64,000 nucleotides of DNA from positions 226,304-290,303 of the forward strand of contig CAZPQK010000004.1 of assembly GCA_964588695.1 (NCBI GenBank). The letters are read 5' to 3'. Numbering within the stretch: the first letter of the stretch is position 1; each line of letters begins with the position of its first letter. Both the position numbers and the translations under genes were made by a program. Shown here piece after piece: positions 1 through 64,000 of the stretch. The notes beneath the pieces were generated by a model. That model had not been told where the DNA came from and searched no databases. It saw nothing but the letters and a program-made list of their open reading frames with translations. Source of the stretch: an uncultured bacterium. GTDB lineage: Bacteria > Krumholzibacteriota > Krumholzibacteriia > WVZY01 > JAKEHA01.

Positions 1-2
1 GG

Positions 3-254
3 AAGAAGGGGAAAGCCGACACCGTGGCCGCGATCCGCTATCGCGTTCAGGTGTCGATCGAGGCACACAACTCCAAGAACCTGGCGATTGCCGCGCACGC
101 AGATTGCGCGGGCAACCCCAAGTCGGACCGCGAGCAGCAAAAGGAAATCGCCGTCGCCGTTAACGAACTGCGTAAGACGTTTCCCGCGATGAAGGTGCTG
201 GGATTGTGGGTGGATAAAACCGGTCGCGTCACCGAAGTCTCGGTGGCGACTTAG
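3..254 (+). CDS. Putative carbonic anhydrase-like protein, C-terminal part (5' end outside window)
   Basis: Frame is open from the window edge; motif AIAAHADCAGNP followed by LGLWVD resembles small prokaryotic HxDCAGNP carbonic anhydrase-like proteins. Confidence 0.55.
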   Translation, partial: KKGKADTVAAIRYRVQVSIEAHNSKNLAIAAHADCAGNPKSDREQQKEIAVAVNELRKTFPAMKVLGLWVDKTGRVTEVSVAT

Positions 255-267
255 GGCGCTCTAACAG

Positions 268-951
268 TTAGCTCGTTTGCTCGCCTTTATACCCGCGCGG
301 CGCCTCAAGAAGACGACCTTGCGAACCAACGTGCGCCGCTCTTTTTGCAACACCTTCGGTGAGGTTCTGATCTACATCCTCATTGCCCCACTGGGCCCAG
401 TTTTTCCGTGCGAATCGAGCGAACAACTCAAGGTATGGTCCGGGTGAACAATCCTCAACCAAGTCGTAGATTTCATCTGGTTTGCGCGAGTGCTCCCGCT
501 TTCTGCTAGCCAGAAGGTTCACTTGGCGACGCCCAGGCGCAAGTGTTCTCATTGATCCCTTCACGCCGAACAGAATAAGTTCTGTAACGTTTCGGAAGTA
601 AAACCCAACACCACGACCGTCGGGGCCTCCATCCTTCCGGACCTTGAGCCAAACAAGATTCGACTTGTAGGTAAACCCCCAACTCTTCATAACGTCGAGC
701 CCCTCCTGCAACAAGGCATTCGGCACCCACAGATATAAATGCGCGGGCTCGTCGGCCAATTCACCAACCGGCAAACGTTTAATCTCGTCTAGAGTGAGCG
801 TGGGGTATCTGAGCAACCTTTTATGCTCTGGTGCAACCTTTCCTGTGCGGTTCTGGAACTGCCAGGGAGGATCAGCAAGTATCGTTTTGAACGACTCGGA
901 GAAACTACGTGTTAGATCCTCTGCGGCCGTCTTCCGATGTTCTGCCTTCAT
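268..951 (-). CDS. MT-A70 family adenine DNA methyltransferase
   Basis: Catalytic ADPPW, HLYLWVPN, REHSRKPDE and LELFAR motifs; ATG at 951 chosen (ORF track starts at TTG 957). Confidence 0.9.
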   Translation of the reverse strand: MKAEHRKTAAEDLTRSFSESFKTILADPPWQFQNRTGKVAPEHKRLLRYPTLTLDEIKRLPVGELADEPAHLYLWVPNALLQEGLDVMKSWGFTYKSNLVWLKVRKDGGPDGRGVGFYFRNVTELILFGVKGSMRTLAPGRRQVNLLASRKREHSRKPDEIYDLVEDCSPGPYLELFARFARKNWAQWGNEDVDQNLTEGVAKRAAHVGSQGRLLEAPRGYKGEQTS

Positions 952-978
952 GTGCAAATGAAAACAACTTCTGCGTGT

Positions 979-1704
979 TTACGCAACAACAATGTTGGCC
1001 GGAAGACCAATCAATAGTAGTGGACAAGGATTTCCCACACCTCGATCAACACGATCCGTCAGTTTTCGCCAGTGCGTTGTAGACTCTCCAAACTTGTCAC
1101 CAACGAATGCGTGAGACCAACCACCAGGGAAACTTGCTTCCCGTTTTACGGCCACTCCGATGTTTTTTTGCTGCCGTTGGGTTGGACTATAATATTCCTG
1201 TAGGTCTTCGAGAGAATTTATGCCGCGATCTTCGGCGAACTGGCGCACTAACTCGCGCAGGCGCGCTTGCAACGATTCGCCCCGCGTTATAATTGCACCG
1301 ACTGAGATCACACCGTCGGCATGCAACCGCTTGAAATTGTCAAGATCGCGGTCAAAAAAGGGATCCTTGTTATTCCACTCTATCTCTAGAGCAAAAGCTG
1401 AAGCGCCGAACGTCTTTACATGATCCACCTCGTGGCTGATGGATTCCGTCTCCACCCCATCCACGATTCTGCGGATTTCAAACTTGTGCTTTGGCCACCC
1501 GAGTCTAGTAAGTCCCGACCGGAGCCGCTGTGTGAAGGGGGCCTCCCCTCCGCCGCCGCGAACGAGCTCTTCGATTGGGATTTCGGCTGCGGAAAGAACG
1601 GCCTCAAGGTCAACAAGAGCCTGTGGCATGTCGTGCTCAAGAATGGCTTCCGCGTGGTGGAGCGCGGTGACGTCAAACTGTTTTTGCCTAAGGACTTCCA
1701 GCAT
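979..1704 (-). CDS. BglII/BstYI-family type II restriction endonuclease
   Basis: HEVDHVK...ALEIEWNNKDPFFDRDL nuclease-like motif; sits next to the MTase; its ATG directly follows the gyrB stop. Confidence 0.75.
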   Translation of the reverse strand: MLEVLRQKQFDVTALHHAEAILEHDMPQALVDLEAVLSAAEIPIEELVRGGGGEAPFTQRLRSGLTRLGWPKHKFEIRRIVDGVETESISHEVDHVKTFGASAFALEIEWNNKDPFFDRDLDNFKRLHADGVISVGAIITRGESLQARLRELVRQFAEDRGINSLEDLQEYYSPTQRQQKNIGVAVKREASFPGGWSHAFVGDKFGESTTHWRKLTDRVDRGVGNPCPLLLIGLPANIVVA

Positions 1705-3636
<1,932 letters not shown>

Positions 3637-3648
3637 TTAAGAGTAAGT

Positions 3649-3954
3649 CTAATCGTACTCGCGCGCGCTGAAATGAATTCGACTGAGTTTCACGCCAGGC
3701 GCCTTTTTGCGCAAGCGTTGAAGCAGCTCTCGCTCCATGAAATGCAACTCTTGCATCCACGCACCGGGCTCGGCGCGAACGTACAAAACGCCTTCGTGGA
3801 TTCGGGTCGCTTCGCTCCGGGCGGCAATCTCCTCGCCGACCACCTCGGGCCACAATGTCAGAATGGTCTGTTCCTTGAATTTTTGGTCGAGACCTAGACG
3901 GCTGAGAACGGAGGGAAGAACGTCCCCTAAGGGCTTATAGGAACGGCCTGCCAT
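3649..3954 (-). CDS. dciA: DUF721/DciA-family protein (helicase-loading accessory)
   Basis: W..VVG..IAARSEA...GVLYV...AWMQEL pattern; located just upstream of gyrB; ATG 3954 has a GAGG RBS. Confidence 0.85.
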   Translation of the reverse strand: MAGRSYKPLGDVLPSVLSRLGLDQKFKEQTILTLWPEVVGEEIAARSEATRIHEGVLYVRAEPGAWMQELHFMERELLQRLRKKAPGVKLSRIHFSAREYD

Positions 3955-4151
3955 ACCCTCATAATGTAACGCTTGGAGCAACATTTTTGAAGTCATTTTT
4001 AAGGCCAGCGGCGCCCGCAAGCCTTTGTTGTTGCTATAGTTACGGGTGGCGCCGGTGGGTCGTGGCCGTCATTCCCCCAACCTGCTAGACTGCGGGCTAG
4101 GCAAGGGCCAAGGTTGGTGTTTCTGCAGCGCTGAAACCAAGGGGGAGTCCC

Positions 4152-6665
4152 ATGAGAACCGTGGCCGGACACGCGTTGGCGACGCTTATCGCCAGCGCGA
4201 CTTTGTTGTTTTCTACACCCATCCTCGCCAGCGACGCTGCCCAGCGTCAGTCGCGCGAAGTTATAAAGTCCTCATACCAGCAAACCCATTTGGCAATCGC
4301 AATGGGTGGCGCGGTTTCGTTGGGTTCGTTTGAAGCCGGCATCCTCGCGGAAATGACCAGGCGACTTGAGGCCCACAATCGTAGCGGCGAAAGTCCGCGC
4401 TACGTTATCGACGTGCTCGCGGGCGCATCGGCCGGAAGCATGAGCCTGGCGATGATGGCTAACGAACTCTACGATCCCAGTTGGGACGTCGCGAGTCCGG
4501 AATACGCTGACACCTGCGTTTACTTTCAGGCGTGGGTTACCAAGATTAAAGCGTTGGGGCTGATTCGCGGCGACCGCGAAGTAAAGCTTCACGATGATCC
4601 GTTCATTTTTGACGAGAACGACCTCTACACGATCTCCAACGAGTCGCTAAAAAGTACGCTTAAGCTAAAGCGCGACATTAAAGACTACAAAAGCAAACTA
4701 ATCGAGTCGGCTGACCATCCGGCAACCGAACCGCCGCTGCTTCCCGGCAATCGCGGTAATACCAGACTAAGCCTGGCACCCGAAACCATGGCTATCGGTA
4801 TGACGCTTTCGGCAATGGAAGGCCTCACTCGCGGCGTGTCGTTTCAGGGGAGCGGGCAGACGATGCTGTTGGAACAACCGTTCTTTGATGACCGCCGACG
4901 ATTCGTGTTGAACGGGTACGGACGGCGGCTTTCGTTAATGCTTGGTACTGGTCTCGACGTTAACTGGAACGACGTGGCGTTGACGTCGATTGCCTCCGGC
5001 GCGTTTCCGTTTGCGTTCGAGCCGGTTCGGCTTCGACGCCACCGAAGCGAGTACGAATACCCGCCTCGCGAATTTGACAACGGGACCGAGTTTCACACCT
5101 ACACGTATGTCGACGGTGGTTTCTTTGACAACGACCCGCTGCAGCTGGCCCGTTCGATGGCCACGGAAGTTGACCGAAGCACGCAAGAGGGGCCGGCGGG
5201 GCTCTACCAACCCAATCGCGAGCGCTTGTTCATCTACCTGGCACCGCAGGTAGCGGTCACGACCACCGAAAAGGCTGTGGCGGAAACGTACGTCGACGAC
5301 ATCAAGACTTACGGGAATCGCATTGCGAAAATGGCGGTTACGACGGCGCGCAGCCAGGGCTATCGACGCTACATCGACGAGAACGACAATAACCACGCGC
5401 GAGTGCGCGAGCTTGCCCGCGAGATTCGCGCGCTAAGCGACAGCACAGAAGTCGAAGACATGCTACGCGCGTTGGTGTTTATGGGTTCGGCGGGCGTAGA
5501 GTCGCACAACATTCCGCTGTTGCGTCGACTCGCGGACTACGCACGCGACGAGTTGCCGCGGCAGCCACGCTATTGGGACGGTCTCCCCGCCGAAGTAAAA
5601 CGTCGGGTCGACTTGCGTCAGGACTGGGGCAGCGACCTTGATATCGCCAATTGGCTTCGCGACGAAGCGCCGAGTGCGCATCGACAACTGTACGTTCAGT
5701 TGTTTGAACTGCGCGACCTTACAGCAACCAACAACTTCGTTTTAATTACCTCAGGCAACGGCGACCAGCTACGACCGCTCGGTCGCCATTGGTTTAGTTT
5801 CGGCGGTTTCTTTAACAAAAAGATCCGCGCGTTCGACTACATGCTTGGACGTTACTACGCCCAAAAGACGCTCCGTAACGACTTGGGCCTGACTTTTACC
5901 GACACCATCACCGCTGCCGAAATTCATGAGGCGCGCGAGCCGTTCGCGCAACTCGATCAGTCGGGAGCTTTGGCGCTGCACTTTGACCCCGATTCTGGCG
6001 AGCGAGTGCAGTTCCGCGACGCCGCAGAAGACCGCTTGCGTGCTTACGTAAAACACGCTGGCGTTCCCCGGCTCGCTCGTGGAACCGCGTACTCGATGGG
6101 TAATCGCTGGCTGGACAATCAAATCTATCATTACCCGCGCAGTTTGTTGCTTCGTGGCAACGTCGGTTGGGACAAGTGGAGGTCATCGTCGCTTGCGTTT
6201 GATGTCGACGTTCGTCCGGCGCTGGCCAAACCGCCTTTACTGGGTTGGTTTTTTGGGTGGCTGTGGAGCGAAGACGCTTATGACCAGTCTTTTCGCGGAC
6301 CAGATGGAAACCCGCGGTCAGTTTGGGCACAGTTGTTCGTGACCAACGAGTGGGGCCACTGGCAACCCAATGACTGGTGGTACCTGGATACCGGTCTGGC
6401 GCTACACGTGCACTGGCGGGTTGCCAGTTGGATCGCCCCACGCTTTGTGGTCGACATGGGCGTCCGTAGTCGTCACGACCACGATGTCAAGTTCGACTGG
6501 AACAGCGCCAGGTACTCTGGCGTAGGCGTGGACATCGGCGCGTTGCATCTGGGACTACGCCACCAGGGCGAAAACGCGTTCGACTTTAGTTCGCCGTCAA
6601 TATTTCGGGTCGGGTTTTCGGTTGTGCCGCGCACCGTAGCGAGGTCGCTGGCCGCATACTTCTAA
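4152..6665 (+). CDS. Secreted patatin-like phospholipase with a beta-strand-rich C-terminal region
   Basis: Signal peptide; MGGAVSLGSFEAG, GASAG nucleophile elbow, YVDGGFFDN; GGGGAG RBS upstream. Confidence 0.8.
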   Translation: MRTVAGHALATLIASATLLFSTPILASDAAQRQSREVIKSSYQQTHLAIAMGGAVSLGSFEAGILAEMTRRLEAHNRSGESPRYVIDVLAGASAGSMSLAMMANELYDPSWDVASPEYADTCVYFQAWVTKIKALGLIRGDREVKLHDDPFIFDENDLYTISNESLKSTLKLKRDIKDYKSKLIESADHPATEPPLLPGNRGNTRLSLAPETMAIGMTLSAMEGLTRGVSFQGSGQTMLLEQPFFDDRRRFVLNGYGRRLSLMLGTGLDVNWNDVALTSIASGAFPFAFEPVRLRRHRSEYEYPPREFDNGTEFHTYTYVDGGFFDNDPLQLARSMATEVDRSTQEGPAGLYQPNRERLFIYLAPQVAVTTTEKAVAETYVDDIKTYGNRIAKMAVTTARSQGYRRYIDENDNNHARVRELAREIRALSDSTEVEDMLRALVFMGSAGVESHNIPLLRRLADYARDELPRQPRYWDGLPAEVKRRVDLRQDWGSDLDIANWLRDEAPSAHRQLYVQLFELRDLTATNNFVLITSGNGDQLRPLGRHWFSFGGFFNKKIRAFDYMLGRYYAQKTLRNDLGLTFTDTITAAEIHEAREPFAQLDQSGALALHFDPDSGERVQFRDAAEDRLRAYVKHAGVPRLARGTAYSMGNRWLDNQIYHYPRSLLLRGNVGWDKWRSSSLAFDVDVRPALAKPPLLGWFFGWLWSEDAYDQSFRGPDGNPRSVWAQLFVTNEWGHWQPNDWWYLDTGLALHVHWRVASWIAPRFVVDMGVRSRHDHDVKFDWNSARYSGVGVDIGALHLGLRHQGENAFDFSSPSIFRVGFSVVPRTVARSLAAYF

Positions 6666-6672
6666 GCGGTGT

Positions 6673-7560
6673 CTACTTAATGAAAGAGTAGATACCTTTG
6701 GCCAGAATCTCGCGGCGAGCACTAACGTCGGCACCGGTGTAGTCGGCGGGTGCACCGGTGGTCTTGTTGGTGTCAAAGATAACGGGCTGTCCGTCTTTAA
6801 CAATGTAGTCGAACTTACCGTAGTCAAAACCCAACTGCTTGCGAATGTTGAACAGTTCGGGGTGCGGGTCTTCGTTCCACTCGTTAAACGTGTCGTCTCC
6901 GGCCACGATCGGCGACTTTGCGGCCATGTGGAATCCGTAGTGCTGGTCGCCCAAAAAGTGGAAGTTGTGAACCACGTAGTTGCCTTCGTCGTCCTGCTCG
7001 GTCACCAGTTTTTCCACGACCAATGTGTCGTCGTCAAAGTATTCCGCGGGAACATCGTCTACGTGCTCAAACATCAGATACTGCGCCTGATCGGCAAACG
7101 TCACCGTGGACGCGTTCAGATGAGGGTACCCGCCCATCATCGCTTCCAACTTGCGCCGAATCTTGCCCGTGTTCTTCCAACGAATCTCTTCGTAAAAGCG
7201 CTCGGGCTTGCCCGCATAGTTGTAGTTGGACTTAACAATCACCGGTCCGGTGTAGCCATTTCCCCGGCTGACTTGTAGTTGGCTGGTAGACGACTTGCGC
7301 ACGTCGGTCACGCCGCGGTTTAGCGCAACGGGAAACCGGTCGGCAAACTCTAGATACTTGTCGGGAACGACTGAGAGGTTCACGTGCACGACGGCCAGGT
7401 CGGCGCTCACCGACTCATCGACTCCAAACACGTCCACTACGTCCAACCCGTCACGACGCCAAAACTCGGCGATGTGCGTAATTTTGAACCGGCGCACGGT
7501 TTGCGGCGACTCGTTTTCGTGATGGATTATGGCGATTCGTGCGTTCATCGGTTTAACCAT
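6673..7560 (-). CDS. ATP-grasp-like hypothetical protein
   Basis: PVIVKSNYNYAG, LVVEKL and FDYGKFDY..DG.PVIFDTNKT resemble ATP-grasp motifs; start uncertain (7620, 7560 or 7548). Confidence 0.55.
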   Translation of the reverse strand: MVKPMNARIAIIHHENESPQTVRRFKITHIAEFWRRDGLDVVDVFGVDESVSADLAVVHVNLSVVPDKYLEFADRFPVALNRGVTDVRKSSTSQLQVSRGNGYTGPVIVKSNYNYAGKPERFYEEIRWKNTGKIRRKLEAMMGGYPHLNASTVTFADQAQYLMFEHVDDVPAEYFDDDTLVVEKLVTEQDDEGNYVVHNFHFLGDQHYGFHMAAKSPIVAGDDTFNEWNEDPHPELFNIRKQLGFDYGKFDYIVKDGQPVIFDTNKTTGAPADYTGADVSARREILAKGIYSFIK

Positions 7561-7810
7561 GGTTTCCGATTCTTCAGTGCAAGGAACAGGCCGCCCTGCC
7601 TGAAAACTAAACCCGAACACGCGCGCCGTGCACGGTCTTTTTTGAACGTTGATGCGTTACGGCAACGCCTTTCTTTGCAATGCGTTGGGGTTTCGCGGGC
7701 GCCCCGGCGTTAGTCTTACTGTCGCATCTGCCAGCGACGGAGCCCCCGCCGAACCCTTTTTTGCGGCGTCGGTAAGGCATTTTTGGGGATTATCCACCAC
7801 AATGGGTAAG

Positions 7811-7843
7811 CAAAAACCCACAGCTTAACGCTGTGGGCTTTTG
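7811..7843 (-). terminator. Intrinsic terminator downstream of the PA-domain peptidase gene
   Basis: On the minus strand CCCACAGC-gttaa-GCTGTGGG followed by TTTTT. Confidence 0.7.
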
Positions 7844-7876
7844 ACGTGAGGCTCGAAAAAGGCGGTGCGAATGGTG

Positions 7877-9544
7877 CTATTTGATCATCACGATTTTCAT
7901 CGTTTTGACATCCACCTCACCCGCGAGTTGTACAAAGTACACGCCCGATGAGGCCCGTTGGCCATCCGCATCCATCCCGTCCCAGGTAACGCTGCCTGCA
8001 CCCGCGGGCCGGGCGCCGGCGACGAGGGTCCGCACCAGTTTTCCGCTCACATCGTAAACACGCAGGCGGATATTCTGAGCGGCGGTCAACTCGTAGTTGA
8101 TCGTCGTCGTCGGATTGAATGGGTTCGGGTAGCTGCTAAGTGCCGACTTCGGCGCCGGCGCCGAGCCATCGGGAATAGCCGTCGGCAGCACCAACCAACC
8201 AAGATCGGCAAAGTGAGCCAGCGTCAGGTCGACACTCGACGAAAGGTTGCTATTGATCGCCGGCTCCATTAACAGGTTGGGAAACGCCGAAACGTCCCAG
8301 TGGGATACCGACGAACCGCCTTCGAACGGATTCGGCGTGTAAATAAGCGGTCGGCCCAGCGCATCGGCACCCGCGAGCTCTGACGGATCTTCCTTGATGG
8401 TTAGGTTCACCCCGCCACCGAGTTCGGCTTTGATCAAATCGCCGTCCGCCTGACTAACACTCACCACCGGAATGGTCACGGTCGGGTCGGTACCACCTAG
8501 CGTGATCGCACCGGTCGCCTGATTGTTCGCGATGATTACCGCGATCGCGCCAGCGGCTTGCGCGTTAAGGGCTTTGCTAACAAACGTACAGCTTCCGCGA
8601 TCGATCAGAGCAATCTTCCCGGAGACATCGTTGGTTATTGCCTCACAGCCATCGGTAGCGGTGCCGGTACCGTCGTCGACCAAAACCACATCGCCGGTAA
8701 CACCGGCTACGTCCGGTGCCGGTCCGAAGTTGGCGAGGCCTACGGTAATTTCGCCAGGCAATGTGCCGGGGCTGTTTACGCAAATCTTGGGCGTCCCGCC
8801 CAGAAAGTTCGGGACCTGCGCGACCGCATTGGCGCCAATAAACGCGACATTGCCCGTGTTGGTCAACGACGTGAGGCGCTGGCCGTTGGACATGGCGGTG
8901 TAGGCAAGGCCTTGGGTGTTGTCGAACAGAAACTGCGAGTATACGTCGGGCGAACCCGCAAAGAATGCCCCCGTTCCCGAACTAATAAACTCGCTAAACC
9001 CAAGCCCGTGACCCATTTCGTGCAACACGACCGGCAACAGTTCAACATCACTACCTTCGTTGCCGTCAAGTCCGTAGTACCAGTTCGACGAAAGGCAATT
9101 GGGGTTGTTGTCAATGCTGCTGTTGAAAGTAATGTTGATATCGTTGGTCGCCGCCAGGTCGGTGTCGGCCAGCTTGTTGGCAAGCGCTACGTGATACCAG
9201 GTGTTGGCAAACGGCGCGTTGGGAAAGTCGCGGAAAATCTCGATCGGGCCAGCGCTACCGAGCACGGCGCTGGTCGCCGTGCAAGTTTGTGGATTGAACT
9301 GCGCTTGCACCCGAATCTCGACGTTGCTGGGCAACAGTCCACCCCAAATGTCTGCGGCTTCCTGAAACACATTGAGCCGCTGCTGTCCAATCGTCGTTCC
9401 GGGGTTGCCCCCGACCGGTGTCGCCGGCGTGGGATCGTTAAACCCTTCGCCAGCGCCGTCTTGATTAACAATCGTGATCGTTGCAGCGTCGGCCGCAACG
9501 GCAACTGTCAGCAAAAGCAAACTCGTCAATAGCATGCGCTTCAT
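7877..9544 (-). CDS. Secreted zinc metallopeptidase with PA domain and C-terminal FlgD-Ig/T9SS-like domain
   Basis: Signal peptide; HEMGHGLG zinc motif; PA domain (IALIDRGSCTFVSKALNAQAAGA); YPNPFNP...VYDVSGKLVRTL...SGVYF tail. Confidence 0.85.
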   Translation of the reverse strand: MKRMLLTSLLLLTVAVAADAATITIVNQDGAGEGFNDPTPATPVGGNPGTTIGQQRLNVFQEAADIWGGLLPSNVEIRVQAQFNPQTCTATSAVLGSAGPIEIFRDFPNAPFANTWYHVALANKLADTDLAATNDINITFNSSIDNNPNCLSSNWYYGLDGNEGSDVELLPVVLHEMGHGLGFSEFISSGTGAFFAGSPDVYSQFLFDNTQGLAYTAMSNGQRLTSLTNTGNVAFIGANAVAQVPNFLGGTPKICVNSPGTLPGEITVGLANFGPAPDVAGVTGDVVLVDDGTGTATDGCEAITNDVSGKIALIDRGSCTFVSKALNAQAAGAIAVIIANNQATGAITLGGTDPTVTIPVVSVSQADGDLIKAELGGGVNLTIKEDPSELAGADALGRPLIYTPNPFEGGSSVSHWDVSAFPNLLMEPAINSNLSSSVDLTLAHFADLGWLVLPTAIPDGSAPAPKSALSSYPNPFNPTTTINYELTAAQNIRLRVYDVSGKLVRTLVAGARPAGAGSVTWDGMDADGQRASSGVYFVQLAGEVDVKTMKIVMIK

Positions 9545-10012
9545 TTACTCCACCTCCGCTTCCGGCGTGGTGTGTTTACCGCACAGCGCAGCGTCGGCGC
9601 CTTCGTGCGTGTGCGTGCACGAAACCACAACGCCATCTTTGCCCTCGTAAGCCATCGACGCGTGCTGATAGCGCCCGTCAAGGTTTACCGAAACCATGCC
9701 ATTGGCATGGTAGACCGGCTTGAGTCCAGTGTCGTCGCGTCGCAAGGCGTTGCGAGTTGCGGTGTCGAGTTCGGCAATCGGCCGACTTGTCACTTCCAAC
9801 TCGCCGGTCTCGGGGTTTTGATACGCCTTCATCCCGGCGTGTCCGGGTGGCAGAACCGTATCGGTCGCCACCGGCTGGTTGTGGTCGCCGGTGATTAGCG
9901 CAAGGGCGGCGGTGGCCAGCACCGCTGTGAGCGCGATAACGAAGAGGCCTGCGCGTGTGCGCAATCTTTTGGTCGGATTCATCGGATGAAACCTCCTGGT
10001 GTGGGTGGGCAT
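9545..10012 (-). CDS. Small exported protein resembling post-PEP-CTERM-1 domain proteins
   Basis: N-terminal hydrophobic helix; AYQNPETGEL...NGMVSVNLDGRY pattern; stop directly adjacent to the peptidase ATG; alternative start 9982. Confidence 0.55.
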   Translation of the reverse strand: MPTHTRRFHPMNPTKRLRTRAGLFVIALTAVLATAALALITGDHNQPVATDTVLPPGHAGMKAYQNPETGELEVTSRPIAELDTATRNALRRDDTGLKPVYHANGMVSVNLDGRYQHASMAYEGKDGVVVSCTHTHEGADAALCGKHTTPEAEVE

Positions 10013-10139
10013 GCGAGTTTGTGCGGGACAGGTTAGTCTAACATATCATTAATGGTGCTAGCGGGACGACTGGTCGCCACCAACGCGAAAACCCACCGCA
10101 GTGCGATGGGCTTTCGTGTGTAGCTTTGTGCAGTTTATG

Positions 10140-10694
10140 CTAGTTGCTTGGCGGCCAGGTGGACTTGCGAACCTTAGGCCGCGGCTTGCGTTCTTTTTCT
10201 GGCTCAGGCTGAATAAGCCCCGCCATGATCGCCATCTCGCGCGCCACTTCGGCGACTACTTCGGGAACCTCGGGCGGCGTCGCGCCTTCAAAGTCGTAAC
10301 GAAACTGCGCCAACACGCCAAACGACCGCGCGTCGAACACTTTTACGTACAACGTTCTGTCTCCGCGCCGCGCGCCAGTGGCTTGCGTGCGGACAAACTC
10401 GCCGCTCACGAACGCTTCGACATCGTTGTCAACGGCGTACTCTCGTAGCACGTCGACATCGATATCGCCAAATCGCATACCCGGATAATACTCCTGATGC
10501 GAAAACTCGCGGAGCGAGAAACCAACTTCGGTGAGATAGAAAGACAGGTGGGCGCCCACGTCTCGATGTGTGCCCGCGATGGCAAGCTGTGTCGGCAATG
10601 CACCCGTGTCCGCACTGCGCACCGCTTGAATTTTAGGGGTCAGGCAACCAGGGACCAGGGGAATTAGCAGAAGCAGCGATAGCAAACGCTTCAT
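10140..10694 (-). CDS. Hypothetical lipoprotein
   Basis: MKRLLSLLLLIPLVPGC lipobox; RBS present. Confidence 0.65.
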   Translation of the reverse strand: MKRLLSLLLLIPLVPGCLTPKIQAVRSADTGALPTQLAIAGTHRDVGAHLSFYLTEVGFSLREFSHQEYYPGMRFGDIDVDVLREYAVDNDVEAFVSGEFVRTQATGARRGDRTLYVKVFDARSFGVLAQFRYDFEGATPPEVPEVVAEVAREMAIMAGLIQPEPEKERKPRPKVRKSTWPPSN

Positions 10695-10718
10695 GATTGG
10701 CCTCCTCGGGGTCGTTTT

Positions 10719-10970
10719 CTAACCGAACAGATCCCACACCACCATGATGGTACCCCCGAGGATCATAACTAATGATACTACCATTGGTACGCCCATTAGT
10801 TGCTTTTGTTGCAAACGAATGTTCCACGCAAGCCCAAGCCCCGCGATGATGCTTCCCAGCGGGCCCATGCTAACGCCAGCGGTGGCGATTTCATATGCGC
10901 CCTTGATGATGAAAAACGCCACCACAACCCACAGGAAGGCGGGGTTTTTTTGCTGGGTTTGCTGGGTCAT
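10719..10970 (-). CDS. Small hypothetical membrane protein
   Basis: About three hydrophobic segments; ATG 10970 has an AAAGG RBS and lies downstream of the alkylation-repair gene. Confidence 0.55.
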   Translation of the reverse strand: MTQQTQQKNPAFLWVVVAFFIIKGAYEIATAGVSMGPLGSIIAGLGLAWNIRLQQKQLMGVPMVVSLVMILGGTIMVVWDLFG

Positions 10971-10995
10971 CTGGACGCCTTTCGTTGGGTTTAGA

Positions 10996-11688
10996 CTATC
11001 GCGCTTTTGCCTTGGTCTTTTTCTTGGCCCGGTGAGCTTTGGTTTTGGCGATGTATGCAATTGCGTCCGGTGTCTTGCAACTGGTTTCTCCGTGATCCAC
11101 CTCGACCTTGCCGATTCGCTTAGCGGCCGCGACCGCCTTTTTCTCTAGCGCGGCGTTGCGAACTCCGATGGAGATTAACGCATTGTTCATGGAGTGGCGA
11201 ACCCGGTTCTTCGCTTTGTGGATTTTGGTCTCTATCGTTTTCAGATACGACTCCAGTTGGGCGTCAGCAACGTCGGCGCGCGAAGCCGACCGCGCCACCA
11301 AATCCCATCCCGCCTGTCCAACGAACTCGGCCGCCGCCTTGGACCATTTTTTTTCTTTGGCCGGCGCGTGCTTGCTACGCGCCACCATTTCGGCAAACGC
11401 GTCGGTAATGACGTAGTTGTCGAGCTCTTTCGCCCACGCGTCCAGTTCGGCACTCTTTAGCTGGTCGGGGTCGGCGATCATGCACGCAAGTATGCGCGCG
11501 TCATGATTGCCCGTTTGCCAGAGCCTGGTCGCCAGTTCGTGGTCTAGTTTGATTTGCTTTTTGAGTTTGTTCAGCTCGGCAAAACTAACTCCGAACTGCT
11601 CACCCGAAACGCCGTGACGAGCGTAGACTTTGCGGTTCTGTGCGGTTCCTGCGGCTTTGAGTTTCTTTATGGTTTCGGAATAGGTCAT
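10996..11688 (-). CDS. DNA alkylation repair protein (AlkD-like HEAT-repeat family)
   Basis: QFGV...L.KL.KQIK.DHELA..LWQTGNHDAR.LA pattern; 4-nt overlap with the kinase stop. Confidence 0.8.
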   Translation of the reverse strand: MTYSETIKKLKAAGTAQNRKVYARHGVSGEQFGVSFAELNKLKKQIKLDHELATRLWQTGNHDARILACMIADPDQLKSAELDAWAKELDNYVITDAFAEMVARSKHAPAKEKKWSKAAAEFVGQAGWDLVARSASRADVADAQLESYLKTIETKIHKAKNRVRHSMNNALISIGVRNAALEKKAVAAAKRIGKVEVDHGETSCKTPDAIAYIAKTKAHRAKKKTKAKAR

Positions 11689-14132
11689 AGCGCTGCCTTT
11701 GCTCGAGCCAGTTTTTCGTTAAACGTTTCGTCTTCAAAGAACATGTCCATGTTGATCTTTCTTAAAAACTCCTGGTAGCGAGGATCGGTGTGGAAGCGAT
11801 CCAGTGAACCGTCGTTGATGGTGGCTATACGATCCACTGTAAGGTCAACGTCTTCAATCGCCTGAAACGCGGCCGCGAACGCTTCGTCCATTCGCCCCAG
11901 TCGCGAAAGTGCCGCTACCTTCTCGACGCCGGTGGAGCCGGGAGTGTTCACCAAATACTCCGACGCCGCCAACTTGCCGCCCCGTGTAAACGCATCCAGA
12001 AGCCCCTGCGCTTGCGCTTCGGTGGCACCACGAAAACGCATGTACCGGGACCAATCCCGCGCCCACTCTTCGTCCTCCCCGATAACCTCGTAACTTAGAC
12101 CGCGGTGAAGGTACACCGGTCCAAATTCAGGGTTCTTGGCAACTATGCCGTCGAGAATCGCCAGACCGCGGTCCGCCTCCCCAAACACACTATACATGTA
12201 TCCAAGTTGTGATTGGACAATCAGGGAGTGGGGATCCAGCTCTCCCGCCGCTTCCATTGATCGGCGGGCCTTTGCAACTTGTCCGGTTACCCAGTAGGCC
12301 TCGGAAAGCCATTGATGTCCCGTTGCGTATCCGGGCGCCAGCTCGGTGCACTTTTCGTAGCTCTCTATGCCTTCAACCCAGTTGCGATCGCAACCGCTAT
12401 ACACGCCGCCGAGTACGGCGTACGCTTCCCCCAAAGTTGGATCTAACTCAAGGGCTCGTAGCGCGTACCTCTTGGCCAATTCACAGCCCTCTTCCGGCGC
12501 TATCCATTCCCATTGCACCGACACGACAATCGCGTCAGCCAGGCCGACGTATCCGCGGGCATAGTTTGGCGCTAGTTCTATCGCGCGGGTCATTTCTCTA
12601 ACCGCCGTTTCCAAGCCGGTCTGAGTGCGCTTATGCCATTCTGCGCGCCCGCGTGCGTACGCCTCAAATGCCCGCGGGTCGATGGAGAGCTTGTCGGCGG
12701 CAAGTTGCGACGACTCTTCCGCCGTCACCTGGACATGCACTTCCTTGGCAATGTCGGCCGCCACCTGGCTTTGCAGGCTCAAAACGTCACGCGCGTCGCG
12801 GTCGTAGGACTCGGCCCACAAGTGCTCGTCGGTTGCGGCGTCAATTAATTGCACGGTAACACGGACACGATCGTCGGCTTTCTGGACCGAGCCTTCCAGA
12901 ATGGCTTGCACGCCGAGTTCGTTCGCGATCTCCGGAAGTGATTTCTCTGTGTTCTTGTACCGCATCACCGACGTTCGCGAAATAACTCGCAGCGCCTTTA
13001 TCTTGGCAAGGTCGGCGATGACCGCCTCGGTCATACCGTCGGCAAAGTAGTCCTCGCCGGGACCCGAGAAGTTATCCAGCGGCAACACCGCGATGGATTC
13101 GATTACTCTTTCGGCGTCGCTGGCGGTATGGTTTGCGTCGCGCGACGGAAAGTACTGTTTTGCCACCATCGTTGTGATCCAGAACCCGGCCAGCACCAAC
13201 ACCGCAACCACGGCCGTACGGGCATGGCCGCCGCGTTTTTGCTCGATTGGCGCGGCGCCACTTGCACGCGCGGCGGGCCCCGACGCTGTCGCCGTCAACT
13301 GCGACTCGCCTGGAGTGGTGTCCATCGCGCGACGCATACGGTCGATGTCGCCGTGCAGGTCGGCCATGCTTTGGTAGCGATCCTTTGGATCCTTGGCAAT
13401 CGCCTTATTCACGATCCGCTCTAACTCGTCAGACACGTCGGGCAGGTATCGGCGCAGCGGTGTCGGTTCTTCGTTAGCGATGGAATAAACCAGCGCGGCC
13501 TGGTGATCGCCGCGAAACGGACGCTGTCCGGCGAGCATCTCGTAAAGCACAACACCAAAAGAAAAAATATCGGAACGATGATCAGCTTCTTCCCCACGAG
13601 TCTGTTCCGGCGACATGTACGCGTAGGTGCCTATCGTCGAACCTTCGGCCGTCAACTTGGTCACGTCTTCCAGCTTGGCCAGGCCGAAATCCAGGATCGT
13701 CGCGCGGTTTTCGGCGTCGACCACAATGTTGTCGGGCTTAATGTCGCGGTGAACAATGTCGGCTTTATGCGCGGCGCTAAGTCCGTCGGCAATCTGGGTT
13801 GCCAATGCGACAACAGCCCGCTCGCGCGGGCCGGTATCAATCCACTCGGAAAGCTTAGCGCCTTTGACGTAGGCCATCGCAATAAACGGCCGTTCGTCAC
13901 GGGTCGACACTTCATAGATGGTAACGATGTTCGCGTGGCTCAACGCGGCCGCAGCTTGCGCTTCGCGCTTGAATCGCTCCACAGCGCCGGCATCGCTGGC
14001 GACCGCTCGCGGCAGAAACTTAAGCGCCACCTTGCGATTAAGCTGGGTATCGTCAGCCAAATACACTTCACCCATGCCGCCTTCGCCGAGCTTGCTTACG
14101 ATTCTGTAATGAGAGATGGTCTCGCCGATCAT
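11685..14132 (-). CDS. Hanks-type Ser/Thr protein kinase with TM segment, TolB-like domain and TPRs
   Basis: GEGGMGEV, VALK, HRDIKPDN, DFGLAK, YMSPEQ; TM helix; SIAVLPLDN...DYFADGMTE; start MIGETISHY at 14132. Confidence 0.92.
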   Translation of the reverse strand: MIGETISHYRIVSKLGEGGMGEVYLADDTQLNRKVALKFLPRAVASDAGAVERFKREAQAAAALSHANIVTIYEVSTRDERPFIAMAYVKGAKLSEWIDTGPRERAVVALATQIADGLSAAHKADIVHRDIKPDNIVVDAENRATILDFGLAKLEDVTKLTAEGSTIGTYAYMSPEQTRGEEADHRSDIFSFGVVLYEMLAGQRPFRGDHQAALVYSIANEEPTPLRRYLPDVSDELERIVNKAIAKDPKDRYQSMADLHGDIDRMRRAMDTTPGESQLTATASGPAARASGAAPIEQKRGGHARTAVVAVLVLAGFWITTMVAKQYFPSRDANHTASDAERVIESIAVLPLDNFSGPGEDYFADGMTEAVIADLAKIKALRVISRTSVMRYKNTEKSLPEIANELGVQAILEGSVQKADDRVRVTVQLIDAATDEHLWAESYDRDARDVLSLQSQVAADIAKEVHVQVTAEESSQLAADKLSIDPRAFEAYARGRAEWHKRTQTGLETAVREMTRAIELAPNYARGYVGLADAIVVSVQWEWIAPEEGCELAKRYALRALELDPTLGEAYAVLGGVYSGCDRNWVEGIESYEKCTELAPGYATGHQWLSEAYWVTGQVAKARRSMEAAGELDPHSLIVQSQLGYMYSVFGEADRGLAILDGIVAKNPEFGPVYLHRGLSYEVIGEDEEWARDWSRYMRFRGATEAQAQGLLDAFTRGGKLAASEYLVNTPGSTGVEKVAALSRLGRMDEAFAAAFQAIEDVDLTVDRIATINDGSLDRFHTDPRYQEFLRKINMDMFFEDETFNEKLARAKAAL

Positions 14133-14225
14133 CGCTGCTTTGCCGTTCGTGTTATAATGCAACCAGTTAGGTCGATAATAGACCGGCCACTCGGCTGCCT
14201 CAAGGCGATTTAGGGATCCTACATT

Positions 14226-15221
14226 ATGTCTACCTTACGACACCTGGTTTTGTTGGCAACTATTCTGGGGCTGTTTGCGCCGGGGGCGCTGAGCGCCGGT
14301 ACAGCCACGCCGGTGTTTGCACTCAAATGGGGAACCACGGGTGTCGGCGAAGGCCAGTTTGATTTTCCCCGCCGAGTGGCGGTGGATGCAACGGGGGTTG
14401 TGTACATCGCCGATCGCAACAACGCGCGCGTTCAGAAGTTCGACAATAACGGTAACTTTCTCGCCACGTGGGGAAGCCTGGGGTCGGGGCCGGGGCAGCT
14501 CGACTATCCTTTTGGCATCGCCGTCGACAACGGCGGGCGGGTGTATGTCGCCGAGCGGGTTAATAACCGCGTGCAAGTGTTCACCGACGATGGCGCGCAC
14601 CTGTTCATGTTCGGAACCCCGGGCACGGGTGCGGGCCAGTTCAACTTTCCGGTTGGTGTCGCGATAGGGCCGGACGGGTCCATCTATGTGGCCGACTCAT
14701 TTAACCACCGCGTGCAACGGTTTAACGCTAGTGGTACCTACCTATCGCAATGGGGAACACCGGGGCCGGGCGCCGGCCAGTTTAATACGCCGGTAACACT
14801 GGCGGTGGATGCAGATGGCAACGTCTACGTGGGCGATGCGTTTAACTATCGTGTACAAAAGTTCAACGCCTCGGGCGGTTATCTGTTGGAATGGGGATCA
14901 CAGGGCAACGGGGACGATCAGTTTCTCGCCCCGCGCGGGATCGGGATAGACGAGGCGTGCGGTGTTGTCTATGTGGTGGACCAGTCGGGTAACCGGGTTA
15001 AGGCGTTCACCAAGGCCGGCGAGTTTCTTTTTGTGTTCGGACAGCACGGATTTGGAAACGCCCAGTTTGATCGCCCCGAAGATGTGGACATCGATACCAA
15101 CGGAAACGTGTTTGTCACCGACCCGGGCAACGATCGAATCCAAAAGTTCATTCCCGCAACGGTTCCGGTTCGGGAACGAAGTGTGGGTTCGGTGAAGTCG
15201 CTGTTCCGACCTCAACGCTAG
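14226..15221 (+). CDS. Secreted NHL-repeat (6-bladed beta-propeller) protein
   Basis: Signal peptide; six WG..G.G.GQF..P.G.AVD..G.VYVAD..N.RVQ.F repeats. Confidence 0.9.
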   Translation: MSTLRHLVLLATILGLFAPGALSAGTATPVFALKWGTTGVGEGQFDFPRRVAVDATGVVYIADRNNARVQKFDNNGNFLATWGSLGSGPGQLDYPFGIAVDNGGRVYVAERVNNRVQVFTDDGAHLFMFGTPGTGAGQFNFPVGVAIGPDGSIYVADSFNHRVQRFNASGTYLSQWGTPGPGAGQFNTPVTLAVDADGNVYVGDAFNYRVQKFNASGGYLLEWGSQGNGDDQFLAPRGIGIDEACGVVYVVDQSGNRVKAFTKAGEFLFVFGQHGFGNAQFDRPEDVDIDTNGNVFVTDPGNDRIQKFIPATVPVRERSVGSVKSLFRPQR

Positions 15222-15333
15222 CGATCCGACGCCCACCGATTACAACACATAGGGGCGCTTCCGCGCGCCGTAGATGTTAACATATTTACTAACATTTCAA
15301 CAGGCGGCTGAAATTACCGTGTGGAAAGTCGAC

Positions 15334-16467
15334 TTACCGCTGGGTCAACACCCCGGCGTCGACCTTAAAGACACTCGCGTGGCGCGCCGGCGCCCAATCA
15401 AGTTCAACTGGAGTTGTAATAAAAACCTGGCGCTCGCCGTCCAGCAAGTGTTGCAACCGGGCCATGATACTGGCATCGAATTCCGAAAACACATCATCGA
15501 GGAGCAATAAGCTAGGTTCCCGCAGGGATGTTTCCAGGTGGGAAAGTTCGGCCATCTTGAGCAATATCGCCAGCAGGCGGCGCTGGCCTTGCGACCCATA
15601 TTTGCGAAGATCGTTGCCATCGATCGAAAACTTTACGTCGTCACGATGGGGACCGGCGAGTGTTGTTCCGCGCCGCAACTCTTCATGCTCGAGCGACTCA
15701 AGCTTGGCTGCAAACACATCAGCAAGCGACATTCCGCCGGTGTCGGCATTCATCACGGCGGCCGCTTCGTTAGCAATGGTACTCTCGTAGCTCGCGCGAA
15801 AATCGTAACGTGTTCCCAGCTGTTCGCCGTGGAGCTTTACGTAGGCGCCTAAAGTTTCCACCAGCTCGCTGCGCTTATCGATAAACGCGACGCCGGTTTC
15901 CACCAACTGTTGATCCCATGGCGCGCGAGTCGCCTTGCCCGCACGTGACTTGAGCGCCGCGTTCCTTTGCTTTAGCGCGCGCCGGTAGTCGCGGAGCGCA
16001 TCAATGTAGCTTCGATCGCTCATGGAGCCGACCATGTCGATAAAGCGCCGACGATCGTCGGGCTGGCCAGAAACAATTCGAAGGTCGCTTGGACCAAAAA
16101 GAACTGCCGGATACTTCCCCACCAGCTCAATCAATCGCGGCAAAGGTTCGCCGTTGGTTTTGATTGTCTTTTCGCCGCCGCGCTCGACGGTACAGGCAAA
16201 ACGTTCTTGAGCCCCAACATCTCCGTCATCTCCAGGATGAAACTTAACCTGGCTCTCGATACGAAAAAACGGCTCGCTAAACCGAATCATTTCGGTGTCA
16301 CGAGCCGTTCGAAAGGAACGCCCAAACTTGAACAAATAGATCGCTTCGAGAACGTTGGTCTTACCCTGGCCATTCTCGCCAACCAGCACGTTCACGCCGG
16401 GGCTAAGAACAAGCGCAGTATCTTCTAAATTACGAAACTGCGTTAGGGTAAGCCGGTCTACCTGCAC
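15334..16467 (-). CDS. recF: DNA replication/repair protein RecF
   Basis: FRNL, GENGQGKTNVLEAI, GPHRDD, GSQGQ, LLLDDVFSE; follows dnaN. Confidence 0.97.
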   Translation of the reverse strand: MQVDRLTLTQFRNLEDTALVLSPGVNVLVGENGQGKTNVLEAIYLFKFGRSFRTARDTEMIRFSEPFFRIESQVKFHPGDDGDVGAQERFACTVERGGEKTIKTNGEPLPRLIELVGKYPAVLFGPSDLRIVSGQPDDRRRFIDMVGSMSDRSYIDALRDYRRALKQRNAALKSRAGKATRAPWDQQLVETGVAFIDKRSELVETLGAYVKLHGEQLGTRYDFRASYESTIANEAAAVMNADTGGMSLADVFAAKLESLEHEELRRGTTLAGPHRDDVKFSIDGNDLRKYGSQGQRRLLAILLKMAELSHLETSLREPSLLLLDDVFSEFDASIMARLQHLLDGERQVFITTPVELDWAPARHASVFKVDAGVLTQR

Positions 16468-16488
16468 GCCGCCTACCCTCTTTTTTGG

Positions 16489-17601
16489 CTAGTCGCTAAG
16501 ACGGAGTGGCATCAACAGGCACTGGTGCTGAACTGCTTCGCCATCGGCGTCCGGTACCACCATGCCGGCGTTGTCATTGCGATCCAATAGAAACGTAACG
16601 TCGTCGCAATCCATCGTCTTGAGTATATCCAACAGATAGCGCGCGTTGTAACCGATCTCCATTTTGGTTTCGGCGTAGCTACACGGCACTTCTTCGACAG
16701 CCTCACCAACGTCGGGTGTGTTGACGCTCATTGTGAGTTTGTCCGGGCCAACGACCATTTTTACCTGGTGCGTGATCACGCTGGACAAAATGGACACACG
16801 CTTACAAGCGTCGGTTAATTCGTCACGATTAACCGTTAGGCGTTTTTTATTGCTCTTAGGAATAACCTGGTTGTAGTCGGGGAACGGGCCTTCCAGGAGG
16901 CGTGAATAAACCACCGTATTGCCCAGATCAAAAGTGATGTGGTTGTCGGAAACCGAAATTTTCACATCGTCGGCACCGTCCACCGACGAGCGCAAGATAC
17001 TCAAAGCTTTAGGCGAAACGATAAACTCGTTCTCGCCGACACCAGCGACGGCTTGCGGAAGGTCAACCTTTGCCAGACGATGGCCGTCGGTCGCTACCAT
17101 ACTCAAACCACCAGCTTTAACTTCCCACAGTACGCCGCAAAGTGACGGACGTGTTAAGTCGTTGGACACCGCGTACGACGTTTTGGCAATCATATCTTCG
17201 AGAGTTTCGGAAGACATGGTGAACGACGCCAGTGTTTTCTGCTCGGGGAGTTTAGGAAACTCCTCGGCGTTTTTTCCCACCATCTTAAAGCGGCTTTTTT
17301 TGCACTTGATGGTGATGCGGTCGCCGTCGATATCGACCACAACTTTGTCGTCGGGAAGCGACCGAATAATCTCAAAGAACTTCTTTCCTGGAATCGCGAT
17401 CGAACCACCGCCATCGGTTTCGCATTCCACGTTCGTGGTCAGCGACACGTCAAGATCGTTGGCGGTAAGGGTAATTTTTCCGTCGCCGCGGCACTCCAAC
17501 AGAAAAGTCGACAGAATGGGAAGTGACGTCTTGGTGGGGACCACCGACGAAATGCCCGATAATTTTTTGATCAGATCGCGCTGCTGGACGGTGATCTTCA
17601 C
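16489..17601 (-). CDS. dnaN: DNA polymerase III beta sliding clamp
   Basis: LPILS, VATDGHRLA, RLLEGPFPDY..VIP, IGYNARYLLD, LLMPLRL; GTG 17601 has a GGGAGG RBS. Confidence 0.97.
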   Translation of the reverse strand: MKITVQQRDLIKKLSGISSVVPTKTSLPILSTFLLECRGDGKITLTANDLDVSLTTNVECETDGGGSIAIPGKKFFEIIRSLPDDKVVVDIDGDRITIKCKKSRFKMVGKNAEEFPKLPEQKTLASFTMSSETLEDMIAKTSYAVSNDLTRPSLCGVLWEVKAGGLSMVATDGHRLAKVDLPQAVAGVGENEFIVSPKALSILRSSVDGADDVKISVSDNHITFDLGNTVVYSRLLEGPFPDYNQVIPKSNKKRLTVNRDELTDACKRVSILSSVITHQVKMVVGPDKLTMSVNTPDVGEAVEEVPCSYAETKMEIGYNARYLLDILKTMDCDDVTFLLDRNDNAGMVVPDADGEAVQHQCLLMPLRLSD

Positions 17602-17790
17602 GCCCGACCTCCCGGTAGACAATCGTTTTTATGGTTAATAATAAAAATGCGCTGCTTATAAATCAGGTATAGCCTTGCTACTATACGCCAAGGCCAGCCT
17701 GGTTTTCAATATTTGCTGCACGGTCGGCGCAAATCCGCGGTTGGTCAAAGCCGCTCCCGCCCAACGTCGTCGATACTGCCTGGACCGCGT

Positions 17791-17890
17791 TTGTCCACAC
17801 CGCCAAATTGCGAGCCGGATAATAATCTGGTAACATTGAACTTTGGTAATTAACAAACTATCCCCAACCTGTGGATAAGCCGTGGAAAGA
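17791..17890. promoter_or_regulatory. DnaA boxes upstream of dnaN
   Basis: TTGTCCACA 17791-17799 and perfect TGTGGATAA 17870-17878 in an AT-rich intergenic region. Confidence 0.7.
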
Positions 17891-18844
17891 TCATTCATCA
17901 GAGACGCCCATGTCATCTTAGAAGCATGCCCGCCGGTCCTGGCCGATCAGCGGAAGTCGTATGCGATACTGCAACATAGCTTTGGCCTCTATAACAACTT
18001 CCAGGGCATTAGCGTCCCCGATCTGCAGGACTCCGGTGAGTTCAAGCGCCATCGCGACCGGGTTCCGAACGAGGAGTTTGCCGCCTGGCTGCAGGAAATG
18101 ACCTCCAAACCGCTTTGTTTGTATAAGGTTGCGGCTGGTTGCCCCCAACCGGAGTTTGAAGGCTGGCTTAAGCGCGCCAGTAGCCTGGGGTGTCGGGAGG
18201 TCTTCCTGGTGGGCGCCGATACCAGCGACGCCAAATCCACTCCGGATTCTCTGACCATCCGAACCGCCTCGGACGTAGCACGGGCCGCGGGCTTCGTGTG
18301 TGGCGGCATCATTATTCCCACCCGGCGCGAACATTTTGTTCAACGGCCGGCAACGGTCGACGAGACCTCGCGGGTAATCCAAAAGATCACCGAGTACCAC
18401 CTTGAGTTCTTTTCCACCCAGATCCTCTACGAATCCGAGTGGATGTGCTGCCTGTTGCTCGACCTGGTTCGCATACTTGATCAGAAGGACCTGCCTAAGA
18501 TTTTTCTAACCTTCTCTCCATTTGTTGCGGCCGAAGAGATCACCTTCGCCAAGAAAACGCTCGGGGTATTTGTCCCTAAAGATGTCGAGCGTATGTTGAA
18601 AGGCGCTCGGAGTATGCGCGAAGCGTCGATCACGCACTTGATCGGTGTGTGGGATCGACTGTCTTCGTTCGCGAGTCAGATCGGTTACCCCGAAGAACGC
18701 TTAGGGGTGAACGTCGAGTACCTTGACACACGCAATCCTCGCGCCATAGATGCCTCGTTTGAGCTCGCGGAAGAGTTCGGTCGACTGTTGGATCGTCGAG
18801 CCAGGCGATCGGCCAAACAGACGCAAAACACGACGTCTTCTTGA
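17882..18844 (+). CDS. Mycobacterial-type methylenetetrahydrofolate reductase-like TIM-barrel protein
   Basis: Motif series ILEACPP, ISVPDL, VFLVG, GGIIIPTR, FFSTQILY, IFLTF, GVNVE parallels Rv2172c-type MTHFR as recalled; activity not proven. Confidence 0.65.
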   Translation: MERSFIRDAHVILEACPPVLADQRKSYAILQHSFGLYNNFQGISVPDLQDSGEFKRHRDRVPNEEFAAWLQEMTSKPLCLYKVAAGCPQPEFEGWLKRASSLGCREVFLVGADTSDAKSTPDSLTIRTASDVARAAGFVCGGIIIPTRREHFVQRPATVDETSRVIQKITEYHLEFFSTQILYESEWMCCLLLDLVRILDQKDLPKIFLTFSPFVAAEEITFAKKTLGVFVPKDVERMLKGARSMREASITHLIGVWDRLSSFASQIGYPEERLGVNVEYLDTRNPRAIDASFELAEEFGRLLDRRARRSAKQTQNTTSS

Positions 18845-18900
18845 CCAACTGTGGTACTTGCACCTTGTGAAGAGCGAGTGCGTGACGCTCTCGCTGCGCC

Positions 18901-19116
18901 CTATTTACTAATACTAGAATATATATATTAAAACAGTAGTAGTAGTAGGGGCTGTGGGTATGTTGATAGCAACGGAAATGACGTTGAGTTGCTTAACGTT
19001 AGTTTGGATCCGCGGCTGTTGGTTTCGTGGGAACTCGTGTTAAAAACCATCTCCGGTATACCGTGTGTATGTCGACTCACTAGCCACCCACATAGGTTCT
19101 CCACACTTGTGGGTTT
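18901..19116. other. oriC core: AT-rich unwinding element, DnaA-trios, GC spacer and DnaA boxes
   Basis: AT-rich 18901-18933; CAGTAGTAGTAGTAG 18934-18948; GGGGC; overlapping degenerate boxes TGTGGGTAT/TGTTGATAG 18953-18969; TTCTCCACA 19097-19105; lies downstream of dnaA as in B. subtilis. Confidence 0.88.
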
Positions 19117-19194
19117 CTTTGGAATAACCCGCTGGCGAAAAAAAACGCGCGCCTTCCGGCACGCGTCTCTTTTTACTTCGATTCTTTCAACGAA

Positions 19195-20592
19195 CTACAA
19201 CAAGTCTTTGCGCAGTTGGTTGACGGTCGCGCGAAGTGCGACGTCGTTGTCCACCTGGTCGCCGATTTTGTTGCACGCGTGAATCACCGTCGTGTGGTCA
19301 CGACCTCCAAAGAGTTTGCCAATCGCAGTTAGCGATGACGCGGTGAGCTCTCGGGCTAGATAGATCGCCACCTGCCGAGGAAACGCAAGTCGCGCGGTAC
19401 GCGATTTGGACTTCATCGCATCGACGGGAATGTTGTAGTGCTGAGCAACAACCTTCTGAATCGTCGAAATCTGCACCTTCTTGGGCGCGGTCTTTATGAA
19501 GTCCTGCAAAACCTTCTGCGCCACTTCCAGTGTTACCGGTTCCTTATAAACACCGGCATGGACGGTCAGCTTCACCAGGCTGCCTTCAAGCTCGCGAATG
19601 TTGCTGGTGACATTGTCGGCGATTAACGACAAGACTTCGTCGGGAATATCCAGCTGCTCTTTGTCGACCTTCTTGCGCAAAATAGCAAGGCGTGTTTCAT
19701 AGTCGGGGCTTTGAATGTCGGTAATCAGGCCCCACTCAAAACGCGACACTAGTCGTTCTTCGAGCGTGGGAATTTCTTTGGGCGGGCGATCGCTGGTCAC
19801 GATGATTTGCTTATTTGCACCGTGCAGCGCGTTGAACGTGTGAAAGAATTCTTCCTGCGTAGATTCCTTGCCAGCCAAGAACTGAATATCGTCAATCAGG
19901 AGCGCATCAACGTTACGGTACTTCGAGCGAAACTCGTGGCTCATTCCGTTACGAATCGCGGTGATCATCTCATTCATGAACGATTCTGCGGAACTGTAGT
20001 GCAGGTGCATTCCTTCGTGCTTGTTTAACAACACGTGGCCGACCGCTTGCATCAAGTGAGTTTTGCCCAGCCCCACACCGCCGTAAATGAACAGCGGGTT
20101 GTAGACCATTGCCGGGCGTTCGGAGACCGCCATACAAGCGGCAAACGTCATGCGGCTGTTGCTGCCAACAACAAACTCTTCAAACGTGTACTTTGGGTTT
20201 AGCTTGTCGCCGTTATTGATCGACGGGCGATTGGTTTTCTTGGGCGCAACGGCGAACTCTTCGGTTACCGTTGCCGCGGCCCGTTCGCGAGCAACGTCGT
20301 CGGGGCTCTTTTTGGTATTCACAAATTGAACCCGCGGCTCGGTGCCAAGGATGTCGCGCAAGCTGTAAATGATCTTGTCGGTGTGATGTTCCATCACCCA
20401 GTCCATTAAGAACTGGCTGGGGCATTCGATAGTGGCCGAGTCGTTGGTAACTTCCGCCAGGCTTAGCGGTCGAAACCAGGTTTCCAGCGCCTGGTCGCTA
20501 ACCAAGGTCGATATGTTGGTCAGGAAGCGCTGCCAAATTTCATCCAAGTTGAGGCTTTCGCCTCTGGCTCCGTCCTGGGAGGATTGAGACAT
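19195..20592 (-). CDS. dnaA: Chromosomal replication initiator DnaA
   Basis: YNPLFIYGGVGLGKTHL, LLIDDIQFL, QEEFFHTFN, RLVSRFEWGL, GGRDHTTVIHA. Confidence 0.99.
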   Translation of the reverse strand: MSQSSQDGARGESLNLDEIWQRFLTNISTLVSDQALETWFRPLSLAEVTNDSATIECPSQFLMDWVMEHHTDKIIYSLRDILGTEPRVQFVNTKKSPDDVARERAAATVTEEFAVAPKKTNRPSINNGDKLNPKYTFEEFVVGSNSRMTFAACMAVSERPAMVYNPLFIYGGVGLGKTHLMQAVGHVLLNKHEGMHLHYSSAESFMNEMITAIRNGMSHEFRSKYRNVDALLIDDIQFLAGKESTQEEFFHTFNALHGANKQIIVTSDRPPKEIPTLEERLVSRFEWGLITDIQSPDYETRLAILRKKVDKEQLDIPDEVLSLIADNVTSNIRELEGSLVKLTVHAGVYKEPVTLEVAQKVLQDFIKTAPKKVQISTIQKVVAQHYNIPVDAMKSKSRTARLAFPRQVAIYLARELTASSLTAIGKLFGGRDHTTVIHACNKIGDQVDNDVALRATVNQLRKDLL

Positions 20593-20729
20593 GGAGACAC
20601 CTTTCCGTCGTGTGGCCGGGAGCCACCGAGTTTAGCTTCGCCGCCAGCACCGGCTCTGGCCAGAAGCGGAAGTCGTATAAACAGGCGAAAAAAAACCATT
20701 TTGGTGGCGTTCACCAACAAACAAACGGT

Positions 20730-21020
20730 TTATCCACACCTGTGGATAAGAAGGTGCCAAACTGTGGACAAGTCAAAATAGGGCGCAAAAATCACAGAGG
20801 TGTCGTTAGGACGACTCCCACAAGTTTGGTTCTGTGTAATACTTGATCCGTGCTATGAGAAGCGACAGGCGGTGTCGCTATGTAGCCAGTCAGTGGAGGG
20901 ACATTAGCAAAGCGTCTGGGCCCCCCTCAACACCGTTTTTGGCTTCTCCACAGGAAGAGGGTAAACCTCTGTAATTGCAGCGATATAGGTATCCACAGGG
21001 TGTGGATATCTTGTGGGTAC
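20730..21020. promoter_or_regulatory. DnaA-box cluster in the dnaA/rpmH divergent promoter region
   Basis: TTATCCACA 20730, TGTGGATAA 20741, TGTGGACAA 20763, TTCTCCACA 20944, GTATCCACA 20989, TGTGGATAT 21001. Confidence 0.88.
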
Positions 21021-21160
21021 TCTCGTCTTGACGATTTAGACAGTTTACGGTAGCTTCATGGTTTGCGGTGGGAATCCTCCGCGCCTCTCCTTGATTCATA
21101 ATAGAACGCGGTGGCTTCCCATCGCCAACATAATAAAATATTTAGAGACAAGGCTTTACA

Positions 21161-21295
21161 ATGAAACGTACATTTCAGCCCAAGAACCTTAAGCGCAAGC
21201 GCGACCATGGATTTCGGAAGCGCATGAGCACAAAGGCCGGGCGCGCCATCCTGAAACGCCGCCGCAAGAAAGGCCGCCGAGTACTTTCGGCCTAG
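21161..21295 (+). CDS. rpmH: 50S ribosomal protein L34 (absent from the ORF track, 44 aa)
   Basis: Manual translation [44 protein letters not shown]. Confidence 0.98.
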
Positions 21296-21297
21296 CG

Positions 21298-21669
21298 GTG
21301 CCCACCTTACCCGGAGGCGCCGGGGACCCAGCAGTGAACCGTCGCCACACGCTCCGGGCCGCCTGGCAGTTTCGAACGGTCTATGACCACGGCGATCGCG
21401 TCGTCGGCAGTCTTACCGTTCTTTTCTACCACTCCACCCCATCCGATCAGGTAAAGGTCGGCGTAGTGGCAAGCAAGAAGGTGGGTAACGCGGTTAGTCG
21501 CAACCGAGCGAAGCGACTTATCCGCGAAGCGTCGCGCGAATTAATCAAACGCATCGATGACAAAAATATCTGGCTCGTTGTCGTGGCCCGGTCCACTATC
21601 AACGGCAATAGCTGCCAGGATGTGGTGGCGGACCTGGAGCGGTCGCTTAAGACTGCGGGTCTCATTTAA
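21298..21669 (+). CDS. rnpA: Ribonuclease P protein component
   Basis: KVGVVASKKVGNAVSRNRAKRLIRE (RNR motif); follows rpmH; start may be GTG 21334. Confidence 0.95.
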   Translation: MPTLPGGAGDPAVNRRHTLRAAWQFRTVYDHGDRVVGSLTVLFYHSTPSDQVKVGVVASKKVGNAVSRNRAKRLIREASRELIKRIDDKNIWLVVVARSTINGNSCQDVVADLERSLKTAGLI

Positions 21670-21732
21670 GAGATCGTCGAAGCGAAAATTTAATACTCGA
21701 GACATCACTGCCCGCGAGATCGGGTAGACACC

Positions 21733-21999
21733 ATGATCTTTCAAAGAGTGCTGATCGGTATGATCGTCGCCTATCAAAAGGCGATCAGCCCATTCCTTCC
21801 CGACACCTGTCGGTTCTACCCATCTTGCTCGGAGTTTGCCAGGCAGGCACTCGCCAGCGAAGGCCTGGTCCGCGGGACCTGGCTGGCGCTGCGACGCGTA
21901 GGCCGTTGTCACCCGTGGGGCTCGGCGGGCTACGACCCTGTCGAAGCGCACACCCACCACGAAACGGTATCGACGTCGGTGGAAGGGCAGGTGCCGTAG
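21733..21999 (+). CDS. yidD: Membrane protein insertion efficiency factor YidD
   Basis: YQKAISP...CRFYPSCSE...RCHPW...GYDPV. Confidence 0.95.
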   Translation: MIFQRVLIGMIVAYQKAISPFLPDTCRFYPSCSEFARQALASEGLVRGTWLALRRVGRCHPWGSAGYDPVEAHTHHETVSTSVEGQVP

Positions 22000-23799
22000 A
22001 TGGAACGTCGCGCAATTCTAGCGTTCGCGCTGTCGATGGTGTTGTTTCTGATCTACGACATGGTTTACTTGCAGCCGCGAACGCGCAAGCAGCGCGAGCA
22101 AGCCAAGATTCAAGCCGAACAACTCGCCGACTCTCTCGCCGCTGTTGCCCGCGCTGACTCTATCCGCGCGGCGCTTAACCCCCCGCCATCGCAACTCGAC
22201 AACACGCCAGCGCTATCTCAAGACCCCGCACGCCCGGTGCTGGAAGGCACCACGGATGCCCCCGCGCAGCCAGAAGCAGAGCCGATCGAGATCGTCGTGT
22301 CGACGGGCAAGCTCGAGTTGGTACTTTCGAGCCGCGGCGCCGAAATCATGTCGGCACAACTCCCCGACTTTGAAACCGACGGCGCGCCGGTGGAGTTGTT
22401 TCCACAGATCCCCGAATGGGGCAACGGGCGGATTCTGAGCTTTGCTATTCGCGGCGACGACCGACAGCTGCGGTCGTTTAGCAATCGAGTTTTTGACGTC
22501 ACTCGAAACGGCAACGCGTTGCGCAACCGACAACGAGTCGTGGTGTCGGGAGACGAGCCTGTAGAAGTGGTGTTTACCCTGGCCCTGGAAGACGGTGTCC
22601 AGCTTGACCGCTACTACACGTTTTACGCCGACCGTTATGATTTTGAAACTGGCGCCCGGTTAACCACTTCGGACACGCGGATGTACGGCTGGTTGGTGTG
22701 GGGATTTGGCCCGGGAATGCAGTCCACCGAAGAAAACGTAGAAGATGACCGCCAGAACTTTAAGGTGATTGCGCGCCTGGGAGAAGAAACCGACTCGCGG
22801 CAGCCCAAGGACTTTGGAAAGACACACTCGGAGCAGCTGACGGGACAGTTGTCGTGGTTTTCGTTACGCACCAAGTATTTTACAACCGCCCTGATCCCGT
22901 TGGATGCCACTCGCAGCGAGGTTGAACTAACCGGCGACAAAGTCGGCCACCACGTTAGCGGGAACATTGGGTTGCCGGGTGTGGTTCAGGGTAGAGGCGT
23001 GCACCAGCGTCACCGCGTGTATATGGGTCCGCTGGATGTCGACCGCCTGCGCGGCTTCGATGTCGGCCTGGAGTCGATTGTCGAGATGGGCTGGAAGGTT
23101 ATTCGGCCGGTGTCGAACCTGATTCTGGCGTCGATGATTTGGATGCATAAGTTCATCCCCAACTATGGCTGGGTCATCCTGATTATTTCGGTGCTCACCA
23201 AGGTGCTGTTCTACCGACTGACGCACAAAAGCTTTAAGTCCATGAAGGACATGCAGGACCTGCAACCGCGTTTGCAGGCACTAAAGGAAAAATACAAAGA
23301 CGACAAACAAAAGCAGAGCCAGGAAATGATGAAGCTCTACCGCGAAGCGGGTGTTAACCCGCTGGGTGGTTGTCTTCCGATGCTGCTGCAGATGCCGGTG
23401 TTTATTGCACTGTTTAACGTGCTGAAGTTTACCATCGAGTTGCGCGGCGCCAATTGGTTTGGGTGGATTACCGACCTCTCGCAGCAGGATGTCTTGTTCA
23501 GGCTGCCTATGGCGCTGCCGTTGTTGGGAGACGCGTTTAGCCTCATGCCGGTGCTAATGGGAGTATCGATGTTCCTGCAGACCAGGCTGGGCGGCGGAAT
23601 GGGCGGCATGGGGGGCTCGGGCGGCGCTCAGCAGCTGCCGCCGGGCTTTAATGCGATGATGCCGGTTGTTTTTACGGTTCTGTTTTACAAAATGCCGTCG
23701 GGCCTTGTGCTTTACTGGCTCGTAAACACGGTGCTGTCGATTGCACAACAGTGGTACATCAACCGAGACAAAGACAGTCCGAAGCCAGCCGCGGCATAA
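22000..23799 (+). CDS. yidC: Membrane protein insertase YidC
   Basis: N-terminal TM, periplasmic domain, NYGWVILIIS, NPLGGCLPMLLQMPVF, PSGLVLYWLVN. Confidence 0.97.
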   Translation: MERRAILAFALSMVLFLIYDMVYLQPRTRKQREQAKIQAEQLADSLAAVARADSIRAALNPPPSQLDNTPALSQDPARPVLEGTTDAPAQPEAEPIEIVVSTGKLELVLSSRGAEIMSAQLPDFETDGAPVELFPQIPEWGNGRILSFAIRGDDRQLRSFSNRVFDVTRNGNALRNRQRVVVSGDEPVEVVFTLALEDGVQLDRYYTFYADRYDFETGARLTTSDTRMYGWLVWGFGPGMQSTEENVEDDRQNFKVIARLGEETDSRQPKDFGKTHSEQLTGQLSWFSLRTKYFTTALIPLDATRSEVELTGDKVGHHVSGNIGLPGVVQGRGVHQRHRVYMGPLDVDRLRGFDVGLESIVEMGWKVIRPVSNLILASMIWMHKFIPNYGWVILIISVLTKVLFYRLTHKSFKSMKDMQDLQPRLQALKEKYKDDKQKQSQEMMKLYREAGVNPLGGCLPMLLQMPVFIALFNVLKFTIELRGANWFGWITDLSQQDVLFRLPMALPLLGDAFSLMPVLMGVSMFLQTRLGGGMGGMGGSGGAQQLPPGFNAMMPVVFTVLFYKMPSGLVLYWLVNTVLSIAQQWYINRDKDSPKPAAA

Positions 23800-23830
23800 G
23801 CGCCTGGCTCGACAAAGAAGGGCACCAATT

Positions 23831-24691
23831 ATGGGTGGAAACTTCGTAATCACCACCGGAAAGAACGTGGAACAAGCGCTCGAAAAAGCGTTGAAGCAGC
23901 TCAATCTCAAAAAAGACAACGTCGACATCGAGATTCTTGAAGAAACCCAGGGCGCGTTGTTTGGCCTGCTGGGTGGAAAAAGTGTGAAGATCCGGGTGTC
24001 GCGCCGCGAGCGAGGCCCGGTACCCACCAAGCCCGAGTCGCGAGGTGGCAACGACCGCCGAGGGTCTTCGCGTCGGAGCGGTGGCCGTACCGACAATGCG
24101 CGGTCTTCGCGCGAACCACGAGGTGACAACGGCGGGCGTAGCCGGGGGCGGCGCAATGGAAGTTCGTCACCACGGACGGCGCCGGCGGGAAGCGCAGCCG
24201 TTGCAACCGAAGGGCTGGGCGCGGAAAACGTGGAACTGCTGGAGCAAATCGTTTCCGAGGTCCTTGGATACATGGGTGTCGATTACTCAGTGACCATCGA
24301 AGAGGTTCCGGACACAACCTTTATCAATATTTCTTCGGAGGGCCTTGATGGTTTGTTGATCGGTCGTCGCGGAGAAACGCTGGCGTCGCTGCAACACGTG
24401 GTCAACCGTATATTCACGGCCCGTACCGGACATCACAGCAAAATCACCGTCGATGTTGGTGGATACGTTCGGCGCAAGCATCGATTGTTGGTCGAAAAAG
24501 CCCGCAAAGTTGCCGAGCGCGTACGCAAGACGCAAAAGGACTACGACTTTGAACCGTTGAAGGCGGCCGACCGGCGCATCATTCACCTTGCGGTCGCCGA
24601 CATCGGGGACATTACGACATACACAATTGGCGACGGTTTGCTGCGCAAGGTGGTTATCTCGCCGAAGTCGACGTCAAGCCGGGACGCTTAA
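23831..24691 (+). CDS. jag: Jag/KhpB (EloR) RNA-binding protein with KH and R3H domains
   Basis: TGKNVEQALEKAL, GLLIGRRGETLASLQ, RRIIH; ATG 23831 follows an AAGAAGG RBS. Confidence 0.92.
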   Translation: MGGNFVITTGKNVEQALEKALKQLNLKKDNVDIEILEETQGALFGLLGGKSVKIRVSRRERGPVPTKPESRGGNDRRGSSRRSGGRTDNARSSREPRGDNGGRSRGRRNGSSSPRTAPAGSAAVATEGLGAENVELLEQIVSEVLGYMGVDYSVTIEEVPDTTFINISSEGLDGLLIGRRGETLASLQHVVNRIFTARTGHHSKITVDVGGYVRRKHRLLVEKARKVAERVRKTQKDYDFEPLKAADRRIIHLAVADIGDITTYTIGDGLLRKVVISPKSTSSRDA

Positions 24692-24835
24692 ACGACGCAA
24701 GCCGCACAATCGATTGTGGTGAAACAGCCACGCTTAGTGATGTGCTGCGCGAATGCGGTGTGGCCGGTAGTCACGGAGTGCGATAGTGTTCGGCGATGCC
24801 GAACGGCCGCGGAGCTTGCTAATGCATTGTAGTAC

Positions 24836-24863
24836 TTGCGGCTGCGAACTTTGCCTCTATAAT
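24836..24863 (+). promoter_or_regulatory. Putative sigma70 promoter for the TonB receptor operon
   Basis: TTGCGG-16 nt-TATAAT about 105 nt upstream of ATG 24968. Confidence 0.5.
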
Positions 24864-24967
24864 TGAAAGTGTTGGCCCCGCTGCTGCAATAGCCATCACA
24901 GGCGGTTTGCCCGCGGTCGCGCAGCGGCCCCCAAGTACGTACACCACCCCTTCCTCTTTTTTACACA

Positions 24968-27241
24968 ATGACAATCAAGCCCAGCCGCTGGATCGTCTGC
25001 GTTTTATTCATCCTTACGTGCGTCTCGGCGGTACGAAGCCACGCCGCCACGATTCGCGGAACCACTGTAGATGCCGCGACGGAAGAAGCCGTAGGTTTTG
25101 TCACGGTCCAGGTTTTTACAAAGGATGCCGCTGGCGCTGACATTAGTCGTGGTGCCATGAGCCTTGGCGATGGCAACTACGTCATGCCCAACGTGCCGCT
25201 GGGGCGCTATCTCATTCGCTTCTCGCGCATTGGCTACGCTTTACTAGAAGACAGCATCACAGTAGACACCGACGGCGACGTGTTTTATAACGCGCGATTA
25301 ACAGAGCAGGCAGTCGTTATCGACGAAGTCGTTGTCGAGGCCGACCGCATTCAACCCGATCAGCGAGTAATCCCCGGGCTTATCGACATTAAGGCAACCG
25401 ATCTGGCGTCGCTGCCGGGAATTATCGAAGGCGACCCGATCCGAAGCCTGCAACTGCTGCCCGGCGTTCAGGCTGCCTCGGACATCTCCAGCGGACTGTA
25501 CGTTCGGGGCGGTGGCCCCGACCAGACGCTGGTGCTGCTGGATAACGTGACCGTGTACAATCCGACCCACGCGTTTGGGTTTTTCTCCACGTTTAACGCG
25601 GATGCGCTGGACGATGTCAATTTGTACAAAGGTGCATATCCAGCACAATACGGCGGCCGATTGGGAAGCGTTCTTGATATTAGTAGTCGCGACGGCAATA
25701 AGGGCAACGTCCGTGGATCTGGTGGATTAAGCACAGTTGCGGGCCGCCTGGTCTTGGAAGGCGGAGGGCCGCAGGAGACGACGTGGTTGCTTAGCGGAAG
25801 ACGCACTTTTCTGGAGCCGTTGCTGGACGCGCTACGTTCGCCGGATAACGAAATCCCCGAGTACTACTTCTACGATTTTAATGGGCGCATCGATGTTCCA
25901 ACCGCCGGCGGCACGTTCACACTGAGCGGATACTACGGGTGGGACGATTTATTCTTCGACCTGGACACCGATAGCAAGATTGCACTGGGTTGGGGCAACC
26001 GCGTGGGAACAGCCGCGTACCGGCGGTTGCTAAGCGAAACCGTGCTCTGGCGAACCCGGTTGTCGGGCAGCCAGTATCGCAACCAGGCGGCGGTTGAATT
26101 TTTTAGCACCCCGATTTCGTTTGCCAATCGGTTGCGCGACATTTCTTTAACGAGTGATCTTACGTGGACGCCAAATCGTCAGCACAAGTTGCGATTTGGC
26201 GTGGCTGGCTCGTTGTACGATTTCCGCTACGTGGAGTCCTTCAATTTGGAAACGGACGTGTCTTACGACCGATCTCCGCGCGAGGCGGCGACGTTCCTCG
26301 AAGACGAATGGACCCCAGACGATCGCACCGTTGTAAAGGCCGGTGTCCGCGCGCGATACATCAACGACGGAAAGCGTTTCCTGGTTGAGCCCCGAGGCGC
26401 GGTGAGTCGTAAGCTCGGCGATGCTTTCCGAGCAAAAGTAGGCGCCGGGATTTATCACCAGTATTTGCAGTTGGTGTCGACGGAGGGCTTTTCGGCGGCG
26501 GACTTCTATCTCCCAATCGACAAAACCGCAGACGTTCCGCGGTCGTGGCAGCTTGTCGGAGGCCTGGAGTACGAACCCACAATCGACTACAAGGTTTCTT
26601 TGGAAACCTACTACACGCAACTTGAGGATGTCGTCGAATACGACAACAACGCCCCGGTGGATGTCGGTGCGGTTACCGCAGACGATGTGTTTGTAACCGA
26701 GGGCGAGGGTTATCAGACCGGTGTCGAGCTGTTTGTGCAAAAGCGTACGGGCGCGTTAACGGGATGGGTTGGGTATACCCTGGGTTGGACGCGCCGGCAG
26801 TTTGACTCGCTCAACGACGGTAAGGTGTTTGCTCCTAAGTACGATAGACGCAACGACGTAAACGTGGTGGCATCTTACAAGCGCGGGAAGTGGTCGTACG
26901 GGACAACGTTTGTGTATGGATCAGGGCAAGCGTTTACACCGGCGTCGGCGCGTTACGTACTCACTAACCCCGCGACCGGAACGGTCCCCGGCGACGCCCA
27001 GCTGTTGCCGGCCGAGCGCAACTCGGCTCGACTGCTGCCCTACCATCGTATGGACGTAAGCATCAGTCGCGACGCCACGCTCTTTAGCCGCGACGTTGAA
27101 TGGTTTGTGCAGGTTTTCAACGTGTACAGCCGTCGTAACGAGTGGTTCGTTCAGTACAACACCAGTGACGCCCAAGTGCAGCCCGAAGTCGTAAAGCAGC
27201 TACCCATCATTCCCAGCATAGGTATTAACTTCAGGTTCTAA
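24968..27241 (+). CDS. TonB-dependent receptor with N-terminal carboxypeptidase-regulatory-like domain
   Basis: Signal peptide; plug LQLLPGVQ...GLYVRGGGPDQ; YKGAYPAQYGGRLGSVLDI; C-terminal INFRF. Confidence 0.92.
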   Translation: MTIKPSRWIVCVLFILTCVSAVRSHAATIRGTTVDAATEEAVGFVTVQVFTKDAAGADISRGAMSLGDGNYVMPNVPLGRYLIRFSRIGYALLEDSITVDTDGDVFYNARLTEQAVVIDEVVVEADRIQPDQRVIPGLIDIKATDLASLPGIIEGDPIRSLQLLPGVQAASDISSGLYVRGGGPDQTLVLLDNVTVYNPTHAFGFFSTFNADALDDVNLYKGAYPAQYGGRLGSVLDISSRDGNKGNVRGSGGLSTVAGRLVLEGGGPQETTWLLSGRRTFLEPLLDALRSPDNEIPEYYFYDFNGRIDVPTAGGTFTLSGYYGWDDLFFDLDTDSKIALGWGNRVGTAAYRRLLSETVLWRTRLSGSQYRNQAAVEFFSTPISFANRLRDISLTSDLTWTPNRQHKLRFGVAGSLYDFRYVESFNLETDVSYDRSPREAATFLEDEWTPDDRTVVKAGVRARYINDGKRFLVEPRGAVSRKLGDAFRAKVGAGIYHQYLQLVSTEGFSAADFYLPIDKTADVPRSWQLVGGLEYEPTIDYKVSLETYYTQLEDVVEYDNNAPVDVGAVTADDVFVTEGEGYQTGVELFVQKRTGALTGWVGYTLGWTRRQFDSLNDGKVFAPKYDRRNDVNVVASYKRGKWSYGTTFVYGSGQAFTPASARYVLTNPATGTVPGDAQLLPAERNSARLLPYHRMDVSISRDATLFSRDVEWFVQVFNVYSRRNEWFVQYNTSDAQVQPEVVKQLPIIPSIGINFRF

Positions 27242-28206
27242 TGATGAATTACACTAAGAAAATTCTTTTCGTTGTTGTTGCGTGTTTTGCTGTCGGGTTG
27301 TTGACTTCATGCTCTACCGACCGAAACCCAAACGAATTGTTTGCCCCGGAAGGTGTGGGCGTACTGGTGGTGGACGCAGTCTTGATTGTTAACCAGCCGT
27401 GGGTCGAAGTGAACATCCGGCTGTCGCGAACGGTTGCGCCCAACGACCCGCGGTTCGTGGCTCCGGTACGAAACGCGGCGGTAGTTGTGCGGGGCGACGG
27501 AGAGACCTATGTGTTTCAGGAGTCGCCGGCCGTGCCGGGCGTGTACCGCCTGGCGAACACTACCAACGGCGACCCCAACCCCGTGGTCACACCACGCACC
27601 CGGTTTGAGTTGGCGGTTGAGACCCTCGGCGGTGAGAGGTTGGGTGCGGTCACCAATACGCCGGAACAGTTACAAGTGACCGCGTGGCAGTTGTTGGCCG
27701 CCGACGGCGTTACCGTTCGGCGCACGCTTTCGAACTACGACAATTCGAGCGACCCGGCGGCCGAGCCGGAAAACCAGATCCGGTACCAAGACGGCTTACT
27801 GGACGCGCGGTTCATTAGTGGGGATGCGCTAGCGATTCAAGTAGGGCTGTTTGCGTTGACCCCTGACTCCGGCCTGACGATCGACCCGGACTTTCTGGAC
27901 GAGGAAGACATCGAGGATATCGTAGACGAAGCGATTTCTTCTCCGCCGCTTTCGGCGGACAACCAATTTGTGCGACTTCCCTGGGCGGCCGTGTACTACT
28001 ACGGGACGCTCGACATTGTTATATTTTCGATCGACCGAAACTGGTACGACCTGGCTCGCTCGTCGCCCGACCTGGCCGGAGACGGTGGTGCTTTCGGAGG
28101 CAATATCGGCGATGGGTTTGATACGCCGATATTCCGCGTCGACGGTGGGATTGGCTTGTTTGGGTCGGCCTCCAGAGTGGTAAACTCCATCACGATTGTT
28201 CGATAG
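27241..28206 (+). CDS. DUF4249-like lipoprotein partner of the TonB receptor
   Basis: LLTSC lipobox; coupled to the receptor stop; C-terminal GNI...GGIGLFGS. Confidence 0.65.
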   Translation: MMNYTKKILFVVVACFAVGLLTSCSTDRNPNELFAPEGVGVLVVDAVLIVNQPWVEVNIRLSRTVAPNDPRFVAPVRNAAVVVRGDGETYVFQESPAVPGVYRLANTTNGDPNPVVTPRTRFELAVETLGGERLGAVTNTPEQLQVTAWQLLAADGVTVRRTLSNYDNSSDPAAEPENQIRYQDGLLDARFISGDALAIQVGLFALTPDSGLTIDPDFLDEEDIEDIVDEAISSPPLSADNQFVRLPWAAVYYYGTLDIVIFSIDRNWYDLARSSPDLAGDGGAFGGNIGDGFDTPIFRVDGGIGLFGSASRVVNSITIVR

Positions 28207-28288
28207 CCAGCTCGACACATATATATAGTGTCGCGCGGGTGTCGGCTCAGACCCGCGAACCTCAACCCCCGCTCTGCCACCTTCAGTT

Positions 28289-29683
28289 ATGACGAGTCTC
28301 CATGACACAATCGCCGCTCAGTCGACCCCGCCGGGCGAGGCCGGAATCGCCGTCATTCGCTTGTCGGGCGCGGGCGCGGTAGCGCTGTTGTTAGAGGTTT
28401 TTCGCGGTGATCGCTCGGAATTGTCAACAAAAGCCCCGCCTTTTGTCCACCGGATGATGCGCCACGGCGCCCTGATTGACCCCGTGTCGATGGAGATCGT
28501 CGACGAGGTCATGGCGGTGGTTATGTTCGCACCAGAATCTTACACGGGTGAGGACGTTGTCGAGGTGAGTTGCCACGGAAGCCAGACGATTGTCAACCGA
28601 ATCCTTAGTATTCTGTTTTCCCTCGGAGCCCGGGCAGCTGAACCCGGAGAGTTCACCAAGCGAGCCTTCTTAAACGGAAAAATGGACCTGATCCAGGCCG
28701 AAGCTGTGGCCGACCTCATCCACTCGCGGTCCGAGCTGCAGCGCCAGGCCGCCCAGCGCTGCCTGGCGGGTGGGCTGTCCGAGGAGATTGAGGGTGTGGC
28801 GCGTGATGTGATTGAGCTGCTGGGGGTCGTCGAGGCTAACATCGACTTCATCACCGAGGACATCGACGCGGTTGACTGGTCGGGCTCGATAGCACGGATG
28901 CGGTTGCACCGGGAAACACTTGGCGGCCTATTGTCAACCGGCGTGCTGGCCAAACCGTTCCGTGAAGGCTTTCAAGTTGTTCTGGCCGGACCGACAAACG
29001 CCGGTAAAAGTACCCTGTTCAATCGGCTTGTGGGTGAGTCGCGTGCGATCGTCACCGATATCCCGGGTACCACAAGAGACGTATTGCGTGAACACGTCAT
29101 CAAAAACGGGCTTGTTTTTGTCGTTCATGATACCGCTGGTATCCGAGGGGGTGTCACGGACCAGGTTGAATCGCTGGGGATTGGTTTGGCCAACGATGCA
29201 ATTGCACACGCAGACGTCGTTTTGGTTGTAGAGGATGGCGTAGATGTTAACGGCCGCAACAAAATTGACCCTATTTTGTCATCTCTTGATCTTAGTCGAA
29301 CAATACGTGTAAAAAACAAGGCGGATTTGTTGCACAAACACGGAGCGGTTGACAATGATACCCCTGGGGTAGCTCTGGTTTCAGCAAAAACAGGCGCTGG
29401 ATTGCAAGAGCTTTGGAATCTTATCGTTGATCGCGTCGGTGGGGTTGACATTGCATCCGCAGCTCGCGAGCGGTACGTGTTGAACACACGACTAACGGCA
29501 CTGTTGGCGCGGGCTGACGCCCTTCTCGCCGAGCTAATCCCAGCGCTCGAGTCAAGGGAGTCGCTGGAAATGCTCGCGGCGCGCACACGGGAGTTGCTGA
29601 GCGTCTTTGAGCAGGCGACCGGCCGACGCTACGAGAATGACTATCTGGACGTTATTTTTTCCCGGTTTTGCATCGGGAAATAG
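28289..29683 (+). CDS. mnmE: tRNA modification GTPase MnmE (TrmE)
   Basis: DTIAA.STP.GEAGIAVIRLSG, SYTGEDVVE, GPTNAGKS, PGTTRD, DTAGIR, NKAD, FSRFCIGK. Confidence 0.97.
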   Translation: MTSLHDTIAAQSTPPGEAGIAVIRLSGAGAVALLLEVFRGDRSELSTKAPPFVHRMMRHGALIDPVSMEIVDEVMAVVMFAPESYTGEDVVEVSCHGSQTIVNRILSILFSLGARAAEPGEFTKRAFLNGKMDLIQAEAVADLIHSRSELQRQAAQRCLAGGLSEEIEGVARDVIELLGVVEANIDFITEDIDAVDWSGSIARMRLHRETLGGLLSTGVLAKPFREGFQVVLAGPTNAGKSTLFNRLVGESRAIVTDIPGTTRDVLREHVIKNGLVFVVHDTAGIRGGVTDQVESLGIGLANDAIAHADVVLVVEDGVDVNGRNKIDPILSSLDLSRTIRVKNKADLLHKHGAVDNDTPGVALVSAKTGAGLQELWNLIVDRVGGVDIASAARERYVLNTRLTALLARADALLAELIPALESRESLEMLAARTRELLSVFEQATGRRYENDYLDVIFSRFCIGK

Positions 29684-29699
29684 CGGCGGGCTATTCCCT

Positions 29700-29708
29700 T
29701 TATCCACA
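29700..29708 (+). promoter_or_regulatory. Single perfect DnaA box between mnmE and mnmG
   Basis: TTATCCACA, followed by a TATATAAC -10-like element. Confidence 0.55.
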
Positions 29709-29729
29709 TTTCTATATAACATCTACCTC

Positions 29730-31601
29730 ATGGGTTTTGACGTCATTGTTATTGGTGGCGGTCACGCAGGTTGCGAGGCCGCTCTGGCAGCCGCACGAAT
29801 GGGCCACCACACGGCGCTGATCACACTGCGACGCGATCGCATTGGGCATATGCCGTGTAACCCGGCCGTGGGCGGCCTGGCCAAGGGCCACCTGGTTAAA
29901 GAGGTCGACGCTCTGGGCGGCGAAATCGGGCGCGCGGCAGACGTTGCTGGCATTCAGTTTCGCATGCTGAACCGCGGGAAAGGGCCGGCCGTTTGGTCGC
30001 CACGCGCACAATCCGACAAGGTTCGATACGCTCAGCATATGCAGAATGTGGTAGCGGCCCAACCCATGTTGTCGGTCGTCGAGGCCGAAGTTTCGCGGCT
30101 TCAACTTCGCGGCGAGCGGTTTACCGGAGTTGAGTTGGCGGATGGCTCGGTTGTTTCTGCTCCCGCATGCGTTCTTACGTCGGGGACGTTCCTCCGCGGT
30201 TTGATGCATACCGGCGACTGTAAGACTGCGGGCGGTCGAGAAGGAGAACCCGCGGCTGGGACGTTGTCGGCGTTCTTGCGTTCGTTGGGATTGCGTATGG
30301 GGCGGTTGAAAACAGGCACTCCGCCCCGGGTGCTAAAATCGTCCGTTGATCTTTCCCGCCTGGAAGAACAGCCCGGAGACGATTCCCCAAGCCCGTTTTC
30401 TTACCGCACCTCTGCGATTGAGTTGCCTCAGGTAAGTTGTCACCTTACCTATACTTCCGCAAAAACCCACGACGTAATTCGCGCGAACCTGGACAAGTCG
30501 CCGATGTATCGTGGCGTTATCGAAGGTATCGGTCCCCGGTATTGTCCGTCTATCGAAGACAAGGTGGTGCGATTTGCCGATAAAGATCGGCACCAGGTCT
30601 TTATTGAACCGGAGGGTTTGGACCATCCGGAGTTGTACCTGAACGGGATTTCCACCAGCCTGCCGGCGGATGTTCAGGAAGACATACTGGCTTCGATTCC
30701 CGGTCTTGAGTCCGCCAGAATGGCGCGGCCGGGCTACGCTGTCGAATACGACTTCTTTCCGCCTGATCAGTTGCTTCGCACCATGGAGTCAAAGGTGATA
30801 AGCGGGTTGTTCTTTGCGGGCCAGGTGAATGGTACTTCGGGTTACGAAGAAGCGGCCGCCCAAGGCTTTATCGCGGGTGTTAATGCAGTGATGAACGTGC
30901 GCCAGAGCGACCCCCTGGTGTTGGGGCGGGACGAAGCGTACATCGGCGTGATGCTCGACGACCTGACGACTAAAGAGATCGATGAGCCTTATCGGATGTT
31001 TACGTCGCGAGCCGAGTTTCGTCTTCTTCTGCGACAAGACAACGCTGATGAACGACTAATGCCGGCGGGAAATCGCCTGGGTCTGGTTCCCGACACCGCT
31101 CTCGCAAAGGTCGAAGCTCGCAAGTCTATAGTTAAGCAAACCATTAACGAAATGGTCACGCGCAACTTTCCCACCGCCATCGGTAACCCGCTGCTCGTCG
31201 CTGCTGGGCTTGAGCCGGTGACCAAACCGGTCCCGATCGTCCAGGTTTTAAAGCGCCCGGGGGTCACGTTGGAGATGATTGCACCACTACTCGATTGCAG
31301 TGTGTCTGCCGAGATTGCTCCGCACGTTGAAAGCCTGGTTAAGTACGAGGGTTACGTTACCCGGCAGCTTCGCGATATTGCTAACGTTCGGGACCTGGAG
31401 GCGCGGCGCATTCCGGTCGACTTTGGGTACGAACAGGTCCCTGGCCTTAGCGCGGAGGCCCAGCAAAAGCTCCAGGAAAAGCGCCCGGAATCTGTCGGGC
31501 AGGCTTCCCGGATTGCGGGCGTTCGCGCGGCCGACCTCTCGATCCTTGTGGTGCACCTCGAGCGTCACTCCCGCGACGAAAACGCGGCGGCTTCCGCCTA
31601 G
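29730..31601 (+). CDS. mnmG: tRNA uridine-5-carboxymethylaminomethyl synthesis enzyme MnmG (GidA)
   Basis: VIVIGGGHAGCEAA, CNPAVGG, RLKTGTPPR, GPRYCPSIEDK, GQVNGTSGYEEAAAQG; ATG at 29730. Confidence 0.98.
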   Translation: MGFDVIVIGGGHAGCEAALAAARMGHHTALITLRRDRIGHMPCNPAVGGLAKGHLVKEVDALGGEIGRAADVAGIQFRMLNRGKGPAVWSPRAQSDKVRYAQHMQNVVAAQPMLSVVEAEVSRLQLRGERFTGVELADGSVVSAPACVLTSGTFLRGLMHTGDCKTAGGREGEPAAGTLSAFLRSLGLRMGRLKTGTPPRVLKSSVDLSRLEEQPGDDSPSPFSYRTSAIELPQVSCHLTYTSAKTHDVIRANLDKSPMYRGVIEGIGPRYCPSIEDKVVRFADKDRHQVFIEPEGLDHPELYLNGISTSLPADVQEDILASIPGLESARMARPGYAVEYDFFPPDQLLRTMESKVISGLFFAGQVNGTSGYEEAAAQGFIAGVNAVMNVRQSDPLVLGRDEAYIGVMLDDLTTKEIDEPYRMFTSRAEFRLLLRQDNADERLMPAGNRLGLVPDTALAKVEARKSIVKQTINEMVTRNFPTAIGNPLLVAAGLEPVTKPVPIVQVLKRPGVTLEMIAPLLDCSVSAEIAPHVESLVKYEGYVTRQLRDIANVRDLEARRIPVDFGYEQVPGLSAEAQQKLQEKRPESVGQASRIAGVRAADLSILVVHLERHSRDENAAASA

Positions 31602-31604
31602 TCG

Positions 31605-32207
31605 GTGGATCCCTCTCTGGTAGAAGTTGTCGACCAGTTGGCCGAGGCGTACCCGTCGGCTTCACCCGACAAACTCAAGTTCTACCTCTCAGAAGTCATC
31701 GAGTGGAATCACCGACTCGGTTTGGTTAGCAAGCAAACGACTGAGGCTGCATTACCTCGGCTGGTTAGGCAAAGTGCGCAGCTGCTGGAGATGTGTATTG
31801 AAACGGCAGCGCCCTTAGGTTCAGTTCTGGATGTCGGCACTGGGGGTGGGTTTCCGGGGGCGGTGTGGGCATCGCTCGATCCGACTTTGGATGTGGTTAT
31901 GGTCGAGCGAAAGCAGCGCAAGGCAGCGTTTGTCGAACGAACGCTTGTCGTAAGTGGCATAGACGCTACGATATATAATTGCGACGCGCGTGATCTGCCA
32001 GAACGGTGCCCCGCAGGACGCTTCGACCTGGTGGTTTCGATGGCGGTCGCCGACGTGCGAGACGTCATGGAGCTGGTCGCTGGTGTTGTCTCTTCGGAGG
32101 CATACTATGCGACGGTTCGACCGAGTCGCGAGGGCAACAGTCCCAGTGCCGTCGCCCGCCGCGAGTTGACCGATGGTGTTGCCCTAATGTTCGCATTTCC
32201 CGCCTAG
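31605..32207 (+). CDS. rsmG: 16S rRNA m7G527 methyltransferase RsmG (GidB)
   Basis: EWNHRLGLVS, LDVGTGGGFPG, MVERKQRKAAF; follows mnmG. Confidence 0.85.
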   Translation: MDPSLVEVVDQLAEAYPSASPDKLKFYLSEVIEWNHRLGLVSKQTTEAALPRLVRQSAQLLEMCIETAAPLGSVLDVGTGGGFPGAVWASLDPTLDVVMVERKQRKAAFVERTLVVSGIDATIYNCDARDLPERCPAGRFDLVVSMAVADVRDVMELVAGVVSSEAYYATVRPSREGNSPSAVARRELTDGVALMFAFPA

Positions 32208-32253
32208 CGAACCAAACGGTGGAACTTTGGCGAGCGCCGGACGTACCACAACC

Positions 32254-32955
32254 ATGCAAAACCCCACCCGGCATTGGAACCTAAGTGGTTTAACAGTAGC
32301 GGCGCTTGCGCTGACGGTTATCGGTTGCTCGTCAGGCGGCGACCAGTCCGGCGACAACCTCCCCGAATCTTCTGCGGCCGAAGCGCCCAAGGTCCAGTAC
32401 CAGGTACTTGCCGAGAAAACCTCGCCCCAGGACTCCCTGTTTACCCTTCGATATCTTGGCGACGGCCTGGAAACCCTCAACGACAAATGTCCCGTGCGCA
32501 AGGTGCCGCTGAATCGAAAGATGATGGCGGCCTACGTGAACGGTAAGCCCATTGGCTTTTGTTGAATGCCGTGCGCGACGGTCTTCGTGCAAGGCCCCGA
32601 CCCGTTCCTGAAAGCCCTCGACATATCAGTGCCGTGCGTTGTTGATCCGTCCAAAACAGCGGTCCTGGATCCTGATCATCGGCGGTTTGTGAACTACGAG
32701 ACGTTCTACTTTTCTACGGGCGACGCAATGGCGGCCTTCGACAAGGACCCGGTGGCGTATACGGGGCGACTCACCGACCCGGTTACGCGCGAGCGGTTCA
32801 ATCCGGCCAACGCCGGGGCGCCGACCACTATCGGCAACCGCCTCTACTATTTCGCCAGTGATTCAACCGCAGCTGTGTTTGCGGCTAGCACCGACCAGTA
32901 CGCCACACCTCGGGTCGGCATGATACCGCTGGTTACACCGGAGTCAGGCAACTAG
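32254..32955 (+). CDS. YHS-domain lipoprotein with in-frame UGA at 32563-32565 (putative selenocysteine)
   Basis: Lipobox VIGC; NDKCPV...GKPIGFC-UGA-MPC matches the YHS-type GFCCxxC pattern; the reading frame continues through two more YHS-like repeats; hairpin follows the UGA. Confidence 0.7.
32568..32595 (+). promoter_or_regulatory. SECIS-like hairpin immediately 3' of the UGA
   Basis: GCC-G-UGCGCGA-(CGGUCU)-UCGUGCA-A-GGC, folded by hand. Confidence 0.5.
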
Positions 32956-33099
32956 GCCTCAGACCACAGCTTACGATCACACGCCCAATACGAAAGCGCG
33001 TGCTCCCCGCGGCGCTCCTTCTTTCTTGCCACACCTGAAAATATCTTTGGTCAGACAACTTGTCTTATTGCAGAGGGTTACGTTTGCCGGGCAGGCTTA

Positions 33100-33115
33100 T
33101 TTTTCACGTGAAAGG
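33100..33115. promoter_or_regulatory. Degenerate parS-like palindrome
   Basis: tTTTTCACGTGAAAgg: the 12-bp core TTTCACGTGAAA is intact, with 3 mismatches to TGTTTCACGTGAAACA; intergenic, 1.4 kb upstream of parA. Confidence 0.5.
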
Positions 33116-33216
33116 CAAAAGCACTTGTCACCACTGGCCCCTCATGCATATTCTTACCTCATGCACCGTTTACCCCACCGCTCGCAGCTGTAACTTGTTT
33201 GTTTTAAGGGGTTTGT

Positions 33217-34455
33217 ATGATTTTGCGCTTAGTTTTGGCCGTGCTTGTCGCGTTTAGTCTCGTTGGTTGTTCCTCGGGTACTGATACGGTCGCCCCTGTC
33301 AACCAGGGGCCCTCTATATCATTTGATTTCAATAAGATAGCAGTGTCGAGAGCCTCGTCGGTGCTGCTTTCGGTGGCCGTAAGCGACCCAAACGCCGACG
33401 ACCAGCTGTCGACCACCTGGAGCATCACGCGGGGATCTCTTTCCGGAACTTCGACCACGTCTCGTACCTGGTCCGTCCCGGCAACCGCCGGCACGGACAC
33501 GCTGGAGGTCGTTGTAACTGACGGTCAACGCTCCGCGAAGATAACCGAAGTGATTCGGGTTGCGACGCGCACCACGGGGGTGATTGCGCAGGGTATTTAC
33601 ACCAAGGCAAATTCCCCGTACATAATTGCCCCCAGCGTTACGCCACCGAACCTTGAGGTCTCGAACGGCGCGAGCAGCAACGTGGAAGCGGGCGTCGAGC
33701 TGTTCATCGACGAGGTTGGCACGTCGCTGTCCGTTTTGGGGACACTGAACCTTAATGGGACCTCAAGCGAGCCCGTCGTCATCGCTCCCAACGATCGGAC
33801 CCTGTTGTGCGGAACGGGAACAGGCTGGTGGGATGGCATCATCGTCGAGGGAACTGGTGCATTGAACGCGACTTACGCTCAAATCTCCTACGGCGAGAAC
33901 AACATTCGAGTTCGCGAGCAGGGAACCATCAATGTTGACAATGTGATACTTCAATGTTCACAAGAGGCCGGGCTGCTGATGGAGGGTACAGGGTCAGCGA
34001 CGATTACCAATTCGGAAATCTCCAACTCCGCGGCAAATGGTATCGACATTCGCGCGATTTCTAGCGTGCCGACGGGCGTGCAGATTCAAGGCTGTGCCAT
34101 CGAGTTCAATCAAGTCGCAGGGATACTCATTAATATTAATGACCCGCTGGTCACTGCCGCCCTGTCGATCACGCAGAACGAAATCGTAAATAACTTCTCC
34201 AGCGGTATCTTCCTTGGCGGCGCTTCGCGCCCGAGCATTTCTCAGAATCACATTGCGGTGAACGGGGGCAGCGGAACGCTGGCGAACCTCCGATTGGATA
34301 CCGACTTTGCTGGCGGGAGCGGTGATACATCGATTGATGTGTCCAACAACTTCTGGGGCAGCACCACGTTGACAAACATAATTAACAACATTGACAATAA
34401 CTCGTCGCTCACGCTTGTCGTTGAGCCGTTTCTCACCACTTCCCCCATTCCCTAG
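33217..34455 (+). CDS. Lipoprotein with Ig/PKD-like domain and right-handed beta-helix repeats
   Basis: LVGC lipobox; N/S/I-rich parallel beta-helix repeats (ITNSEISNS, IQGCAIEFN, ITQNEIVNN); NNFWG. Confidence 0.7.
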   Translation: MILRLVLAVLVAFSLVGCSSGTDTVAPVNQGPSISFDFNKIAVSRASSVLLSVAVSDPNADDQLSTTWSITRGSLSGTSTTSRTWSVPATAGTDTLEVVVTDGQRSAKITEVIRVATRTTGVIAQGIYTKANSPYIIAPSVTPPNLEVSNGASSNVEAGVELFIDEVGTSLSVLGTLNLNGTSSEPVVIAPNDRTLLCGTGTGWWDGIIVEGTGALNATYAQISYGENNIRVREQGTINVDNVILQCSQEAGLLMEGTGSATITNSEISNSAANGIDIRAISSVPTGVQIQGCAIEFNQVAGILININDPLVTAALSITQNEIVNNFSSGIFLGGASRPSISQNHIAVNGGSGTLANLRLDTDFAGGSGDTSIDVSNNFWGSTTLTNIINNIDNNSSLTLVVEPFLTTSPIP

Positions 34456-34501
34456 GACGTTTATGGAATTGCATTCCCATTTTGGAAAGGATGTAGGCGC
34501 T

Positions 34502-35263
34502 TTGGGTAAGATCATCGCGATCGCGAATCAAAAAGGCGGGGTCGGTAAAACCACAACGGCCATCAACCTTTGCGCTAGTCTCGCCGCGGCGGAGAAGCGG
34601 ACACTGCTGGTTGACATGGATCCGCAGGCGAACGCTGTTTCTGGGCTCGGGGTTGACAAAACGGCGTTGGAGCACACGGTCTACGACGCGCTGTTTGACC
34701 CGGAGGTCGTACCCGGGGCGATTAAGCCGACCATGATGTCCCACTTGTGGTTGCTGCCGTCTAACCAGCATCTTACCGGCGCCGAAGTTGAGCTGGTGTC
34801 CGAAATGGGACGCGAAATGAAGCTTAAGACCGCACTAGCGCCAATTAAAGATGACTTTGACTACATCGTTGTAGACTGCCCCCCGAGTCTTGGCTTGTTG
34901 ACAATCAATGTGCTAACGGCAGCCGATTCGTTGCTAATCCCGGTGCAATGCGAGTACTTTGCGCTGGAAGGACTGTCGCAGCTGTTAAACACCGTGCGTT
35001 TGGTCCAAGCCAACCTGAACCCACAGTTACAAATTGAAGGTGTGTTGTTGACAATGTTTGATCGTCGACTCAACCTGGCCAGCCAGGTTGCCGAGGAAGC
35101 CATGAACTTCTTCGGCGATAAGGTCTACAACACCGTGATTCCGCGAAATGTCAAGTTGAGCGAGTCCCCCAGTTTTGGAAAACCCATTCTGCTCTATGAC
35201 GTCCAGTCCCGCGGCGCCAAGAGCTACCTGGAACTAGCCCACGAGGTGATCAGCAATGCCTAA
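34502..35263 (+). CDS. parA: Chromosome partitioning ATPase ParA/Soj
   Basis: IIAIANQKGGVGKTTT, VDMDPQAN, DCPPSLG, IPRNVKLSESPSFG; TTG start has an AAAGGA RBS (alternative ATG 34463). Confidence 0.97.
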   Translation: MGKIIAIANQKGGVGKTTTAINLCASLAAAEKRTLLVDMDPQANAVSGLGVDKTALEHTVYDALFDPEVVPGAIKPTMMSHLWLLPSNQHLTGAEVELVSEMGREMKLKTALAPIKDDFDYIVVDCPPSLGLLTINVLTAADSLLIPVQCEYFALEGLSQLLNTVRLVQANLNPQLQIEGVLLTMFDRRLNLASQVAEEAMNFFGDKVYNTVIPRNVKLSESPSFGKPILLYDVQSRGAKSYLELAHEVISNA

Positions 35264-36164
35264 GAAAGCACTTGGACGCGGGCTCGACGCGTTGATTTCT
35301 CAGAACGTAAAAGCCCCCGAACCAACGTCCACGGATCCAGGTGGAAGCGGCGAAGCCGTTGACGCTTCAGGTGTCGGCGTAATCGAACTTCCAATAGAAG
35401 AAATCAAGACCAACCCGAATCAGCCGCGAAAGCAATTCGATCCGGAAAAGATTCAACAACTTGCGATGAGCATTCAAGCCGACGGCGTGCTGCAGCCGGT
35501 GGTGGTGCGTCGCAAGAACGACGGTTACGAACTCATCATGGGAGAGCGAAGAATGCAGGCCTCTCGGGTTGCGGGAGTAGAAACCGTTCCGGCGATTGTG
35601 CGCGAAGACGTGCGCGACCGCGACTCGCTAAGGCTGGCGCTTGTCGAAAACATACAGCGCGAGAACCTGAACGCGATTGAAGTAGCAGAAGCCTATCGTT
35701 CCTTGCTGGCGGAGTTTGGGCTGACACAAGCCGAACTTGCTGACCTGGTGGGACGTGACCGCAGCTCGGTTGCGAACACTTTGCGATTGCTAAACCTTCC
35801 GCAACAAGCGCGCGACATGATCATGACGCGCGAACTTTCCGAAGGGCACGCTCGCGCACTGCTAGCGTTGCCAACGCAAAAGGAGCAACTGTCACTGGCT
35901 AAGACCATAGTCGATAAAGGGTGGTCGGTTCGCCAGGCGGAGCAGGAAGCCGGGATGGCCAAGCGCGCGTCGAAAGGAATCAAGCCTGCCAAGCAGCGTC
36001 CGGCCTATGTGGTTGATCTCGAAGACAAACTCTCGTCGCACTTGGGGACCAAGGTTCACATCGACGAAAAGCGTGGCGGCAAAGGTAAGATGACCATCGA
36101 GTTTTATAGCCACGACGATTTTGAGCGGTTGGCCTCATTGCTGCATCTACCGCTGCCGCGCTAG
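35256..36164 (+). CDS. parB: Chromosome partitioning protein ParB/Spo0J
   Basis: KKALGRGLDALI, NPNQPRK.F, GVLQPVVVR, MGERR, ENIQRENLN, HTH. Confidence 0.97.
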   Translation: MPKKALGRGLDALISQNVKAPEPTSTDPGGSGEAVDASGVGVIELPIEEIKTNPNQPRKQFDPEKIQQLAMSIQADGVLQPVVVRRKNDGYELIMGERRMQASRVAGVETVPAIVREDVRDRDSLRLALVENIQRENLNAIEVAEAYRSLLAEFGLTQAELADLVGRDRSSVANTLRLLNLPQQARDMIMTRELSEGHARALLALPTQKEQLSLAKTIVDKGWSVRQAEQEAGMAKRASKGIKPAKQRPAYVVDLEDKLSSHLGTKVHIDEKRGGKGKMTIEFYSHDDFERLASLLHLPLPR

Positions 36165-36280
36165 TCGACGTTGGGGAGTCGCAACATTTCCGCCCCTTTT
36201 TTTACGTCTCGTCTACACCGCGTGACAAATCAGGGCCTTTTTTGTAACGTCCGCACGCCATAGGATTAGCCAAAGGATCC

Positions 36281-37081
36281 ATGGGCAAATTTATCTCACT
36301 AATAATTGTTCCGCACGACAATACCAAGACGTGGAATCTGCGGTTTTCGTACAAATTGTTATATTTGCTAGCAACTGTGGCGATAATCGCGTTCGTGTTG
36401 ACAATCGGCTTTCTTTTTAAGTACAGCGTCGTCCTGGTTCGTGCCGAGCAGGCGATTCGGTTTCAGCAGGAGAATACCGAGCTCAAACTTCAGGCCGCCC
36501 AGATCGATTCGCTTCGACTGGAGCTAGTGAACCTCCAAGCGATGGGTTTGCAGTTGAAGGGAATGCTGGGTGTGGATCTTACTCCTCACGATAGTCTCCT
36601 GGTGGCCAGATTATCACCAGTGGTTGGTACGCCAACGATCGGCGGTGATGCCTACGAAGAAGCCGTCGGGGCCGACGAGCAGAGAAAGATGTTGGAGGCG
36701 ATGCCTTCCCTGTCACCCGTAAAGGGTTTTGTTAGTAAGACTTTCTACATCACCGGCGGGGAGAAGGCCGAGGAGTACCACCCCGGCATAGATATTGCGG
36801 CTCCCCGAAATACACCGATTAGGGCAGCCGCCGATGGTGTGATAGTGGCCAGTGAGTTTGATGACACCTACGGGTATATGGTTGAGATCGACCACGGCTA
36901 CGGATTGGTCACGCTGTATGGACACAATGCCCGAAATTTGGTAAACGTGGGTGACCGGGTAAGTCGCGGTAAAACGATCGCCTTTGTGGGCAGCACCGGC
37001 AATAGCTCTGCCCCGCACGTCCACTTCGAAGTTCGCAAGAACGGCGTGCCCGTAGACCCCAGCAAGTATCTACTGAACTAA
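36281..37081 (+). CDS. M23 family metallopeptidase
   Basis: TM plus coiled coil; HPGID, YGHNA, APHVHFEV. Confidence 0.92.
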   Translation: MGKFISLIIVPHDNTKTWNLRFSYKLLYLLATVAIIAFVLTIGFLFKYSVVLVRAEQAIRFQQENTELKLQAAQIDSLRLELVNLQAMGLQLKGMLGVDLTPHDSLLVARLSPVVGTPTIGGDAYEEAVGADEQRKMLEAMPSLSPVKGFVSKTFYITGGEKAEEYHPGIDIAAPRNTPIRAAADGVIVASEFDDTYGYMVEIDHGYGLVTLYGHNARNLVNVGDRVSRGKTIAFVGSTGNSSAPHVHFEVRKNGVPVDPSKYLLN

Positions 37082-37164
37082 CCAACCACCCCGGCTAGGA
37101 AACGACACCCACCGTCGTTGCAGGGCCGTCGGAGTTTAGCGACCGTAAGAGGAGGAGCGCTACG

Positions 37165-37584
37165 ATGTTCGGAAAAGAAGGGGCCGACGCCCCCACCAGC
37201 CAAGGAAGCCTTAATTCGATCCTGGGTCAGGGCTGCAAAGTGACCGGGGACATCGAGCTGACGGGTACCCTGCGTATTGATGGAGAGTTCGAAGGAAAAA
37301 TCCACGGCTCCGAGACCCTCATCGTAGGGAAGAGCGGAAAAGTGAAAGCCAACATCGACGTCAAGAACGCGGTGATCGGCGGCAAAATCGAAGGTAACAT
37401 CAATGCTGCCAACAAGATCGAGCTCCAGACGGGCTCGCATGTCGAAGGTGACATTGTAACGTCGCGCCTGGTGATCGACGAAGGCGTGTTTTTTGAGGGG
37501 AACTGCAAGATGGGCGGCAACCGGAAGGTTTCCAGCGCTCCGTCGACCCCGGAAAAGAAACCGGAGACGGCTGGCGCTCGTTAA
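37165..37584 (+). CDS. Bactofilin (polymer-forming cytoskeletal protein)
   Basis: SILGQGCKVTGDI...LRIDG.FEG...V.GDI...LVIDEG.FFEG.CKM; AGAGGAGG RBS. Confidence 0.93.
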   Translation: MFGKEGADAPTSQGSLNSILGQGCKVTGDIELTGTLRIDGEFEGKIHGSETLIVGKSGKVKANIDVKNAVIGGKIEGNINAANKIELQTGSHVEGDIVTSRLVIDEGVFFEGNCKMGGNRKVSSAPSTPEKKPETAGAR

Positions 37585-37660
37585 CGAGCCTGTTAATGAG
37601 CCACCGAAGCACGCCATCCTCGCGTCGGTGGTTCGAAACATGGCCGCCCGGCCCGACCAT

Positions 37661-37694
37661 GCGCCCTGGAGATTCCTCCGGGGCGCCTTTTTTT
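37661..37694 (+). terminator. Intrinsic terminator after the bactofilin gene
   Basis: GCGCCCTGGAG-attc-CTCCGGGGCGC followed by a T run. Confidence 0.75.
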
Positions 37695-37809
37695 CCACAA
37701 TGGCAACACGCTCTGTGTATAACTCGGAGGCCTTTGTGGATAATCCTAACTTGTTGCCAGTACGCCGCTTAGGCTGGTTACTTGTCTCTTAACACGGCGC
37801 TTTTCCACA
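37691..37809. promoter_or_regulatory. Cluster of four DnaA boxes
   Basis: TTTTCCACA 37691, TGTGTATAA 37714, TGTGGATAA 37735, TTTTCCACA 37801; all fit TTWTNCACA. Confidence 0.75.
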
Positions 37810-37925
37810 GTGGAGTCTTAGCTTATCGCTGTAACTTGCTACAAACACGGTTTTTACGTCTACTTAATTTAGACGCTACTAAGGCGTCACAATGGGTGTT
37901 AAGCGGATCGTATTGGAGTGCAAGT

Positions 37926-38882
37926 TTACGGGTTATGGCTAAGCAGGTGGACGCTGAACCAGCCATCCGGATCGGTCCAGGCACGCGCAGTTGTAAATCC
38001 TGAGCTTAACGCAAGTCTAGAAAATTGCTCTGGAGTGTACTTATATGACGACTCAGTCCACAGGCGTTCGCCCGAGCCGAAAGTAATGTCCTCGCCCGCA
38101 ACGGTTACCGTTTGGTCGCAGAGACTTTCCAGGTGCATTTCAATGCGGCCCACGTCGGCGTTGTAGAACGCGACATGCCGAAAGTTCGCGATTTCAAAAT
38201 CAGCGTCAACCAACTCATTTACGTGCATTAGCATGTTCAAATTAAACGCCGCAGTGACACCAGCGTTGTCGTTGTACGCCGCGTTGAGAACGTCCGGAGA
38301 CTTTTGTAAGTCTACGCCAATAAGCAGATCACATCCGGGCGAGCGCTCTGCAACTTTGCGAAGAAACCTGGTCGCATGGGTGGGCTCGAAGTTTCCAATC
38401 GTGCTACCTGGAAAGAACACAAGATGTTTTCCGGGCCGTTTTGCTTCGGGTAAAGAGAAAACCGCTTCGAAGTCGGCACTAACCGGTAGCACTTCCACGT
38501 GCGGAAACGAGCGGGCGATTGCTTGAGCTGCGTCAAGAAGATGGTCGCCGGAAATGTCGATTGGAATGTAAGCCGACGGCGTTAACAAACTCGACAAGAG
38601 CAGATGGGTCTTTTCGGAGTTTCCGCTACCGTACTCCACGACTACCCGGTCGGGACCAACGGCGGCGGCGATGTCGGCTGCGTTGGTTGCAAAAATCTCA
38701 GCCTCTGTTCGCGTGGGGTAATACTCGGGCTGGCGAGTGATTTCAGCGAATAGCTCGGACCCTCGCTCGTTGTAAAAGTACTTTGGCGAAATCCGTTTGG
38801 GGTCTTGCCGAAGTCCTTCCAGTATCTCGGTACGGATATCGGTAGGTGGGCTTTCGACTTCGTAAAGTTCGAACGAACACAT
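37926..38882 (-). CDS. egtD: L-histidine N-alpha-methyltransferase EgtD
   Basis: SPKYFY...GSELF..IT..PEYYPTRTE, EYGSG, YIPIDIS, FFPGSTIGNF, TESSYKY. Confidence 0.95.
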   Translation of the reverse strand: MCSFELYEVESPPTDIRTEILEGLRQDPKRISPKYFYNERGSELFAEITRQPEYYPTRTEAEIFATNAADIAAAVGPDRVVVEYGSGNSEKTHLLLSSLLTPSAYIPIDISGDHLLDAAQAIARSFPHVEVLPVSADFEAVFSLPEAKRPGKHLVFFPGSTIGNFEPTHATRFLRKVAERSPGCDLLIGVDLQKSPDVLNAAYNDNAGVTAAFNLNMLMHVNELVDADFEIANFRHVAFYNADVGRIEMHLESLCDQTVTVAGEDITFGSGERLWTESSYKYTPEQFSRLALSSGFTTARAWTDPDGWFSVHLLSHNP

Positions 38883-38883
38883 G

Positions 38884-40188
38884 TTACTTCGCCAACCGGA
38901 TTCCGGAAAACTGCCACCGCGCGTGAGCCGGGAAAAAGTTGCGATAGCTCGCGCGAATATGGTTTCGACTGGTGGCGACCGACCCCCCACGCAATACGAA
39001 CTGGTTGCTCATGAACTTGCCGTTGTACTCGCCAAGTGCGCCGTCTCCCGCTCGATACCCGGGGTACGCTGTGTACTGGCTTTGAGTCCACTCCCATACA
39101 TCCCCGAACATCTGCGCCAACTCGCTGTCCGGCACGGCGCGATTCAACGCCCTGGGGTGAAACCGCTGGTCGTCGACAAAGTTTCCGGATGCGACCGGAT
39201 CTGTTTTTTGCCGCAACGCCCGCTCTGCGCCCACTTCCCACTCCGCTTCGGTGGCCAGGCGAGCTCCCGCCCAGCGTGCGTACGCATCGGCTTCGAAATA
39301 GCTCACGTGACAAACCGGCTCGGCATCTTCCAGTGGACGCATTCCGGACAGAGTCATGTTCCACCACTCACCTTCGCGTCGCTCCCAATACTCCGGATGC
39401 ACCCACCCCTCACTTTGCACAATGTTCCAACCCTCCGACAGCCACCATTGCGGATCCTGATAACCACCTGCGGCGATAAACTTTTTAAACTCGTTGTTGG
39501 TGACCAATCGGCAAGCGAGCGCAAAACCTTCAAGAAACACGCGGTGACGGGGGTGCTCGTTGTCGTAACCGAAACCGTCTCCGTGATGGCCGATTTCGTA
39601 TAACCCCTCGTCAAAACTCACCCAATCCATATCCGGCAGCACTTCCCCTCGCTTAACCGCGATATCGCGATAGGCCGGCTTAAGTGGGTTACACGAAAAC
39701 AGGTGCTTGATATCGGTGATGAGTAGTTCCTGGTGCTGCTGTTCGTGCTGCACGCCGATTTCAATCAACCCGGATAGCGTGGACAACAGGGCTTCGTCAG
39801 CCCCAGCGAGCAGCTGTTCCATGCCGGCGTCAACGTGGTCGCGATAATCCATGACCTCGCTTACGGTTGGCCGGGACAGTAGGCCGCGTTGCGGGCGGCT
39901 ATGTTGCTTGCCCACGGTGTTGTAGTACGAGTTGAATAGAAAATTAAACGCTTCGTTTGGCGTCTTATAATCCGGAAGATGGGCCTTAAGAAGAAACGTC
40001 TCAAAAAACCAACTGGTATGCGCGAGGTGCCACTTGGCTGGGCTGGCATCGGGCATTGATTGAACGACAAAATCCTCGGTTTCCAAAGGTTCGACCAGGT
40101 CGTGAGTTTGCTGACGAACGGCTCGATAACGGTCAGCCAGGGCGCGCGAAAACTCGTCGCGACTAGCGACTAAGCTTTTTGGGCTCAT
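38884..40188 (-). CDS. egtB: Ergothioneine biosynthesis sulfoxide synthase EgtB
   Basis: SPAKWHLAHTSWFFE, FNSYY, QHEQQHQE, FGE-sulfatase domain, YNGKFM, RNFF; adjacent to egtD. Confidence 0.93.
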   Translation of the reverse strand: MSPKSLVASRDEFSRALADRYRAVRQQTHDLVEPLETEDFVVQSMPDASPAKWHLAHTSWFFETFLLKAHLPDYKTPNEAFNFLFNSYYNTVGKQHSRPQRGLLSRPTVSEVMDYRDHVDAGMEQLLAGADEALLSTLSGLIEIGVQHEQQHQELLITDIKHLFSCNPLKPAYRDIAVKRGEVLPDMDWVSFDEGLYEIGHHGDGFGYDNEHPRHRVFLEGFALACRLVTNNEFKKFIAAGGYQDPQWWLSEGWNIVQSEGWVHPEYWERREGEWWNMTLSGMRPLEDAEPVCHVSYFEADAYARWAGARLATEAEWEVGAERALRQKTDPVASGNFVDDQRFHPRALNRAVPDSELAQMFGDVWEWTQSQYTAYPGYRAGDGALGEYNGKFMSNQFVLRGGSVATSRNHIRASYRNFFPAHARWQFSGIRLAK

Positions 40189-40326
40189 GGAGAAGGTCCT
40201 TCCGTTGAGGGCGATCACGATAAGTGACGCCGGTGGCGGAGGTTAGAGAGGATTTCCGCAGATTAAAGTGCCGAGTTATCGACATATTAACAGATGCCCG
40301 GTGACGTGGCAAACCATGCGCACGTT

Positions 40327-41298
40327 TTAGCCGCCGGTCTGAACCAAAAGGTAAACATAAACCGCGTATGCTGCAAACAGGATCAACCCCTGCCAGCGCT
40401 CGAGTTTCTTTTGCAACAGCGGTATGATCAAAACAACAGAGAACCCCAGCATCCACCAGATGTCCCGACTCAGTACGACTTCGCTTACCGCAAGCGGTTT
40501 AACCAGCGCCACCGTGCCCAGGATCCCACACACATTAAATATATTAGATCCGATGATGTTGCCCAACGCCACGCCGTCATGTTTGCGTATTGCGGCAACG
40601 ATCGCCGTGGTTAGCTCCGGAAGCCCGGTCCCCGCCGAAACCAAGGTCAGGCCGATAACTAAATCGCTGACACCCGCAAGGGCGGCGATTCGCGCCGCTC
40701 CGACCACCGTAAGGTCGGCGCCCCAAGAGAGCACCGCTGTTCCCCCGACGATGAGCAGTAGCGCTAGCGCCGGGTGGAGCACTCTCGCCGCGGGCTCGGC
40801 TTCGACGGTGGGGTCGAGCGGCACCTCTGCCCGGGCTTTTCCCGACGTGGCTCCTTTAACCCTCAACACCATGAACAGTGTCAGAAACACCAGTAGCACG
40901 GCCCCTTCGTAGCGAACAATCTGTCGATCCCAACAAAACAACAGCATCATCGCGCCCGAAGCCATCATCACGTAAATGTCGGTGCCGAGTCGTTGCAGGT
41001 TAAAGTGGAGCGGCGGCAGCAGAAACGCCGAAAGCCCAAGGATCAACGCAATGTTGAACATATTGGAACCGACGACGTTGCCAATGGCCATGTCGGCGTT
41101 ACCGGCGAGCGCAGCCTTCAGGCTAACCACAAGTTCGGGAAGCGACGTGGCCAGTGCGACCACCGTGAGTCCGATCACCGCAGTGGACACGCGAAAGCGA
41201 CGCGACAGATCGATGGCACCACGAACCAGAACTTCGCCGCCAACGACCAGAAGTGTCAGCCCCGCAAGCACGAAAAGTAGCGCTGTGGTAAGACTCAT
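40327..41298 (-). CDS. Calcium/sodium antiporter (CaCA, YrbG-like)
   Basis: Two alpha repeats: ATSLPEL...GNVVGSN and GTGLPEL...GNIIGSN. Confidence 0.93.
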   Translation of the reverse strand: MSLTTALLFVLAGLTLLVVGGEVLVRGAIDLSRRFRVSTAVIGLTVVALATSLPELVVSLKAALAGNADMAIGNVVGSNMFNIALILGLSAFLLPPLHFNLQRLGTDIYVMMASGAMMLLFCWDRQIVRYEGAVLLVFLTLFMVLRVKGATSGKARAEVPLDPTVEAEPAARVLHPALALLLIVGGTAVLSWGADLTVVGAARIAALAGVSDLVIGLTLVSAGTGLPELTTAIVAAIRKHDGVALGNIIGSNIFNVCGILGTVALVKPLAVSEVVLSRDIWWMLGFSVVLIIPLLQKKLERWQGLILFAAYAVYVYLLVQTGG

Positions 41299-41351
41299 CG
41301 CCCAATGTTATCCCAGCGTATTGGGGCGGGCAAGGCATTGATCGAGGTTGT

Positions 41352-41720
41352 TCAGGTCGCGTCGATCACAGCCTTAACGGTGTCGATGAGTTGCTGTCGC
41401 GAGAACGGTTTGGCGAGAGTTGCGTTGGCGCCGAGTGCGGCGGCCATGGCGAGTTGCGATTGAGAGTGTCCCGATGGTCCGCCGGAGATCGCGATAATTG
41501 GAATGTCATGAGTACGACGAATGTCGCGAATCAACTCGATTCCCTCCTTCTCCGGCATGTAGAGATCGGTAATGACCAGGTCAAATGCGCTTTCGGTAAA
41601 GGCCGCGTATCCAACGGCGCCGTTCTCGGCGGTCGCAACGCTAAACCCTTCGCGGCTTAGGATTTCGCTAGTGACGTGACGGACGTCTTCCTGGTCGTCT
41701 ACTACAAGTATGCGTCTCAT
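41352..41720 (-). CDS. Single-domain response regulator receiver
   Basis: ILVVDD, DLVITDLYMP, IIAISG, LAKPF. Confidence 0.92.
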   Translation of the reverse strand: MRRILVVDDQEDVRHVTSEILSREGFSVATAENGAVGYAAFTESAFDLVITDLYMPEKEGIELIRDIRRTHDIPIIAISGGPSGHSQSQLAMAAALGANATLAKPFSRQQLIDTVKAVIDAT

Positions 41721-41847
41721 CGTTTCCCTTTCGCAGATCATTTGGCTCGCATTTAGAAGATCGGTCAGAGCGAGGCGGGATTACAGAGACAATAGCGCCG
41801 ACAGCAAGGAAAACGTTGCCGGTGGAAAACGTATGTGTAGCAGAGGG

Positions 41848-42669
41848 TTAGAGCGCACTGCCGCAATCGCGGCAAAACTTGGCATCGTAGCGGTGGCCTT
41901 CGCTGGCGCATTGTGGACAGGCCTGGGTGGAAATCTTTTCGTGGCCGTGAACCAACTGCGACGTCACGATTCCCGTCGGAACCGCGATAATCGCGTAACC
42001 GCAAATCATTAGCAAAGACGACACAAACTTGCCCAGCGGCGTCTGCGGGCTCAGGTCTCCGTAGCCGACGGTGGTCATGGTAACGATGGCCCAGTAGATG
42101 CCCAGCGGAATGCTAGAAAAACCGTGTTCTTCGCCTTCGATGACATACATTACCGAACCCATGATCACCGTAATCGCGGTGACGGCGAACAGAAACACGA
42201 GAATCTTGCGGCGGCTCTGCTTCATCGCATGCCAAAGCGCTTCGGATTCGTTGACAAACTTAACAAGCTTCAGCACCCGAAAGATTCGCAGCAATCGGAG
42301 AATACGAATCACAAACAGAAAATGAGTGCCCGGAAGTAGAAGGTCCAGGTAGCTGGGGAGCACCGCTAGTAAGTCGATGATACCGAAGAAGCTGGTGGCG
42401 TAGCGTAGCGGGCGACCGATACAAATTAGCCGCAGCACGTACTCAATGGTAAAAACGATGGTGAAGATCCACTCAAGCAGATAAAGCTCGTAGCCCCAAA
42501 ACTTGCGGATCGACGGAACGCTTTCCAGCACAACCGCCAGCACACTTAGGACGATCGCCAGGATTAGCGCGACGTCAAAATTGCGCCCGGCCGGCGTGTC
42601 GGCTTCGAAAATGATTTCGTGTAGCCGATGGCGCCAACCATTAAGTTTATTCGATGACGAATCGCTCAT
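41848..42669 (-). CDS. Voltage-gated K+ channel-like ion transporter with C-terminal Zn ribbon
   Basis: S4-like IRILRLLRIFRVLKL, TTVGYGD filter, CPQC...CRDC. Confidence 0.92.
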   Translation of the reverse strand: MSDSSSNKLNGWRHRLHEIIFEADTPAGRNFDVALILAIVLSVLAVVLESVPSIRKFWGYELYLLEWIFTIVFTIEYVLRLICIGRPLRYATSFFGIIDLLAVLPSYLDLLLPGTHFLFVIRILRLLRIFRVLKLVKFVNESEALWHAMKQSRRKILVFLFAVTAITVIMGSVMYVIEGEEHGFSSIPLGIYWAIVTMTTVGYGDLSPQTPLGKFVSSLLMICGYAIIAVPTGIVTSQLVHGHEKISTQACPQCASEGHRYDAKFCRDCGSAL

Positions 42670-42746
42670 AACGGGACGGGCAAAACCCGCGGCCGGATTC
42701 TACAACGAGCCGAAACCGGTCGTCACGCACCGATTGTGCCCCCGGG

Positions 42747-43235
42747 CTAGCTGAAATTGATCTGCGGATGGGCATCTACAGGGGCATCGTCGTCGTGGAA
42801 GATACGATCAAGGGCCTGGTGGCGGTGGCTGAAGATGCGGGTCAGGTCCTTGCGAATAAACAGGCGGTTCACCAGAGCACCACCGGGAATGGCATAGCGA
42901 ACGTCGTCGGTTACCACCGTCGTGCCGTTTCGGGTTTCAAAGCGGTGTTCGTGAATCCAGTAACGGTAAGGTCCGCGCCGTTGCTCGTCGACAAACCTGT
43001 GCATTGGCTCGAACGCTGTAATCTCGCTTTGCCAACGTAGCGGAATACCGTGCAGCCTGATTCGGTAGTCGATTAATGTACCGGGCTCCATCGGGATCTC
43101 GCCTTTGGTGAGCACTTCGAAGCGTAGCCACGGTGGTGTAATGGTCTCCAGGTTGCGGGCGTTCGAGAAGAAATCGAAAACTTCTGATAACGGGCGCTGA
43201 ATGATTTGTGTCGTTTGGAGTCTGAAATCGCTCAT
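42747..43235 (-). CDS. SRPBCC family protein
   Basis: VFDFFS..RNLE.ITPPWL.F, FVDEQRRGPY..W.HEH.F; ATG overlaps the photolyase stop. Confidence 0.88.
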   Translation of the reverse strand: MSDFRLQTTQIIQRPLSEVFDFFSNARNLETITPPWLRFEVLTKGEIPMEPGTLIDYRIRLHGIPLRWQSEITAFEPMHRFVDEQRRGPYRYWIHEHRFETRNGTTVVTDDVRYAIPGGALVNRLFIRKDLTRIFSHRHQALDRIFHDDDAPVDAHPQINFS

Positions 43236-44671
43236 GCTTGGCTCGCTTTCAGTTGATCGTACGCGGCAAGTGCACGGTTGCGGCCGCGGGTGTGGTCGAT
43301 GACCGGCTTGGGGTACGTCTTGCCGAGATGAACATCGGCAGATAGCAGGACGTCGCGGGGAGCCTTCCACGGTTGATGGATGTATTTGTCGGGAAGCGCG
43401 GAAAGCTCTGGCACCCACCGGCGAACGTAATCGCCGGCGCGATCAAAACGTTCGCCTTGAAGAATCGGGTTAAACACACGAAAGTACGGAGCGGCGTCGG
43501 CACCACTACCAGCTACCCATTGCCAGCCCATCGTGTTGTTGGCGAGATCAGCATCAACCAACGTATCCCAGAACCAAGTTGCGCCTTCCTGCCAGTTGAT
43601 TAACAAGTGCTTAACGAGTAGCGACCCGGCAACCATCCGGACACGGTTATGCATCCATCCGGTGTGCCACAACTCACGCATTCCAGCGTCGACGATTGGA
43701 TATCCGGTCTTGCCGTGTTGCCACGCTGCCAGGTTGTCTCGCTGGGTCTGATCCCAGGGAAATCGTTCGAACTCAGGACGAAGCGGTTGGCGAGTGGTTT
43801 GAGGAAAATGAAACAGCAAGTGATAAGCGAACTCCCGCCACGCGATTTGTCGACGATAGGCTGAGCCATCGCGGCCGGTGCGCTGCTCCGCACGACGCAC
43901 TTCGTGCCAGACCCGCTTGGGGCTTAGGTTGCCAAAACGAAGGAACGGAGAAAGTTTCGATGTCGCTGGCTCGCTGGGAAAGTCGCGGTTGTCTTGATAC
44001 CCGAACACCGCGTCATCGAGAAAGCGGCGAAGCTGTTGTTGTCCGCCCGCTTCGCCGGGCTTCCATGCTTGACGCATTCCGCTTGCCCAATCGGGCGTAG
44101 GAAGCAGGTTCAACGCCTCCAACCGAACCGAGTCGGGCCACCTGGCGGGGGCGACTAATGCCTCCGGCGCGGGCACATGTTTGCCGGGGTCAGCAAGGGT
44201 GTGCAGGTGTTTCCAGAACGGCGTAAACACCTGAAACGGTCCGCCGGATTTGTTACGGACGTCTCGGGGATCAAAAAGTACGCGGTCGGTGAATGTTACC
44301 GCTCTGAGGTTGGCGTCGTTCAGCGCGGACGCCACTTTGGATTCGGCGTAGATTCCCGGTGGGTCGAAGCGCTGCTGCCACACGACGGTGTCAGCGCCAA
44401 CTTCTTCGGCAAGGTCGACAAGGACTCTGGGAGAAGGGCCGCGTTTTACGATAAGCCGCGAACCGACTTCGGCCAAAGAAGATCCGAGGGAAGCGAGCGA
44501 GTGAAACAACCACCAGCAGGCGGCGGCGCCAGTGGGCCACTCACCCTCTTCCTCGGAATTCATTATAAAAACCGGCACCACGACGCCACGCCGCGCCGCA
44601 AAACCAAGTGCGTCATTGTCGGCCAGCCGGTGGTCGTCACGAAACCAAACAATTGTTACGGGTCTGGGCAT
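43232..44671 (-). CDS. phrB: Deoxyribodipyrimidine photolyase (class I CPD)
   Basis: IVWFRDD.RL.DN, TSKLSP.L..G, GKTGYPIVDAGMREL, WMHNRVRM, DAD.ANN..GWQW; catalytic His/Trp pattern of CPD photolyases. Confidence 0.93.
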   Translation of the reverse strand: MPRPVTIVWFRDDHRLADNDALGFAARRGVVVPVFIMNSEEEGEWPTGAAACWWLFHSLASLGSSLAEVGSRLIVKRGPSPRVLVDLAEEVGADTVVWQQRFDPPGIYAESKVASALNDANLRAVTFTDRVLFDPRDVRNKSGGPFQVFTPFWKHLHTLADPGKHVPAPEALVAPARWPDSVRLEALNLLPTPDWASGMRQAWKPGEAGGQQQLRRFLDDAVFGYQDNRDFPSEPATSKLSPFLRFGNLSPKRVWHEVRRAEQRTGRDGSAYRRQIAWREFAYHLLFHFPQTTRQPLRPEFERFPWDQTQRDNLAAWQHGKTGYPIVDAGMRELWHTGWMHNRVRMVAGSLLVKHLLINWQEGATWFWDTLVDADLANNTMGWQWVAGSGADAAPYFRVFNPILQGERFDRAGDYVRRWVPELSALPDKYIHQPWKAPRDVLLSADVHLGKTYPKPVIDHTRGRNRALAAYDQLKASQA

Positions 44672-44700
44672 AGTGCCTTTGGGTTTAACGCTGCGCAACG

Positions 44701-45600
44701 CTACGCAATTTGCTCGAGTTGCATCCGCAGATCGCCGAGTCCATCGACCACCGTCACGCCGCTGCGGTGCAGGTCCTGTGCGCACAAGTTTGCCGCGCGC
44801 CCACCGACGAGTAGGGCAGCACCGTTGTCCAGGCCATCCTGCAACCGATTCAGTTCAACCGACAATGCATCGCGGTCGCCGACATAAGAGATGCTTAACG
44901 CCACCGCTTTTGCTTGGGTCTGGCGAACGGCGGCGACAATTTCGTGAGCTGGCAAGTCGGGGCCCAGGTAGATCACATCCCACCCCAACTCTTCGGCGAC
45001 GGCTGCCACCATAACGGCGCCAAGTTCGTGCAGTTGACCCGCTGGGGTTGTCACCACGACGCGCGGCGCCATGTGTCCGTTTGGCATTCGGCGAACGCGA
45101 TGAGTCGCTACGAACGAACGGACAACCGCTGACGCCAGATGCTCGTGGACCACACGAAGCGTTCCGTGTTTCCACCGGTCGCCGACTTCGTTTAGCAGCG
45201 GGACCAGCAGGCGCATGCGGACGTCGGGAGCGCTCATCTGAATCGCGGCTTCGCTGAGTACGCGTTCCAGGCGAGCGCGATCTAGCGCGGCGATCGCGTC
45301 CAATGCCTTCTCGAGTAGGGATTGGTCAATCGGCTGTGGCGCGCTAGCAGCGCCATGATCTTCCGAGACGATTTCGCGTAGCTGCTCAATCGTGAAGTCC
45401 GAAACGTCGCTAATCCGCCGGCCGCCGTCGACCGCTACTTTCAGAAGGCGAAGCTTTTCGATGTCGTTGTCGCTGTACAATCGTCGGCCCGTGTCAGTAC
45501 GGAGCGGCACGACCGCGCCGTATCGACGCTCCCACGCCCGAAGAAGATCGGGCGCCAGGCCCGTCCGTGCGGTAACCACACGGATGGGATGCCGAGGCAT
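44701..45600 (-). CDS. MerR-family regulator with B12-binding domain (CarH/LitR-like photoreceptor)
   Basis: MerR HTH (LRAWERRYG...RLYS); W-x9-EH (WKHGTLRVVHEH); PAGQLHELG; Rossmann B12 domain with VGG. Confidence 0.9.
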   Translation of the reverse strand: MPRHPIRVVTARTGLAPDLLRAWERRYGAVVPLRTDTGRRLYSDNDIEKLRLLKVAVDGGRRISDVSDFTIEQLREIVSEDHGAASAPQPIDQSLLEKALDAIAALDRARLERVLSEAAIQMSAPDVRMRLLVPLLNEVGDRWKHGTLRVVHEHLASAVVRSFVATHRVRRMPNGHMAPRVVVTTPAGQLHELGAVMVAAVAEELGWDVIYLGPDLPAHEIVAAVRQTQAKAVALSISYVGDRDALSVELNRLQDGLDNGAALLVGGRAANLCAQDLHRSGVTVVDGLGDLRMQLEQIA

Positions 45601-45630
45601 CGATTGTTTATGGCTAGCTTCCACACCCAT

Positions 45631-45708
45631 ATACTAACTGTCTGTCCAGGTGTTGTCAAGAAAATGCAAGATATTATCTTGACAAAACATAATCACACCG
45701 GTTATTTT
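45631..45708. promoter_or_regulatory. Back-to-back sigma70 promoters with CarH-operator-like repeats
   Basis: Minus strand TTGACA(45659-45654)-17 nt-TAGTAT; plus strand TTGACA(45679-45684)-18 nt-TATTTT; TnnACA repeats 11 bp apart at 45643-45649 and 45654-45660. Confidence 0.65.
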
Positions 45709-45771
45709 CTGGACGTAAGCGGACGAATAGCTACGGGACGCGCGCATGCGCGCAACCAAGCGGAGGAAACT

Positions 45772-46650
45772 ATGGGTACTTCGATTCCTAATAAGCGACA
45801 AGCGACCACCAAAGGTCGTTCCGACAGTGGGCTCGACACATACCTGGCCGAAATCAACCGCATCCCCCTGCTGACACGCGAACAGGAGCACGAATTGGGG
45901 CTGCGGATCCTCGACGGCGACGAGAATGCCGTTGATGAAATGGTGAACGCCAATCTCCGGTTCGTTGTCTCTATAGCCAAGCGGTACGCGAAACAAGGTG
46001 TGCCCCTCGAAGATTTGATCAACGAAGGCAACATTGGTCTGATTAAAGCGGCTCGACGCTTTGACGTTCACCGCGGGTATAAGTTCATCTCGTATGCGGT
46101 GTGGTGGATTCGGCAGGCTATTCTTCACTCGCTGTCTCAGAGCTCAAGGATTGTCCGGATTCCGCTGAATCGCACCGGAATTCTGCATCAGGTGGGTAAG
46201 GCGTCCCGCGAGCTGTTCCAAGAATTGGGACGGAACCCAAGTGCCCTGGAGATTGCGGAGCACCTTGACATTAAACTTAAGGACGTGGAGATCGCGCTGC
46301 GAACCCCTAGCACTCACGTTTCCCTCGACGAACCATACGACAGCGACTCGGACGACAACGCGCTTATTGACTATCTGGTGGACGAGTCAACCCCGTCGCC
46401 CGATGTTCCTTTGTACGAAGAAACACTCGGTAGCGACATGCGGCGTGCGCTTGCAACTCTCACCGAACGCGAGCAAAAGATCATGACGCTGTACTTTGGT
46501 TTAGGTGAAGAGGATCCTCTAACTCTCGAAGACGTCGGTCGGCGCCTTAACTTAACCCGCGAGCGTATTCGACAGATCAAAGAACAAGCAATTGCTCGAC
46601 TAAGGCACGAAAGCCGGGCCAAGTACATTCAAGGGTACGCCGAGAATTGA
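45772..46650 (+). CDS. RpoD/SigA-like sigma70 factor lacking region 1.1
   Basis: LDTYLAEINRIPLL (1.2), NLRFVVSIAKRY, DLINEGNIGL, KFISYAVWWIRQAI, LTRERIRQI (4.2); GGAGG RBS. Confidence 0.95.
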   Translation: MGTSIPNKRQATTKGRSDSGLDTYLAEINRIPLLTREQEHELGLRILDGDENAVDEMVNANLRFVVSIAKRYAKQGVPLEDLINEGNIGLIKAARRFDVHRGYKFISYAVWWIRQAILHSLSQSSRIVRIPLNRTGILHQVGKASRELFQELGRNPSALEIAEHLDIKLKDVEIALRTPSTHVSLDEPYDSDSDDNALIDYLVDESTPSPDVPLYEETLGSDMRRALATLTEREQKIMTLYFGLGEEDPLTLEDVGRRLNLTRERIRQIKEQAIARLRHESRAKYIQGYAEN

Positions 46651-46690
46651 TCGCGCTACCCGTCGAATCGGAACCTGGTAAGCTTTCCAC

Positions 46691-47134
46691 ATGACACTTG
46701 GGCTTTGGGTTGTTGTCGGGCACGCCGTAGCAACGCTTGTGATGGTTGGGCTGATTTGGTTCGTGCAGGTGGTTCACTATCCGTTGTTTGCGAAGGTGGG
46801 GAACGGTGCCTTTTCCGCCTACCACACGGCGCACATGCGGTTGACCACCTATGTAGTCGGTCCGCCGATGCTGTTCGAAGTCGCCGCTACAATTGCATTG
46901 TTCGTCATCCGTCCGCCGGCATTACCGTTGTGGTGGATTTGGTTGGGAGCGGTCTTGCTAGCCGGAGTTTGGCTTACGACAACGACTTTGTCGGTGCCCT
47001 ACCATCACAAAATGGCCAGGGGCTTTGACGCTCGAACCGTCAAACTACTGGTACGTACCAACTGGATCCGGACGATATTGTGGACGGCGCGCGGCGTCGT
47101 GTCGGTGCTAATGGTAAACGCACTCGTTAAGTAA
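46691..47134 (+). CDS. Hypothetical membrane protein
   Basis: About four hydrophobic helices; GLIWFVQVVHYP and NWIRT motifs. Confidence 0.75.
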   Translation: MTLGLWVVVGHAVATLVMVGLIWFVQVVHYPLFAKVGNGAFSAYHTAHMRLTTYVVGPPMLFEVAATIALFVIRPPALPLWWIWLGAVLLAGVWLTTTTLSVPYHHKMARGFDARTVKLLVRTNWIRTILWTARGVVSVLMVNALVK

Positions 47135-47144
47135 AGGCTCGGAC

Positions 47145-48059
47145 ATGAAGATTCTCATTAGCGGCGTAACTGGTTTCATTGGGCACAAACTGGCTCAACA
47201 GTTAACGCGCGATGGACACACAGTCTGCGGGTTCTCGCGAAACGCGGCATCCGCCAGGGAGCGGGTTCCCGAGCTCGCCGAAGCATTTGCGTGGCAACCG
47301 ACAACGCAATCACCGCCGAGTGAAGCGTTTGCCGGAGTCGACACGGTTGTTCATTTGCTGGGAGAAACTGTCGTCGGTCGATGGACCGACGAAAAAAAAC
47401 GGGCGATTCGGGAGTCGCGTGTAACCAGCACCCGTAGACTGGTGGATGCGATCGCAGCGTTGCCCGAAGGCGCGCGTCCACGCGCGTTGGTTAGTGCAAG
47501 TGCCATCGGGGCGTATGGTGATTCGGGCGATGAGCGCCTGGACGAATCCGCCCCAGTTGCCGATGACTTCTTGGGAAGTGTCTCCAAGGAATGGGAAGGT
47601 GAGGCCTATCGCGCGGAATCGGCAGGCGTTCGTGTGTGTACCCCCCGGATCGGGATTGTTCTGGGGGTTGATGGGGGTGCGCTGAAACCGATGTTGCTTT
47701 CGGCAAAGTTTGGCGTCGTGCCGGTGTTTGGCAGCGGCCGGCAATGGTGGTCGTGGATACACCGCGAAGACCTGGTTGCAATGCTTGCGGCGATGGCGCT
47801 TGACGATAACTGGCGCGGCGTTTACAACGCAACGGCACCGCAACCCGAGACACAGCGAACCTTTTCGCGGACACTAGCAAAAGTGAAAGGGCGATTTCTC
47901 ACGCCGCCGGTCCCAGCGGCACTCTTGCGGGTGGGGATGGGAGAGATGTCGGTGGAACTACTCTCCAGCAAGCGGGTCGTGCCCGAGCGAGCATTGACCC
48001 AGGGGTTTCAGTTCAAGTTTACCGAACTTCACGCCGCACTTGGCGACCTGGTGCAATAA
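47145..48059 (+). CDS. TIGR01777-like NAD-dependent epimerase/oxidoreductase
   Basis: ISGVTGFIG, SASAIG.YG, RIGIVLG..GGAL, WIH.EDL, ELLSSKRVVP. Confidence 0.88.
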   Translation: MKILISGVTGFIGHKLAQQLTRDGHTVCGFSRNAASARERVPELAEAFAWQPTTQSPPSEAFAGVDTVVHLLGETVVGRWTDEKKRAIRESRVTSTRRLVDAIAALPEGARPRALVSASAIGAYGDSGDERLDESAPVADDFLGSVSKEWEGEAYRAESAGVRVCTPRIGIVLGVDGGALKPMLLSAKFGVVPVFGSGRQWWSWIHREDLVAMLAAMALDDNWRGVYNATAPQPETQRTFSRTLAKVKGRFLTPPVPAALLRVGMGEMSVELLSSKRVVPERALTQGFQFKFTELHAALGDLVQ

Positions 48060-48060
48060 A

Positions 48061-48086
48061 AAGGCCGCGCCCATCGACGCGGCCTT
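48061..48086. terminator. Terminator hairpin between convergent genes
   Basis: AAGGCCGCG-8 nt-CGCGGCCTT with an A run on the left (T tail on the minus strand). Confidence 0.65.
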
Positions 48087-48109
48087 CCACCATGGTCCTG
48101 GTGCCAAAC

Positions 48110-48622
48110 CTAGCCCATCTTTTTTACCCGAGTCATCGTGGTGACCATTTCCATGTCCTTGCCATCGGGGCCCGGCATGGTAATCACCGACTTAAACGTG
48201 TCTTCGTCGACTTTCTCGATGGTCCGAACCATCTCGCCGTTGGGCGATTTCCAGGTCATCGTGACAACGTTGCCGTCGCGAGTGCCTTCGCCCTGCGACA
48301 TGTTGCGCATTGAATCATACCAGTAACCGTGGTACTTGCCGCCGGTGACGGTGAACACCGCCCGCCCTTTCATTTTCATCGGCCCCATGTCTCCAGACCA
48401 GTCCATCACCAGAAATTGATCATTCATCCCTAGCACGCAGTGCATCGACTCTTGCATCGTTCCCATCGCGGACTCGTTGGTTCCCGTCCACTCGCCCAGC
48501 ATCCAGGTGAGGATTTCGTCGTCGAGTGCCTTGGGTGCCATGTAGTTGCCGCTTTCCTGCGCGATAGCGAGCGGCGATGCCAGCAACATGCACGTGACCA
48601 GCGTTGCGATTCTTCTCTTCAT
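48110..48622 (-). CDS. DUF1579-like exported beta-barrel protein
   Basis: Signal peptide; L.WMLGEWTG; YHGYWYDSM; Met-rich. Confidence 0.6.
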   Translation of the reverse strand: MKRRIATLVTCMLLASPLAIAQESGNYMAPKALDDEILTWMLGEWTGTNESAMGTMQESMHCVLGMNDQFLVMDWSGDMGPMKMKGRAVFTVTGGKYHGYWYDSMRNMSQGEGTRDGNVVTMTWKSPNGEMVRTIEKVDEDTFKSVITMPGPDGKDMEMVTTMTRVKKMG

Positions 48623-48683
48623 GATCTCTCTCCTTGTTTAACGACGATCCGAACGTATCCGGCTATCGATTAAAAACCAACGG

Positions 48684-51647
48684 CTACTTTCGCGCCTCAG
48701 GAATCATCGTGAACTCCATGCGTTTCCCATCTCGCATAACAACCACTTCAAGTGGTTTGCCCACTTTCACTGCGTCGAGGGCGTAGGTGTAATCATAGAT
48801 GTTCTTAATATCCTGGCCGCCAAATTTGACAATAATGTCACCAGCTTGCAGGCCTGCCTTTTCCGCCGGGCCGCCGGCGCGCACGCCCGACAGCAACAAC
48901 CCTTCAACATCGTCGCCGGCATAGTCGGGGATCGTCCCCGTGTAGGCACGCAGACCGCCGCGGCCACCGCTCTGTTGAGACTTGGTGGGTTCAACCTTCA
49001 CATAGTCAAGCTGGTCGGCAGTTTTGGTTAGCTCGGTGATGACACCAAGCGCCAGTTTACCAATCCTCTCCATACCCTCGTAGTCCAGACGGTCCGCATC
49101 GTCGGTCGGACGGTTGTAGTCTTCATGGCTTCCGGTGAAGAAGCTCGCGACCGGTATGCCCTTCGGATAAAACGCGGTCACATCCGTTGGCAAATATGGA
49201 TCTTCGCCTAGTTGCAGATCGAAGCCAGCGACGACGTTCTTGTGTTCGAAAATGCCTTTCCACACCGACGACGAACCGATCCCCTGAATCTTAAGCTTGT
49301 TGTCGCGTAAGCGGCCAACCATGTCGAAGTTAAGATACGCGGCAATTCTTTCGCGATCCTGGTCGGCACCTTTGGTTGTCGCCATGGTTGGATTAGCGAC
49401 AAAGTAGTTCGAACCGATAATGCCTAGTTCCTCACCCGACCAGAACGCCACAATCACTCCGCGTTGAAACGCGGTAGTGTCTTTGCGCATTTCGCTAAGC
49501 TGCTGTGCCAGTTCCAGAACGACGGCGGTGCCAGAAGCGTTGTCGTCTGCGCCGTTGTGAATCTTGCCTTCTTCGCCGCTCTTGGCAAGCGAGCCGATCT
49601 CGCCATATCCGATGTGGTCATAGTGCGCGCCGATAACAACATAGTCACCGTTTGCGTCGGCGGGCGGAATTACACCGACGACGTTACGGCCTTGCTTGGT
49701 TTCGCGTTTTACCGCGGTGGCCAACTGCAGCGACGCGTCTGGAATCGGAAAGTGTCCCAGAAAGTGTGGGTTCTCTCGGTCGAGTTCTTTTTGAATTTCT
49801 TCAAGCGACTTGTCGTGGTTTGCTAGCAGTGTGTTGGCGACGTTCGTTGTGATTGACGCGACCCCGATACCCGAACTCGCCAGGCTTTGATCGAAGCTTA
49901 GCCCGACCAGTTTGCCCGCGTTGGGCGAGGTCGGCCCGGTAACGACCAGGAGCGCTTTCGCGCCGTTCTCGCGGGCGATCATCGCCTTGTAGCGAAGGCC
50001 CGCGTAACGGTTTAGTGCCTGACGCCGCTCGGTAGATACATCCTCTGGTACATACCGCAGCACCATCACCACTTTGTCTTTCACATCAAGGCCGTCGTAC
50101 GAGTTGTACGATTCGCCGGCATCGCCGGGTACCCGCAGGCCGTAACCGGCAAACACCACGTCACCGGAAAACTCGCCGTTCTCGGAAAACGCTAGCGGAC
50201 GAAAGTCTTGTTCGACCGCGTACTTGACGTTCTTCCCGGCAACGGAAACTTGCAGGCCGCAATTTGCCTTGTCGACTTTCACCCCCGACGTAAACGGAAA
50301 CTCCTGAATGTACGACTTGCCGGAAAGCGGGGCGACTCCCATCTGTTCAAGCGACTCGGCCAGATACTTAGCCGCGGCCTTCTCGCCTTTGGTGCCGGTC
50401 ATGCGGCCTTCCATTTTGTCGCTGGCCAGGATTGATGCGTGATGACGCAAATCGTCCGCGCTAATCTCTACCGAGGTGGAACCGCCCCCGCTACCTGCGC
50501 CATGGGTTGCCGCCTCCTTTTGTACCGTCCCGCGTTCGGGTGCTTCGGCCAGCGCATTGAGAGCCGCTCGATGGTTCCAGTTACCCAAATAGACCTGGGA
50601 CATTCCACCGCTGCGGGTTGACGTCCATACCAGCTTTTTGCCGTCGGGAGAAAACACCGGCAGTCCGTCAAAACCATCGGTGTAGGTCACCCGCACGGGT
50701 TCTCGCGTTCCCATCGCGTCTACAATAAACACTTCAAAGTTTTCAAAGCCGTGCTTGTTGGTGGTGAACACCACGTACTCGCCGCTGGGATGAAAGTACG
50801 GCGCCCACGACATACTGGCGAAATCGGTGAGCTGGCGGCGGTCACTGCCGTCGAGTTTCATCGTATACACGTCAGCAACGGTGCCCTTTTCGCCAAAGTG
50901 TCTCCATACAATCCGCTCGCCGTCGGGCGAAAAGAACGGGCCGCCGTCATAACCAGGCCAGTTCGTGAGCCGAGTTTGGTTACTGCCATCCGCGTCCATC
51001 AAGTAAATCTCGCCAAAGTAGCTTGGGTCGTACTCGAGTCTCTTAGCGTCTTCGCTGGAAAGGTTGCTGGCGGGATACGCGTTGCGCATCGAGCAGAAAA
51101 CAATCTTACTGCCGTCGGGAGAGTAAGCGCCTTCGGCGTCGTATCCATTGGCATCGGTGAGTCGTTGTGTTTGGCTGCCGTCGCGCTGGGTGACGAAGAT
51201 GTCAAAAGACTCGTCGTAGTCCCACGCGTAACGACGTTCTTTCCCCGAAGCACGAAAATCGAGTTCGGCCTTCTGCTTAGCACGGGCGTCGGGGTCCAGG
51301 TGTGTGGACGCGAACAGCACTTCGTTGGTACCGGGTCGGAAGAAGGCGCAGGTGGTTTTCCCGTGTCCGGGCGAAACCCGATGCGTGTCTCCGCTAGTCA
51401 GGTCGAGCATAAAAATCTGGTAGAACGGATTGTCCGGATCTCGCTCGCTTTGAAAGATCAGCGCGTTCCCGTCGGGAGAAAAGTACGACTCGCCTGAGCG
51501 CCGTCCATCGAAGGTCAGCTGGCGGGCGTTTTCTATGAAGAGGTCGCCGCTGGCTTTCGCCGTTGTTGTGGCGGGGAAGGCGGCAGCGATCCAGGCTGCG
51601 GCAACCCAAAGGCCCAGGCCTCGCATTGTGGCTGTGAAGATAGTCAA
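48684..51647 (-). CDS. M28 peptidase with PD40/TolB repeats, PA domain and C-terminal PDZ
   Basis: FSPDG repeats; VFAGYG (PA); GAHYDH, GADDNASG, GEELG, NFDMVG (M28); GTIPDY...GPAEKAGLQAGDII (PDZ); TTG start with AAGGAG RBS. Confidence 0.92.
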   Translation of the reverse strand: MTIFTATMRGLGLWVAAAWIAAAFPATTTAKASGDLFIENARQLTFDGRRSGESYFSPDGNALIFQSERDPDNPFYQIFMLDLTSGDTHRVSPGHGKTTCAFFRPGTNEVLFASTHLDPDARAKQKAELDFRASGKERRYAWDYDESFDIFVTQRDGSQTQRLTDANGYDAEGAYSPDGSKIVFCSMRNAYPASNLSSEDAKRLEYDPSYFGEIYLMDADGSNQTRLTNWPGYDGGPFFSPDGERIVWRHFGEKGTVADVYTMKLDGSDRRQLTDFASMSWAPYFHPSGEYVVFTTNKHGFENFEVFIVDAMGTREPVRVTYTDGFDGLPVFSPDGKKLVWTSTRSGGMSQVYLGNWNHRAALNALAEAPERGTVQKEAATHGAGSGGGSTSVEISADDLRHHASILASDKMEGRMTGTKGEKAAAKYLAESLEQMGVAPLSGKSYIQEFPFTSGVKVDKANCGLQVSVAGKNVKYAVEQDFRPLAFSENGEFSGDVVFAGYGLRVPGDAGESYNSYDGLDVKDKVVMVLRYVPEDVSTERRQALNRYAGLRYKAMIARENGAKALLVVTGPTSPNAGKLVGLSFDQSLASSGIGVASITTNVANTLLANHDKSLEEIQKELDRENPHFLGHFPIPDASLQLATAVKRETKQGRNVVGVIPPADANGDYVVIGAHYDHIGYGEIGSLAKSGEEGKIHNGADDNASGTAVVLELAQQLSEMRKDTTAFQRGVIVAFWSGEELGIIGSNYFVANPTMATTKGADQDRERIAAYLNFDMVGRLRDNKLKIQGIGSSSVWKGIFEHKNVVAGFDLQLGEDPYLPTDVTAFYPKGIPVASFFTGSHEDYNRPTDDADRLDYEGMERIGKLALGVITELTKTADQLDYVKVEPTKSQQSGGRGGLRAYTGTIPDYAGDDVEGLLLSGVRAGGPAEKAGLQAGDIIVKFGGQDIKNIYDYTYALDAVKVGKPLEVVVMRDGKRMEFTMIPEARK

Positions 51648-51890
51648 TCGATGACTCCTTTTTATTGTGTTCGGGTGGGCTGGCGTTCCCGTCTCTTAAG
51701 ATACACCTTTATATATTGTCGTGAACCCAGACTTGGAAAAAATTCGATCCGGTGGAGCGTTGCTTCTTGTAGTGGACGCAGGTACCGACGGGAAGCTTTG
51801 CTAAGCTACCATAAAACAACGAGTTGATGAAATGGTTCCCTCGTTGAAGCACTGTAGTGATGCATTCGAACTACAGTTCGACAGCGATTC

Positions 51891-53138
51891 CTACTCCGCC
51901 AGGAGCCCCGAGACGATCTGGGCGAAAGAGCTAGTGAGGTCGCGATAGTGTTCACCTGTTCCGGGTCCGCTAAAACCGGTGTGGACGTGCCGCACGCGGT
52001 GCTGCTTGTCCAGGAAGATGGTGGTGGGGAACGAGCGGACGCGGTCTAGCTGGCCTAGCGTTGTGGTCGCTTCGGCCTTGTCTGAGTATCCCGCCACTAA
52101 TAATGGGTATCCGATATTGTAGCGATCACGAAACTTCTTAACCTGTTCGGTCGCGCGTTCGTCACGAAAGTGTTCGAACATCAGCCCAACAATCTCGACG
52201 CCCTTCTTTTTGTTCTCTCGGTAGAACTCGCTTAGAAAGGCGGCTTCGTCGTGGCAGTTGGGGCACCAACTGCCAGCGATGGTCACCAGCACAACTTTTC
52301 CGTCAAAGCGGCTGTCGGCAAGCGAGACGGTTTTGCCCTTGAGGTCGGGAAAGGAAAACGTAAACGCATCGTTGGCCACGGTGAGTGTGGTCGCCGCGAA
52401 CGCGTCTTCCAGCGTCGCGTCTTCGTCGCGTTCCGCTGTCCAGGTTTCATGCCACTTGGTGCCCGACCAGAAGTCACCCGCAAGTGTCCCATCAGCTTGC
52501 ATGGTTGCGCGGAACAGAAACGCGTGGGCGCCGTCGAAACAACTTAAGCTCATCACATCGCCGGAAACGTCGCCAGCCAGGTACCGATAGTCGCCGGTTG
52601 GGGTCAGAAATGTTCCAAACACCAGGCCCCCTTCGCGGCGGAACTCGCCGATGGCAGGCGAAGTGTTGCCGTCGTCATCGCGAAACGTTACCGCCCAGCG
52701 ACCATCCAGCTCAAACCCCGACGGCATGGTCGCCGGCTTGAACCAGTAGCCCTGCGCGTATTCTGCGCGAAACGGCATCTCCTGGATGTCGCCGCCGCGC
52801 TTGGTCAGTCGTAGGGATCCCGTTAGTACTCCGTTGTCGATGGTCGCCGCGATTACCGAGTTGAATGCCCCCATGCGAAGTTCCATATTGGTGTCGGTAA
52901 CGGTTACGTCGTCGACGGGCACTCGCTCGACCCCGTTAATTAGCACCGCGTCCGGGTTGCGACCATCGGACAGCTCGAACTGAAATCGTAGCGGGCCGCC
53001 GGGCAAAGTGACCTCGGCCTGCCACACGCCGCGCGGAATTGGGAAGGAGTGCCGTTTGGTGTCGCCGTCGCCCGACGAGCAGCCGCCGATGATCACAACG
53101 CCAACCAGTGCGAATAATGTCCGAAAAATCCAAATCAC
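51891..53138 (-). CDS. TlpA/peroxiredoxin-like thioredoxin-fold lipoprotein
   Basis: IIGGC lipobox; GSWCPNCHDE; FPTTIFLD; GTG 53138 with GGAG RBS. Confidence 0.85.
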   Translation of the reverse strand: MIWIFRTLFALVGVVIIGGCSSGDGDTKRHSFPIPRGVWQAEVTLPGGPLRFQFELSDGRNPDAVLINGVERVPVDDVTVTDTNMELRMGAFNSVIAATIDNGVLTGSLRLTKRGGDIQEMPFRAEYAQGYWFKPATMPSGFELDGRWAVTFRDDDGNTSPAIGEFRREGGLVFGTFLTPTGDYRYLAGDVSGDVMSLSCFDGAHAFLFRATMQADGTLAGDFWSGTKWHETWTAERDEDATLEDAFAATTLTVANDAFTFSFPDLKGKTVSLADSRFDGKVVLVTIAGSWCPNCHDEAAFLSEFYRENKKKGVEIVGLMFEHFRDERATEQVKKFRDRYNIGYPLLVAGYSDKAEATTTLGQLDRVRSFPTTIFLDKQHRVRHVHTGFSGPGTGEHYRDLTSSFAQIVSGLLAE

Positions 53139-53252
53139 GTTGCTACTCCGGTGAACTTGAGCGGTCTGGGCGAGGCCGTGGCTTTTGAACCGTGGCCGCT
53201 TCATGGTGTATCATACACCGTAACTTTAACCCCTGGAACCCCAGAGCAGTTT

Positions 53253-55187
53253 ATGTCGGTCCCATCCCTTGAAGAGCTACGAGCCGCGATCGCGGCCGCC
53301 CCGGACAACTCCACCGAAAAGGTTGACGCGCTACTGGAGTACGGCTGGGTATTCTGGCGTGGCGACACCCACAGCACCCTCGCCGCCAACGAAGAAGCGC
53401 TGCAAATTTCGGAAAAGATTGGCTACGACTACGGTCGCAACCGGGCGATGCAGGCGCTGGCGTGGCAAAAGTTCGGCCGCTCCGATCCAAAGAAAGCCCT
53501 CGAGATTGTAAAAGAGTGCCTGGCGTGGTTCGAAGCACAAGGTGATACGTACGGCATGGGCGAGTCGATTCTTGGCCTGGCGTTCATGTACTGGGGGTTC
53601 GGCGATTTCGAGCGAGGGTTTCAACAAGCCCACCGGGCAGCCGACCTCGCAAAGGAAACCAACAACGACCAGAGTCTGGCGTGGGTTTCGGCAACGCTGG
53701 GCGGGTTCTACTTTGACTTCAACGACTACGAGCTCTCGCTGGAGTATCAGCGCAAAGCTTACGAGTTGTTCGAGACACTGGGTGATGATTCTGGCGGTGG
53801 CCGTGCACTCAACGGCATCGGTAACGCGCTGTTTAAGATGGGAAAGGTTGAAGAAGCGCAGGGCTATCAAGACCGCAGCTTGCGAATACATCAACTTAAC
53901 GAAAACCCCTACGGCGAAGCCAAGACGCTCAACGACATCGGCCTGATTTTGCAGGCGCAAGACCGCTGGGAAGAAGCACAGACCGCGCACGAGCAATCGC
54001 TTGCGCTGCGCGAAATGCTCGACTACACGATTGGTATTTCCACCTGTTTGCTAGATTTGGGTGTCGTGCACCTGGCGCTTCGCAACTACGACAAGTGCGA
54101 GTCGTATCTCAATCGCGCGCTGTACGTTTCCGAACAGATCAACGCGAAACCCAAAATGTGCCGCGCGCACGAACTGTTGTCTCAGCTCTATCGCGACCGC
54201 GCGCAGTTCGACGTTGCGATCACACATTACGAAAACTTCCATCGGCTTACCGAAGAAGTGTTTAACCAGAATAGTGATCAGCGTCTTAAGTCAATGCGAA
54301 CCCTGTTTGAGCTGGAAAACGCGGAGAAAGAAAAAGAGATCGTGCGATTGCGCAATGTCGAGCTGAAGCAGGCCAACGACGAGTTGTCGCAAACGCTGAA
54401 GAAGCTCAGCTCCACGCAGGCGCAGCTGCTGCAGGCGGGAAAGATGGCGGCGCTCGGAAACCTGGTTGCCGGGGTCGCGCACGAAATGAACACACCGCTG
54501 GGCGCCATCCTAAGCTCGGCTGACGGCAACGGCCGCGCCGCTGATCGGCTAAAAGGCGCGGTCGGAAAATCTCCTGAAGACCGTGATGTTGACCGTCTGC
54601 TCGACGTGATTCGTGTGAACTCGACCACTATGCGCGATGGCGCCGAGCGGGTGCAAAAAATTGTCGAAAGCCTGCGCCGTTTCGTGCGGCTGGATGAAGC
54701 CGCGTTTCAACTCGCCGACATCGAAGAGATGATTTCCAGTACGCTGGTGTTAATCTCCAACGAAATCGCCCCCGAGGTTCGAGTTTGCGAGAACTACGCC
54801 AAGGTTCCCGAGATCTACTGTTATCCCAGCGACCTTAACCAGGTGTTCATGAACATCCTGCTTAATGCGGCGCAAGCAACTCCGGAGAAAGGCGAGATTC
54901 ACATTACGACTCGCGCCAATACGGAGAACGTTTTTGTCGAAATTGCCGACACGGGAAGGGGAATCGCCGCAGAAAAGCTCGATCGTTTGTTCGAACCCGG
55001 GTTTACTGACAGTGGGTCAACCGTGCGCATGCGCACCGGCCTGTACACCAGCTACAACATCGTTAGAACTCACTACGGCGAAATAACCGTCGATAGCGAA
55101 CGGGGAAAGGGAACCACCTTTACCATCAGGCTGCCGCAACGCCTTGACGAACTCATCGCCAAAGAGGCGAGCAATCTCTCGGGCTAG
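53253..55187 (+). CDS. Cytoplasmic TPR-repeat sensor histidine kinase
   Basis: Multiple TPRs, coiled coil, AGVAHEMNTP (H box), NQVFMNILLNA, DTGRGI; no TM segment. Confidence 0.9.
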   Translation: MSVPSLEELRAAIAAAPDNSTEKVDALLEYGWVFWRGDTHSTLAANEEALQISEKIGYDYGRNRAMQALAWQKFGRSDPKKALEIVKECLAWFEAQGDTYGMGESILGLAFMYWGFGDFERGFQQAHRAADLAKETNNDQSLAWVSATLGGFYFDFNDYELSLEYQRKAYELFETLGDDSGGGRALNGIGNALFKMGKVEEAQGYQDRSLRIHQLNENPYGEAKTLNDIGLILQAQDRWEEAQTAHEQSLALREMLDYTIGISTCLLDLGVVHLALRNYDKCESYLNRALYVSEQINAKPKMCRAHELLSQLYRDRAQFDVAITHYENFHRLTEEVFNQNSDQRLKSMRTLFELENAEKEKEIVRLRNVELKQANDELSQTLKKLSSTQAQLLQAGKMAALGNLVAGVAHEMNTPLGAILSSADGNGRAADRLKGAVGKSPEDRDVDRLLDVIRVNSTTMRDGAERVQKIVESLRRFVRLDEAAFQLADIEEMISSTLVLISNEIAPEVRVCENYAKVPEIYCYPSDLNQVFMNILLNAAQATPEKGEIHITTRANTENVFVEIADTGRGIAAEKLDRLFEPGFTDSGSTVRMRTGLYTSYNIVRTHYGEITVDSERGKGTTFTIRLPQRLDELIAKEASNLSG

Positions 55188-56425
55188 CGAGGTTTGCCCA
55201 GCAGTCGCAAGAACGTTAGCGGAGAAACCAGGCGTCGACGCTGTGAGACACCGTCTTCGGTGGTCATGCTTTGAAACCAACGCAATACTTCCGGGTGAGC
55301 TGCGCCGCGACCAATGAGGAAGTTGATTGCCGGCCCCCATTGCGCCATCGTGCGAAGACGATAATGTAACTTAAGTTCGTCGCGATCTACGGCCGCCCAC
55401 ATTCGTCGTGGGTAGTCGCTTAAGTCCAACACATTCGCGGTGCTCGCCGCTGTGGCTGCGGCTTTTTCGGCAATCACTTGAGCCGCGACGTGCGCCGCGC
55501 ACATTGCGTTGCCGATACCTTCGCCAGAAAACGGATCTACCAGACCAGCCGCGTCACCCACCATTAAGAACCCGCGTCCCGCGATGGTTCGCGAGAAGTC
55601 GGGCGTAGGCAAGTTCCAGCCGTGGATGTCGCCGACCTGATCGGCGCGCTCGAAGCGGTCACGAAAGCGGGGCGAGGCCACTACGCGCTCATGCACAAAC
55701 CGAAGTCGCTCGCCTTGGGCTTTCATGCGACCATGCACCATCCCGAGCCCAACGTTGGCGATACCGTCGCCGGTAGGGAAGATCCAGAGAAACCCGGGAA
55801 GTGAATCTTTTACGTAGTGAACCTCCACCGTCTGGGGGGCGACGTCGAGGTTTCTGTAGTATGCACGCGTTGCCACCCACCACTTGGACGAATGGCGATA
55901 GCTATCCAGCTTGCGGGAGACTATGGAGTTAAAACCATCGGCGCCGACAACCGCGCGCGCGAAAACATCGCGCGTCCTGGCATTGTGGAGTACGCGAACC
56001 CCTACGACCGTATCGCCACTACGTATCAGATCAGTGACATTAGCTTCTTGCCAGGTCTCACAAGTTCTTGCCGCCGCGTCCCAAAGCACGTTGTCAAAGA
56101 TCTCGCGACGACACACCATGTGTGGTTGGTCGGGCGTGCGCTCGGGGTTAAGGTCAACAAACAAGTTGGTGCCATCGGGCGACCCCAGGACGGCTGCACC
56201 GATGGGTTCGTGCGGGACCAACTCGAAAGCATCGATCAATCCCAAGTCGCGCAAGTAGCCCACGGCCTTGCGAGCGATCGCGTCGCCGCAAATCTTGTCG
56301 CGGGGAAACCGGCGTTTGTCCAGCAGTAACACCTTAAGCCCCGCGCGAGCCGCGTACAGCGCGGTCGTTGCACCTGCGGGGCCGCCGCCGACAATCACGA
56401 CATCATATGCGGGTCGCGCGCACAT
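55184..56425 (-). CDS. Geranylgeranyl reductase-family FAD oxidoreductase
   Basis: DVVIVGGGPAG, FPRDKICGD, GADG, WIFP, VGDAAGLVDPFSGEGI. Confidence 0.88.
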   Translation of the reverse strand: MCARPAYDVVIVGGGPAGATTALYAARAGLKVLLLDKRRFPRDKICGDAIARKAVGYLRDLGLIDAFELVPHEPIGAAVLGSPDGTNLFVDLNPERTPDQPHMVCRREIFDNVLWDAAARTCETWQEANVTDLIRSGDTVVGVRVLHNARTRDVFARAVVGADGFNSIVSRKLDSYRHSSKWWVATRAYYRNLDVAPQTVEVHYVKDSLPGFLWIFPTGDGIANVGLGMVHGRMKAQGERLRFVHERVVASPRFRDRFERADQVGDIHGWNLPTPDFSRTIAGRGFLMVGDAAGLVDPFSGEGIGNAMCAAHVAAQVIAEKAAATAASTANVLDLSDYPRRMWAAVDRDELKLHYRLRTMAQWGPAINFLIGRGAAHPEVLRWFQSMTTEDGVSQRRRLVSPLTFLRLLGKPR

Positions 56426-56817
56426 CAGACCGATCGCACCACCGCAATGCCAGCGAACACGGCTCCGACACCAACGATAACCTGTAACAGCACATTAATA
56501 CCGGCGCGCGCGCTGTGGCCGTCGCGCAGCATTGCGGCGGTTTCGTTGCCGAATGCGGAAAACGTTGTGAAACCGCCGAGCAAGCCGACTAAAAGGAACA
56601 GTACCCAAGGCGTCGTCGTCGATGTTTTGCCCACCGCCCACGCTCCAAAGGCGCCGACGGCAAAGCAGCCAATCAGGTTCACTGCAAGGGTACCGATTGG
56701 AAAGCCCCAAACGATGCTTGTGCGTTGGGTGGCCAGCGAAACAGCGTAGCGTAGCACGGAGCCGACGAAACCACCGGCTCCCACCCACAAGAGATGATGA
56801 ACGGCGAATTTTTCCAT
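56425..56817 (-). CDS. crcB: Fluoride efflux channel CrcB/FluC
   Basis: GGFVGSVLRY, FPIGTLAVNLIGC, GLLGGFTTFSAF. Confidence 0.95.
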   Translation of the reverse strand: MEKFAVHHLLWVGAGGFVGSVLRYAVSLATQRTSIVWGFPIGTLAVNLIGCFAVGAFGAWAVGKTSTTTPWVLFLLVGLLGGFTTFSAFGNETAAMLRDGHSARAGINVLLQVIVGVGAVFAGIAVVRSV

Positions 56818-56932
56818 GCGGCAAGGATAGCGCATCGCACGCCAGCCGGGGGCACTTTTGCGCGATAAATCCCTTTAGCCATTACCGCGCGTGGTCGATA
56901 ACTCGGTGAGCCCGCGTTGCGGGGAGCAATTC

Positions 56933-57973
56933 ATGACCACGACCATCGAAACCGAAACAATCACACGCGGCGGTACCCGCAAAGAAGACGCCGCGACGCT
57001 GATCGCGCGAATTCGCGACGGAAAGGCCAGCGGTCGGTCGGCTGACCTCCGTGGAGCGAATCTGGCGGGGTGCGATTTGTCGCAGTTGGACCTCAGCGCG
57101 GCCAACTTTGATGATGCGGATCTTAGCCGAGCCAACATGGCGGGTACGCGATTATTCAAAGCGTCGCTCGAAAACGCCAACCTTGCGGGCGCCGACCTGA
57201 CGGGAGCGGAACTGACGGGTGCCAATCTGCGCGGTGCAGTTATGGAAAGTGCGCGGTTGGCGAACGCCGGGTTGGGATCGGCCGACCTGAAGGGTGCGAG
57301 CCTGTTTCGCGCGGCGCTTGACGAGGCCGCGATCAGTAAGTCAAACCTGAAGGGCGCGGACTTGCGTGCGGCGTCGCTTAAGAACGTACGTTTGCGCGAA
57401 TCGGACCTTACCAACGTGGACGCCGCCAACGCTGATCTTAGCGGCGTTGACCTAACCGACAGCACAGTCGCGGGCGCTAACTTTCTGCACGTCGACTTAC
57501 GGCAGGCCAAACTTCGCGGGGTGCGAGGATTCGAAAAGGCTGGATGGATTGGGGTCGACGTCGGTGACATAAACTTTGCGGGCGCATACAGCTTGCGGCG
57601 CTTTATTATCGACCAGAACTATCTGCAGGAGTTTCGGGAGCGCAGTCGGTGGTCGGGCTATGTTTATTGGTTCTGGAAGGCCACCAGTGACTGCGGCCGT
57701 AGCGCGAGTTTGTGGTGTGCGTGGATCGCAGCGCTCGTGGTTGGTTTCGCGGCCGCGTACATGCAATTGGAAATGTCATGGGGGCCGGGGCAGTCGTGGG
57801 TGACGGCGCTCTACTACAGCGTGGTGACGGTCACAACGCTTGGTTATGGCGACATTCTTCCGCTATCGAAGGCGGCGCAAGTTGTGGCCACCATACAAGT
57901 TATCTTTGGCTACGTCATGTTGGGCGGGTTGTTGTCGATTCTTAGCAACAAGATGGCGCGCCGCGGCGAATAG
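56933..57973 (+). CDS. Pentapeptide-repeat protein fused to a two-TM K+-channel-like pore
   Basis: A(D/N)L-type pentapeptide repeats over about 200 aa, then ALYYSVVTVTTLGYGD. Confidence 0.88.
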   Translation: MTTTIETETITRGGTRKEDAATLIARIRDGKASGRSADLRGANLAGCDLSQLDLSAANFDDADLSRANMAGTRLFKASLENANLAGADLTGAELTGANLRGAVMESARLANAGLGSADLKGASLFRAALDEAAISKSNLKGADLRAASLKNVRLRESDLTNVDAANADLSGVDLTDSTVAGANFLHVDLRQAKLRGVRGFEKAGWIGVDVGDINFAGAYSLRRFIIDQNYLQEFRERSRWSGYVYWFWKATSDCGRSASLWCAWIAALVVGFAAAYMQLEMSWGPGQSWVTALYYSVVTVTTLGYGDILPLSKAAQVVATIQVIFGYVMLGGLLSILSNKMARRGE

Positions 57974-58830
57974 TGAAGGGGAGTCAAGTGGGACTGAAAC
58001 TTTTTCGATCATCCAGCAAGCCCCAGGACGCGCTTGTGCAAGCCGTTGCGGACTACGAACTACCGTCATTTCCCGACGCGGCCATGAACGTTCTGTCGCT
58101 ACTGCGCGATGCCAGTGCTTCGGGCGATACCATTGCCGCCGAAATCGAACTCGATCCCAACATGCACATTCAGGTATTGCGAGTGGTTAACTCCGCCGCC
58201 TATGGGTTGTCCACCGAAGTTACCAACGTGCAGCACGCGGTCGCGCTTTTAGGTAACGCGCAGATAGAAGCGCTGGTTACCGCACTTGCAGTGGCCAGCA
58301 CCGTACCCACGGGTGAGTCGGCGGGCTTCGACATCTCCCGCTTCTGGCGAGTAGCTTGTGAGCGCGGCGCGGTGGCGCGGGCGCTTGCCTCCGGTGCGCG
58401 CTTGCGCGGCGGCGGCGACGCTTTTACAAGTGGGCTGTTGCAGGACGTCGGGTTGCCGGTATTGGCCGAAGTCAAGGGTAGCGAGTTTGTTGACTTGTAT
58501 CATCGTTATCTGGAAAACCGCGACGACGACTTGATTGCCATGGAGCGCGAAGCGTTTGGCATAGACCACGCAGAAGTTGGCGGGATGGTAGCACAGGCGT
58601 GGGGATTACCCGAGACGTTGGTAACGACGATTCGCGATCATCACCTGCCGGTCGACATCGACAGTCCGCATTTGGTTGCACACTTGGTGAGTGTTCTCGA
58701 AGGCGCAGACGACCGCCATGCGCTTACCGAAAAAACGGTAGCGCTCTTGGGCAAGTCACACGACGAATGGAATAATGTGTTTGCCGAAGCACTTGAATCT
58801 GCCGACGCCCTGTTCGGCGTGTTTCACTAA
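57973..58830 (+). CDS. HDOD domain protein
   Basis: LPSFP, IELDP....[28 protein letters not shown].....WGLP, HH. Confidence 0.9.
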
Positions 58831-59618
58831 CCGTCGCCGTCTAACAGGTCGCCGAGTCCGCCAAGAATCGATCCTTCGCCCTGACGGCGGCCGCCACCCG
58901 AAGGTGCTTGTGCCAGAATGCGGTCAGCGAGTCGAGCGAAAGGCAAGCTTTGCAACATCACTTTGCCGTGGCCACGAAGCGTCGCCAGAAACAAACCTTC
59001 GCCACCAAAGAACATCGACTTAAGTCCACCAGCGCGCTCGATGTTGTACTCCACCGACTCGTCAAACGCCACCAGGCACCCGGTGTCAACGCGTAGGGTC
59101 TCGCCCTTGAGCTCGCGCGTCACTACAGTGCCTCCTGCGTGGACAAACGCCATGCCGTCGCCGTCCAGGCGCTGCAGGATGAAACCTTCACCGCCAAAGA
59201 AGCCGGTCCCCAGCTTGCGTTGAAATGCGATACCCAACTTGGTGCCGAACGCCGCGCACAGGAAAGCATCCTTCTGGCAAAGCAAGCTGCCCGGGATTTC
59301 TGAAAGGTTGATGGGAATGATCTTGCCGGGGTAGGGAGCGGCAAATGCAACGCGCGATTTTCCCTGGCCGGTATGTGTGAAGTGCGTCATGAACAGCGAC
59401 TCACCGGTTAGCACTCGCTTGCCCACGTTTAGCAGCTTGCCCATGAGTCCCTGGTCGGCCGTAGAGCCGTCGCCCATTTTGGCTTCGAACGAAATCCCGG
59501 GTTCCATGTAGTTCATTGCACCCGCTTCGGCGATAACGGTCTCGCCGGGGTCTAGCTCGATTTCGACGATCTGCATGTCGTCGCCGAATATTTCGTAGTC
59601 GATTTCGTGGCTTGGCAT
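58827..59618 (-). CDS. TIGR00266/AIM24 family protein
   Basis: [46 protein letters not shown]. Confidence 0.92.
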
Positions 59619-59702
59619 GTGTCCTCCGTTTTATGTCTGTACCAATTCTACTGCCGATTATTCACGCCCATCGGCTGGTCCGCAACCCACAATCGGGGGT
59701 TG

Positions 59703-61013
59703 CTACTCGTCTTCGGTCGGGATGGTTTTACCGTGCGGATCACGCGCCTCGGCAACCGACTCGGCCAGGTCGCGACGCATAGCGTCGTCGGTGACGTGCT
59801 CCAGCATATGAGCGGTTGGGTGAACGTGGTCAGCCGGCAGGTTCAAATACTGATGCAGAAAGGACTCCCACAGGCGATGGGTTCGAATGAGCATGCGAGC
59901 TTCGGTCCGACCGTCGTCGGTTAAGATCAGGCGCCCCTGATTGCCAGTAACTTTGCCGTTCTGACGCAGTTGCCGTACCGCGAGCCATCGGGCAATCGGG
60001 TTGACTTGCAGACCCGCGTCCATTGCGGCCGCTGGCAATGAAACCGTATGGCTAGCGTCAAGTTCTTCGAGTCGGTACAGAAGCCCAAGCACGTCTTCGC
60101 GAATCACCCGCAACGTCACTCGGGTACGGTTGAGTACCGCCGAAAGCAATCCGTGGCGTGGCGCAAAGATCCAGGCCAGCACAAATAGTATCCCCGCGGT
60201 GAACGCAATCATTCCCGACGTAATCGTGTCACCCATGCCCAACGCCGACGGAATGGTGATGGCGCCAATGTGTCCCATCGCCGCAGCGATCGCACCGACG
60301 ACGACACTTAGCGCAATCATCACCCCGAACTTGTCGGTCAACAGGTAGGCGGTGGCGGCGGGCACCACCAACATCGCGATTACCAGAATACTCCCCACGG
60401 TTTCAAACGCCGATACTGTGGTCGCGGCGGTCATTGTCATTAGCAGATAGTGCATCAGGCGTGCGTTGACACCAACGGTTGTCGCCAGAGCAGGGTCAAA
60501 CGCGCTTATTTTGAACTCTTTAAAGAACAACAGCAGGACAATCAGGTTGGCTGCAAACATTCCGCCGTTAATTAGCACTGCCCGCGGAACCTTCCAGCCA
60601 AACACGGTTACTTCGTCGGTGGCCGCGGTAATAATGTCGCCATACAAAACACAACCGGGGTCGAGGTCCACTGCATCTAATGCGCGCCGGATCAGTACCA
60701 GGCCCAGTGCGAACAGAATGGTGAATACAACACCCATCGCGGTGCCGCTGTCGGTTTTACCAAGCTTCTTTACCCACTCCACCAAGAAAGCCGTTAGAAC
60801 ACCGATGACGGCGGCACCGATAAACATCGGCAGCGGTTCGCGGCTCTGGGTAATCAAAAACGCAATCGCAAGTCCCGGCAGCACTGTATGGCTGATGGCA
60901 TCGCCCATCATGCTCATGCGACGCAACACCAGTATGGCGCCGGGAATCGCGCAGGCGCCGGCGCATAGGACGCCAATCACGATGGTCCACGTGTCTAGGG
61001 GATACCACGTCAT
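59703..61013 (-). CDS. Mn/Zn/Fe ABC permease fused to a DtxR-like domain
   Basis: SMMGDAISHTVLPG, FDP; C-terminal RTHRLWESFL...HVHPTAHMLEH. Confidence 0.92.
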   Translation of the reverse strand: MTWYPLDTWTIVIGVLCAGACAIPGAILVLRRMSMMGDAISHTVLPGLAIAFLITQSREPLPMFIGAAVIGVLTAFLVEWVKKLGKTDSGTAMGVVFTILFALGLVLIRRALDAVDLDPGCVLYGDIITAATDEVTVFGWKVPRAVLINGGMFAANLIVLLLFFKEFKISAFDPALATTVGVNARLMHYLLMTMTAATTVSAFETVGSILVIAMLVVPAATAYLLTDKFGVMIALSVVVGAIAAAMGHIGAITIPSALGMGDTITSGMIAFTAGILFVLAWIFAPRHGLLSAVLNRTRVTLRVIREDVLGLLYRLEELDASHTVSLPAAAMDAGLQVNPIARWLAVRQLRQNGKVTGNQGRLILTDDGRTEARMLIRTHRLWESFLHQYLNLPADHVHPTAHMLEHVTDDAMRRDLAESVAEARDPHGKTIPTEDE

Positions 61014-62356
61014 GTTGTTTGTCCCTGGTCCAGTTGGTGCGGGCTGTCCGGGACCACCAGATGCGGAAACTTTTCCGCGAGAAGTTTTTCTAACCGGTCA
61101 ATCAAGTCCGGGCTTAGTACGTGTTCGATATGGTCGGCGTCGCGATCGACGTGGCTAGGTGCGATGTCGGCGTGGGTGATTAGATAGACTTCCCACAAGC
61201 GATGGTTACGAACCACCCGGCGCGCGGTGGCCTCACCGTCACGGGTGAGGCGGTAGGATCCGTCTGTGCCCGGAGTCATAAAGTGTTCGCGTCTCGCTCG
61301 TCGCAACAGGCCTTTAAGTTCGCCGGTTCTCCAAGCGCGATGCGCGGAGAGTTCGGCAAGAGTAAATGTTCGGTCGTTGGAGTCGGAGGCCGGGTGTTCC
61401 AACAACTCGTAGGCGGCGCGCATCAGGTTCTGCATACCGACGCGACGGTTCAGCGAAGCGTTGCGCACCCAACGAACCACTAGTCCGCGTTGAGCTCCAA
61501 ACACCAGACTGATTACAAAAACGCCGCCACAAACCAGAACAATGATTGGCCCGGTGGGAAGCCGGGTGTACATAGCGCTGGCGATTGCTCCCAGATAACC
61601 GCTCGCCATGCCGATAGCGCCTGCGGCGAGTGTCATCGTGCGCAACTGTTCGGTCCAAAAGCGCGCGGCGGCCGCGGGAATGATTAGTAGTGACACCACC
61701 AAAACCAGGCCCACCGACTGCAGGCCAATAACGGTTACGCCAACAACAAGGCCCATTAGCGACGCATCAAGCAACACGACCGGCCAACCTTGGGCAGCGG
61801 CAAATGATTCGTCGAAGCACAGCAGCCGGAACTCTTTAAACAGGAACACGGTGAGAACCACGATGATGACCGCGGCCCAGAAAATGACGGTAGCATCGGC
61901 GGTCAACATCGAAGCCGCGCGACCCAGGATGAATCGATCGAGGCCAGCCGCACTGCCACCCGGCAGATCCTCGGCCAGCTTAATTAGCGATGCTCCGAGG
62001 CCAAAGAACACGCTTAGTACAATTCCCAGTGCGGCGTCGTCTTTGATTCGCGTGGTGTGGCGGATGGCCAGAATCATTGCCATGCCCAGCAATCCAAAAA
62101 CGAATGCGCCCGCCAGCAAAATAAAAATGTTCTTACCGTCGCCGCCAAACGCGACCGCCAGCATAAACCCAACGGCGATTCCGGGAAGGGTGGCGTGCGA
62201 TAGGGCATCGGCGGTAAGCGACCGCTTGCGCAGCAGCAGAAATGTGCCGATCACTCCGCCGGCTAGCCCCAATAGCGTGACGCCCGCAACCACAATGCGG
62301 GTGTTGTAGTCGGTCAACAAGATGACGCGGGTAAATTTTTCCAGCCACAACTCCAT
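61010..62356 (-). CDS. Mn/Zn/Fe ABC permease fused to a DtxR-like domain
   Basis: SLTADALSHATLPG, CFDE; C-terminal RNHRLWEVYL...HVDRDADHIEH. Confidence 0.92.
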   Translation of the reverse strand: MELWLEKFTRVILLTDYNTRIVVAGVTLLGLAGGVIGTFLLLRKRSLTADALSHATLPGIAVGFMLAVAFGGDGKNIFILLAGAFVFGLLGMAMILAIRHTTRIKDDAALGIVLSVFFGLGASLIKLAEDLPGGSAAGLDRFILGRAASMLTADATVIFWAAVIIVVLTVFLFKEFRLLCFDESFAAAQGWPVVLLDASLMGLVVGVTVIGLQSVGLVLVVSLLIIPAAAARFWTEQLRTMTLAAGAIGMASGYLGAIASAMYTRLPTGPIIVLVCGGVFVISLVFGAQRGLVVRWVRNASLNRRVGMQNLMRAAYELLEHPASDSNDRTFTLAELSAHRAWRTGELKGLLRRARREHFMTPGTDGSYRLTRDGEATARRVVRNHRLWEVYLITHADIAPSHVDRDADHIEHVLSPDLIDRLEKLLAEKFPHLVVPDSPHQLDQGQTT

Positions 62357-62358
62357 GG

Positions 62359-63189
62359 CTACCGCTTCTTGGGACTGCGTGCGAACGCTTCCGCCGCTTC
62401 GCTTAGCAGCGTCAACCGCCCGCCGTAAGTTTTGACCAGGTTATCTTGGGTGAACACTTCTTCGGTGGGGCCATGCGCAACCACGCGCATGTTTAGCAGA
62501 ATCAAGTTGTCAAAGTACTGCTCGACGGTATGCAGGTCGTGGTGAACCACCAGGACGGTTTTTCCCTGCGAGCGCAATTCGCGCAGTACTTCGACGATCG
62601 CCTCTTCGGTGGATGCGTCGACACTGGCGAAAGGTTCGTCCATAAAGTACAGTTTGGCGTCCTGCGCCAGGGCGCGCGCCAAAAAAACGCGCTGTTGCTG
62701 ACCGCCGGACAGATTGCTAATTTGTCGGTGTGCAAGGTCGGCCAGTCCAACGCGGTCGAGCGCTTCCAACGCACGCTTGCGATGCGCGCGATTCACCGGA
62801 CGAAACCATCCGATCTGGCCGTACAAACCCATCGCCACCACATCAAGCGCACTCACCGGAAAGTCCCAATCCACAGACTCGCGCTGAGGAACGTACCCGA
62901 CCAGGTGGCGCTGTTTGCGATAAGACTTTCCGTAGATGGTTACAATACCCGACACGCGCGGTACCAGGTCGAGCGCGGCTTTGATTAGCGTGGTCTTGCC
63001 CGCGCCGTTGGGCCCGATAATTCCGATTAGCCGTGCCTCGGGAATGTCCAGGTCAACGTCCCATAGCACCGGCTTGCGGTAGTACGCTACCGTCATATCA
63101 TGAATGGAAAGCGGCGCAACCGGAGAGTGATCCTCCCCCTGAGAAACCCGGTGTGCGACAGTGGGCTTGTGTTGCGGGTCTTTAGTCAA
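62359..63189 (-). CDS. Metal ABC transporter ATP-binding protein
   Basis: GPNGAGKT, YVPQR, LSGGQQQR, MDEPF, VHHD; probable TTG start 63189 overlapping the binding-protein stop. Confidence 0.95.
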   Translation of the reverse strand: MTKDPQHKPTVAHRVSQGEDHSPVAPLSIHDMTVAYYRKPVLWDVDLDIPEARLIGIIGPNGAGKTTLIKAALDLVPRVSGIVTIYGKSYRKQRHLVGYVPQRESVDWDFPVSALDVVAMGLYGQIGWFRPVNRAHRKRALEALDRVGLADLAHRQISNLSGGQQQRVFLARALAQDAKLYFMDEPFASVDASTEEAIVEVLRELRSQGKTVLVVHHDLHTVEQYFDNLILLNMRVVAHGPTEEVFTQDNLVKTYGGRLTLLSEAAEAFARSPKKR

Positions 63190-64000
63190 CGTTGAGTTTC
63201 CCTTGAAAGCCACCAGCTGGAGCTTCGCCGCCCAGTGCGCGCGCAATAGTGGTGGCGTTGTGGTCTAACATGCCTACGTAGGTGCCGCGGTAAGTTCCGG
63301 CGGCGCCCATGGCATCCGAAAACAGTTTGCCGCCGATGATCACGTCGTGTCCTTTTGCCGCCGCGCCTTCGATAAGTGCGCGAACATTTTTGTCAGACAC
63401 ACTGGTCTCTACAAAGACAGCCCTAATGTTGCGCTGTGTAATCTCGTCGATCAATTGATTTATGTCGTCAAGTCCAGCTTCGGATTCGGTAGAGATACCT
63501 TGTATCCCTTTGACTTCAATCCCATACGCGCGACCGAAGTAGTTAAATGCGTCGTGCGCAGTGACCAGTACTCGCTGACGCTGCGGCACCGACGCGATGA
63601 CTTTGCTAATGTAACCGTGTAGTTCGGTCAGGCGTCGCTGATAAGCGTCTCCCCGTTCGCGGTACTCGGAGGCGTGTTTTTCGTCGTAGCGCGAGAGCGC
63701 TTCGACAACTACGTCCACGGCGCGCGACCAGGCCGACACATCCATCCACACGTGCGGATCCCAGTGTCCGGCAAAACCTTGTGGCTCCAGAAGGAACGAC
63801 TCGTCGATCTGTTCGGTCACCGCGTACACTAGCTTGCCGTCGCGAGCAGCTCGGGTGAACGTATCGACCATGCGTCCTTCCAGCATTAGGCCGGAGTAGA
63901 ACACCACGTCGGCTCCCAATACCTGAGTTACGTCGTTTCGAGTGGGCTTGTACAGGTGCGGATCGACGCCTTCGCCCATCAAGCCAACGACACTTGCGCG
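63182..64000 (-). CDS. Metal ABC substrate-binding protein (TroA/MntA-like), 5' end outside window
   Basis: GVDPHLY, DPHVWMD, TAHDAFNYF, VFVETS, LFSDAMG. Confidence 0.93.
   Translation of the reverse strand, partial: RASVVGLMGEGVDPHLYKPTRNDVTQVLGADVVFYSGLMLEGRMVDTFTRAARDGKLVYAVTEQIDESFLLEPQGFAGHWDPHVWMDVSAWSRAVDVVVEALSRYDEKHASEYRERGDAYQRRLTELHGYISKVIASVPQRQRVLVTAHDAFNYFGRAYGIEVKGIQGISTESEAGLDDINQLIDEITQRNIRAVFVETSVSDKNVRALIEGAAAKGHDVIIGGKLFSDAMGAAGTYRGTYVGMLDHNATTIARALGGEAPAGGFQGKLNVD

Follow-up and report, generated by a model that had tools for sequence, protein, structure and literature searches.

Does a B12-dependent photoreceptor of the CarH type also control a sigma factor that is encoded back to back with it? 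The question is raised by a locus of an uncultured Krumholzibacteriota bacterium (contig CAZPQK010000004.1 of a 96.7%-complete, 3.44-Mb genome), for which we analysed a window of 64,000 nt; all coordinates refer to this window. As described in the original prediction, whose coordinates agree with ours, three genes run leftward, namely a carH-like gene (44701–45600, minus strand), a photolyase gene (43232–44671, minus strand) and a SRPBCC gene (42747–43235, minus strand), and three run rightward, specifying a sigma-70 factor of 292 aa (45772–46650, plus strand), a membrane protein of 147 aa (46691–47134, plus strand) and a TIGR01777 oxidoreductase (47145–48059, plus strand). The divergent gap of 171 bp that they share extends from 45601 to 45771 if the ATG at 45600 is taken as the carH start. 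An automatic gene call on an identical contig chose 45630, which would leave a gap of 141 bp. This start is disfavoured because the homologs align from residue 2–3 of the short form and, since the predicted carH -10 box (45631–45636) abuts the upstream ATG, this codon would lie outside the transcript. The sequence was present in three sequencing runs only, all of DNA.

By sequence, the carH product (299 aa) is a class I LitR/CarH-type AdoCbl photoreceptor-repressor, the sole one encoded in the genome, with MetH as the only other B12-binding_2 match. It consists of a MerR HTH (MerR_1; PF13411, 46 bits), a four-helix bundle (B12-binding_2; PF02607, 51 bits) and a Rossmann-fold B12-binding domain (PF02310, 63 bits), each of which exceeds its cut-off. 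Alignment with Thermus CarH (PDB 5C8D; E-value 2.5e-28) revealed an intact Wx9EH motif and axial histidine: W143-x9-E153-H154 and H191-E-L-G match the corresponding 5C8D residues, and W143, E153, H154 and H191 are invariant across 19 homologs. Two positions before the axial histidine, where an acidic residue stands, the protein has a glutamine. The best-scoring model was the NCBIfam CarH equivalog NF052513, which spanned 286 residues at 132 bits and did not reach its cut-off of 400, suggesting a distant member rather than a close ortholog of the seed proteins. The identification as CarH-like is nonetheless well founded, as every sequence hallmark of an AdoCbl CarH (domains, Wx9EH and axial histidine) is present, and with its motif and cobalt-binding histidine retained the protein looks functional. 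Since the genome encodes a CobA/BtuR adenosyltransferase as well as MetH, corrinoids are evidently used and can be adenosylated.

Downstream of carH by 29 bp begins the gene for a 479 aa member of the class I CPD-photolyase/cryptochrome family (PF00875 and PF03441, E-value 4e-90), which scored 343–377 bits with the NCBIfam photolyase and cryptochrome models, under their equivalog cut-offs. The operon ends with the SRPBCC gene, the ATG of which overlaps the photolyase stop codon by 4 bp; its 162 aa product has a polyketide-cyclase/START fold (PF03364, E-value 1.2e-10), and homologs adjoin CarH in many relatives. In one genus (g5) the photolyase gene is unlinked to CarH and lacks CarH-type repeats, so that any photoregulation there would have to be indirect. 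On the other side, the membrane-protein gene begins 40 bp after the sigma gene. Its four-helix product has no Pfam match above cut-off (the weak match to UPF0093 had an E-value of 0.025). In a class-level relative without an adjacent sigma gene (G050/L202) a homolog comes directly after CarH, and a Gemmatimonadota MAG has another close to CarH; the gene therefore belongs to the light locus and does not specify an anti-sigma partner. The TIGR01777 gene follows after 10 bp and specifies a YfcH/ThyD-like NAD-dependent epimerase-fold oxidoreductase of 304 aa whose C-terminal domain is DUF1731; the TIGR01777 model gave 294 bits (cut-off 207), and PF01370 and PF08338 matched as well. The window holds no crt gene, as had been noted, and phytoene/squalene synthase (SQS_PSY; CrtB/CrtM) was found neither in this genome nor in any of the 23 family genomes, the same search returning matches in control genomes.

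The sigma factor had been proposed to be a primary-type paralog. Its gene is preceded by a GGAGGA ribosome-binding site (45762–45767), and its product possesses regions 1.2, 2, 3 and 4 above the Pfam cut-offs, has no region 1.1 and reached no NCBIfam equivalog cut-off (264 bits with PRK05658, against 555). An ECF (group 4) identity was rejected since regions 1.2 and 3 are above cut-offs, and that of a group 1 (housekeeping) RpoD since the protein, at 292 aa, starts at region 1.2 and another RpoD is encoded. Including this one, the genome holds four sigma factors with region 1.2, the others being a long RpoD of 586 aa (contig C11), a conserved short Bacteroidetes-type sigma and an RpoS-like sigma; it is therefore not the only RpoD-like sigma in the genome. 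The proposal stands as far as the paralog is concerned and has to be amended as to type, the protein being no classical group 1 sigma but a duplicate of the short Bacteroidetes-type sigma. The CarH-linked sigmas are monophyletic (UFBoot 100 / SH-aLRT 99) and nested inside the short-sigma clade of the Krumholzibacteriia, which groups with the short sigmas of Bacteroidota, Ignavibacteriota and Gemmatimonadota. Their branches measure 0.35–0.8 substitutions per site, where the conserved paralog has a median of 0.05; the light-locus sigma is 61–64% identical to this paralog. The best 80 relatives outside the lineage are short sigmas of Bacteroidota, Gemmatimonadota, Ignavibacteriota, Calditrichota and related phyla (50–58% identity). 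An AU test of the sigma as sister to its own genome's conserved copy gave p = 0.059, not quite rejecting this placement. All 14 members of the clade, which spans four genera, have an intact reading frame, and one genome (G001) carries a tandem second copy. The light-locus sigma thus arose by duplication of the lineage's short sigma of the Bacteroidetes type, is specific to the family and evolves fast; it is not the conserved copy itself.

When 7.3 kb of sequence was scored for promoters of the sigma-70 type, the two highest matches formed a divergent pair in the gap. The predicted carH promoter (45631–45659, minus strand), the top promoter-like match at 10/12, comprises TTGACA (45659–45654), a 17-nt spacer and TAGTAT (45636–45631), and its -35 box is kept in 13/13 orthologous gaps. 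The predicted sigma promoter (45679–45708, plus strand), also 10/12, comprises TTGACA (45679–45684), a 17- or 18-nt spacer and TTATTT or TATTTT; its TTGACA box recurs in 9/13 orthologs. A perfect 9-bp inverted repeat read from the sequence, TTGTCAAGA-N15-TCTTGACAA (45653–45685), sets the divergent -35 boxes back to back across an A/T-rich spacer of 19 bp. This arrangement is unique in the genome, and 8/12 anchored orthologs have back-to-back -35 boxes 19–20 bp apart in a collinear layout.

CarH operators consist of tandem 11-bp repeats, nnnnTnnACAn, that overlap a -35 or -10 box (PMC9304148). We located a candidate operator of four 11-bp units at 45631–45674 (minus strand). Of these, TTGACA (45659–45654), which is also the carH -35 box, and TGGACA (45648–45643) match TnnACA exactly; they are flanked by the pseudo-repeats TTAGTA (45637–45632) and CTTGCA (45670–45665). 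In keeping with the operator rule, repeats and pseudo-repeats span the carH -35 box, spacer and -10 box. With its tandem 11-bp TnnACA repeats and back-to-back TTGACA promoters the gap looks like a CarH operator, and the idea that CarH acts within this shared region gains from the repeats found there. The motif TGTC-N7-TGTCAA is present in 13/13 orthologous gaps despite a protein divergence of ~50%. Its form TGTCC-N6-TGTCAA occurs a single time in the 3.44-Mb genome; the carH–sigma gap is the sole genome-wide motif match in most CarH-bearing relatives, and genomes without CarH have 0–1 chance matches.

A synteny search showed the pair to be conserved and co-inherited across the family. The divergent arrangement was found in all 13 CarH-bearing family genomes, which belong to four genera. 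CarH, the CarH-linked sigma and photolyase occur together in 13 of the 23 family genomes; one further genome has the sigma at a contig end, another has photolyase only, and eight lack all three alike. Synteny between CarH and the light-locus sigma is strict, and the two share their pattern of inheritance and loss. At the order and class level, CarH adjoins a photolyase, SRPBCC or membrane-protein gene and no sigma gene.

Since the pairing is kept throughout the family, we propose that light probably switches on a dedicated sigma factor: the locus would be a light switch in which a class I CarH/LitR-type AdoCbl photoreceptor controls a non-ECF sigma that is derepressed by light. In the dark, oligomers of AdoCbl-bound CarH would occupy the tandem 11-bp TnnACA repeats, covering the carH -35 box and spacer and reaching within 4–5 bp of the sigma -35 box, so that the carH-photolyase-SRPBCC and sigma-membrane protein-TIGR01777 operons are both held off. 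Judging from the photochemistry of the CarH family, illumination would photolyse AdoCbl and release CarH, which could allow transcription of the sigma gene along with the genes for repair and photoprotection. Once associated with core RNA polymerase, the sigma may extend or amplify the response by acting at promoters outside the locus. A distinct regulon is not evident from the sequence, because the light-locus sigma and the conserved short sigma have the same DNA-recognition residues in region 4.2. A promoter motif found before unlinked photolyases is not assignable to the light-locus sigma, since it also precedes metG, mrp and htrA, even in genomes without this sigma.

It is possible, though in our view unlikely, that CarH photoregulates its own operon only, the sigma promoter being constitutive or otherwise controlled and the genes being adjacent because the block as a whole has a common ancestry. 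Here the carH promoter is the only one that the exact repeats overlap: they stop 4–5 bp short of the sigma -35 box and, counted from the transcription start predicted for the sigma gene, lie at approximately -85 to -42. The sigma -10 element is degenerate in this genome (TTTTCTGGACG), both TGT cores being lost, and to repress the sigma promoter a CarH footprint would therefore have to extend to the neighbouring -35 box or to the A/T-rich DNA upstream. The sigma-less neighbourhoods of CarH at the order and class level would, on the same explanation, make a direct repair regulon the ancestral state. Against this, a TTGTC-N3-GACAA palindrome or tandem TGTnnA repeats, of the same type and orientation as those on the carH side, overlap the sigma -10 box in most relatives. 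The back-to-back -35 boxes are kept in eight collinear orthologs, and synteny holds in 13/13 genomes of four genera at ~50% protein identity, CarH and sigma having been lost together.

Control of both operons by light is also to be weighed against sensing of cobalamin supply, the locus then coupling B12 status to an alternative sigma. B12-binding MerR regulators are not all photoreceptors, but we consider this improbable: Wx9EH and the axial histidine, which mark the photoactive AdoCbl-CarH class, do not vary among the homologs, carH shares its operon with the gene for a light-dependent enzyme, photolyase, and the joint loss of CarH, sigma and photolyase from eight family genomes fits a light module lost in dark habitats. 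Least probable of all is that the sigma is a redundant, recent and possibly decaying duplicate with no specific role, as its 61–64% identity to the conserved short sigma, the shared region 4.2 recognition helix and the AU result might suggest, since the frame is intact in every one of the 14 members, all four regions of the present sigma exceed the Pfam cut-offs, the clade, judged by its span of four genera, is old and even has a tandem second copy in G001, and retention tracks CarH exactly where a neutral duplicate would go independently.

Among known systems, CarH/LitR of Thermus thermophilus (PDB 5C8D-F) shares with the present protein its domain architecture, Wx9EH motif and axial histidine, and its tandem 11-bp TnnACA operator includes a -35 box (PMC9304148), as does our candidate operator. 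Further points of similarity would be that the photoreceptor regulates its own gene from an intergenic region with divergent promoters and that the scheme has two tiers, a second transcription factor (LdrP in Thermus) being under photoreceptor control. LdrP is a CRP/FNR-type activator, and the Thermus output is carotenoid synthesis. Here a sigma factor would form the second tier, with photolyase, SRPBCC, TIGR01777 and a membrane protein as the linked outputs.

The sigma itself recalls sigma-ABfr, the primary sigma of the Bacteroidetes, described in PMC7366714 (citing Vingadassalom et al. 2005) as a short RpoD-like protein without region 1.1. The light-locus sigma is likewise short, with regions 1.2 to 4 and no region 1.1; it differs in being an extra, fast-evolving paralog beside a conserved short sigma and a long RpoD, and in being tied to a photoreceptor gene. 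Cyanobacterial group 2 sigmas (SigB, SigD and others) are non-essential and primary-like, lack a full region 1.1, respond to light in their abundance and modulate a broad regulon. They belong to an unrelated lineage and their induction does not proceed via a B12 photoreceptor encoded beside the sigma gene, so that any resemblance would be functional only.

A close parallel is LitR-LitS of Streptomyces, reported in PMC9758184 and PMC11519972 (both citing Takano et al. 2005) as a class I LitR with an adjacent ECF sigma. In both cases an AdoB12-type LitR/CarH gene adjoins a dedicated sigma gene; in Streptomyces light relieves repression and the sigma passes the signal to further promoters, a cascade that we infer here as well. 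LitS is an ECF (group 4) sigma that targets carotenoid genes, whereas the present sigma has regions 1.2, 2, 3 and 4, as a primary-like short-sigma duplicate, in a genome and family without phytoene/squalene synthase. Most likely, then, the Krumholzibacteriota locus is analogous to LitR-LitS but employs a non-ECF sigma factor.

All six genes claimed for this locus in the original prediction are real, and gene calls and domain searches put them at the coordinates given there. Leftward run carH (44701-45600; MerR_1, B12-binding_2 and B12-binding domains), a class I photolyase/cryptochrome-family gene (43232-44671), which starts 29 bp downstream of carH, and an SRPBCC gene (42747-43235), the ATG of which overlaps the photolyase stop codon. 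Rightward run a gene for a sigma-70 factor of 292 aa (45772-46650; regions 1.2, 2, 3 and 4) with a GGAGGA ribosome-binding site, a gene for a four-helix membrane protein of 147 aa (46691-47134) and a TIGR01777 oxidoreductase gene (47145-48059; 294 bits, cut-off 207). LitR/CarH-family regulators are typically accompanied by photolyases, SRPBCC and TIGR01777 proteins and small membrane proteins. The common gap of 171 bp (45601-45771) likewise holds with carH starting at 45600. The automatic gene call on the identical contig begins carH at an ATG at 45630; we prefer 45600 since the upstream codon abuts the predicted carH -10 box and alignments with CarH homologs begin only at residue 2-3 of the shorter form. 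An Rfam search of 40000-50000 gave no match, and the three sequencing runs containing the locus sequence are all DNA.

Just downstream of the SRPBCC gene lies a gene for a voltage-gated type K+ channel (41848-42669, minus strand), whose product has a zinc-ribbon-like CxxC...CxxC motif at its C-terminus. In a Bacteriovoracaceae MAG, a homolog of 52% identity divergently adjoins a distant CarH-like gene (L088, 1736-2533 and 2666-3409); this link may be coincidence or recurrent.

The product of carH matches Thermus CarH (PDB 5C8D) with an E-value of 2.5e-28, and both proteins have the tryptophan and the Glu-His pair of the Wx9EH motif as well as the axial histidine; W143, E153, H154 and H191 are invariant in 19 CarH homologs. 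Its score of 132 bits against the NCBIfam CarH equivalog, which has a cut-off of 400, marks it as a distant member of the family. It is the only CarH-type regulator in the genome, the remaining B12-binding_2 match being MetH. A CobA/BtuR-type adenosyltransferase is encoded in the genome, in which no PduO-type enzyme was found. Judged from these residues and domains, CarH looks like a functional adenosylcobalamin (AdoCbl) photoreceptor, and it very probably regulates its own operon, that of the photolyase, in response to light and B12.

CarH homologs were found in 13 of the 23 family genomes, and in all 13 the sigma gene lies divergently upstream of carH and a photolyase is present. CarH without the linked sigma was seen in no genome of the family. 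In one further genome (G009), where CarH was not found, the linked sigma sits at a contig end, so that CarH would fall beyond the edge; a photolyase is present. Another (G008) has a photolyase and neither CarH nor the linked sigma, and eight, including the single-contig G007, have none of the three. CarH, sigma and photolyase thus look like a single light module gained or lost as a unit, and their joint loss in eight family genomes can serve as a genomic marker that separates light-exposed from dark lifestyles among these MAGs.

At the order and class levels, CarH is accompanied by a photolyase, SRPBCC or membrane-protein gene, with no sigma within the fetched flanks. A single-sequence CarH scan yielded four loci. 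Among the 80 nearest CarH loci, which sampled Gemmatimonadota, Gammaproteobacteria, Acidobacteriota and others, a non-ECF sigma lay within 5 kb only in the Krumholzibacteriia family and in one Acidobacteriota MAG, which places the origin of the Krumholzibacteriia pairing within the family. None of 80 short-sigma loci in other phyla had CarH nearby. The comparative evidence for the CarH-sigma pairing is solid. The Acidobacteriota locus (L209, JBECKR010000160.1) holds a divergent CarH and a non-ECF sigma-like gene (3770-4486 and 5001-5915; 36% identity) and looks like an independent case.

The arrangement varies among relatives. In three (G014, G018 and G001; L102, L104 and L115/L156) a gene for a small membrane protein of the DUF378 family (Pfam E 1.4e-25) stands between the common promoter region and the sigma gene, which is therefore the second gene of its operon there. 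G001 also carries two tandem copies of the CarH-linked sigma (L156, G001:C429; 828-1673 and 4243-5076), and the gene between them encodes a DUF4397 protein of 606 aa that has a C-terminal sorting domain for type IX secretion. Genes for DUF4397 proteins are also found downstream of the sigma gene in G004, G018 and G009; in G005 one belongs to the carH operon.

The genome (3.44 Mb, 24 contigs, 96.7% complete; window at C4:226304-290303) encodes four sigmas with region 1.2. Besides the CarH-linked sigma these are a long RpoD of 586 aa with region 1.1 and a long spacer (C11:9543-11339), a short sigma of ~298 aa (C8:34266-35159) and an RpoS-like sigma of ~290 aa (C10:60543-61487). The CarH-linked sigma is therefore not the sole RpoD, a possibility that the original prediction had raised against itself. 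The other three are near-universal in the 37 genomes sampled from the family, order and class. Within the order (G001-G036 and this genome) every genome has all three: a long RpoD of about 590-630 aa with region 1.1, a highly conserved short sigma of Bacteroidetes type and an RpoS-like sigma. The closest relatives of the CarH-linked sigma outside the lineage (50-58% identity) are short sigmas lacking region 1.1, from Gemmatimonadota, Bacteroidota, Ignavibacteriota, Calditrichota and Latescibacterota. The genome belongs to Krumholzibacteriota, and a Krumholzibacteriales MAG supplies the nearest outgroup sigma. The primary sigma of Bacteroidetes, sigma-ABfr, is of this short type (PMC7366714).

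In a careful maximum-likelihood tree, preceded by a quick version, the CarH-linked sigmas, including the tandem second copy of G001 and the contig-end copy of G009, all fall in one clade (UFBoot 100, SH-aLRT 99) nested within the Krumholzibacteriia short-sigma clade. Terminal branches in this clade are long, at 0.35-0.8 substitutions per site; the median for the conserved paralog is 0.05. By this phylogeny the CarH-linked sigma is a family-specific paralog. That the copy in this genome arose instead by a separate duplication of its own conserved short sigma is a borderline case: the AU test does not reject it (p = 0.059), but the tree that makes the two sisters is 17 log-likelihood units worse, and conserved synteny speaks against it in this genus. 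The divergence of the family-specific paralog is concentrated in regions 2.4 and 3.0, which read RQAMLQSLAEHSR...PLNRAGTLYRIGK in the conserved copy and RQSILVSVSENSR...PMNRVGLAQRATK in the CarH-linked copies of genus g5, the copy in this genome being intermediate. Region 4.2 shows no change in its recognition helix (TRERIRQIKE).

When 41500-48800 was scanned for sigma-70-type promoters, the two best matches were a divergent pair within the gap. The predicted carH promoter (minus strand) consists of -35 TTGACA (45659-45654), a 17-nt spacer and -10 TAGTAT (45636-45631); the predicted sigma promoter (plus strand) has -35 TTGACA (45679-45684), followed after 17 or 18 nt by TTATTT or TATTTT as the -10 box. 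Both -35 boxes lie within a perfect 9-bp inverted repeat (45653-45661 and 45677-45685), separated by an A/T-rich stretch. Characterised CarH proteins bind tandem 11-bp direct repeats (consensus nnnnTnnACAn) overlapping the -35 or -10 box, with three or four repeats per operator, some of them degenerate (PMC9304148). The minus strand of the gap has two exact units 11 bp apart, TTGACA (45659-45654) and TGGACA (45648-45643), and pseudo-repeats on either side extend these to four units across 45631-45674, our candidate operator. All 13 orthologous gaps have TGTC-N7-TGTCAA in the same position, and the promoter and operator layout is collinear with that of this genome in eight orthologs. TGTCC-N6-TGTCAA occurs once in this genome. 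In most relatives that have CarH, a slightly relaxed motif matches nowhere in the genome but in the carH-sigma gap; where CarH is absent it gave 0-1 matches, as did reversed-pattern controls.

Most relatives have a second element over the sigma -10 box, consisting of tandem TGTnnA repeats in the same orientation or a TTGTC-N3-GACAA palindrome, which has decayed to TTTTCTGGACG in this genome. Direct occlusion of the sigma promoter would therefore need the first operator here, which spans the A/T-rich region upstream of the sigma -35 box and stops 4-5 bp from that box. This step is the weakest link for this genome.

GC-rich palindromes of differing sequence precede the sigma start by 15-30 nt in about 8 of the 13 orthologs; the one here (GCGCGCATGCGCGC) is at 45744-45757, and others occur in L092, L093, L095, L096, L100, L102 and L104. 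As a leader hairpin, the fold in this genome is no more stable than that of shuffled sequence (z = 0.44), and we therefore claim no function for it.

The original prediction had noted that carotenoid genes are absent from the window. For the phytoene/squalene synthase family, this absence extends to the whole genome and to the 23 family genomes, while eight control genomes gave matches; the module thus works in a lineage without CrtB- or CrtM-based carotenoids. The class II LitR regulons of Pseudomonas include a photolyase and several oxidoreductases, with no carotenoid genes among them (PMC9758184). The 147-aa membrane protein reached no family cut-off, its only match, a weak one, being to UPF0093 (E 0.025), which we take to be a HemJ-like family. 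Homologs accompany CarH in other lineages (L202, L215), among them a class-level relative without an adjacent sigma (L202). Since this protein goes with CarH rather than with the sigma, and no gene is conserved downstream of the sigma across the family, no anti-sigma partner is seen and the membrane protein was rejected as one.

One relative, G005, offers a fuller view of the family's direct light regulon. Its long leftward carH operon (L264, G005:C45, 1776-9588) comprises carH and genes for an NmrA/DUF2867 reductase, a fasciclin lipoprotein, a DUF4397 protein, photolyase, an SRPBCC protein and a DUF523-DUF1722 protein of the 2-thiouracil desulfurase family. G005 also has three extra operator-like copies of TGTCY-N6-TGTCAAG (L297, G005:C284, ~2706; L296, G005:C102, ~3032; L264, 6985), two of which extend to TGTCCAT-N4-TGTCAAGGACAT. 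One copy lies upstream of a leftward operon whose last gene encodes a protein of 413 aa bearing a LOV-like motif (GITIAD...PLIYVNKGFERLTGYS), which suggests that CarH may control a second photoreceptor in G005.

A regulon of the sigma was sought in genus g5, where the photolyase gene is unlinked to CarH. These unlinked photolyase genes have no TnnACA repeats; they share a strongly conserved TTTGC-N19-TA(C/G)ATT, 8-9 nt ahead of the ATG. In the form TTTGC-N19-TAnA(T/G)T, the motif lies 8-30 nt before the starts of the photolyase, metG, mrp/apbC and htrA genes (L252-L262 and L265-L294; g5). It was rejected as a signature of the CarH-linked sigma, since it precedes metG, mrp/apbC and htrA also in genomes without CarH and this sigma, and it is not enriched in this genome, where it and its reversed control gave 5 matches each. 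The motif is therefore that of a general class of promoter and cannot serve to define a light regulon. Bacteroidetes promoters are of a -33 TTTG/-7 TA-rich type, which the motif resembles; it is unlike the TTGACA-N17 promoters of the carH-sigma gap. Its distance from the start codons points to very short or absent leaders in this Bacteroidetes-like class, which is probably read by the conserved short sigma.

From the established behaviour of the family, we would expect AdoCbl-bound CarH to occupy the repeats in the dark and repress both divergent promoters. Light would photolyse AdoCbl and release CarH, allowing transcription of the carH-photolyase-SRPBCC operon and of the operon for the sigma, the membrane protein and the TIGR01777 protein; the sigma might in turn direct RNA polymerase to further promoters. 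We think it likely that CarH controls the sigma. Whether it drives a distinct wider regulon is close to an even question, on which we lean slightly to the negative. Most family members have essentially a single CarH operator per genome, which would leave the sigma as the sole route to any photoregulation beyond the two divergent operons; as a diverged copy of a Bacteroidetes-type primary-like sigma, it would act as a global reprogramming factor. That all such photoregulation passes through the adjacent sigma, acting as a global light/dark (day/night) factor, we consider rather unlikely.

To our knowledge, Krumholzibacteriota is a candidate phylum without a cultured model. If the cascade is true, a simple entry to its gene regulation would be at hand in one 171-bp fragment, one repressor and one sigma, and the cascade would show how a non-phototroph can dedicate a sigma of near-housekeeping type to light. 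All B12-photoreceptor circuits known to us end at carotenoid genes, which they control either directly or by way of a second regulator, an ECF sigma in Streptomyces and a CRP-type activator in Thermus. In this non-phototrophic family without carotenoid synthesis, the B12 sensor appears wired to a duplicated primary-like sigma. A full-text literature search, with subscription journals outside its coverage, turned up no report of CarH/LitR controlling a non-ECF sigma. Among known systems, LitR-LitS of Streptomyces comes closest, and its logic is alike; LitS, however, is an ECF sigma with carotenoid genes as targets, whereas the Krumholzibacteriia sigma is non-ECF. With CarH/LitR-LdrP of Thermus the locus has in common an operator at divergent promoters and a two-tier design, the second tier being of CRP type in Thermus and a sigma here. 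The cyanobacterial group 2 sigmas would be functionally comparable if the CarH-linked sigma is a global factor, but the latter would be gated directly by a B12 photoreceptor.
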